Shown here: in pieces, positions 1-20,000 of the stretch | How positions within the stretch are numbered: the stretch's first letter is position 1 | Layout of the letters: each line of letters starts with the position of its first letter | IMG/VR virus record: IMGVR_UViG_3300010334_000053 | Strand: one strand, 5' to 3' | DNA: 20,000 nucleotides | Source: an uncultured virus (IMG/VR IMGVR_UViG_3300010334_000053) | Taxonomy: Duplodnaviria > Heunggongvirae > Uroviricota > Caudoviricetes | Notes under the pieces: generated by a model | What the model saw: the letters and a program-made list of their open reading frames with translations, nothing else | Databases searched by the model: none | What the model was told of the DNA's origin: nothing | Made by a program: the position numbers and the translations under genes

Positions 1-49
1 CAAATAAAACAGCACCGCAGGCAAATCCTGCAACGAAACTCCATGTCAT
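1..49 (-). CDS. N-terminus of a small hydrophobic protein (MTWSFVAGFACGAVLF...), runs off the window
   Basis: ATG overlaps the ligase stop (TAATG coupling); frame open to the window edge. Confidence 0.55.
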   Translation of the reverse strand, partial: MTWSFVAGFACGAVLF

Positions 50-939
50 TACATAGTCTCCAACGATTCACGAACCCAAGCAAGTCGGGCTTGCTCGTCC
101 ATTTCAGTGTACTCAACGATATTAGCGCGGATCTTGTCGATCAGCGGATAATACTCTTCGTCAATTTGCTGCTTGATCTGATCACTCATCAGCTTGTCAG
201 TACGCGGATTGCGAGCAACCCACTTGCTGGTCAAGTAATACGGCGACTTGATCTTAGCAGCAATACCGTCTTCAGTGTAGAACACAAACCCTTCGTGCTT
301 GACGTTCTTCACAGCCTTGAGAAGTTCACCTACCGTAGTACGCACACCCAGAACAGGCAGGCAACCAAACTGAATACCAAACACAGCAAGAGCATGTGAA
401 TCCAACCTCACCGGGCTATCCCATTCCTTCAAACGGTAGCCGATCAAGTACATGCCTTCTTCTTCAGGAACAATATGCGGATCATTGCGATGCACACATT
501 CAAACATGAAAGTTAGGCGAGGATTTGCACGGCAAATTTCACGATACACATCCACGTCAATAAGCTCACGAGCCATTGCACAGAAGTCGCTGTCCAGGCT
601 ACCGGTAGTGCTCACAAGGATATCTCCATTGTGCCAGGTAACCGAAACCATGAAGCCGTTGATCTTGCGATAAGCGTCAACAACAGTGTCGTCGCTTAAC
701 TTAGGAGCCTTCTTTTCGACACCGTAGTTGTAGACCTTGGTAAAGGGACGAGAAACAATGTTGAAGTCCTGGTCGATCACAGTGCCGCGGCATTCCTCAA
801 GGAAGCGATTCCACAGATCGTCGTAAAATACGCGCTTGGTGTACTTGAGCACAAACAAACCTGGATATGCTTCACTTTCACGCATTTTAACCAGCTTGGG
901 ATTCTTTTCAACCCAATTCTTAAGTTCGATCTTGTTCAT
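49..939 (-). CDS. RNA ligase, T4 Rnl1-like nucleotidyltransferase
   Basis: Motif I KING, SRPFTKVYN, FECV, EGFV, KIKS; sigma70 promoter upstream. Confidence 0.85.
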   Translation of the reverse strand: MNKIELKNWVEKNPKLVKMRESEAYPGLFVLKYTKRVFYDDLWNRFLEECRGTVIDQDFNIVSRPFTKVYNYGVEKKAPKLSDDTVVDAYRKINGFMVSVTWHNGDILVSTTGSLDSDFCAMARELIDVDVYREICRANPRLTFMFECVHRNDPHIVPEEEGMYLIGYRLKEWDSPVRLDSHALAVFGIQFGCLPVLGVRTTVGELLKAVKNVKHEGFVFYTEDGIAAKIKSPYYLTSKWVARNPRTDKLMSDQIKQQIDEEYYPLIDKIRANIVEYTEMDEQARLAWVRESLETM

Positions 940-972
940 GTCTGTGTCCTTGTGTGTTTAACTTACACACAA

Positions 973-1001
973 AGTATATAAGTTTTATTAGGTGAAGTCA
1001 A
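973..1001 (-). promoter_or_regulatory. sigma70-type early promoter
   Basis: TTGACT-17 nt-TATACT upstream of the ligase. Confidence 0.8.
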
Positions 1002-1043
1002 TTGTTCTTGGGGAAAATAATGTGACAGGGCAGATTTTTCTGC

Positions 1044-1112
1044 ATAAATAAGAGTGTGAGCCACGATGCTACCAACATCCGCTCACTCTAATGCTATATA
1101 GGAGCAATCAGC
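1044..1112 (+). promoter_or_regulatory. late promoter (TAAATA) plus structured leader of endonuclease gene
   Basis: TAAATA, then GTGAGC/GCTCAC stem with inner GATG/CATC, TCTAA, and a TGCT/AGCA hairpin over the RBS; homologous to 3005-3074. Confidence 0.65.
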
Positions 1113-2033
1113 ATGAATATTTATACACCAATTACAATCACAGAGGAAATTAGAAAACGATTTAAACCAACTAGACTTGCCATTAAGGAACTTAATGGAG
1201 TAAAATATTTTTGCAAATCAGTTAGAAAAGATATTGAAAAATACACCGGAAGTGGAGTCAGATGGACTAACCATGTTAAAAAGCATGGAAGGGAACATAT
1301 CAGAACGTTGTGGATAAGTGAGTGGTTTTACTGTCCTGAACGTTTGCAGTTTTTTGCTCTTGAATTCAGTAAACAACACAATATAGTCGAGAGCAGTGAA
1401 TGGGCAAATCTTATACCAGAAAATGGATTAACTGGTAACACCGGTTCTAAAAAAGGCCACATGGCAGGGATTCCAAAACCAAAAAGCAATATGCATCGCG
1501 ATTCAATTAGCAAAACTCTCACGGGAATTACGTTAGAATACCGACACGGCAAAGAAAAAGCTGATGAGATTAGATCAAAAATGTCTTTAGCCAAGATTGG
1601 AAACAAAAAATCGAAAGAAACTATCGAAAAAACAAGACAGACTCATTTAGGAAGTAAACGTGGCAAAGAAACTAAACAAAGAATGAAAGAAGCGCAGACA
1701 AGACGAGTACCACTAGTATGTGAACACTGTGGTAAATCTGTCTTGCCCGGCAACTTTCATAGATGGCACGGTGATTGTTGTTTATCCAATCCCAAACATT
1801 TGAAAAGAAAAGTTAATACTACTAACTCGTGTAAAAATCGATCAAAAAAAGTAGTAATAAACGAAAAAGTGTACGCCTCGTTAAAAGAAGCATACACTTT
1901 GTTAAACTTGCCCAGAAATTTACTAGGAAATATGCTAAAGAAAAATATTACCAGTAATTCTAAATGGGGAATTGTTTCTTTTGAAATTATCAATGATGAG
2001 ACATTGGATCAACAAGTTTCATCTTCTGAATAA
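1113..2033 (+). CDS. free-standing GIY-YIG-like homing endonuclease with NUMOD3-like repeats and Zn-finger
   Basis: KYFCKS..YTGSG..W..H N-terminal domain, WANLIPENG, basic repeats, CEHC..RWHGDCC. Confidence 0.7.
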   Translation: MNIYTPITITEEIRKRFKPTRLAIKELNGVKYFCKSVRKDIEKYTGSGVRWTNHVKKHGREHIRTLWISEWFYCPERLQFFALEFSKQHNIVESSEWANLIPENGLTGNTGSKKGHMAGIPKPKSNMHRDSISKTLTGITLEYRHGKEKADEIRSKMSLAKIGNKKSKETIEKTRQTHLGSKRGKETKQRMKEAQTRRVPLVCEHCGKSVLPGNFHRWHGDCCLSNPKHLKRKVNTTNSCKNRSKKVVINEKVYASLKEAYTLLNLPRNLLGNMLKKNITSNSKWGIVSFEIINDETLDQQVSSSE

Positions 2034-2526
2034 CTTCATCTAACTCAACTACAATTTTTCCAGTTGCATCATATCCTACATCCATAATCCTTCCTGGAAT
2101 ACCAGTGGGCTGACCATGACGGTGACCATGTAACATAATGCTACCATGCCCTGCTCGATTATGATCAAATACTGGATAGTGGAACATCACTACAAAAGTC
2201 TTGTTATAAGTCATTTCATAATAAACATGAACTTCTTTAAAGCAACGACGGAACACAGGATCCTTGAGCAACTTCCGATCGTGATTGCCTTCAATCAGGA
2301 TCTTATCACCATTCAGCTGATTCAAGATTGCCACGGCTTTGTTCGAAGGCAGAAAGGCAAAATCACCTAGAATATAGACAGTGTCATCTGGATTAACCTT
2401 AGCATTCCACTCGGAAATCATACTCTGATTCATATCTTCAACGTCCGCGAACTTGCGAGTCTCAGGACAGAACTTCATAATATTCGCGTGTCCAAAATGG
2501 AGATCACTTGATACCCAGGTCTTCAT
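1990..2526 (-). CDS. calcineurin-like metallophosphoesterase
   Basis: SDLHFGH, LGD, GNHD, HYP and HGHRH motifs. Confidence 0.88.
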   Translation of the reverse strand: MKTWVSSDLHFGHANIMKFCPETRKFADVEDMNQSMISEWNAKVNPDDTVYILGDFAFLPSNKAVAILNQLNGDKILIEGNHDRKLLKDPVFRRCFKEVHVYYEMTYNKTFVVMFHYPVFDHNRAGHGSIMLHGHRHGQPTGIPGRIMDVGYDATGKIVVELDEVIQKMKLVDPMSHH

Positions 2527-2537
2527 TATCTAATTCC

Positions 2538-2663
2538 TTAATCTACAATCTTGCAGTAGCGAACCTGAAAGCCGAATGCATCCTTACGCATCTTGCCAAA
2601 CTTTGATTCGTGCCACACATAATCTTCGTTAATTTCTACGATAGTCACTAGACCCGCTGTCAT
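2538..2663 (-). CDS. possible 41-aa ORF or gene remnant (MTAGLVTIVEINEDYVWHESKFGKMRKDAFGFQVRYCKIVD)
   Basis: Open frame fills the gap before the phosphoesterase RBS; overlaps the end of the upstream ORF. Confidence 0.35.
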   Translation of the reverse strand: MTAGLVTIVEINEDYVWHESKFGKMRKDAFGFQVRYCKIVD

Positions 2664-2913
2664 AGCTAGATCCATTATCGTAGGAGGAAGTATCAGTGCT
2701 CATAATGCTGCTAATAACTTCTGCTGCAATGATTGTATCAATGATTGTATCGACAATATCTGGACCGGAATCATAATTTGAGTTAGACTCTACGTGAGCA
2801 ACATATATGCTGCGAGTGGTAGTTGTTTTAACAGCAGTGCCACCTGTAGGAGGCATAGTAGGCGCTGCGGACAACTTCTTGTATTCCTTGTTACGCTTAA
2901 AAAATGAAAACAT
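2629..2913 (-). CDS. hypothetical protein with Ser/Asp-rich C-terminus
   Basis: ORF with AAGGA RBS directly downstream of a sigma70 promoter. Confidence 0.65.
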   Translation of the reverse strand: MFSFFKRNKEYKKLSAAPTMPPTGGTAVKTTTTRSIYVAHVESNSNYDSGPDIVDTIIDTIIAAEVISSIMSTDTSSYDNGSSYDSGSSDYRRN

Positions 2914-2940
2914 AAATGTTCCTTTGTTGTTTACTCATAT

Positions 2941-2969
2941 AGTATACAAAACTTATTACATGGAGTCAA
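2941..2969 (-). promoter_or_regulatory. sigma70-type early promoter
   Basis: TTGACT-17 nt-TATACT. Confidence 0.8.
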
Positions 2970-2972
2970 GAC

Positions 2973-3006
2973 AAAAAATAGCTCTGGCAAATTAATGCCA
3001 GAGCTA
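2973..3006 (-). terminator. intrinsic terminator
   Basis: TAGCTCTGGCA/TGCCAGAGCTA 11-bp stem followed by T6 on the minus strand. Confidence 0.7.
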
Positions 3007-3074
3007 AATAATGGTGCGAATCGCGACAGTGGGGATTGTCCATTCGCTCTAACAGTTTAGAAGGAACTATCAGT
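3005..3074 (+). promoter_or_regulatory. late promoter (TAAATA) plus structured leader of endonuclease gene
   Basis: GCGAAT/ATTCGC stem, inner GACA/TGTC, TCTAA, AGTT/AACT hairpin over the RBS; covaries with 1044-1112. Confidence 0.65.
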
Positions 3075-3701
3075 ATGAATATTTATTACGTCTATGCTTA
3101 TCTCCGTAAGAAAGATCTCACACCATATTATATCGGTAAAGGTAAAGATAATCGTGCTTATCGCAAACATAATGTACCTGTACCAAGGGATAGGTCTATG
3201 ATTGTTTTTCTAGAAACAGGATTAACCAATATTGGTGCCTGCGCATTAGAACGACGCTATATCAGGTGGTATGGACGAAAAGATTTAGGTACAGGAATAT
3301 TGCGAAATAGAACTGATGGCGGCGACGGTATACCGGGAATCTTGCACACAGTTGAACGAAATCAAAAAATTAGTAAAAAACTAAAAGGTAAATTTGTATC
3401 AGAAACTACTAGAAAAAGACTTAGTGATTCTCATATAGGAAAACAAACAGGATCTAATAATGGAATGTTTGGTAAAACTCATTCTGAAAAAGTAAAGAAT
3501 GATCATAGATTGCGTATGATAGGTAATAAAAATAGTCTAGGAAATAAGCATACCGAAGAAGCTAGATTAAAGCAATCACTACGTGCTAAGAATAGGGAAA
3601 TTAAAATATGTCCCCACTGTGGATTTGGATGTACTGGATCAAATTATACAAGATGGCATGGGGATAATTGTAAAAAATTAGGTCAAAAAAATATTGGGTA
3701 G
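3075..3701 (+). CDS. GIY-YIG homing endonuclease with NUMOD3 motifs
   Basis: [28 protein letters not shown] repeats, CPHC..RWHGDNC; start moved to ATG 3075 after AAGGA. Confidence 0.85.
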
Positions 3702-3723
3702 ACGCTAATCTACCCAATATTTT
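3687..3723. terminator. bidirectional terminator hairpin between convergent genes
   Basis: AAAATATTGGGTAGA/TCTACCCAATATTTT inverted repeat. Confidence 0.75.
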
Positions 3724-3733
3724 AAGTTATGTA

Positions 3734-5158
3734 TTAGATGTCGTATCGTGGATCCATGATAGTTGACATCATAATTCCCACCGGCGTAAATTTATCCATT
3801 TCTGCTGACAGTATGGACTTCATAATAGCCGGAGAAAATCCGCTCACAAGTGCCGCACCGCTCTTGTCTGCCTTCACAGGAACATTATCTGAACTGTTAA
3901 GATTCCAAAATACTATTGCAGGAACCTGATATCCCGCTTCTGCGTACTTGCGTTCAATCATTTCCATAGCAGAATCATCATTTCTGATGCACTGATTGAA
4001 CTGCATATCACTGAGCACCAAAAGGATCTCAGGCATTTCACTCTGAGGTACACCGTTCTTGACTGCAACATCAAGAATCTTGTTGAATGCAGCGTGTAGG
4101 TTAGTACTCATGCCCCATTCGCTCTTGACCATCTGTGCAGCCTTTTCAACAACATTGCCCTTGAGAGTAACTAGCTGAGGACTGGAACTGAAAGTAAGGA
4201 AAGTGTCCTTGAACTTGCCAGTGTTCTTGTCCGCAAGATAGAGACCCAGTGAAACTGCAACGTCAAGGCAAGTAACCTCACTCTTAGAAGAGCTACCACC
4301 TGCACGACAAGTCATAGAACCCGAAACGTCAACCAGTGGAAGGATGTTTGCATCCCCAACGTAGTTAGGAAGCGCATTCCACTGTGCCACAACATGGTCA
4401 AGTTCAGTCTTACCAAGTGCTACGCGACTGTAAGGATTGATTACACCCTTGAGAACGTCATACGGATACACTGCGCCAGCGTTGACCTTTACAGTAGGAT
4501 CACCCTTTACCAGCTTGGCAACATACTCGGCAAACTTTGGAGTATTGCGAGTAAAAGCCTTCTTGTAGCGCGAAGCTGCAAGACTAGGAACATGGTTAAA
4601 GTTGATGTTATCCCAATCCTTAGAACACATCTGAGTTTCAACAACCCGGGTCAGGTTAACCAGCGTCTTACGATACTGCTTAGGGCTCATACCAAGTGCA
4701 GATCGAAGTTCTGCTGCCACTGCGCCCTTGCGAGGCATCCACTTGGCGCAAAGACCATTGCCACTGGCAAGTGCATCTGCGATCAGTGCGTATGCTTCGG
4801 TCTTGAGATCGATGGTTTCAAAGACGAGTAGATCGTCCCATCGACCAATTTCTGGTACCTTTGCAAGAAGTGCCTTTGCTGCATCGGTGTCAGTCTTTTC
4901 CAGCTGAACAAGGATGTCACGGAAAATCTTACGTTCGCCTGCACCGCCACGAGCGTCACGCGCCCACTGTGCAACGCGCAGTGCAATTTCTCGATTTTCC
5001 ACGAATGCGCCAGTGAAGGCAGGCACGATGTCCTTGCCACGCGATCCGCCAACGGCAAAGAAAAGGTCGACGTTCTTGGACGCTGACGACTTAAGAGCCT
5101 TCATACCATTTGCAGTCCTTGCAGATTGATTTGCAACCGCTTCAATAAAAGTAGACAT
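3734..5158 (-). CDS. Ro60/TROVE-like protein (DUF2828-type helical domain plus C-terminal VWA)
   Basis: RDARGGAGER, GRWDDL, AKWMPR, MIDAS DVSGSM, LSDMQF, FWNL, LVSGFS motifs. Confidence 0.8.
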   Translation of the reverse strand: MSTFIEAVANQSARTANGMKALKSSASKNVDLFFAVGGSRGKDIVPAFTGAFVENREIALRVAQWARDARGGAGERKIFRDILVQLEKTDTDAAKALLAKVPEIGRWDDLLVFETIDLKTEAYALIADALASGNGLCAKWMPRKGAVAAELRSALGMSPKQYRKTLVNLTRVVETQMCSKDWDNINFNHVPSLAASRYKKAFTRNTPKFAEYVAKLVKGDPTVKVNAGAVYPYDVLKGVINPYSRVALGKTELDHVVAQWNALPNYVGDANILPLVDVSGSMTCRAGGSSSKSEVTCLDVAVSLGLYLADKNTGKFKDTFLTFSSSPQLVTLKGNVVEKAAQMVKSEWGMSTNLHAAFNKILDVAVKNGVPQSEMPEILLVLSDMQFNQCIRNDDSAMEMIERKYAEAGYQVPAIVFWNLNSSDNVPVKADKSGAALVSGFSPAIMKSILSAEMDKFTPVGIMMSTIMDPRYDI

Positions 5159-5171
5159 AGTTATTTCCCTT

Positions 5172-5204
5172 CAGTTTAGGTTAAAAAATTGCTGTTACTA
5201 AACT
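5172..5204 (-). promoter_or_regulatory. 5' UTR hairpin with CAGCAA motif (payload-free copy of the ncRNA family)
   Basis: AGTTTAG-TAA-CAGCAA-TTTTTTAAC-CTAAACT-G directly before RBS AAGGGA of the Ro-like gene. Confidence 0.65.
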
Positions 5205-5218
5205 TTATTTGTTCTCAC

Positions 5219-5247
5219 ATTATATACAAAAATTATTTTTGTGTCAA
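5219..5247 (-). promoter_or_regulatory. consensus sigma70 promoter of the Ro-like gene
   Basis: TTGACA-17 nt-TATAAT. Confidence 0.85.
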
Positions 5248-5976
5248 TCGTTTTTTTGCTATTTTAGAAGTTATTCCGACATAGTCCCAATTTTCTTTAG
5301 GTCCTGTTTGTGACCAAAATACGGTTTTTGGCACTCTTATACAATTTCCTTGCCTATCAACAACGGATACTGTTTCTTTTATTTCCAGCCAATTGTGGGT
5401 ACCTTTTGCTACCCTATCTGATGCTACAGAGGTGCCATCTGCACGTTTTAATAAATTATGAGTGCCATTTTTAACACGCTTATTATTAAGATCAGTTGAG
5501 TGCTGTGAACCTTTTTCGCCTTGAAAATTATGTCTTCCTTCTTTAACTAACTTGGCAGTTCGTTCTTTTGCAAATTTTGAACCTGTTTCTCCCTGCCACG
5601 GGTGTGTTCCGTTTTCGACCATTTTTCTTGCTTTAATTGAAGAAGCAATTTTCATATTTTTAGTATTGTGTTTCTTGTGGCCTTTGTCACTTCCTCCATC
5701 AATACCGTTTTCTATTTTAAAATTTGCCCATTCCTTTGATTCAACAATATTATTATTTTTTGAAAACGTTGATGCAGCTTTTATGCATTCATTTTTGTCT
5801 TCAAAGAATCCAATAATTTCGGTTTCAAATAATTTACCATGTTTTCGTAAATGTGCCAGCCAATATTCACCAGATCCAGTATATTTGTATGGATCAGAAC
5901 TAATAGTTTTTCCAAAATACTTTAAGCCAGTTATTGTGTGGGTTTTAACATAAAGATATGTAGGTTTAAAAGACAT
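5233..5976 (-). CDS. GIY-YIG-like homing endonuclease with GxH(N/P)-aromatic repeats
   Basis: YLYVKTH..GLKYFGKT..YTGSG..W..H, WANFKIENG; TAAATA and AAGGAG upstream. Confidence 0.75.
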   Translation of the reverse strand: MSFKPTYLYVKTHTITGLKYFGKTISSDPYKYTGSGEYWLAHLRKHGKLFETEIIGFFEDKNECIKAASTFSKNNNIVESKEWANFKIENGIDGGSDKGHKKHNTKNMKIASSIKARKMVENGTHPWQGETGSKFAKERTAKLVKEGRHNFQGEKGSQHSTDLNNKRVKNGTHNLLKRADGTSVASDRVAKGTHNWLEIKETVSVVDRQGNCIRVPKTVFWSQTGPKENWDYVGITSKIAKKRLTQK

Positions 5977-6026
5977 AAAAACTCCTTTTTAAGTATTTAT
6001 GTCTAGTACGCGCTTCTTGATTAAAA

Positions 6027-6132
6027 CAGGATGTTGTGACATTAAAAGACCGGGAGTCGAACCCATTGTCACTGTCCCCACTGGACTGGCCCGCTAGTTT
6101 TGGCAGCGAATAATGATTGCGGTAATCATCCT
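6027..6132 (-). ncRNA. carrier-stem ncRNA with tRNA elbow mimic (Y-RNA-like)
   Basis: AGGATG/CATCCT closing stem, CCGCAA motif, D-like GTCC-AGTGG-GGAC, T arm GGG-TTCGACT-CCC. Confidence 0.65.
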
Positions 6133-6152
6133 AAAATATGATTTGAATTAAA

Positions 6153-6216
6153 CAGGATGCCTTTTTTGCTTTTTTGATTACAAGTCAAGTGCATAAAGGT
6201 TTGCTGAAAGCATCCT
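6153..6216 (-). ncRNA. carrier-stem ncRNA with Thr(UGU)-like anticodon hairpin
   Basis: AGGATGC/GCATCCT stem, CAGCAA, apical TTGA-CTTGTAA-TCAA. Confidence 0.65.
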
Positions 6217-6227
6217 AAAACTTAATT

Positions 6228-6413
6228 TTAGATTGTTTGTTCGTGTTGTTCTATTAATCTATCTATCCAAAAAATCCACCAAGCCTGTTGCAATGCTTTA
6301 TATAACTCTATTGCAGCAGGATCTTTTTGAATATGTACTAAATCAGATTCGGTCGGGTGTGTTTCTCTATACCAAGAAGCAAACGTAGTCGAATCATGTT
6401 GTCTTTTTTTCAT
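6228..6413 (-). CDS. small hypothetical protein
   Basis: ATGA overlap with the Pth2 stop. Confidence 0.6.
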   Translation of the reverse strand: MKKRQHDSTTFASWYRETHPTESDLVHIQKDPAAIELYKALQQAWWIFWIDRLIEQHEQTI

Positions 6414-6808
6414 GTAAACGTCTTTAACGCTTTGATATCGTCACCAATATTTTCTTCTGCAATTGGACCAAGTCCTAAACAGGTCGTGGTCGGCTCGTCG
6501 AACACAGTAAATGCAGCATCAGTTACAAGACTAGTACCACAGATATCCTTGTACTTGTCTTGCAGCACACGTAGTTCTTCTACAGTGTCTACAATCAGCG
6601 TGATCTTATAAGCCCGATCGCCATTCTGGTACTTTTCTGCATCACTAGGTCCGTCACTGGCAAATCCATGTTCACCAGGAAATCTTTTTACAGAATCCCA
6701 AAAACTGTGAAGGTAGGCGTGTCCTGCCTGAGTACACATCTTACCACGAATGCCGTTCATTTTCTTTACCGATTCAAGGGCAAAGATACAGTACATTTTA
6801 ACTTTCAT
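6410..6808 (-). CDS. pth2: peptidyl-tRNA hydrolase, Pth2 family
   Basis: GKMCTQAGHA, KITL, DAAFTV, TTTCLGLGP; true start MKVKMY (the ORF-track extension overlaps tRNA-Cys). Confidence 0.82.
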   Translation of the reverse strand: MKVKMYCIFALESVKKMNGIRGKMCTQAGHAYLHSFWDSVKRFPGEHGFASDGPSDAEKYQNGDRAYKITLIVDTVEELRVLQDKYKDICGTSLVTDAAFTVFDEPTTTCLGLGPIAEENIGDDIKALKTFT

Positions 6809-6826
6809 ATCTCTACCTTTCAAAAT

Positions 6827-6904
6827 TGGAGCGCCGGGCGTGATTCGAACACGCGGTGTTACTGCTTTGCAGGCAGTTGCATTGGGCCTCTCTGCCACCG
6901 ACGC
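6827..6904 (-). tRNA. tRNA-Cys(GCA)
   Basis: Cloverleaf, ACTGC-CTGCAAA-GCAGT, U73, CCA. Confidence 0.92.
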
Positions 6905-6917
6905 ATTATTTAAATTC

Positions 6918-7005
6918 TGGCGGAGCGTGTGGGAATCGAACCCACTCTACCCATTTAGGTAGTACAGATTAGCAGTCTGCTGCATTACCGGCCTGCCCAC
7001 GCTCC
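6918..7005 (-). tRNA. tRNA-Ser(GCT)
   Basis: GCAGA-CTGCTAA-TCTGT, long variable arm, CCA. Confidence 0.92.
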
Positions 7006-7020
7006 GTATTTGTTGTTGCA

Positions 7021-7049
7021 ATTATAGTACTATTTATTAGCAGTGTCAA
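7021..7049 (-). promoter_or_regulatory. consensus sigma70 promoter with TAAATA late box in the spacer
   Basis: TTGACA-CTGCTAATAAATAGTAC-TATAAT. Confidence 0.85.
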
Positions 7050-7057
7050 CGCTAAAT

Positions 7058-7474
7058 TTACAATCCTGCCTTTTTTACTAACTCTTTATATCCAGCCCAG
7101 CTAGGATGAATATGATCAGGTTGTACACGCTTAGTTGCAATAATCTGATCGCCATGTTCGTGTGCTAGTTTCTCAACAATTGCATTTACATTTTCTTTAC
7201 AAAACTTTTCATTGCACGGCGGCATAATCCATACAACACGACTTGAGTGGACACGATTTCGCATCTTACGAAGTTCTGCTTCAGTATGAATGAACTGATG
7301 ATCATTAGTGCCAAGACTAATGACAACTAGCTTAGAATCAAGAGCAGTATTGCCCCATTTCTTGTTCCACTGCCACGTGTTATATCCACCTTTAGCATAT
7401 GAAACACATTGCTTAGGTGCAAACATTTCAGTACCAACGGCGATACTATCGCCGATAATTAAACATTCCAACAT
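7058..7474 (-). CDS. SGNH/GDSL-like hydrolase
   Basis: IGDSI, SLGTND, DHIHP blocks. Confidence 0.8.
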   Translation of the reverse strand: MLECLIIGDSIAVGTEMFAPKQCVSYAKGGYNTWQWNKKWGNTALDSKLVVISLGTNDHQFIHTEAELRKMRNRVHSSRVVWIMPPCNEKFCKENVNAIVEKLAHEHGDQIIATKRVQPDHIHPSWAGYKELVKKAGL

Positions 7475-7614
7475 TAATCACCCTTTACTGTTTTTGCCTT
7501 ACCATCTTGTACTAGCTTGTGACGCGCTTTATTCACCCTGGGAGTAGGAGCATCGCCACCGGCAAATTCATGCTTGGTAAGCAATAGGTCTTTATGTTGA
7601 ATAAATTCTTCCAT
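7474..7614 (-). CDS. small hypothetical protein (MEEFIQHK..., 46 aa)
   Basis: TAATG overlaps at both ends. Confidence 0.5.
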   Translation of the reverse strand: MEEFIQHKDLLLTKHEFAGGDAPTPRVNKARHKLVQDGKAKTVKGD

Positions 7615-7706
7615 TATTTTAAAATCGCAATCAGCAGCAATATAAATGCCATTATGGGATGTGAAGGGAAAATCACAAATGCAATAATTAACAACAAACA
7701 GTCCAC
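7614..7706 (-). CDS. 30-aa hydrophobic membrane peptide
   Basis: GTG start after GGAGG; MDCLLLIIAFVIFPSHPIMAFILLLIAILK; TAATG coupling to the next gene. Confidence 0.5.
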   Translation of the reverse strand: MDCLLLIIAFVIFPSHPIMAFILLLIAILK

Positions 7707-7708
7707 TA

Positions 7709-8116
7709 TTACCTCCGCATCTTTGCAATTTCTTCCGCGTCACTTTGTTCAAAAATCGGCACCATATTTGATTTATGCATCGTGCCAATTCCAATTAGTT
7801 TGCGCGCACCTGAATATTGCATTGGCGCCTTGGCAAATCCATTACCCACGCCGTTGCCGCTGGAGATCACAGGACTTGGTCGACGGTATGTTTCTGTTTT
7901 GAATGGATCTTTGACGATCTTAGATGTATACTTACTCTTGCCCTGTTTGTAGGCAATGTACTCATCAACCGTCTTTTCCTTGAGACCAAGTCTGCGCATC
8001 TGCTTGTTGTAAGTGCGAAACTCTTCTGCAAGTTTTGCAGTTATTGTAACAGGCTTAGACTTCTTACGTTTAGTAGAAGTAGTTGATAATCCTGGTCCAC
8101 AAAGATGCATACTCAT
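7709..8116 (-). CDS. basic hypothetical protein typical of T4-like phages
   Basis: C-terminal GIGTMHKSNMVPIF motif, AGGA RBS. Confidence 0.7.
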   Translation of the reverse strand: MSMHLCGPGLSTTSTKRKKSKPVTITAKLAEEFRTYNKQMRRLGLKEKTVDEYIAYKQGKSKYTSKIVKDPFKTETYRRPSPVISSGNGVGNGFAKAPMQYSGARKLIGIGTMHKSNMVPIFEQSDAEEIAKMRR

Positions 8117-8136
8117 AAAAATTCCTATTTAAAAAT

Positions 8137-8214
8137 TGGTGATGCCAGTAGGACTCGAACCTACGACCTAAAGATTAGAAGTCTTTTGCTCTATTCCAGC
8201 TGAGCTATGGCACC
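8137..8214 (-). tRNA. tRNA-Arg(TCT)
   Basis: AAAGA-CTTCTAA-TCTTT, CCA. Confidence 0.93.
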
Positions 8215-8223
8215 ATAATTTTG

Positions 8224-8412
8224 TTAAGCCTGACCGTTTTTCCAGTCATCTTCGGTGATTTCAAAGTCGGCATTTTTAACAGACTTAATGGCTCTAAACA
8301 CGGTTACTACACCTAAACACACAGCACCGGTTACACCAAATACTGCAAGAAATGCAATTTTTGGACCTAGAATTCTTGCCTGCTCATATACTGCATGTTT
8401 GATCTGTTTCAT
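8224..8412 (-). CDS. small membrane protein (62 aa)
   Basis: Hydrophobic segment; paralog at 8423-8524. Confidence 0.65.
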   Translation of the reverse strand: MKQIKHAVYEQARILGPKIAFLAVFGVTGAVCLGVVTVFRAIKSVKNADFEITEDDWKNGQA

Positions 8413-8536
8413 TGTGGTAGCCTTATTTACTCATCAAGTAAAACACACCAAATACTGCAAGAATTGCAATCTTTGGACCTAAAATTCTTGCTTGTTCATA
8501 TACTGCATGTTTGATCTGTTTCATTGTGGTAGCCTT
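8332..8536. repeat. tandem direct repeat, ~93 bp units offset by 112 bp
   Basis: 8332-8424 versus 8444-8536 differ at about 6 positions. Confidence 0.9.
8423..8524 (-). CDS. 33-aa membrane peptide, paralog of 8224-8412
   Basis: MKQIKHAVYEQARILGPKIAILAVFGVFYLMSK; mostly synonymous divergence from the paralog. Confidence 0.6.
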   Translation of the reverse strand: MKQIKHAVYEQARILGPKIAILAVFGVFYLMSK

Positions 8537-8558
8537 TGTAATTGCTATTTACTTGACA

Positions 8559-8587
8559 AGTATAAAACACCATGATGTTATTGTCAA
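8559..8587 (-). promoter_or_regulatory. sigma70 promoter
   Basis: TTGACA-17 nt-TATACT. Confidence 0.82.
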
Positions 8588-8634
8588 TATTAAAAATTAA
8601 TAAATAATATGGTTACTTTGGAGAAATATGTACC

Positions 8635-9111
8635 ATGAATATTAAAGAACTTCTTAACATTTCCGAAGGAGAAATTGTTGATTTTGATGCTGCAAAGCAA
8701 GATAAAGAGTTGAAGGGATTTCACAAAGATTTCATGGGAAAAGTTCAACAACGTGCCAGTGGCATGAATGCAGTAATGTCAGCGATGAAAGAAAAAGGAA
8801 TCTTTGATGATCTTCCTGTTGGAACTAGAATTCGTCTATCAAAAGGCGGAAGTTACAAAGTTATCCGACATGGCGTAACACGTTCAAAAACTGGCATGGA
8901 AAACTCATTTTCAGCAAATTTTCGAAAAGATCATGGATTCGGACCAGCTTATTTTTTGCCTACGGAAGACGGATTCTATACACCACTAGTGTATCTTAGG
9001 AAAGAAGAATCAAACGGCGATTATGAAGAAAGTGGTTTCCATCTTGATAAACTTATGAATTTTGAAACTGGTGAAAAACGTTACACTAAGTTTACCGGTC
9101 CGCAACGTTAA
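8635..9111 (+). CDS. hypothetical late protein
   Basis: AATAAATA upstream, GGAG, MNIKELL N-terminus. Confidence 0.7.
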   Translation: MNIKELLNISEGEIVDFDAAKQDKELKGFHKDFMGKVQQRASGMNAVMSAMKEKGIFDDLPVGTRIRLSKGGSYKVIRHGVTRSKTGMENSFSANFRKDHGFGPAYFLPTEDGFYTPLVYLRKEESNGDYEESGFHLDKLMNFETGEKRYTKFTGPQR

Positions 9112-9112
9112 T

Positions 9113-9189
9113 TGGTGCTCCTAACAGGATTCGAACCTGTGGCCTCAAGATTAGGAATCGTGCGCTCTATCCTGCTGAGCTATAGGAGC
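9113..9189 (-). tRNA. tRNA-Arg(CCT)
   Basis: Loop TTCCTAA, canonical D and T arms, CCA. Confidence 0.9.
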
Positions 9190-9191
9190 AT

Positions 9192-9265
9192 TGGTGCCTC
9201 ATGACAGGATCGAACTGCCGTACTCTGATTACGAAACAGATGTAATACCACTATACGAATGAGGC
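9192..9265 (-). tRNA. tRNA-Thr(CGT)
   Basis: Loop TTCGTAA, CCA. Confidence 0.88.
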
Positions 9266-9266
9266 G

Positions 9267-9352
9267 TGGTACGGGCGACAGGACTCGAACCTGCACTAGC
9301 GTAACTAACTGAGGCTTAAACTCAGCGGGTCTACCAATTCCCCCACGCCCGC
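9267..9352 (-). tRNA. tRNA-Leu(TAA)
   Basis: CTGAG-TTTAAGC-CTCAG, long variable arm, CCA. Confidence 0.9.
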
Positions 9353-9369
9353 ACATACTACTATTTAAC

Positions 9370-9455
9370 TGGAGGAAGATGATGGCATCGAACCATTGAC
9401 CTTTCAGTCACTACTGCTTTCGAAACAGTGTGGGGAGCCAACCCCAGCATCTTCC
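9370..9455 (-). tRNA. tRNA-Ser(CGA), 8/4 structure
   Basis: 8-bp acceptor GGAAGATG/CATCTTCC, 4-bp T stem, loop TTCGAAA, long variable arm. Confidence 0.8.
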
Positions 9456-9462
9456 ATTAATT

Positions 9463-9545
9463 TGGTGCCCAGGAAGGGGATCGAACCCTCAAACATATCA
9501 CTTGGCTCTCGACCAAGCCGCTTTACCAGAATTGCGTACCTAGGC
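9463..9545 (-). tRNA. tRNA-Leu(GAG)-like, atypical (C33)
   Basis: CTTGG-TCGAGAG-CCAAG, 10-nt variable region, CCA. Confidence 0.7.
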
Positions 9546-9553
9546 ATTTTTAT

Positions 9554-9641
9554 TGGAGGAGTCGGAGGGATTCGAACCCTCGGTACCTTTCGGTACGCTA
9601 CCTTTCCAAGGTAGTTCAATCGGCCGCTCTGACACGACTCC
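9554..9641 (-). tRNA. tRNA-Ser(GGA)
   Basis: CTACC-TTGGAAA-GGTAG, long variable arm, CCA. Confidence 0.92.
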
Positions 9642-9650
9642 AAAATTTCT

Positions 9651-10391
9651 TTATTTTGTAATAACAGGCTGTCCTGCGGCACCTACCGCTTGAGTAGTTG
9701 CAGTCTTTCCGATATTAGCTCCAAATGATAGTTTTCCTTTGACATAAGTTAAAATGTCTAAGAAATACTTTTTCACAGTTGCCATATGATCGAAAAATCC
9801 CATAAATCCTGGCATAGTAACATTTGTAATGATTCCTGCAAATTCTTTAACTTTGTCTACTATAACATCGGTGGCTGTTGAAATTGCAGTTTGAGTCATA
9901 GTTGCTGCTTTTAATAGCATATCTTTAAGATAGCTTAAGAATCCATATAGTCCCAATTTTGCCAAAAATCCTTTCCATCCAGTAGTTTGCATAAAACTAT
10001 TAATAGAAGGTTGTAACATATTCCATAGTTTTTCAACAACAGGCGAAATTGCAGGAATTTTTGTTTTAATTTCAGTAATTAGTGCAACTACTGTTTTTTG
10101 CACATTACGGCACTGTTTGCCTAATTGTGCAACGGTACTATCCATCATTGCTTGATCGGACACAACGTCTTTGATCAAAATTGCCGCAGTTTTAACATCC
10201 GTTATAGCACCCTTGATATCATTGACGGTTTTCGTATACTGATTGCCCAAGTATTGTTTGGCCGAATCTAAAAATCCCTCATAGATTATTTGCTCGGTTA
10301 ATATACTTTTACTGTAGTAAACACCTTCGCAAAGGTATAGATTTTTTAATACAGTATTCTGATTTTCGTAAAGGATTTCATTTATACGCAT
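9651..10391 (-). CDS. hypothetical late helical protein
   Basis: AATAAATA 4 nt before ATG; MRINEIL N-terminus. Confidence 0.72.
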   Translation of the reverse strand: MRINEILYENQNTVLKNLYLCEGVYYSKSILTEQIIYEGFLDSAKQYLGNQYTKTVNDIKGAITDVKTAAILIKDVVSDQAMMDSTVAQLGKQCRNVQKTVVALITEIKTKIPAISPVVEKLWNMLQPSINSFMQTTGWKGFLAKLGLYGFLSYLKDMLLKAATMTQTAISTATDVIVDKVKEFAGIITNVTMPGFMGFFDHMATVKKYFLDILTYVKGKLSFGANIGKTATTQAVGAAGQPVITK

Positions 10392-10401
10392 CAACTATTT
10401 A

Positions 10402-10581
10402 TTAATAAATATCAATGTCGCGGTTCAGCAAGTGGCGAGCCACACGATGTTCAAGTTTCTTATCGCGGCTACGAGCCTTCTTGCTACGACGGTTGTTGTA
10501 AGTTTCAGTGGGGAAAGTATCATGTCCAGGGCAGCAACGACCGATACTACCGGGCTTGGCAAAATGGATATCACGCTTCAT
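10402..10581 (-). CDS. small basic protein (59 aa)
   Basis: AGGAG RBS, MKRDIHF...; the ORF-track extension overlaps tRNA-Val. Confidence 0.6.
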   Translation of the reverse strand: MKRDIHFAKPGSIGRCCPGHDTFPTETYNNRRSKKARSRDKKLEHRVARHLLNRDIDIY

Positions 10582-10597
10582 TTTACTTCTCCTATAA

Positions 10598-10672
10598 TGG
10601 TGTGCGATGAGGGATTTGAACCCCCGACTTTCACCGTGTCGAGGTGACACTCTACCGCTGAGTTAATCGCAC
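10598..10672 (-). tRNA. tRNA-Val(GAC)
   Basis: TCACC-TCGACAC-GGTGA, CCA. Confidence 0.88.
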
Positions 10673-10679
10673 ATTAAAT

Positions 10680-10804
10680 TGGTGGACCCGACTGGATTTT
10701 CACCAGTATCTCTGTTGTTCATCGGCACTAAGTTTATCCGGAAATCTCAATGTCGGTATCTGGTGCTTTGATTACTTCCGTCGAAGGTTTTAAGCTACAG
10801 GCCC
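10680..10804 (-). ncRNA. 125-nt tRNA-like RNA with Ala identity (G3:U70, A73, CCA)
   Basis: Acceptor GGGCCTG/CGGGTCC, T arm ACTGG-TGAAAAT-CCAGT, expanded D arm, long internal hairpin. Confidence 0.7.
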
Positions 10805-10810
10805 ATAATT

Positions 10811-10895
10811 TGGTAGGGGTAGAGGGACTCGAACCCCCACGCCTTGCGGCAAAGCATTTTGAGTGCTCCGCGTAGACCAATTCCGCCATACCCCC
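10811..10895 (-). tRNA. tRNA-Leu(CAA)
   Basis: GAGCA-CTCAAAA-TGCTT, long variable arm, CCA. Confidence 0.92.
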
Positions 10896-10932
10896 ATTTA
10901 TTCTTTAAAAATCTATTAGTATTCTTTGATAA

Positions 10933-11020
<88 letters not shown>

Positions 11021-11058
11021 ATTATTCGTATAACTCTGTAAACTTTTTACTATATCGT

Positions 11059-11087
11059 ATTATATGATAGTTATTAGATATTGTCAA
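11059..11087 (-). promoter_or_regulatory. consensus sigma70 promoter heading the tRNA run
   Basis: TTGACA-17 nt-TATAAT. Confidence 0.85.
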
Positions 11088-11815
11088 GAATTTTTGTTTA
11101 AAATTCCAAGAATGTGCTGAACAGCAATATATTTAGCATGGCGATCACCTAGGCCACGTAATGCACTGTTGATAGACCGTGTTGCGGCCTGTGTATTGTC
11201 AAAATTGTCAATTTTAGGACTGACCCGATTTTTCCAATACCAAACCGAAACTTTTGCGGCAACTTCTGGTTTTTCAAGAATTTCAGGATGTTGCTCAAGT
11301 GGCAATCCTAGTGCATTGCCTGCTTTGCGATAATTCTCTCTGCCAGTTAATTGAATATATCCTCTACCGATATACCGTTGACCGTCTCCTGGCCGAGTAT
11401 TGCCTAATCTTTTTGCTTTTTCAGGATTATGTTTTATATCGTATTTTTTAAAATATGCACTATTGCCTATTTCTTGCAATTGCGAAAAATTTAAAGATTC
11501 ATGTGCGCATTGTGCTAAAAATTGTGCAAGTTCTCTGCCCTTTAATCCAGCACCTCGCGCAGCACTGACTAAGGTCTTTCCAGCAACGGTATTAAAAGCA
11601 GCTAACAACTCACTGACCTTTTCAGGATTAGCTTTAATTTTTGGTATTTCCAATTTAACGGAGCTAGATTTTTCTGATGCAGAATTTGGATTATTTTGCA
11701 TTGCTGCATATCCTCCAAGTGCAGCAGTGCCTAACGCTCCTGCTGCAACTGCACCCTTGGCCCATTTAGACAGAGCTTCGTCAATTTGCTCTTCTATGAG
11801 TTCTGAAATTCGCAC
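11084..11815 (-). CDS. glycoside hydrolase family 19 (chitinase-like) peptidoglycan hydrolase
   Basis: FLAQCAHES, GRGYIQLTGRENY, WYW, SIN; N-terminal Ala/Gly-rich hydrophobic helix. Confidence 0.85.
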   Translation of the reverse strand: MRISELIEEQIDEALSKWAKGAVAAGALGTAALGGYAAMQNNPNSASEKSSSVKLEIPKIKANPEKVSELLAAFNTVAGKTLVSAARGAGLKGRELAQFLAQCAHESLNFSQLQEIGNSAYFKKYDIKHNPEKAKRLGNTRPGDGQRYIGRGYIQLTGRENYRKAGNALGLPLEQHPEILEKPEVAAKVSVWYWKNRVSPKIDNFDNTQAATRSINSALRGLGDRHAKYIAVQHILGILNKNS

Positions 11816-11818
11816 TAA

Positions 11819-12376
11819 TTATCTGGAGTTTGCTATACTGGTCAACAGTGCTTTTACTCTTCCAAATGGCATTTTGTCAATATTCTGAATAAATTTTGGA
11901 TCAAATGGCAACTTTGTTAGTGTTTGTTGCACAGATTGCAGTGATGCCAGTGTTTTCTTTGCTGTTGCACGTTGTTCGCCTGCTTGATATGTATTAGCAA
12001 TTCCTTGTGCTGCTCCAGTTGCTGCTCCGCCAATTGCTTTTCCTGCCTGCTGTGCTGCTCCAGATGCTGCCTGACCTGCTTGCTGTGCTGCGCCGCCAAT
12101 TGCCTGTCCTGCTTGCTTCAATGCACCACCAACTGCTTGACCGGCGCCTGCTGCTGCCTGGCCGACACGGCTTGCCGCGCCGCCCACTGCTCTTGAAGCT
12201 GCTCCACCAAGCGCACTAAGACCACCCAGTAATTCACTCAATTCAGCTTCTGATAATTCACCGGATTCAATCATCTGGGTGATTCTGTTGGACTCTAAAA
12301 GAGCCTGACTTTTTACATCAGAAGTACCATCTTCGATGGTTTCAATTAATTTAACTAAATCTCTCATGGATTCCAT
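11819..12376 (-). CDS. Ala/Gly/Gln-rich late protein
   Basis: TAAATA plus AAGGAG before ATG 12376; GQA(I/V)GGA repeats. Confidence 0.7.
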   Translation of the reverse strand: MESMRDLVKLIETIEDGTSDVKSQALLESNRITQMIESGELSEAELSELLGGLSALGGAASRAVGGAASRVGQAAAGAGQAVGGALKQAGQAIGGAAQQAGQAASGAAQQAGKAIGGAATGAAQGIANTYQAGEQRATAKKTLASLQSVQQTLTKLPFDPKFIQNIDKMPFGRVKALLTSIANSR

Positions 12377-12436
12377 GACAATATCTCCTTTTATTTTATT
12401 TATGCGATTAAACACATAATATAAAATTAGAAGAAA

Positions 12437-12508
12437 TGGTAGCTCGTGCAGGTACTGCCCCTGCCTAGACTCCCGTATGAGAGGAATCCGTCCACTTAGA
12501 CCCGAGCC
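12437..12508 (-). tRNA. degenerate tRNA(CAT) (Met/Ile2-like)
   Basis: TTCCT-CTCATAC-GGGAG, T stem GCAGG/CCTGC with non-canonical loop GGCAGTA, CCA. Confidence 0.6.
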
Positions 12509-12536
12509 ATGGTTTTAATAATTAGTTCACTGATTT

Positions 12537-13895
12537 TTATGACCAGTCGTCTTTGGGAACTTCTTTTTTATAGCTTTGAAGATGCTTGACAATCTTTTTC
12601 AAATATAGCTTCCAAACTTTTAAAAATTGAAGTTCTCTAGCAGATGGATTTGAATTTTGCATTGCCTGCTTTGCTGTAGGAGCAATTATTGATGGATAAG
12701 TATTATTTGGAAAATATCCCCACTTGACATCCTCAATTGCCGAATCAACGAATTCATTGACCTGACGCTGTTTATCATTTGTGGAATATGAATATCGAAA
12801 AGGCTCATTAGAGATGAAGTCCGAGTACAACTGGGTGGCAGCATGTGAAGCATGTGCTTCAATTTCATTGACAGAACCTAAATATGCTGCCCAGCGATCT
12901 ACATTGTATCCAAAATTGTCAGCATCATATGCATTTTGACCTCTCCTACCACCACGATATTTGCGGCGCCGGTTGTCTTTTTGACCGGCTTTTCCTCTTG
13001 TGTCATTTTTGTCATAAGCATAAAGTTTTGGCCTAGGAACACTTGTATCAGGAATCTTGGTGTAATCGCCTTTTCCATATCCACGGTTAGATGACTGCAT
13101 CTTGATATTAGCACGAGCATTCTGATCCATATGAACAACTTCGTGTACGTAAGTACTGACTAATTCTTTAAGAAATGCAGGGACAGGATTATCAACGCCA
13201 CTATCTCCATAACGATTTACGGAATCCCTTTCCAATAATCTGTGGGTTAATACAGTCCATAATTTTTCTTTAGAAGTATATATATTGATGTGCTGCGCAA
13301 GATCGTTCTGCCAATCAATTTGTTGTGACGATCTGCTATGTAAAGTGGATTTTTGTGGAAGACGTTGAAAATACCCGCCGCCAGTCTTTGGTTCGCCAGT
13401 GCGTTTATTTTTGCCAGTTGTGTCAAGTTGAACAATGATGTGCTGAAGCCAATACAAGTTCTTCTTTCTGTTTTCTTCCCATGGCTCATCATGTTTATAT
13501 TGTTCAATCTTACCAAACTGTGCTTCCATGTAATCACGTGCCAAATCCTGTAGATGAAGTTCCATTACATCAATGAATTCATCTACAATATCAATATTCG
13601 GCTCACTTTTGTATAGTTTTGATTGCACGATGCCACTGAGATCTTGTGACTTATATTGAAGATTGGATACAAGTTTATCTTCCTCACGCCGATCTAATCC
13701 ACGACCACGAATTTCTTCAACTCTATTTTCAAGAGAACTCATCTTTTTAAAGTAATTGCCTTCTCCTACTGAATCAAAAATAGATTCAGCATTCCACCTA
13801 ATAAATTGATCGATTTCTCGGGTAAGAAGATCATACGTGGCCTGAGTTAAGCCTGCTGTTTGATCGATTGCTTCTATGAGTTCTGTAATACGCAT
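12537..13895 (-). CDS. late protein with putative zinc metallopeptidase motif
   Basis: HEVVH plus downstream EIEAH; ATAAATA just before ATG. Confidence 0.65.
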   Translation of the reverse strand: MRITELIEAIDQTAGLTQATYDLLTREIDQFIRWNAESIFDSVGEGNYFKKMSSLENRVEEIRGRGLDRREEDKLVSNLQYKSQDLSGIVQSKLYKSEPNIDIVDEFIDVMELHLQDLARDYMEAQFGKIEQYKHDEPWEENRKKNLYWLQHIIVQLDTTGKNKRTGEPKTGGGYFQRLPQKSTLHSRSSQQIDWQNDLAQHINIYTSKEKLWTVLTHRLLERDSVNRYGDSGVDNPVPAFLKELVSTYVHEVVHMDQNARANIKMQSSNRGYGKGDYTKIPDTSVPRPKLYAYDKNDTRGKAGQKDNRRRKYRGGRRGQNAYDADNFGYNVDRWAAYLGSVNEIEAHASHAATQLYSDFISNEPFRYSYSTNDKQRQVNEFVDSAIEDVKWGYFPNNTYPSIIAPTAKQAMQNSNPSARELQFLKVWKLYLKKIVKHLQSYKKEVPKDDWS

Positions 13896-13908
13896 GTTGT
13901 ATTTATCA

Positions 13909-13984
13909 TGGTGCTGTATGACGGAATCGAACCGCCGACATCCTGATTACTAAACAGGTACTCTACCAACTGAGTTAATACAGC
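13909..13984 (-). tRNA. tRNA-Thr(AGT)
   Basis: Loop TTAGTAA, canonical D and T arms, CCA. Confidence 0.85.
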
Positions 13985-13995
13985 ATTAATTTTGG

Positions 13996-14074
13996 TGGAG
14001 CGCCAGACAGGATTCGAACCTGCATGTGATCCATTAGCTTTCTCCTGATTCGAAGTCAGGCGGCGTACTGGCGC
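13996..14074 (-). tRNA. D-armless tRNA-Arg(TCG)-like RNA
   Basis: GCGCCAG/CTGGCGC, 7-nt connector, CCTGA-CTTCGAA-TCAGG, 20-nt variable region, canonical T arm. Confidence 0.7.
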
Positions 14075-14091
14075 ATTTTTTATATGATAAT

Positions 14092-14280
14092 TTATCGAAA
14101 AGTTTTTCGACGAGGACCTTTGTCCCTATTAGGAATGGCATGATGTCTGGCCCAGGCCTCGTCTGTAAACCCAGGGCCGTACTTTGCCAAAAGAACTTCT
14201 GCTTCGCCTGAACTTACCAGAGACATCCATTCCTGATGATCATATCGTACTCCTGACTTTGATAATGTAATAGCTGGCAT
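14092..14280 (-). CDS. small hypothetical protein
   Basis: AAGGAAG RBS; lies between tRNAs. Confidence 0.6.
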   Translation of the reverse strand: MPAITLSKSGVRYDHQEWMSLVSSGEAEVLLAKYGPGFTDEAWARHHAIPNRDKGPRRKTFR

Positions 14281-14299
14281 TCTTTCTTCCTTTATTTGA

Positions 14300-14375
14300 T
14301 GGTGCGCATGGCAAGAGTTGAACTTGCGACCTACGAGTTATCAGCTCGTTGCTACTACCACTGAGCTACACGCGC
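14300..14375 (-). tRNA. tRNA-Ile(GAT)
   Basis: ACGAG-CTGATAA-CTCGT, CCA. Confidence 0.9.
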
Positions 14376-14381
14376 ATTTAA

Positions 14382-14579
14382 TTAGTTTTCAATTATTCCT
14401 GTTACCCAGTTTTCAGCGGTATCCTCCGCGTACCGCATTGAATGTTCAGAAACATCGATAAGTTTAGCTGGATATTGTTGAACATAACATTCAACTTTTA
14501 ATCCCGCTTCGTCTTTGAAAATAATGGCACTGCGATCACTGTGATCAGAATCGCCATTATACTTTGAAATAATTTCCAT
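14382..14579 (-). CDS. small hypothetical phage protein
   Basis: GAGG RBS; HSMRYAEDTAENWV motif. Confidence 0.65.
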   Translation of the reverse strand: MEIISKYNGDSDHSDRSAIIFKDEAGLKVECYVQQYPAKLIDVSEHSMRYAEDTAENWVTGIIEN

Positions 14580-14596
14580 TAATACCTCTTAAATAC

Positions 14597-14670
14597 TGGA
14601 TGCCCCCCTTGGATTCGAACCAAGATTGACGGATTCAAAGTCCGCGCTCTTACCTTTAGAGGAAGGGGCA
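14597..14670 (-). tRNA. tRNA-Gln(TTG)
   Basis: GCGGA-CTTTGAA-TCCGT, U1-A72, CCA. Confidence 0.9.
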
Positions 14671-14687
14671 ACATTAATTATTTGTGT

Positions 14688-14716
14688 ATTATATACGCTG
14701 TTGATTATGATGTCAA
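14688..14716 (-). promoter_or_regulatory. consensus sigma70 promoter
   Basis: TTGACA-17 nt-TATAAT. Confidence 0.85.
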
Positions 14717-14750
14717 TTGGTATTATTCAAATTATTTTGTAAAGTTAGTG

Positions 14751-14823
14751 ATGCTCTCCCAGGGGTCGAACCTGGAACCTTCTGAGTCAGAGTCAGACGT
14801 GCTGCCAATTGCACCAGAGAGCA
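14751..14823 (-). tRNA. tRNA-Gln(CTG), CCA not encoded
   Basis: TCTGA-CTCTGAC-TCAGA; TGCTCTC/GAGAGCA acceptor. Confidence 0.88.
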
Positions 14824-14828
14824 ATAAA

Positions 14829-15308
14829 TTATTTTTCTTGCCTTAAGGAAAAAACTTCTATTGCGGCTAGAATGTGTTCATCCTGTAGACCTTCGCCGTC
14901 TTCAATATACACTAGCCGTTTAGATTCAGTAAACTTTCTGTCATCAAAGCAAACCCAATCGCATTCACCATTGTCAGCGATCCACTGATTAATGGCAATT
15001 AATCTACCAATACCACGAACAGTGCTTGTCACATCTGTATAATCAATGTTCGGAAAAATTGTTCTCCAATCATTGTGAAAATGTGTTGGATCAATTCCCC
15101 AATGTATTAAATCTTCTTTTAAAGTTTTTCCATAGGGCAAGTGATAATTGTGCATGGAGTTGGTTACAATTTTTGCACCAGACTCAAGGCACAGATCATT
15201 GAGCAATTGAATTGAAACTTTATTACAAGCTAACCGCAGTTCAGATACCATGACTAGAGAACTTACATTAATTATTGGACCATCAATATCTAAAAATATT
15301 ATTCTCAT
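14829..15308 (-). CDS. HAD-family phosphatase (Swiss-Army-Knife RNA-repair type)
   Basis: IFLDIDG, IVTNS, R..AI..W, CFDD, GL motifs. Confidence 0.72.
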   Translation of the reverse strand: MRIIFLDIDGPIINVSSLVMVSELRLACNKVSIQLLNDLCLESGAKIVTNSMHNYHLPYGKTLKEDLIHWGIDPTHFHNDWRTIFPNIDYTDVTSTVRGIGRLIAINQWIADNGECDWVCFDDRKFTESKRLVYIEDGEGLQDEHILAAIEVFSLRQEK

Positions 15309-16186
15309 CTTTTAATTAATTCTTCTGTTAAGTCTATAAAACGAGAAAAGTCATGTAGCTTGTTCTTCCAATCATCAGGAATGTTCGAAAGGCCATAAAA
15401 TGCACCAGCAATTTGTCCAGTAACTGCGGCAACAGTGTCAGTGTCATTGCCCAAGTTAGTGGCAAGTAAAATTGCATCTCGAAAATTATCTGTTTGATAC
15501 ACGCACCATAGGGCAGCATGAAGAGTATGGATAACATATCCAGATGATGAAACATGATCACGACCAACTTCAAGTGATGTGAGAATGTCCTTTACACTCT
15601 GTACCCAATGCTCTTTAGCAGTTATATTAAAGATGCGACTCTTTTCAGTAGCATAGATTGCATTAAGTAACACTTCCGCCATAAGTTCACATGAATGTAA
15701 ACAAGCAGGTGAAGCATGAGTTGTTTCGCTCTGTAAGTTTGCCGTTTCAATTGCCATTTCTTCATTGTCGTAATGTGCAATCACTGCTGGACTCAGGCGC
15801 ATAATTGAACCGTTGCCGGCGTTATATACAGACTTGTTGTTAGTTACTGAGCCAGTTTCAACATAATCCATAATACCACTAATAGTAGTGTTGCCAATGT
15901 CAAAACACCTACCAGTTGATGAGTTTGTTCCATTACTGTACCAATCTACAAAACGATCCAGCAAATCAGCTTTATCAAGCTGGGAATTAGCGATAAGACT
16001 TTCTGCAAGGCAAAGTGCCATACTAGTATCGTCAGTCCAATAACCTACAGGAAGATTGAACGGTCCACCACCAAGCATGTCAGTAACAGGTTCAAAAGTA
16101 TCACGTTCTCTAAATTCCACGGCGGCGCCAACACAGTCTCCAATAGCAAGCCCAATAAATGCTCCAGCTAATTTGTCTTTTAACAT
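15305..16186 (-). CDS. ADP-ribosylglycohydrolase (DraG/ARH family)
   Basis: GDCVG, WTDDT, GNGSIMR, TTH, DTDTVAAVTGQIAGA. Confidence 0.92.
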   Translation of the reverse strand: MLKDKLAGAFIGLAIGDCVGAAVEFRERDTFEPVTDMLGGGPFNLPVGYWTDDTSMALCLAESLIANSQLDKADLLDRFVDWYSNGTNSSTGRCFDIGNTTISGIMDYVETGSVTNNKSVYNAGNGSIMRLSPAVIAHYDNEEMAIETANLQSETTHASPACLHSCELMAEVLLNAIYATEKSRIFNITAKEHWVQSVKDILTSLEVGRDHVSSSGYVIHTLHAALWCVYQTDNFRDAILLATNLGNDTDTVAAVTGQIAGAFYGLSNIPDDWKNKLHDFSRFIDLTEELIKR

Positions 16187-16209
16187 AATAACTCCTAGTG
16201 TAAAAAAAT

Positions 16210-16238
16210 ATTATAACACTAGAATGAATTGCTGTCAA
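16210..16238 (-). promoter_or_regulatory. consensus sigma70 promoter of the ARH-HAD operon
   Basis: TTGACA-17 nt-TATAAT. Confidence 0.85.
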
Positions 16239-18978
16239 CTATCTCCATGCCAAGATTTGCTATATAAGCCATTAACTCTTCAATCTCTTGACTGGTTGGA
16301 TTTAATGTGCCAATAGCTTGATCTAATTGATCAATATTTACTTGATTTGACTGTGCTGCACTCTTAATCAATTGTTGAACAGCAGGTAAATCTTTCAATG
16401 GTGTTTTTTTCTTAGCAATATCCTGTATTGGAAAATCTAAAAGTTGCAATTGTTTGAACCCAATATAGTTAGTAGAGCCATCTGAAAAGGTTACATCTGC
16501 GATTTTCATTATATTGGCTACATGAGCTATCTTACCAGTTTTGCCGGCAGCAGGCCCATCAATAACTTTAACAGAATCGCCTTGTTTAAACGAATGGACA
16601 GGTATTACTTCAGGTTCAGAAGTTTTAATTTTTTCAATTTCACTAGGATAAAGAAATGTCTTATCATCAGAATCGTCTAATTTTACTATAACATTGCCAC
16701 TTTTTTGAATCTGAGTTATTGTGCCAGTTTTTCCTGTATTGTGCGTTCCTATGATTTTTACCTTATCGCCCTCTGAATATTGTTTAGGTGTTTTTACTTC
16801 TGGCTCTGGTTCCCACTTGAGATTGTCTAAGTTCAAATCTGGATCATTTTTATCGGGGTTATCAAGTTTTTTAACAGTGAATGTATCATCGCCGTATTCG
16901 TCTATAGCCTGATCATATTCATTCTGAGTGAGGAATTGTCCCTGATAAAGCGGTGTAAGTCCTGGCATAGTAACTTCATAAGCAGCATCTATTAAATTAG
17001 GATTTTCAGCTTCGGCTTTAATCTTTTCAATGTTTTTTAAAGGAACGTCATAAGCAAAGCCACTATCAAATTCTACATCAACTTGTGGGATTGTGGAATA
17101 AGCGTATATTATTTTACCAGTTTTACCGGCGGATGCATGGTCACCAATGATCTTAACCTTATCACCGTTTGAGACCTGACCAATTTCCAGAGTCTTTGGT
17201 GACGCCCCAATTTTTTCAAGATAAACAAAGGGAACATCATGTAATTTTTTACCGTTATCCAACACCAGCGTAGTGTCTTTATGAAAATCAAATACATCAT
17301 CAACAGTGGCTATATCACCTGCGTTAGGGTGCTTGCCAATAATTTTTACCTGGTCACCGACTTTGAAAGCGCCTGTAATTGTTTCTTCTGGTTTTTCTTC
17401 CGACTCTTCTGCATCTAATTTTTTAAATCCACCTGATAGAACATTACCGGATTCGCCGCTTTTGAAAAATATTTCAATCATGCCGCTGTTGTAAATATAG
17501 GATACTGTGCCAGATTGACCATAGTATTCACTATCAGTATTGGTGACTTCAACTGTATCACCTTTTTTAATTTTATCAGTGTCAGTTTTTGGTTCTAGTA
17601 TTTTAATTTGGTTTTGCTTAACAGTACCGTACTCGCCGCCTTTGAAAAATATCTCGATTCCACCATCCTTATATATGTAGGATATAGTTCCAGATCGGCC
17701 ATAATATTCACTATTAGTATCAGTAACTTCAACTGTATCACCTTCTTTAAGATCAGGAGTTTCTGAATCAGCTTCACTTTCGTGTTTAATATCTTTAATC
17801 TTGAAGTCGTTGGTCCAATTTTCACCATCCAACTTCACTGATACTTCGTCATAATTGGTGTAAACATACTGTACTTCACCGGACAGCCCGTAATAGTGAT
17901 TACCCTTGGATTTAACAGTAACACGGTCACCAATTTCATATTTTCCAGGTGTAATGATTTTAGGCTTGCCTTCGGGATAAACTTGTAGTTCTAGAAACTT
18001 CATGATATTTTTCATGAGACTTTCTTGAACAGCATAATATGCACCACGAACAAATACTTCTGAATGAGAAGTAATGGCACCTGTTAGGTCTTCTTGATCT
18101 AAATCAAATCCTTTGACTATTCCTTCAGGAGTCATGATGTTTTCAAGCTCAGTTAAAGGCATGAATTCTTTTGGGATGTCACCTGCTTCAATAGCTTGTT
18201 TAATTGAGTTAAGATTGGATTCTAGATCATATTGCCCAAAGAGATCATTAAAGGTAAAATTATATTTTGCTCCTAGTTTTTCTCGATTGGTTAACACGAA
18301 ATCTTTTAAAGGAGCAAGTAGTTCGTAGTCCAACATTTTTGGATAGGATCCTCTATCTAAAATTAAATCCTTGGTGTTTCGACTCCAGCTAAATGAAAAT
18401 CCATCTTTGGGAAACATTACATATACTTTGCCATATCCCGAAGCCTGACTTTTATCACCTGATACGAATGATGAATTATCTCTTCTTGCTTCGAATCCAG
18501 CTGCTTCCATGCCTTTGTTAAAAATATCACTGAGTCGTGAACTACTTGTCATTACACGGCGCTCATCAAATGGTTTACCATAGAGAGCATCTTCAGTGGA
18601 TTTAATTCCACGATAAAAAACTTTAGCATCTCGTGATTTAAAATCTGGATTTAGATCAATGTATGTTTGTACAATTTGTGTGCAATTGTTTGCAATCCTC
18701 GTCATTAAATTATAAAATTGGATTGGAAGATTATTCTTTTCACTTTTAAGATTTGACTTCTGTTGTTTTAGGGAATCAATTTCTGCATAGAGTCCCTGCT
18801 TCATTTTTTCATATTCAGCAGCAACTGAATCAGGCACTTTCATATTATTTGCAAGGGCCGCGCTTTCTTCATAATCAGTGATTTTCTTCAGCAGTTTTTC
18901 TAGTTTTGGCAAGTTAAGGGACATTCCCTTGCGCTCACCCGGCTTCAGTTCGGATTTAAAGATTTCTATAATTCTCAT
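16219..18978 (-). CDS. large late protein: putative ADP-ribosyltransferase domain, 7 KOW repeats, RpoC-like fragment, sigma70 region 1.1-like C-terminus
   Basis: FYRG/SFVS/SEV triad; GDxV..G..G repeats; PGLTPL..EYGDDTF; C-terminal helical segment ending GMEIVD. Confidence 0.7.
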   Translation of the reverse strand: MRIIEIFKSELKPGERKGMSLNLPKLEKLLKKITDYEESAALANNMKVPDSVAAEYEKMKQGLYAEIDSLKQQKSNLKSEKNNLPIQFYNLMTRIANNCTQIVQTYIDLNPDFKSRDAKVFYRGIKSTEDALYGKPFDERRVMTSSSRLSDIFNKGMEAAGFEARRDNSSFVSGDKSQASGYGKVYVMFPKDGFSFSWSRNTKDLILDRGSYPKMLDYELLAPLKDFVLTNREKLGAKYNFTFNDLFGQYDLESNLNSIKQAIEAGDIPKEFMPLTELENIMTPEGIVKGFDLDQEDLTGAITSHSEVFVRGAYYAVQESLMKNIMKFLELQVYPEGKPKIITPGKYEIGDRVTVKSKGNHYYGLSGEVQYVYTNYDEVSVKLDGENWTNDFKIKDIKHESEADSETPDLKEGDTVEVTDTNSEYYGRSGTISYIYKDGGIEIFFKGGEYGTVKQNQIKILEPKTDTDKIKKGDTVEVTNTDSEYYGQSGTVSYIYNSGMIEIFFKSGESGNVLSGGFKKLDAEESEEKPEETITGAFKVGDQVKIIGKHPNAGDIATVDDVFDFHKDTTLVLDNGKKLHDVPFVYLEKIGASPKTLEIGQVSNGDKVKIIGDHASAGKTGKIIYAYSTIPQVDVEFDSGFAYDVPLKNIEKIKAEAENPNLIDAAYEVTMPGLTPLYQGQFLTQNEYDQAIDEYGDDTFTVKKLDNPDKNDPDLNLDNLKWEPEPEVKTPKQYSEGDKVKIIGTHNTGKTGTITQIQKSGNVIVKLDDSDDKTFLYPSEIEKIKTSEPEVIPVHSFKQGDSVKVIDGPAAGKTGKIAHVANIMKIADVTFSDGSTNYIGFKQLQLLDFPIQDIAKKKTPLKDLPAVQQLIKSAAQSNQVNIDQLDQAIGTLNPTSQEIEELMAYIANLGMEIVDSNSF

Positions 18979-18980
18979 AA

Positions 18981-18998
18981 ACATATTTATAAATATGT
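18981..18998. promoter_or_regulatory. palindromic bidirectional late promoter
   Basis: ACATATTTATAAATATGT contains TATAAATA on both strands between divergent genes. Confidence 0.75.
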
Positions 18999-19001
18999 AT
19001 T

Positions 19002-19757
19002 ATGAAAATAAAAGATCTTTTAAATGAAACCGCTATACAAGAGGGTCCGTATGATCCTCACATTTTTAAAGCAGTTTTTATGGCCGGAGCACCAGGTGCT
19101 GGTAAAACAACTACCGCTAATAAGCTACTCTCTGGTACAGGTCTAAGACACCTCAATGTTGATGATTTTTATAATCTTATGAGACATAAAGGACGCGCTA
19201 GTGGCGATCAAAACAAGGATTACGAAGCATCTTGGAAAACGTATCGCGGCCTAGAAGAATTACTTCGTCAAGGTCGAATTGGTTTAATCATTGATAGTAC
19301 TGCGAAGAATCCAGAAAAGATGGCTGATGTTAAAGCAGACCTAGAAGAAATGGGTTATGAGACTGCAATGATTTTCGTTAACTCATCATTAGAAACAAGT
19401 CTCAAAAGAGCCGCTGAACGTTCACAACGTCCTGGTCCAGACTTTGGAAGAGTAACTCCACCAAAACATATTGAAGATACCTGGAATAAGGTGCAAAAGG
19501 GAATAGGTTCATTACAGAACTTATTTGGAGCAAGGTTCTTTGTTATCGATGCTGAACGTCCCGATGCCAGCATTAACTATGTTGACAAGAGTATTAGATC
19601 TTGGCTTAACACGCCAGTTAAAACACAGGCAGCACGACAGTGGTTATCTGATCCTAAAGCTGCACAAAAGCAAACAAGCACAAAGCCAGCAAAAGATGAA
19701 CCTGCACAAACAACAGGTCAACGCCCTGCTGAACCGGAAACTCCCAAAGAAGTATAA
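19002..19757 (+). CDS. P-loop kinase (AAA_33/zeta-toxin/polynucleotide-kinase-like)
   Basis: GAPGAGKT, NVDD, IIDST, RxxxR lid. Confidence 0.75.
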   Translation: MKIKDLLNETAIQEGPYDPHIFKAVFMAGAPGAGKTTTANKLLSGTGLRHLNVDDFYNLMRHKGRASGDQNKDYEASWKTYRGLEELLRQGRIGLIIDSTAKNPEKMADVKADLEEMGYETAMIFVNSSLETSLKRAAERSQRPGPDFGRVTPPKHIEDTWNKVQKGIGSLQNLFGARFFVIDAERPDASINYVDKSIRSWLNTPVKTQAARQWLSDPKAAQKQTSTKPAKDEPAQTTGQRPAEPETPKEV

Positions 19758-19760
19758 AAA

Positions 19761-19863
19761 CAGGATTGTGTTTTTTTAGGCGGGAATCGAACCCGCTCCG
19801 TTTGCGTTGAAAGCAAATGCTCTACCGATGAGCTACCTAATGGTTTTTTGCTGAAACAATCCT
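19761..19863 (-). ncRNA. carrier-stem ncRNA enclosing a tRNA-like cloverleaf with UCA anticodon
   Basis: AGGATTGT/ACAATCCT, CAGCAA, D arm, TTTGC-TTTCAAC-GCAAA, T arm, short acceptor, no CCA. Confidence 0.7.
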
Positions 19864-19878
19864 AAAATTCAAATTAAA

Positions 19879-20000
19879 CAGAGTGTATTGTTCTTTACGT
19901 GCTCTACCAGCTGAGCTACCTCCCCGCAGTTGGTGGGAAGGGTTGGACTCGAACCAACGACACCGTCCTTTTCATGGATAGAATTTTATGCTGAAAACAC
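19879..20000 (-). ncRNA. carrier-stem ncRNA containing a circularly permuted tRNA-Phe(GAA)-like domain (5' end at window edge)
   Basis: GTGT..CAGCAT..ACACTCTG; order is anticodon hairpin, T arm, 3' acceptor+CCA, 5' acceptor, D arm. Confidence 0.75.

What the first reader, a model, noticed from the sequence alone, without database searches (positions are those of the whole stretch)
13993..14074. D-armless tRNA-Arg(UCG) with a D-loop-like sequence in the variable region and encoded CCACCA
Seen: perfect 7-bp acceptor, anticodon and T arms, but only TACGCCG between acceptor and anticodon stem. The 20-nt variable region AGAAAGCTAATGGATCACAT contains a D-loop-like AGCTAATGGAT, and the 3' end reads T-CCA-CCA. 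Intact pairing elsewhere argues against random decay. Known: D-armless tRNAs are mainly mitochondrial. Inference: a topologically rearranged tRNA in which the GG that contacts the T loop is supplied from the variable region.
Basis: partly seen in the sequence, partly recalled or inferred. Interest (0 to 1): 0.75.

Follow-up and report, generated by a model that had tools for sequence, protein, structure and literature searches.

The report
Rewired-core arginine tRNA of phages
This phage gene encodes an arginine tRNA whose D-arm is wired in a different order from the textbook cloverleaf, and it belongs to a large, mostly unannotated class of phage arginine and isoleucine tRNAs that I could not find described.

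Summary
Window 13999-14074 (- strand) is a 76-nt tRNA-like gene with anticodon UCG. Only 7 nt separate the acceptor and anticodon stems, and 20 nt separate the anticodon and T arms. Rfam's tRNA model scores it 40.7 bits; ARAGORN misses it.

It is not a decayed singleton. I collected 146 distinct relatives from uncultured viral contigs and cultured phages of Streptomyces, Microbacterium, Pseudomonas, Stenotrophomonas, Agrobacterium and Limnohabitans.

It is not truly D-armless. Three nt of the 5' stub pair, with covariation, with the three nt just before an almost invariant UAA(N)GG. So the D-stem survives, but segment 9-20 sits after the anticodon arm.

Members carry only Arg or Ile-type anticodons. 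The base after GG follows bacterial identity rules: A in 80 of 80 Arg members, U in 65 of 66 Ile-type members.

A sister phage has a canonical tRNA-Arg(UCG) in exactly this slot. This also explains CCACCA as a replacement scar.

Two complete phage genomes encode Arg UCG, ACG and UCU only in this form.

Expression and charging are untested. Seven literature searches found no description.

The parts
14068..14074 (-). acceptor stem, 5' strand (tRNA nt 1-7)
   Evidence: Pairs 7/7 with 14000-14006. All 7 pairs covary across 41 relatives, 99.3% of cells paired.
14066..14067 (-). U8 and an invariant A, which I read as taking the place of A21
   Evidence: UA in 41 of 41 distinct sequences. This position was not fixed by the search pattern. 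The A21 assignment is inference.
14061..14065 (-). 5' stub, read as the 22-25 strand of the D stem plus nt 26
   Evidence: Its 2nd to 4th nt pair with the 3 nt before UAAUGGA. In the window only 2 of these 3 pairs are standard; C with A is the third.
14044..14060 (-). anticodon arm, 5 bp plus 7-nt loop, anticodon UCG at 14051-14053
   Evidence: The stem covaries. C35 and G36 are bacterial Arg identity elements (passages of PMC9976931).
14040..14043 (-). linker (AGAA) between the anticodon stem and the relocated D-stem strand
   Evidence: By the family parse, which counts the next A (14039) as the first base of the 3-nt strand. By that parse the linker length among 147 sequences is 5 nt in 98, 4 in 34, 8 in 8, 3 in 4. 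The nt just before the 3-nt strand is A in 134 of 147.
14037..14039 (-). relocated 10-12 strand of the D stem (AGC)
   Evidence: Covaries with the stub: pair types CG, GC, UA, AU. 0 of 10,000 column shuffles reach the observed pairing.
14030..14036 (-). D-loop equivalent UAAUGGA (U13, A14, A15, U16, G18, G19, A20)
   Evidence: UAA(N)GG is present in all 147 parsed sequences. The base after GG is A in 80 of 80 Arg members. A20 is the main bacterial ArgRS determinant (PMC9976931 passages).
14024..14029 (-). connector to the T stem ending in A-U, with U read as nt 48
   Evidence: The last two nt are AU in 40 of 41. A is the penultimate nt in 147 of 147. A15 with U48 occurs in 140 of 147.
14007..14023 (-). 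T arm, 5 bp (first pair G-U), loop UUCGAAU
13999..14006 (-). acceptor stem 3' strand and discriminator U (13999)
13996..13998 (-). encoded CCA end
   Evidence: 42 of 80 Arg-type relatives also encode CCA.
13993..13995 (-). second CCA, read as a scar of gene replacement and not part of the tRNA
   Evidence: The sister contig L184 has a canonical tRNA-Arg(UCG) whose own last acceptor bases, discriminator and CCA make the same flank CCACCAAAA.

Best explanation
The gene encodes a working elongator tRNA-Arg(UCG) of a freshwater phage, built on a rewired core.

SHOWN:
- The acceptor, anticodon and T arms are canonical.
- The 5' connector is U8, an invariant A, one unpaired nt, a 3-nt strand and one more nt before the anticodon stem.
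- That 3-nt strand pairs with 3 nt located after the anticodon arm.
- These are followed by UAAUGGA and a short connector ending in AU.

INFERRED:
- The helix is the D stem, with the stub as 22-25 and the distal strand as 10-12(13).
- It stacks on the anticodon stem as usual.
- UAAUGGA is the D loop (A14, A15, G18, G19, A20). It docks on the T loop and presents A20.
- In effect, segment 9-20 has moved from before nt 21 to after nt 44. The L-shape and all contact surfaces are kept, but three backbone connections in the core differ.
- Host ArgRS charges it through A20, C35 and G36, and it reads CGA/CGG, perhaps all CGN.

Why phages keep this form is unknown. My best guess is escape from a nuclease or other factor that reads the canonical D-arm/core connectivity. 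A neutral frozen accident that spreads by cassette exchange is equally possible.
For: 1. Family: the window gene scores 83.1 bits with a model built from relatives. The model found 56 matches (48 distinct) in 92 sources. A uniform parse of all DNA fetched gives 147 distinct sequences, one of them a mis-parse.

2. D-stem equivalent: on a MAFFT alignment not fitted to any structure, the pairs 11-44, 12-43 and 13-42 are standard in 41/41, 41/41 and 28/41 sequences. They show 4, 3 and 3 pair types. Sliding the partner by 1-3 columns drops the pairing of the whole 20-pair structure from 95.6% to 35-50%. 0 of 10,000 shuffles reach the observed 89%. In 147 sequences the figures are 146, 146 and 125 paired, with 20 different strand combinations.

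3. Identity: in the scan that left the base after GG free, 28 of 28 Arg-anticodon members have A and 63 of 64 Ile-type members (UAU, GAU, CAU) have U (Fisher p 9e-23). Overall the counts are 80/80 and 65/66, and all 66 Ile-type members have discriminator A. This matches the bacterial identity sets: Arg uses A20, C35, U/G36; Ile uses U20, U21, G16, A73 (PMC9976931 Table 1 and passages).

4. Same slot: contig L184 has near-identical flanks (five substitutions in the stretch aligned, all more than 80 nt upstream of the gene) and a canonical tRNA-Arg(UCG) exactly where the window has the rewired one. A 19.9-kb lake-metagenome contig (run X4) shows the same replacement. Run X3, from another study, carries the rewired allele with no listed difference across 13999-14069, while its flanks differ by about 2%.

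5. Complementary sets:
- In the complete 173.6-kb genome G002, ARAGORN finds 34 tRNAs in the four regions fetched, and the only canonical Arg is CCU. The rewired genes supply UCG, ACG and UCU.
- Streptomyces phage Mildred21 is the same in the 48 kb (70000-118000) that I inspected: annotated Arg is CCU only, with rewired UCU, UCG and ACG.
- The window has canonical Arg UCU and CCU plus the rewired UCG.
- 140 of 213 Arg codons in 16 window ORFs are CGN.
Against: - No RNA evidence. The one metatranscriptome contig laid (run X12) covers 14253-14522 only.
- Nothing shows processing, charging or ribosome use.
- RNAalifold did not predict the 3-bp helix.
- The single-sequence fold has z -1.52.
- In the window gene itself only 2 of the 3 D-stem pairs are standard. 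13 of 41 relatives also lack the third pair.
- Members were gathered with sequence patterns that fixed UAAUGGA or UAA..GG and the T loop, so conservation of those letters is partly by design.
- Relatives share ancestry, so the counts are not independent events.
- The three-dimensional mapping is reasoning from the canonical tRNA fold, not a model or a structure.
Confidence: 0.75

Rival explanations
1. It is a tRNA look-alike that is made but does not decode. It could be a decoy or sponge for host tRNA-cleaving defence enzymes, or a regulator.
For: - The gene sits among RNA-repair-type genes: RNA ligase 49-939, HAD_SAK_2 14829-15308, and a zeta/AAA_33 kinase-like gene 19002-19757.
- Phage tRNAs are reported to counter tRNA-targeting defences (abstract of PMC11555353 in the listing).
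- No expression or charging data exist.
Against: - A decoy needs no match between the anticodon and the aaRS identity base, yet 80/80 and 65/66 members match.
- It replaces a canonical tRNA-Arg(UCG) in the same slot.
- It fills the anticodons missing from otherwise near-complete phage tRNA sets.
- Nuclease resistance and decoding are not exclusive.
Confidence: 0.12
2. It is literally D-armless, as first read. The 7-nt connector is unpaired, as in animal mitochondrial tRNA-Ser(AGY), and the long variable region merely carries a GG.
For: - RNAalifold leaves the stub unpaired.
- Rfam's alignment treats the D arm as deleted.
Against: - Strong covariation between the stub and the 3 nt before UAAUGGA.
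- The MFE fold of the window gene pairs them.
Confidence: 0.06
3. It is a decaying or rearranged pseudogene, or an assembly artefact.
For: ARAGORN does not call it. Most public records leave its relatives unannotated.
Against: - An identical sequence occurs in a separate IMG/VR record and in a run from another study.
- There are 146 distinct relatives with compensatory changes in every stem, in phages of several bacterial phyla.
Confidence: 0.02
4. The transcript is cut and re-ligated into the canonical order by phage RNA-repair enzymes.
For: RNA ligase genes lie in the window, and RNA ligase and polynucleotide kinase genes in Mildred21.
Against: - It would need two cuts and two new joins in a different order, and no motif for that was seen.
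- Covariation supports the helix in the encoded order.
- I did not check whether the small phages that carry it, such as the 46-kb SOVA965, have such enzymes.
Confidence: 0.02

Closest known systems
Canonical bacterial and phage tRNA-Arg (Rfam RF00005), for example the allele in sister contig L184 and the window's own tRNA-Arg(UCU) 8137-8214 and tRNA-Arg(CCU) 9113-9189
   Same: 7/5 acceptor-T minihelix, 5-bp anticodon stem, 7-nt loop, Arg anticodon, GGA (A20), UUCGAAU T loop, total length about 76 nt, encoded CCA, and the same genomic slot.
   Different: There is no D hairpin at nt 10-25. The 10-20 segment lies after the anticodon arm, so the D stem is closed by long-range pairing around the anticodon arm.
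D-arm-lacking mitochondrial tRNAs of animals: type III mt-tRNA-Ser(AGY) and nematode mt-tRNAs (review PMC7609411, passages read)
   Same: A short connector between the acceptor and anticodon stems. Standard cloverleaf finders fail on them.
   Different: By the passages read, the mitochondrial type III form lacks a D stem, and loss of the G18/G19 and T-loop motifs is stated for the commonest (type II) mitochondrial tRNAs. This family keeps GG, a canonical T loop and a D-stem equivalent. It is of normal length and occurs in phages of bacteria.
Circularly permuted tRNA genes of the red alga Cyanidioschyzon and engineered circularly permuted tRNAs (recalled from memory, no call)
   Same: The order of tRNA segments differs from the cloverleaf while the fold is thought to be kept.
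   Different: In those cases the whole molecule is permuted at the gene level, and the alga processes it back to a normal tRNA. Here the 5' and 3' ends are normal and only the core segment 9-20 is relocated. Nothing suggests re-processing.
Class II tRNAs with long variable arms, and the 8/4 and 9/3 allo-tRNAs (PMC5389517, abstract in listing)
   Same: Extra nucleotides between the anticodon and T arms. A non-standard natural tRNA shape found by mining metagenomes.
   Different: A class II variable arm is a self-contained hairpin beside a normal D arm. Allo-tRNAs change stem lengths, not connectivity.

Membership tests
tRNA (Rfam RF00005, canonical cloverleaf) | Score at or above the family's gathering threshold | tested here: met
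   40.7 bits against 29.
tRNA (Rfam RF00005, canonical cloverleaf) | D arm: a local hairpin at nt 10-25 between nt 9 and nt 26 | tested here: not met
   The Rfam alignment deletes it. ARAGORN calls neither the window gene nor any of the 146 relatives.
tRNA (Rfam RF00005, canonical cloverleaf) | 7-bp acceptor stem, 5-bp anticodon stem with 7-nt loop, 5-bp T stem with a T-loop of the UUCRANU type | tested here: met
   All three stems covary.
tRNA (Rfam RF00005, canonical cloverleaf) | Is transcribed, processed, aminoacylated and used by the ribosome | not testable with these tools
   The only RNA-library contig laid does not cover the gene.
Bacterial arginine acceptor (ArgRS identity set) | A20 in the D loop, C35, U/G36, and A/G (or U) at 73 | tested here: met
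   The window gene has GGA, anticodon UCG and discriminator U. 80 of 80 Arg-type relatives have A after GG. The rule is taken from PMC9976931. That this A occupies the position-20 pocket in space is inference.
Mitochondrial-type D-armless tRNA | No D stem, only an unpaired replacement loop | tested here: not met
   The stub pairs, with covariation, with the strand before UAAUGGA.
Class II tRNA (long variable arm) | The variable region forms its own stem-loop next to a normal D arm | tested here: not met
   No conserved hairpin within the 20 nt. RNAalifold predicts none, and there is no normal D arm.
Permuted tRNA gene (3' half encoded before 5' half) | The acceptor 5' and 3' strands are not at the ends of the gene | tested here: not met
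   The acceptor strands are at the two ends, followed by the discriminator and CCA.

The most novel reading that the evidence does not exclude
Phages carry a third structural class of elongator tRNA, beside class I and class II. In it the D-arm segment 9-20 is transposed behind the anticodon arm. The class is used for arginine and isoleucine, is charged by host ArgRS and IleRS, and moves between phages as a cassette that replaces canonical alleles. The rewiring would be maintained because it hides these tRNAs from a host or phage factor that reads the canonical core, such as a tRNA-cleaving defence nuclease, while translation still accepts them.
Probability: 0.25. Interest if true: 0.95.

Novelty: new variant of a known kind. 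Interest (0 to 1): 0.86.

Why it matters
All bacterial tRNAs are generally held to share one cloverleaf connectivity. The abstract of PMC11551756 says so (listing).

A natural, widespread tRNA class that keeps the parts but changes the wiring would show the following:
- The L-shape tolerates a different strand topology in living translation systems.
- Synthetases can read a D-loop identity base that is presented from another strand.
- There is a ready-made scaffold for tRNA engineering.

It also exposes an annotation gap. ARAGORN finds none of the 146 relatives. In the listed rows of cultured-phage records these genes are unannotated, except in Mildred21. There they are called tRNA-Phe or tRNA-OTHER. 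Phage Arg and Ile decoding capacity is therefore undercounted.

If the rewiring protects against tRNA-targeting defences, it would be a new kind of counter-defence.

Tried and rejected
- Megablast of window 13000-15000 against the phage collection found no match.
- The window's own assembly is not held. The nearest record, G001, is a 14.9-kb fragment without the region.
- Expression: the RNA run X12 covers only 14253-14522, so it says nothing about this gene.
- Phage PAK_P3 sRNA1 and sRNA2 (PMC4933390, passages and supplementary table S6): sRNA2 has a T-arm-like stretch but is not this family.
- The PAK_P4 transcriptome paper (passages) gives nothing on the locus.
- T5-like Salmonella phage hits are a long-arm tRNA-Thr, not this family.
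- Link to homing endonucleases: only 3 of the 42 neighbouring ORFs scanned (of 57 listed) match HNH or GIY-YIG (weak in one), plus annotated HNH genes beside the gene in Mildred21, SOVA965 and PAK_P2. This is common in phage tRNA regions, and I do not claim a link.
- The 62-aa ORF upstream (14092-14280) has no Pfam match.
- Cellular genomes: of 88 pattern matches in one genome per species, only 3 are family members. All 3 lie on MAG contigs (Mesorhizobium, Mycobacteriales, Nitrosotalea). Pfam on the Mesorhizobium flanks was uninformative.
- RNAalifold did not recover the 3-bp helix.
- Literature: seven full-text searches and passages of PMC7609411, PMC6409571 and PMC13092985 gave no description of this topology. 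Subscription-only papers are not in the library.

Full report
**What is in the window**

The window is a phage-type tRNA array. ARAGORN finds 17 tRNA genes, all on the - strand. The ORFs between them include:
- an RNA ligase (49-939);
- a HAD domain of RNA-repair proteins (14829-15308);
- an ADP-ribosylglycohydrolase (15305-16186);
- a zeta/AAA_33 kinase-like protein (19002-19757);
- a class I chitinase-like lysin (11084-11815);
- a NUMOD3 protein (3036-3701).

The search tools treat the source as a virus record. Runs that hold the stretch are freshwater, lake, wastewater or unspecified metagenomes.

The flagged gene lies between tRNA-Thr(AGU) (13909-13984) and a 62-aa ORF (14092-14280). tRNA-Ile(GAU) follows at 14300-14375.

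Rfam's tRNA model matches 13999-14074(-) at 40.7 bits, above its threshold of 29. It does so only by deleting the D arm and inserting 17 nt in the variable region. ARAGORN does not call the gene.

**It is a family, not a singleton**

- A separate IMG/VR contig (L001) is identical over the 450 nt aligned. It may be the same phage.
- A sensitive BLAST against cultured phages found the whole gene at 81% identity in five Streptomyces phages (7 records). In Mildred21 it is annotated tRNA-Phe(gaa).
- Two further Streptomyces phages carry unannotated copies, one with anticodon UCU.
- A pattern made of UAAUGGA, 7-9 free nt and the T arm found 84 stretches in IMG/VR.
- 41 distinct sequences, counting the first hits, share the architecture. 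The others are ordinary tRNAs whose anticodon loop and stem happen to read NUAAUGGA.
- All 41 have Arg anticodons: UCU 27, UCG 8, CCU 3, ACG 2, CCG 1. The pattern did not constrain the anticodon.
- A covariance model built from them (R1) scores the window gene at 83.1 bits.
- The model also finds further copies that lack the exact pattern. Among them is a second and third copy in one phage.

**The D stem is kept but rewired**

On the MAFFT alignment A3, which was not fitted to any structure, stub positions 2, 3 and 4 pair with the three nt just 5' of UAAUGGA.

| Pair (A3 columns) | Standard pairs | Pair types |
|---|---|---|
| 11-44 | 41/41 | CG 24, GC 7, UA 7, AU 3 |
| 12-43 | 41/41 | GC 25, CG 12, AU 4 |
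| 13-42 | 28/41 | GC 15, CG 11, AU 2 |

Sliding the partners by 1-3 columns drops the pairing of the whole structure from 95.6% to 35-50%. For this helix alone, 0 of 10,000 column shuffles reach the observed 89%.

In the uniform parse of everything fetched (147 distinct sequences, one of which is a mis-parsed ordinary tRNA), the three pairs are standard in 146, 146 and 125. There are 20 different strand combinations.

RNAfold pairs these strands in the window gene. RNAalifold does not predict the short helix.

In the window gene itself the third pair is C opposite A.

**My reading of the anatomy (inference)**

- The stub strand runs straight into the nt before the anticodon stem, exactly as 22-25 and 26 do in a normal tRNA.
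- The distal strand runs straight into U-A-A-(N)-G-G-N, exactly as 10-13 run into the D loop.
- The nt after U8 is A in 41 of 41, as A21 before nt 22 would be.
- The nt before the distal strand is A in 134 of 147, as nt 9 before nt 10 would be.
- The connector to the T stem ends in A-U in 140 of 147, with A at the D-loop position that would pair with U48.

The simplest description is that segment 9-20 has been moved from after U8 to after nt 44. Total length stays at 73-82 nt.

Origin by duplication and deletion is only a conjecture.

**Evidence that it is charged as arginine**

I ran a broader pattern that left the base after GG free. It matched 120 stretches shown, of an estimated 590 in IMG/VR.

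Of the 93 distinct parsed genes:
- 28 have Arg anticodons, and all 28 have GGA;
- 64 have UAU (41), GAU (17) or CAU (6), and 63 of these have GGU;
- 1 is a mis-parsed long-arm tRNA.

Eleven further matches did not pass my parse. Some of them look like members with an imperfect acceptor stem. Fisher's exact p is 9e-23, although relatedness inflates this.

Over all 147 sequences, the base after GG is:
- A in 80 of 80 Arg-type members;
- U in 65 of 66 Ile-type members.

The discriminator is:
- A in all 66 Ile-type members;
- A, G or U in Arg-type members.

A scan for UAAUGG followed by a base other than A gave one family-like gene among 120 stretches. It has anticodon UAU and GGUU.

These are the bacterial identity rules: A20, C35 and U/G36 for Arg; U20, U21, G16 and A73 for Ile (PMC9976931, Table 1 and passages). 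A stretch that changes with the anticodon in the way synthetases require is hard to explain unless it acts as the D loop of a charged tRNA.

**Evidence that it does the job of a normal tRNA-Arg(UCG)**

- Contig L184 (84 kb) has near-identical flanks (five substitutions in the stretch aligned, all more than 80 nt upstream of the gene) but a canonical tRNA-Arg(UCG) exactly in this slot. That allele has a normal D arm including GGA.
- A 19.9-kb contig in lake run X4 shows the same replacement: 75 nt skipped, 70 other letters in between.
- Run X3, from another study, has the rewired allele with no listed difference inside it, while its flanks differ by about 2%.
- The shared 3' flank begins CCACCAAAA. 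In L184 this is the last two acceptor bases, the discriminator and CCA. In the window it is the gene's own CCA followed by a left-over CCA. So CCACCA is a scar, not a signal.

Rewired and canonical genes also complement each other within genomes:
- **G002**, a complete 173.6-kb phage genome: ARAGORN finds 34 tRNAs in the four regions fetched, and the only canonical Arg is CCU. Rewired genes supply UCG, ACG and UCU.
- **Mildred21**, in the 48 kb (70000-118000) inspected: the only annotated Arg is CCU. Rewired genes supply UCU (labelled tRNA-OTHER), UCG (labelled tRNA-Phe) and ACG (unannotated). There is also an unannotated rewired tRNA-Ile(GAU).
- **The window**: Arg UCU and CCU are canonical, and both carry GGA in a normal D loop. 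UCG is rewired. 140 of 213 Arg codons in 16 long ORFs are CGN.

**Distribution**

Cultured carriers confirmed with the model (7 of 7 loci, 73-85 bits):
- Pseudomonas phages PAK_P2 and phiPsa397;
- Agrobacterium phage Atu_ph04;
- Stenotrophomonas phage SOVA965;
- Limnohabitans phage DC31;
- Streptomyces phages Comrade and Mildred21.

BLAST adds Pseudomonas putida phages, Microbacterium phages and many more Streptomyces phages. For the Ile type, 80 records match, 77 of them Streptomyces phages. None of the 40 rows listed there is annotated. One of those rows, and one further record named in the tally, are crAss-like phages.

In one genome per prokaryote species, only 3 of 88 pattern matches are members, all on MAG contigs. 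ARAGORN of the 146 members.

**What is not shown**

- No read or paper shows the RNA, its ends, its charging or its use in translation.
- The spatial mapping is reasoning, not a model.
- Ascertainment by patterns fixes some motifs.
- I cannot say why the form exists. Escape from a factor that reads the canonical core is a guess. The clean swap with a canonical allele fits near-neutral exchange equally well.

**Novelty**

Seven full-text searches and three reviews or papers read in passages gave no description. One abstract states that all known bacterial tRNAs are canonical cloverleaves (PMC11551756, listing). Closed-access literature was not searchable.

An earlier follow-up in this scan saw a 'rewired' phage tRNA-Arg on other DNA and also found no description (e1-295098).

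Noticed in passing
L430:3704-3780 (Mildred21 record 73703-73779); IMG/VR loci L431-L550: The same rewired topology is used by isoleucine-type tRNAs (anticodons UAU, GAU, CAU). These have GGU instead of GGA and discriminator A. 64 distinct examples came from one scan, and 80 matching phage records (77 of them Streptomyces phages) from BLAST, unannotated in the 40 rows listed.
   Followed up: partly
window 19772-19843 (-): A tRNA with anticodon UCA (ARAGORN labels it tRNA-SeC; Rfam tRNA 50.1 bits). It would read UGA and may be a suppressor or Trp-type tRNA of the phage.
   Followed up: no
window 49-939, 3734-5158, 14829-16186, 19002-19757: An RNA-repair-like gene set surrounds the tRNA array: RNA ligase, a DUF2828/DUF7788 protein, HAD_SAK_2, ADP-ribosylglycohydrolase, and a zeta-toxin/AAA_33-like kinase.
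   Followed up: no
L181:2036-2107 (Pseudomonas phage phiPsa397): An unannotated tRNA-like gene with normal acceptor and T arms but an irregular interior (30.6 bits with my model). It lies between annotated tRNA-Glu and tRNA-Ile.
   Followed up: no
L002:1509-1584 and L183:1501-1575 (Mildred21): Public annotation errors. The rewired tRNA-Arg(UCG) is labelled tRNA-Phe(gaa) and the rewired tRNA-Arg(UCU) is labelled tRNA-OTHER. The ACG copy and the Ile copy are unannotated.
   Followed up: yes
family-wide: The top pair of the anticodon stem (27-43) is U opposite U in 91 of 147 members. Most members therefore have a 4-bp anticodon stem, though the window gene has 5 bp.
   Followed up: no
L005, L010, L023; Mildred21, SOVA965, PAK_P2: HNH or GIY-YIG homing-endonuclease genes lie directly beside the rewired tRNA in some phages. 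Only 3 of the 42 neighbouring ORFs scanned match by Pfam.
   Followed up: partly
L186 and L187 (complete IMG/VR phage genome G002): ARAGORN reports a 95-nt tRNA-Ile(UAU) and a tRNA with anticodon CUA (labelled Pyl, an amber-reading anticodon) in the same phage.
   Followed up: no
PAK_P3 sRNA2 (supplementary table S6 of PMC4933390): The abundant late small RNA of phage PAK_P3 contains a T-arm-like stretch and may be another unrecognised tRNA-like gene. It is not a member of this family.
   Followed up: partly

Follow-up and report, generated by a model that had tools for sequence, protein, structure and literature searches.

Why would a phage protein built from KOW repeats contain a stretch that reads like the beta-prime subunit (RpoC) of bacterial RNA polymerase? 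The question arises from 20,000 nucleotides of DNA from an uncultured Caudoviricetes virus (IMG/VR IMGVR_UViG_3300010334_000053), a stretch analysed whole and referred to here as the window. An initial annotation, made from the letters alone, had marked an RpoC-like peptide of 37 residues at 16870–16980, interrupting the repeats, and had read it as a captured host fragment that serves as a mimic and hints at the host. We followed up this proposal with homology searches, structure prediction and a comparison of related phage proteins.

A multi-domain phage protein with an insertion among its KOW barrels

The peptide belongs to P0001, a protein of 921 residues encoded on the minus strand. Translation of the open reading frame puts it at residues 669–705, exactly where it had been annotated. 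In relatives of P0001 the start corresponds to the third codon of the window's open reading frame (MRI...). The features of the locus are as follows.

16219..18984, minus strand: P0001, 921-aa multi-domain phage protein (open reading frame translation; 35-member family)
17950..18732, minus strand: conserved N-terminal globular domain, phrog_11975, aa 85–345 (E 2e-27)
17017..17940, minus strand: five KOW / SH3-like barrels, aa ~349–656 (sequence and fold matches, predicted model)
16849..16998, minus strand: inserted beta-prime clamp-toe-like module, aa ~663–712 (homology and indel)
16870..16980, minus strand: core of the module, the 37-aa peptide, aa 669–705 (exact mapping from the translation)
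16435..16782, minus strand: two further KOW barrels, aa ~735–850 (Pfam and fold match)
16228..16401, minus strand: sigma70 region-1.1-like acidic helical C-terminal domain, aa ~862–919 (PF03979, model)
15305..16186, minus strand: downstream ADP-ribosylglycohydrolase gene (PF03747, E 4e-70)
19002..19757, plus strand: divergent neighbour, a Zeta-toxin/AAA_33-type kinase-like protein

An ADP-ribosylglycohydrolase gene also follows the P0001-type gene in the related contig L008, and a Zeta-toxin-type domain like that of the divergent neighbour occurs as an N-terminal fusion in the relative P0002. PADLOC returned nothing meaningful.

The interrupted repeats are indeed KOW domains. Pfam KOW4_SPT5 (PF23291) scored 53.7 bits (cut-off 27) and KOW (PF00467) 23.1 bits (cut-off 22.3) in P0001, with KOW domains on both sides of the peptide, and all seven barrels are KOW by sequence and by fold. 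The modelled barrel at residues 797–849 matches the NusG KOW domain 2xhc_A with a Z of 10.0 and an rmsd of 0.9 over 53 residues. P0001 thus has KOW barrels in common with NusG and Spt5, but their NGN domain was unmatched in profile searches of P0001, and the length of the array differs among relatives. The name 'NusG' that JGI gives to P0001 relatives is due to the KOW repeats only. Fold searches with the whole model (Foldseek pdb, BFVD, VIA wide) were dominated by KOW/Spt5/NusG or helical-hairpin matches, and identified neither the N-terminal domain nor the inserted module.

The inserted module is homologous to the beta-prime clamp toe

When the whole of P0001 was compared with PDB sequences by phmmer, beta-prime was the top match (7ye1_D, residues 130–181, E 2.6e-5). 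With an 81-residue piece (aa 640–720) as the query, 40 of 43 matches at E<=10 were beta-prime chains, the best at E 6.9e-8, confirming the resemblance proposed in the initial annotation; the remaining three were weak and unrelated (E 0.6–0.9). The beta-prime matches share one site, at about residues 112–187 of the chain and typically ~127–180. An exhaustive scan of 1.84 billion representatives gave 11 matches at E<=1e-3, five of which were RpoC fragments (51–58% identity); P0010, P0012 and P0015 were repeat-rich false positives. The RpoC fragments P0014, P0017 and P0018 continue directly into the GAEA motif, which agrees with the placement of the peptide just before this motif in the initial annotation.

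The first ~10 aligned residues are the end of the KOW unit upstream of the module and also occur in relatives without the insertion, and therefore lie outside the captured piece. Against 15 RpoC sequences, the module aligns without gaps over ~38 residues. By the coordinates of the PDB match, residues 30–61 of the 81-residue piece (aa 669–700) correspond to E. coli beta-prime 144–175, and the core therefore covers the clamp toe within its published limits (144–179). Judged from these alignments, aa ~663–712 are a free-standing homologue of the beta-prime clamp toe (E. coli beta-prime 144–179). The two share gapless homology over the whole element at 55–63% identity and an acidic composition, with 7 D/E against 1 K/R in aa 669–705, a count of composition rather than of a computed surface. 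They differ in setting: the phage copy is excised, lacks both the zinc-binding region that would precede it and the run-on into GAEA, and stands between KOW domains. Neither RNA_pol_Rpb1 of Pfam nor rpoC of NCBIfam matched P0001, the full beta-prime architecture was not encountered around the segment, and NCBIfam gave no family for the 81-residue piece.

In the predicted structure (AF2, whole-protein model), the module is a strand-strand-helix-strand unit with a pLDDT of ~73–75, flanked by linkers (657–662 and 720–734) with a pLDDT below 50. By hand count on the alignment, three positions set all four phage modules apart from 15 of 15 RpoC sequences. Gln occupies a position of the L-T-E stretch in four of four phage modules where beta-prime has Glu/Asp, the residue after the first Tyr is charged in the phage modules and hydrophobic in beta-prime, and an Ala near the end of the beta-prime segment is missing in three of the four. 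These substitutions could change the ligand surface.

One sub-lineage of a jumbo-phage protein family carries the module

The clamp-toe module is present in four of the 35 members of the P0001 family, which occurs on contigs of up to 337 kb; from this presence, we regard it as an accessory of the family. As the word 'captured' had implied, it behaves as an inserted module: a clean indel of ~50 residues between KOW domains, missing in the close relatives P0005 and P0006. The module is in frame, and it recurs: clusters that derive from four separate contigs have it, as do two IMG/VR contigs. We conclude that a single sub-lineage of this jumbo-phage protein family acquired the module as an insertion between KOW domains; the same sub-lineage also has the sigma70 region-1.1-like C-terminal end.

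Between P0001 and P0004 the module is ~80% identical (33/41, hand count), compared with 43% for the C-terminal parts overall. Over aa 663–921 the window and L008 show only 2 synonymous differences, a comparison without power to show purifying selection. P0011, a separate and unrelated protein that does not have the P0001-type N-terminal enzyme-like domain, holds two tandem copies of the module, which has therefore been reused. A protein of Salicola phage SCTP-2, whose genome is 440 kb, matches the N-terminal part of P0011, and P0011 is probably a jumbo-phage protein. A word-indexed search for longer proteins with the 81-residue piece returned family members only (4 matches among 62 candidates).

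This distribution bears on the possibility that the module, although a clamp-toe homologue by descent, is now just a spacer, or a small and stable folding unit, in a chain strung like beads, and does not mimic RNA polymerase. Its place between flexible linkers among many small barrels would suit such a role, as would the fact that 31 of 35 family members dispense with it and that positions invariant in beta-prime are altered in the phage copies. A mere spacer, however, would sit uneasily with a module that is better conserved between P0001 and P0004 than any other piece of their C-terminal parts, that has retained its acidic character, that has been put to use in a second protein architecture and that co-occurs with other transcription-derived modules. 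We consider this explanation unlikely.

Source of the captured piece

The hope that the segment would be a clue to the host was not borne out. The top-ranking beta-prime sequences come from several groups: a Puniceicoccaceae MAG (63% over 38 aa), alphaproteobacterial MAGs and gammaproteobacterial MAGs. The module matches 246 of the 301 genomes in the class of G005, with identities of up to 61% among the matches listed, and 38 of the 41 in the order of G002, with identities of up to 63%. There is one match per genome, nearly all of those listed lying in frames of ~1400 aa and a few in shorter, cut frames. The two bacterial groups, sampled via an alphaproteobacterial and a Puniceicoccaceae genome, show about equal beta-prime identity (55–63%), and no near-identical donor was found among the sampled beta-prime sequences. 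The GC content of the module is unremarkable within the gene. Therefore, either the capture is old or the donor is unsampled.

A region-1.1-like tail and a putative enzyme domain accompany the module

The C-terminus of P0001 scores 18.5 bits with PF03979 (Sigma70_r1_1), under the cut-off of 22.5, and its relatives P0004 (33.4 bits) and P0005 (25.9 bits) both score above it. Across the family, PF03979 matches nine of 35 members at E<=0.01, the best at 3.7e-10. In P0001 this domain is predicted as three helices (pLDDT 85–88) and has 8 acidic and 2 basic residues in 60. Unlike region 1.1 of sigma70, its counterpart here closes the chain of a phage protein that has none of the remaining sigma regions.

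At the other end of the chain, the N-terminal 84 residues form long helices in the predicted model, and the globular domain that follows is predicted at a pLDDT above 90. Residues invariant in this domain across the family include R125-G126, S147 and E309. An hhalign comparison of the family with T4 ModB placed R125-G126 on R73-G74, in a local match with a probability of 2.9% and an E of 0.015; within that 2.9%-probability match, an invariant F/L-Y-R-G-I motif of the family aligns with L71-Y72-R73-G74-I75 of ModB, of which R73 is the catalytic Arg. Atlas gave ART-PolyVal rows for the domain at TM 0.28–0.50. Pfam found no match on aa 84–345 even at E<=10, hhalign of the family found none with T4 ModA or Alt, and BFVD matches of the domain were to uncharacterised phage proteins only. 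An ADP-ribosyltransferase assignment is thus a lead only. Alt, ModA and ModB of T4 have RNA polymerase and the translation apparatus as their targets, and may share with P0001 a logic in which an enzyme is coupled to targeting, but they are without its KOW, clamp-toe and region-1.1 modules.

If the domain is an enzyme, the module could also work in cis, as a pseudo-substrate or specificity element that copies a beta-prime site recognised by the protein's own enzyme domain or by a partner, and so regulates or guides the enzyme. The two share a polypeptide, an ADP-ribosylglycohydrolase gene adjoins, and the Glu/Asp-to-Gln change affects a beta-prime-invariant position in all phage copies. On the other hand, the class and the target of the enzyme domain are only putative, most family members work without the module, and P0011 has the module but not P0001's enzyme domain. 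We therefore hold a role in cis to be improbable.

The module as a possible decoy or tether for the transcription machinery

Structural reports from 2019 to 2026, in the portions available, name as ligands of the E. coli beta-prime clamp toe the non-conserved region (NCR) and region 1.1 of sigma70, and also Crl. Its acidic surface is bound by basic residues of the sigma70 NCR, according to the part of PMC8113463 available. The clamp-toe/NCR contact is documented there only for E. coli, and one paper, in the part available, considers it possibly specific to gammaproteobacteria.

In E. coli, the sigma70 NCR, region 1.1 and Crl all dock on the acidic knob that the clamp toe forms. Our preferred, though tentative, reading of the module is therefore a decoy, or a handle or tether, aimed at host sigma factor or RNA polymerase; we give it slightly less than an even chance. 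The mimicry proposed in the initial annotation is, to this extent, plausible. The NusG/Spt5-type KOW domains and the region-1.1-like tail place the module in a transcription context. Acidic like the clamp toe itself, the module would give the toe's ligands in the host another place to dock; by analogy with E. coli, these ligands would be the basic patch of the sigma70 NCR, region 1.1 and Crl-type factors. Docking might anchor P0001 as a whole, putative N-terminal enzyme included, to the sigma/RNA polymerase holoenzyme, or it might lure sigma70 away from the contact it usually makes and so hinder promoter escape. Both the acidic tail that resembles region 1.1 and the KOW barrels could give the protein additional hold on the transcription machinery. 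Perhaps the N-terminal domain is an Arg-type ADP-ribosyltransferase, and the glycohydrolase encoded next to it can take off the marks that it sets.

The docking partner need not be a host factor. The module might instead bind a protein that the phage encodes, such as one of sigma-like or anti-sigma type, or mediate self-association. Many proteins of large phages have no assigned function, and the size of the contigs that carry the family would fit such a partner; the long predicted helices of the N-terminal 84 residues might oligomerise. No candidate partner was found within the window, however, and we give this idea only a small chance. Finally, although the segment is short (37–50 aa) and the exhaustive scan did return three repeat-rich false positives, we reject chance, convergence or an assembly chimera as the origin of the RpoC-likeness, a scarcely credible explanation given the best E value, the single beta-prime site hit by nearly all PDB matches, the one match per genome in both bacterial groups and the recurrence of the in-frame module across contigs.

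A decoy or tether would have partial precedents. Srd and Srh of T4, which the annotation of NC_000866 describes as postulated decoys for host sigma factors, likewise resemble pieces of host transcription proteins, but they are small single proteins resembling sigma factors, whereas P0001 has a beta-prime module in a 921-residue multi-domain chain. The polyvalent proteins of phages and conjugative elements, as described in the available part of PMC5512222, combine many domains per polypeptide and act in host conflict, as the P0001 family may; the likeness, drawn by description, extends to the Zeta-toxin-type domain fused in P0002. The main text of the related surveys PMC9503650 and PMC7824862 makes no mention of KOW or NusG. 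In the text reached by full-text literature searches, no phage protein that copies part of beta-prime was described.

Taken to its furthest form, the decoy or tether reading would make the family a set of jumbo-phage effectors with several host-transcription decoys on one chain. The clamp-toe module would capture the sigma70 NCR, the region-1.1 copy would lie in the RNA polymerase DNA channel or in the clamp-toe/NCR cleft, and the KOW array would add avidity. Sigma70-dependent promoter escape would be shut down and an N-terminal ADP-ribosyltransferase positioned on RNA polymerase or sigma, with the glycohydrolase resetting the mark. This full scheme is unlikely as it stands. If true, it would be the first case of a phage mimicking a surface of core RNA polymerase, and would give evidence from nature that the contact between clamp toe and sigma is important beyond E. 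coli. A phage copy of exactly the clamp toe, conserved and sharing a protein with a region-1.1-like domain, points to this surface as a point of attack, and the module, at ~50 residues, may be a small portable reagent for testing clamp-toe ligands.

A clamp-toe-like module within a chain of KOW barrels

The longest open reading frame in the window encodes P0001, a 921-aa phage protein, and the 37-aa peptide singled out in the initial annotation is exactly its residues 669-705. The positions are as follows.

16219-18984, minus strand: P0001 gene
16870-16980, minus strand: core of the RpoC-like module (residues 669-705)
16980-17070, minus strand: end of the KOW unit before the module (residues ~640-668)
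16228-16401, minus strand: region-1.1-like domain (residues 862-919)

As had been proposed, the peptide lies between KOW repeats: Pfam places repeated KOW-type domains on either side, with KOW4_SPT5 (53.7 bits), KOW7_SPT5 (28.1 bits) and KOW (23.1 bits) all above their cut-offs. A profile of the P0001 family, 35 proteins with a common N-terminal domain, matches the multi-KOW region of Spt5 (E 2.5e-14), and an AF2 model (mean pLDDT 78) built on an alignment of all 35 has seven KOW barrels in a chain. In this model, the module is a strand-strand-helix-strand unit (pLDDT ~73-75), with linkers on both sides below 50.

The module resembles RNA polymerase beta-prime

The likeness of the peptide to RpoC, noticed from the sequence alone, proved real in PDB, protein and genome searches. 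Using phmmer against PDB sequences, beta-prime was the top match of the whole of P0001 (7ye1_D residues 130-181, E 2.6e-5). With residues 640-720 as the query, there were 43 matches at E<=10. Beta-prime chains made up 40 of them, all matched at the same site (best E 6.9e-8, 1.3e-5 and 1.5e-5), while the other three had E values of 0.6-0.9. When 1.84 billion representatives were scanned exhaustively with HMMER, 11 proteins reached E<=1e-3, comprising five RpoC fragments (51-58% identity), two family members, P0011, which also bears the module, and three false positives. We rejected these last as module carriers; they are repeat-rich proteins whose scores were summed over many weak stretches. 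In tblastn-type whole-genome searches, an RpoC match was found once per genome in 246/301 genomes of the class of an alphaproteobacterial genome, a tally that takes in two genomes flagged unpublished (G046 and G245), and in 38/41 genomes of the order of a Puniceicoccaceae genome. Nearly all rows listed show matched frames of ~1400 aa; the few exceptions are cut and shorter. Aligned with 15 RpoC segments, the module needs no gaps, and by the coordinates of the PDB matches its core falls on E. coli beta-prime 144 to ~179, the residues that published descriptions define as the clamp toe. Chance is thus rejected as the source of the likeness.

HMMER also aligned to beta-prime the ~10 residues upstream of the module, which are the normal end of a KOW unit and occur in relatives that lack the insertion. 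This KOW-unit end resembles the beta-prime residues preceding the clamp toe, which may be coincidence or a microhomology that helped capture.

The initial annotation had also taken the module as a clue to the host, and this was not borne out. Seven contig matches are the RpoC of a Puniceicoccaceae MAG, Pleomorphomonas, Thioglobus, Rhodobiaceae, two alphaproteobacterial MAGs and one gammaproteobacterial MAG, the best local identities being 63% (Puniceicoccaceae genome) and 50-55%. As the two sampled groups reach the same identity ceiling (55-63%), the module does not identify the host.

The module is an insertion with a patchy distribution

In an alignment of P0001 with five relatives, the module is present in P0001, P0002, P0003 and P0004 and cleanly missing from P0005 and P0006, confirming that it interrupts the repeats as an insertion. 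These four are the only carriers among the 35 family members. When the N-terminal domains are placed in a tree, all four belong to a single well-supported clade of seven (99/97), every member of which has the region-1.1-like tail, and the module is absent from all 28 proteins outside it. Its pattern within the clade would need three changes, or alternatively recombination, which is plausible because P0002 joins an N-terminal domain 55% identical to that of P0001 to a C-terminal part 91% identical. At 39.6%, the GC content of the module does not stand out within the gene, being equalled or exceeded in 21% of windows of that size.

The modules of P0001 and P0004 agree at 33/41 positions (hand count on the alignment), compared with 43% identity across the C-terminal parts as a whole. 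We compared four phage modules, from P0001, P0004 and the two copies in P0011, with 15 RpoC sequences. All four carry Gln where 15/15 RpoC sequences carry Glu or Asp, and all four have a charged residue after the first Tyr, where beta-prime is hydrophobic; the latter would fit a module surface that has ceased to pack against the clamp. Although the positions are few, these common derived changes suggest a single capture, after which the module spread from one phage gene to another. P0011 itself, a protein of 546 aa, combines a DUF4116 domain with a C-terminal tandem of two modules; over its N-terminal part it matches a hypothetical protein encoded by Salicola phage SCTP-2 (440 kb).

Terminal domains of P0001

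The C-terminal ~60 residues of P0001 match Sigma70_r1_1 at 18.5 bits, below the Pfam cut-off of 22.5, which the orthologous domains of P0004 (33.4 bits) and P0005 (25.9 bits) exceed; 9/35 family members match at E<=0.01. The domain is acidic, with three predicted helices (pLDDT 85-88). Compared with L008, a related 84-kb viral contig, it has six amino-acid-changing and no synonymous codon differences, a hint, from small numbers, of diversifying selection. The 50 codons of the module show no amino-acid-changing difference and one synonymous difference.

The N-terminal domain matches phrog_11975 (E 2e-27) and is confidently folded in prediction, and none of the tools used gave it an identity. 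An Arg-type ADP-ribosyltransferase is a lead. R125-G126, S147 and E309 are invariant in the family; its F/L-Y-R-G-I motif falls on L71-I75 of T4 ModB, which includes the catalytic R73 (hhalign, probability 2.9%, E 0.015); weak structural neighbours bear the label ART-PolyVal; and an ADP-ribosylglycohydrolase gene lies directly downstream, in the same order in the related contig. Against this, the domain has no Pfam match even at E 10, and T4 ModA and Alt gave no hhalign match to the family. At 41-54 kb in Agrobacterium phage Atu_ph07, about a dozen hypothetical genes of similar size stand in tandem around one that matches this domain, and several Atu_ph07 proteins match it by structure.

Neighbourhood of the P0001 gene

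15305-16186: glycohydrolase gene
19002-19757, plus strand: Zeta-toxin/AAA_33 kinase-like gene
49-939, 1990-2526, 3734-5158, 6410-6898 and 14829-15308: RNA-repair-type gene cluster
1113-2033, 3036-3701 and 5233-5976: three homing-endonuclease-type ORFs (phrog_314, phrog_655 with NUMOD3, and phrog_12324)

At the protein level, the flanking genes share 96-98% identity with those of L008 and the glycohydrolase only 80.5%. Of the codon differences in the P0001 gene, 80 change the amino acid and 48 are synonymous; by this comparison, the P0001 and glycohydrolase genes evolve faster than their neighbours. The Zeta-toxin/AAA_33 kinase-like gene adjoins the P0001 gene divergently. As P0002 (1031 aa) carries such a protein as an N-terminal fusion, the kinase-like protein and P0001 probably act together. 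The RNA-repair-type cluster encodes a T4-type RNA ligase, a phosphoesterase, a phrog_850 'RNA-binding protein' (DUF2828/DUF7788), a PTH2-type peptidyl-tRNA hydrolase and a HAD domain of 'Swiss Army Knife' RNA-repair proteins; the homing-endonuclease-type ORFs are scattered among other genes.

A possible decoy for clamp-toe ligands

The E. coli clamp toe is described as an acidic protrusion to which basic residues in the sigma70 non-conserved region (NCR) bind during promoter escape, and also in a sigma-bound elongation complex. Crl is reported to contact it too, and a 2026 structure describes a cleft, formed by clamp toe and NCR, that holds the ejected region 1.1. Abortive synthesis is reported to rise when the NCR contact is weakened. 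The contact is described for E. coli only and, according to one paper, may be class-specific.

For an acidic, conserved copy that sits with a region-1.1-like domain and NusG-type barrels, the simplest readings are that the module may serve ligands of the clamp toe as a decoy or tether, or may act as a competitor. A free copy of the knob would let the effector hold on to sigma or holoenzyme; alternatively, it may compete with the real clamp-toe contact. We hold the decoy or tether reading tentatively, at somewhat under even odds; most relatives lack the module. That the module is a passive spacer seems unlikely; that it serves as a pseudo-substrate in cis is improbable, and a dock for a phage partner is equally so.

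Near precedents exist, each without any piece of beta-prime: T4 Srd and Srh, annotated as postulated decoys of sigma factors; phage ADP-ribosyltransferases aimed at RNA polymerase; and multi-domain 'polyvalent' conflict proteins (PMC5512222). Text searches of the literature found no phage-encoded clamp toe, and KOW/NusG is absent from the main text of two surveys on jumbo phages and viral NAD/ADP-ribose systems (PMC9503650, PMC7824862). The P0001 module would belong among the host-mimic modules of phage takeover proteins.

Follow-up and report, generated by a model that had tools for sequence, protein, structure and literature searches.

Y RNAs, represented by YrlA (RF02553), D. radiodurans Yrn1 and phiLo Yrl1/2, are approximately 100 nt long, pair their 5' and 3' ends, expose a short single-stranded motif close to the 5' end and carry a tRNA-like cargo; several occur per genome, and their genes lie close to a gene for a Ro60-fold protein, in many cases immediately ahead of it. 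They tether or scaffold RNA enzymes, for example PNPase in RYPER (PMC4201824, PMC12135203). Class I RNAs (RF01414; PMC7919456) have a short terminal stem with an AG start and a CUGU end, an unpaired motif beside the 5' arm and a variable middle; Kjellin et al. describe them as unique to dictyostelids, and DDB_G0281243 is an uncharacterised Class I RNA partner in Dictyostelium. The viral RNAs described below are like Y RNAs in size, paired ends, a short unpaired 5' motif, cargo, copy number and gene neighbourhood, and like Class I RNAs in stem, ends, motif and variable middle.

The DNA analysed here (hereafter, the window) is a stretch of 20,000 nucleotides from an uncultured virus (IMG/VR IMGVR_UViG_3300010334_000053). 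It comes from a large phage genome and holds a minus-strand tRNA cluster with 17 ARAGORN calls. Two contigs, G002 and G001, which are 100% identical to the window over positions 12127-20000 and 1-7238, respectively, extend it, and G002 adds 26 calls upstream.

A cloverleaf RNA closed by a terminal stem

An earlier note on this DNA had described a tRNA-like cloverleaf with an opal-reading UCA anticodon at 19761-19863 and gave no strand for it. The element lies on the minus strand and comprises the following features:

19863-19761, minus strand: cloverleaf handle RNA of 103 nt, recognised by ARAGORN, Rfam and folding (handle model R1, 29.2 bits, E 4e-4)
19848..19863, minus strand: 5' arm of the terminal stem and unpaired TTCAGCAA motif, conserved in the family; a putative protein-binding handle
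19801..19817, minus strand: anticodon arm with the loop UUUCAAC, UCA at 19810-19808 and C38
19761..19769, minus strand: terminal stem, 3' arm, ending in a conserved CUG; identified by pairing and family conservation

The three tRNA arms of the earlier description are real. Specifically, the D stem pairs GCTC with GAGC (19833-19830 / 19822-19819), the anticodon arm reads TTTGC-TTTCAAC-GCAAA with TCA at 19810-19808, both on the minus strand, and the T arm reads GCGGG-TTCGATT-CCCGC; CCA is absent. The enclosing CAGCAA carrier is confirmed as well, as the cloverleaf is closed by an 8-bp terminal stem (AGGATTGT/ACAATCCT, 19863-19856 / 19769-19762) that is followed by the motif TTCAGCAA, with UUCAGCAA directly after the stem. 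The acceptor is indeed weak and lacks CCA, but the 4-5 bp TTAGG/CCTAA helix claimed for it does not hold, since it needs C65 borrowed from the T stem. In the tRNA register, the acceptor has two contiguous pairs and four of seven in total, and no acceptor helix forms in the predicted ensemble of the RNA.

ARAGORN labels the cloverleaf 'tRNA-SeC(tca)' (19772-19843), and the Rfam tRNA model scores it at 50.1 bits with mismatches flagged in the acceptor stem; a long variable arm is absent. Its fold energy is -30 kcal/mol (z -3.2), a stability that none of 200 shuffles equals, with pair probabilities of 0.85-1.0 in the D, T and terminal stems and 0.54-0.84 in the anticodon stem. The 3' end abuts the stop codon of an opposite-strand gene at window 19002-19757 (+), which encodes a Zeta-toxin/AAA-type kinase. 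Promoter and terminator scans remained at chance level, and searches of cultured phages and plasmids gave the cloverleaf RNA partial matches of the tRNA type only. Two metatranscriptome assemblies include parts of the window, one contig spanning 19806-20000; because this cover is thin and spread over 25 and 6 of 30 bins, coding DNA included, it shows neither transcription nor RNA ends.

A constant handle with swappable cargo

The cloverleaf RNA is a member of a multicopy phage small-RNA family with a constant handle and swappable cargo. The handle consists of a 7-8 bp terminal stem with an AG start and a CUG end and an unpaired CAGCAA motif, and the cargo lies inside it. Stem and motif occur five times in the window, each time around a different cargo; upstream, G002 contributes three or more further copies. 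Besides the cloverleaf RNA, the window contains:

19879..20000, minus strand: handle RNA with permuted T-acceptor-D (YrlA-like) cargo (Rfam YrlA 37 bits, E 1e-6, cut-off 69), whose start lies 3 nt past the window edge and is seen in G002
6152..6218, minus strand: short handle RNA with an anticodon stem-loop (UGU) only (R1 61.7 bits, a score obtained with near-identical copies in the training set)
6026..6134, minus strand: handle RNA with a CCGCAA variant motif and a cargo of hairpins and a T-arm-like element (motif and R1 model)
5171..5206, minus strand: empty handle whose end lies 14 nt ahead of the start codon of DUF2828; a putative autoregulatory site
3734..5158, minus strand: DUF2828/DUF7788 protein of 474 aa (Pfam), predicted by structure model, Foldseek and VIA-align to form a Ro60-like ring of helical repeats and a vWA domain; the candidate partner

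A rough classifier sorted the cargo of 184 distinct canonical handles: 46 carry a bare anticodon stem-loop, 23 a permuted T-D module, 18 a T arm only and 4 a D-T arrangement like that of the cloverleaf RNA, the other 93 falling outside these types. The handle stem covaries at four of seven pairs, with pairing itself being part of the filter; its inner U-A pair, which the filter does not require, is fixed in 183 of 184. At a single locus, seven copies or even more can occur, with differing cargo.

Pattern scans of GTDB genomes returned 42 matches, of which the one with a closing stem is an ordinary tRNA, and DUF2828 is not nearby; with neither a true handle nor DUF2828 at these matches, no cellular member was seen. 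In the open-access literature, large motif catalogues aside, we found no description of the handle RNA family or of an RNA partner of DUF2828. The main text and six supplementary files of PMC10690425 contain no match, and three further files of that paper may hold the motif.

The anticodon loop switches triplets among homologs

Pattern scans with the anticodon left free matched at least 120 viral stretches, and a stricter pattern matched 19 viral and 109 metagenome stretches. Together with 80 DUF2828 loci, the scan matches yielded 47 distinct sequences with a closing stem; after removal of three ordinary tRNAs and one sequence with a long insert, 43 homologs remained, for which the filter had required the AG and CUG ends. 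Thirteen distinct loop triplets occur among them, namely UCU (10), UCC (9), UCA (7), UGU (4), UUU (3), UAA (2, of which one has a poor stem), CUU (2) and CAU, AUU, UAG, GCA, AUG and UUC (1 each). The anticodon, whose conservation the earlier note had proposed to check, thus varies, and UCA is found in just 7/43 homologs. When a looser closure rule was applied to the stricter-pattern matches, 38 of 93 distinct sequences were members (UCU 8, UCA 8, UCC 8), and 47 of the remaining 55 are ordinary tRNAs with a 7/7 acceptor. A scan restricted to UCA yielded two further variants, together with a UCA cloverleaf that lacks CCA and lies in a GOLLD-like setting. The latter (L421, 301-420) has an A-UUCAA-A loop and GOLLD-like flanks and comes from a complete phage without DUF2828.

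L021 (UCU) and L258 (UCA) have the same sequence except in the loop, as do L225 (UCC) and L261 (UCU), and across 12 close pairs the anticodon diverges at 0.11 per site, compared with 0.03 outside the loop. In a loop-masked tree, for which the short alignment gives weak support, UCA appears at four or more places. Other loop positions are held, with U33 in 43/43, A37 in 42/43, U34 in 37/43 and C35 in 27/43, while position 36 is free, and the anticodon stem keeps its pairing through base changes. Retention of U33, A37 and the stem indicates a loop that is constrained, yet not stop-specific.

Additionally, A36 is coupled to C38, which is present in 7/10 mimics with A36 and in 3/33 without it; among genuine phage tRNAs at related loci, 12 of 195 A36 tRNAs with CCA have C38. 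The sequences in this comparison are related, so its p-values overstate the significance. MiaA modification follows the pattern pyrimidine-32, A36-A37-A38. All seven UCA loops lie off it, five through C38 and two through A32, and the A36-C38 coupling avoids the A36-A37-A38 signal.

The acceptor has 0-5 contiguous pairs in 43/43 homologs and never 7 bp; the D, T and anticodon stems are kept with compensatory changes in all 43 distinct copies, and the acceptor is lost in all. A reversed Levitt pair, U15-A48, is found in 17/43, with 15/48 covariation that is not clean. As judged from these alignments, the UCN loop of an unchargeable RNA repeatedly takes the UCA state, and UCA is not a stop-specific device.

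Handles accompany DUF2828 genes

For the linkage set, 320 viral loci encoding a close DUF2828 homolog were reduced to the best 80. Handles are present in 76 of the 80, with 264 copies on the gene strand and 7 on the opposite strand, compared with 12 in shuffles, and in 63/77 loci with room upstream a handle ends at most 40 nt from the DUF2828 start. In the reverse direction, DUF2828 is encoded in 18/26 contigs picked for the cloverleaf type (mostly less than 30% complete), compared with 13/48 larger tRNA-bearing contigs, these being drawn from the 50 largest among at least 120 tRNA-bearing viral matches. Among measured copies of the cloverleaf homologs, 18/21 lie on the same strand as DUF2828 and within 4 kb of it; the cloverleaf RNA of the window is 14.6 kb from its DUF2828 gene.

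Among tRNA-bearing viral contigs chosen without regard to the protein, a rule-based detector, tuned after the positive loci were known, found handles in 10/10 windows with a full phage-type DUF2828, three of which are close relatives, and in 1/15 windows taken from contigs that lack DUF2828 and are at least 90% complete, where the single match looks coding; seven of these 15 negative windows hold three or more tRNAs. Over whole contigs, the short-handle model matched 5/13 DUF2828-positive and 3/35 negative contigs, including 0/15 of the negatives that are at least 90% complete. Four incomplete contigs (G019, G023, G024 and G042) carry handles in the absence of DUF2828, the detector found none in two windows around distant DUF2828 genes, and a gapped pattern was too noisy for co-occurrence analysis in the 48 contigs. 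Handles and DUF2828 are both present in the cultured phages BUCT194, Ci1 and Bas63.

DUF2828 genes occur in 710 phage records and also in fungi and Nucleocytoviricota/giant viruses. Of 80 loci found with eukaryote-type DUF2828 sequences, 64 were searched; three of these, of giant-virus type, carry tandem handle arrays and 61 lack nearby handles. The arrays (L446 6005-6324, L439 64-215 and L443 18-179) lie at most 600 nt upstream of DUF2828 on the opposite strand, in divergent orientation, and an NCLDV major capsid protein is encoded on L446 as well.

The model of the window DUF2828 protein (mean pLDDT 75.5, pTM 0.73) has a predicted Ro60-like fold. In particular, all 13 Foldseek matches with E < 0.001 are Ro60 structures (E 5e-7 to 3e-4), and Ro60 takes the first three places in VIA-align (Z 12.8-13.1; 303-392 residues covered at an rmsd of 5.9-7.7), with vWA-only matches ranking lower. 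The likeness is modest by TM-score (0.30-0.54), and identity to solved Ro60 proteins is 11-17%; a PDB sequence search returned nothing useful, the fold search alone being informative. TROVE (PF05731) matched neither the window protein nor any of the five contigs tested, one of them complete.

Comparison with Y RNAs and Class I RNAs

With 103 nt and an 8-bp terminal stem, the cloverleaf RNA falls within the size range of Y RNAs (80-130 nt) and has their stem. The closest layout is that of D. radiodurans Yrn1, which has the same D-anticodon-T order. The neighbouring RNA at 19879-20000 shares the permuted order of YrlA and scores 37 bits against a cut-off of 69, whereas the cloverleaf RNA, with its D-anticodon-T order, has no YrlA match. 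Distinct from Y RNAs, the phage handle carries CAGCAA rather than GNCGAA, and the GNCGAA (or GGUCCGA) motif of Ro60 ligands is found in 0/43 homologs; the candidate partner, DUF2828/DUF7788, has no TROVE Pfam match. Moreover, the cloverleaf RNA has a full 5-bp stem and a canonical 7-nt anticodon loop with a switching triplet, whereas the loop is 6 nt in Yrn1 and missing in YrlA. Because it lacks both the GNCGAA motif and a TROVE partner, we do not class the cloverleaf RNA as a Y RNA.

The likeness to Class I RNAs extends to the motif. The cloverleaf RNA starts with UAG (AAG in Class I) and ends with CUGU, an end shared by 30/43 homologs, and it matches 5/5 of the near-invariant Class I motif positions T3, C6, C9, A10 and A11 given in PMC7919456. 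Across the 43 homologs, T3 is present in 26 and A11 in 43, C6, C9 and A10 having been preset in the search pattern. The entire RF01414 model aligns to five short phage siblings, whose scores of 26-34 bits fall short of the 41.5 cut-off, and the cloverleaf RNA itself gives no match. The two groups differ in length (42-65 nt for Class I RNAs and 103 nt here) and in the motif, which is one base closer to the stem in the cloverleaf RNA; the latter is viral, and the known Dictyostelium binder of Class I RNAs is the RRM protein Rnp1A. 'Phage' and 'virus' are absent from the main text of PMC7919456. Since AT-rich RNAs with a short motif can converge, the likeness may reflect either homology or convergence.

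A proposed bait on a Ro60-like ring

We propose that the cloverleaf RNA is an unchargeable tRNA mimic that partners a non-TROVE, Ro60-like DUF2828 protein in the manner of a Y RNA and serves as bait for host tRNA-directed enzymes, an overall reading in which we place somewhat better than even confidence. Genomic linkage and the predicted fold make it quite likely that the DUF2828 protein is the partner of the handle RNA; given that partnership, a bait role of the cargo is slightly favoured. Specifically, the RNA would be cut out of the tRNA-cluster transcript, and the DUF2828 ring would bind its handle, much as Ro60 holds Y RNAs by their terminal stem and 5' motif. The terminal stem would replace the acceptor arm and leave the RNA unchargeable, and the cargo would present a tRNA elbow and a U33-U34-C35-N36-A37 loop, with UCA as one state of a loop switching among UCU, UCC and UCA, to host proteins that recognise tRNAs. 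The likeliest purpose would be bait for, or competitive inhibition of, tRNA-directed defence enzymes, which would protect phage translation; the 'nuclease decoy' suggested in the earlier note is a plausible reading. The handle copy at the DUF2828 start codon suggests translational feedback, in which the ring may also bind its own leader.

The strongest rival is that the RNA is a tether or scaffold only, which binds the DUF2828 ring while its tRNA elbow recruits a host or phage RNA enzyme, such as PNPase (the case in RYPER) or this region's RNA ligase or phosphatases, the loop being merely tRNA-like. This is the job described for Y RNAs in PMC4201824 and PMC12135203, and it agrees with the arm order shared with Yrn1, with an RNA ligase, a HAD repair domain, PTH2 and an ADP-ribosylglycohydrolase encoded in the window, and with as many as thirteen triplets in the loop. 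However, 46/184 siblings present an anticodon stem-loop without any elbow. The U34-C35 bias and the A36-C38 coupling, which is common in mimics and rare in genuine phage tRNAs (7/10 vs 12/195), indicate that something appears to read the loop. A bait accounts better than a pure tether for the bare anticodon loops, the U34 bias and the rapid switching of the loop, and we consider the tether-only reading rather unlikely. Against the bait reading, we know of no enzyme that prefers UCU, UCC and UCA together.

The suggestion of a stop-codon or release-factor competitor, in which the UCA loop would pair with UGA stops and compete with release factor 2, fares worse and is improbable. UCA does recur, in 7/43 homologs (8/38 under the looser rule) and at four or more places of the tree, and the UCA-only scan adds two variants and the GOLLD-context cloverleaf. 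Against this, UCU and UCC are equally common, UCA and UCU twins match outside the loop, amber and ochre anticodons occur in 0/43, and 7/7 UCA loops fall outside the MiaA pattern. Without a charged 3' end, delivery by EF-Tu is impossible; lacking the acceptor end, the RNA can be neither charged nor delivered. The phage's own genes also end in TGA: it terminates 3/15 ORFs of at least 150 aa in the window, in agreement with the earlier note, and stands directly after the complete Pfam domain in the ADP-ribosylglycohydrolase gene.

It is still less probable that the RNA is a decayed, functionless tRNA gene caught in a processing hairpin. A broken acceptor, the position in a tRNA cluster and annotation by a tRNA finder would suit such a relic, yet 43 distinct copies maintain their D, T and anticodon stems by compensation while all lacking an acceptor, the family is linked to one protein family, and the phage retains genuine Arg(UCU), Gly(UCC) and Trp(CCA) tRNAs.

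Trimming from the handle into a working opal suppressor or a Sec, Trp or Gly tRNA deserves almost no credence: the RNA resembles an opal suppressor tRNA or tRNA-Sec in its UCA within a 7-nt loop with U33 and A37, ARAGORN labels it SeC(tca), and a single change separates UCA with C38 from the UCC-C38 loops in L174 and L294, but the acceptor stem (two contiguous pairs), CCA and long variable arm of such tRNAs are missing, the triplet is unconserved, TGA read as sense adds no coding cover in the window or G002, and, for RNase P, an acceptor of 7 bp ranks among the main determinants (PMC4201824). In coding cover, TGA read as sense brings no more than TAG does, and at three related loci TGA and TAG gains are alike and uninformative. 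The statement that the RNA is not a suppressor therefore stands, given the missing acceptor and CCA, the use of TGA as a stop and the homologs without a 7-bp acceptor.

The bait role on a DUF2828 ring can be related to a cultured phage. Bas63 gp130 belongs to the same DUF2828 family as the window protein (38% identity), and the tRNA cluster of Bas63 (L351) contains three handles, at 22240, 22695 and 22782, between annotated tRNAs; one has permuted T-D cargo, and two are overlapped by small annotated ORFs on the opposite strand. In PMC11482910, gp130 is reported to be Ro60-like and to counter the ppl defence system, and the authors guess that some 'tRNAs' near gp130 are its Y RNAs, with the RNA not named. 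The PhageMaP authors also propose there that ppl degrades DNA, not tRNA (PMC11482910), which counts against a bait role. Bas63, which infects E. coli, thus offers a laboratory system in which the DUF2828 protein has a counter-defence phenotype. DUF2828, so far without a named RNA partner, gains a concrete candidate ligand, and a class of phage 'Sec' or suppressor tRNAs is explained as misannotated.

More tentatively, we consider it possible, although doubtful, that handle RNAs and DUF2828 form a second Ro60/Y-RNA-like RNP family spanning phages, giant viruses and eukaryotes, with Dictyostelium Class I RNAs as cellular members and phage cargo as fast-changing anticodon baits against tRNA-cutting defences. 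The tandem handle arrays near DUF2828 in three giant-virus-type loci (3/64 searched) support such a spread. If so, Class I RNAs would be neither unique to social amoebae nor mechanism-less, and if their likeness is homology, their function would be testable via a possible DUF2828 partner in Dictyostelium.

Other features of the region and related loci

Genes among the tRNAs of the window include an RNA ligase (49-939), a PTH2 peptidyl-tRNA hydrolase (6410-6808), a HAD RNA-repair domain (14829-15308) and an ADP-ribosylglycohydrolase (15305-16186). Two 92-nt direct repeats, 95% alike and spaced 112 nt, lie at 8333-8536, and a CCA-ended tRNA-like gene with an atypical D arm at 13995-14076 (-), missed by ARAGORN, scores 40.7 bits in Rfam. 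CUA (amber) tRNAs with CCA are found in related DUF2828 phages (L142 4315-4388, L149 5463-5538 and L174 1371-1446).

Locus L130, on G002, holds a second ARAGORN 'SeC(tca)' call at 7454-7546, with an intact 7-bp acceptor and T arm, in which the anticodon arm is replaced by an apparent inside-out handle followed by CAGCAA. A second repeated scaffold recurs between its tRNAs at 2456, 2809, 5182 and 9409, with a GACTATTTTGATGAA-like 5' arm, a paired 3' arm, a variable insert and no Rfam match. A PP-loop (ATP_bind_3) protein, presumably TilS-like, is encoded at 10103-10807 directly after a CAU tRNA. Additionally, L130 8904-9393 is a GOLLD RNA (188 bits) whose insert resembles a permuted T-acceptor-D tRNA module.
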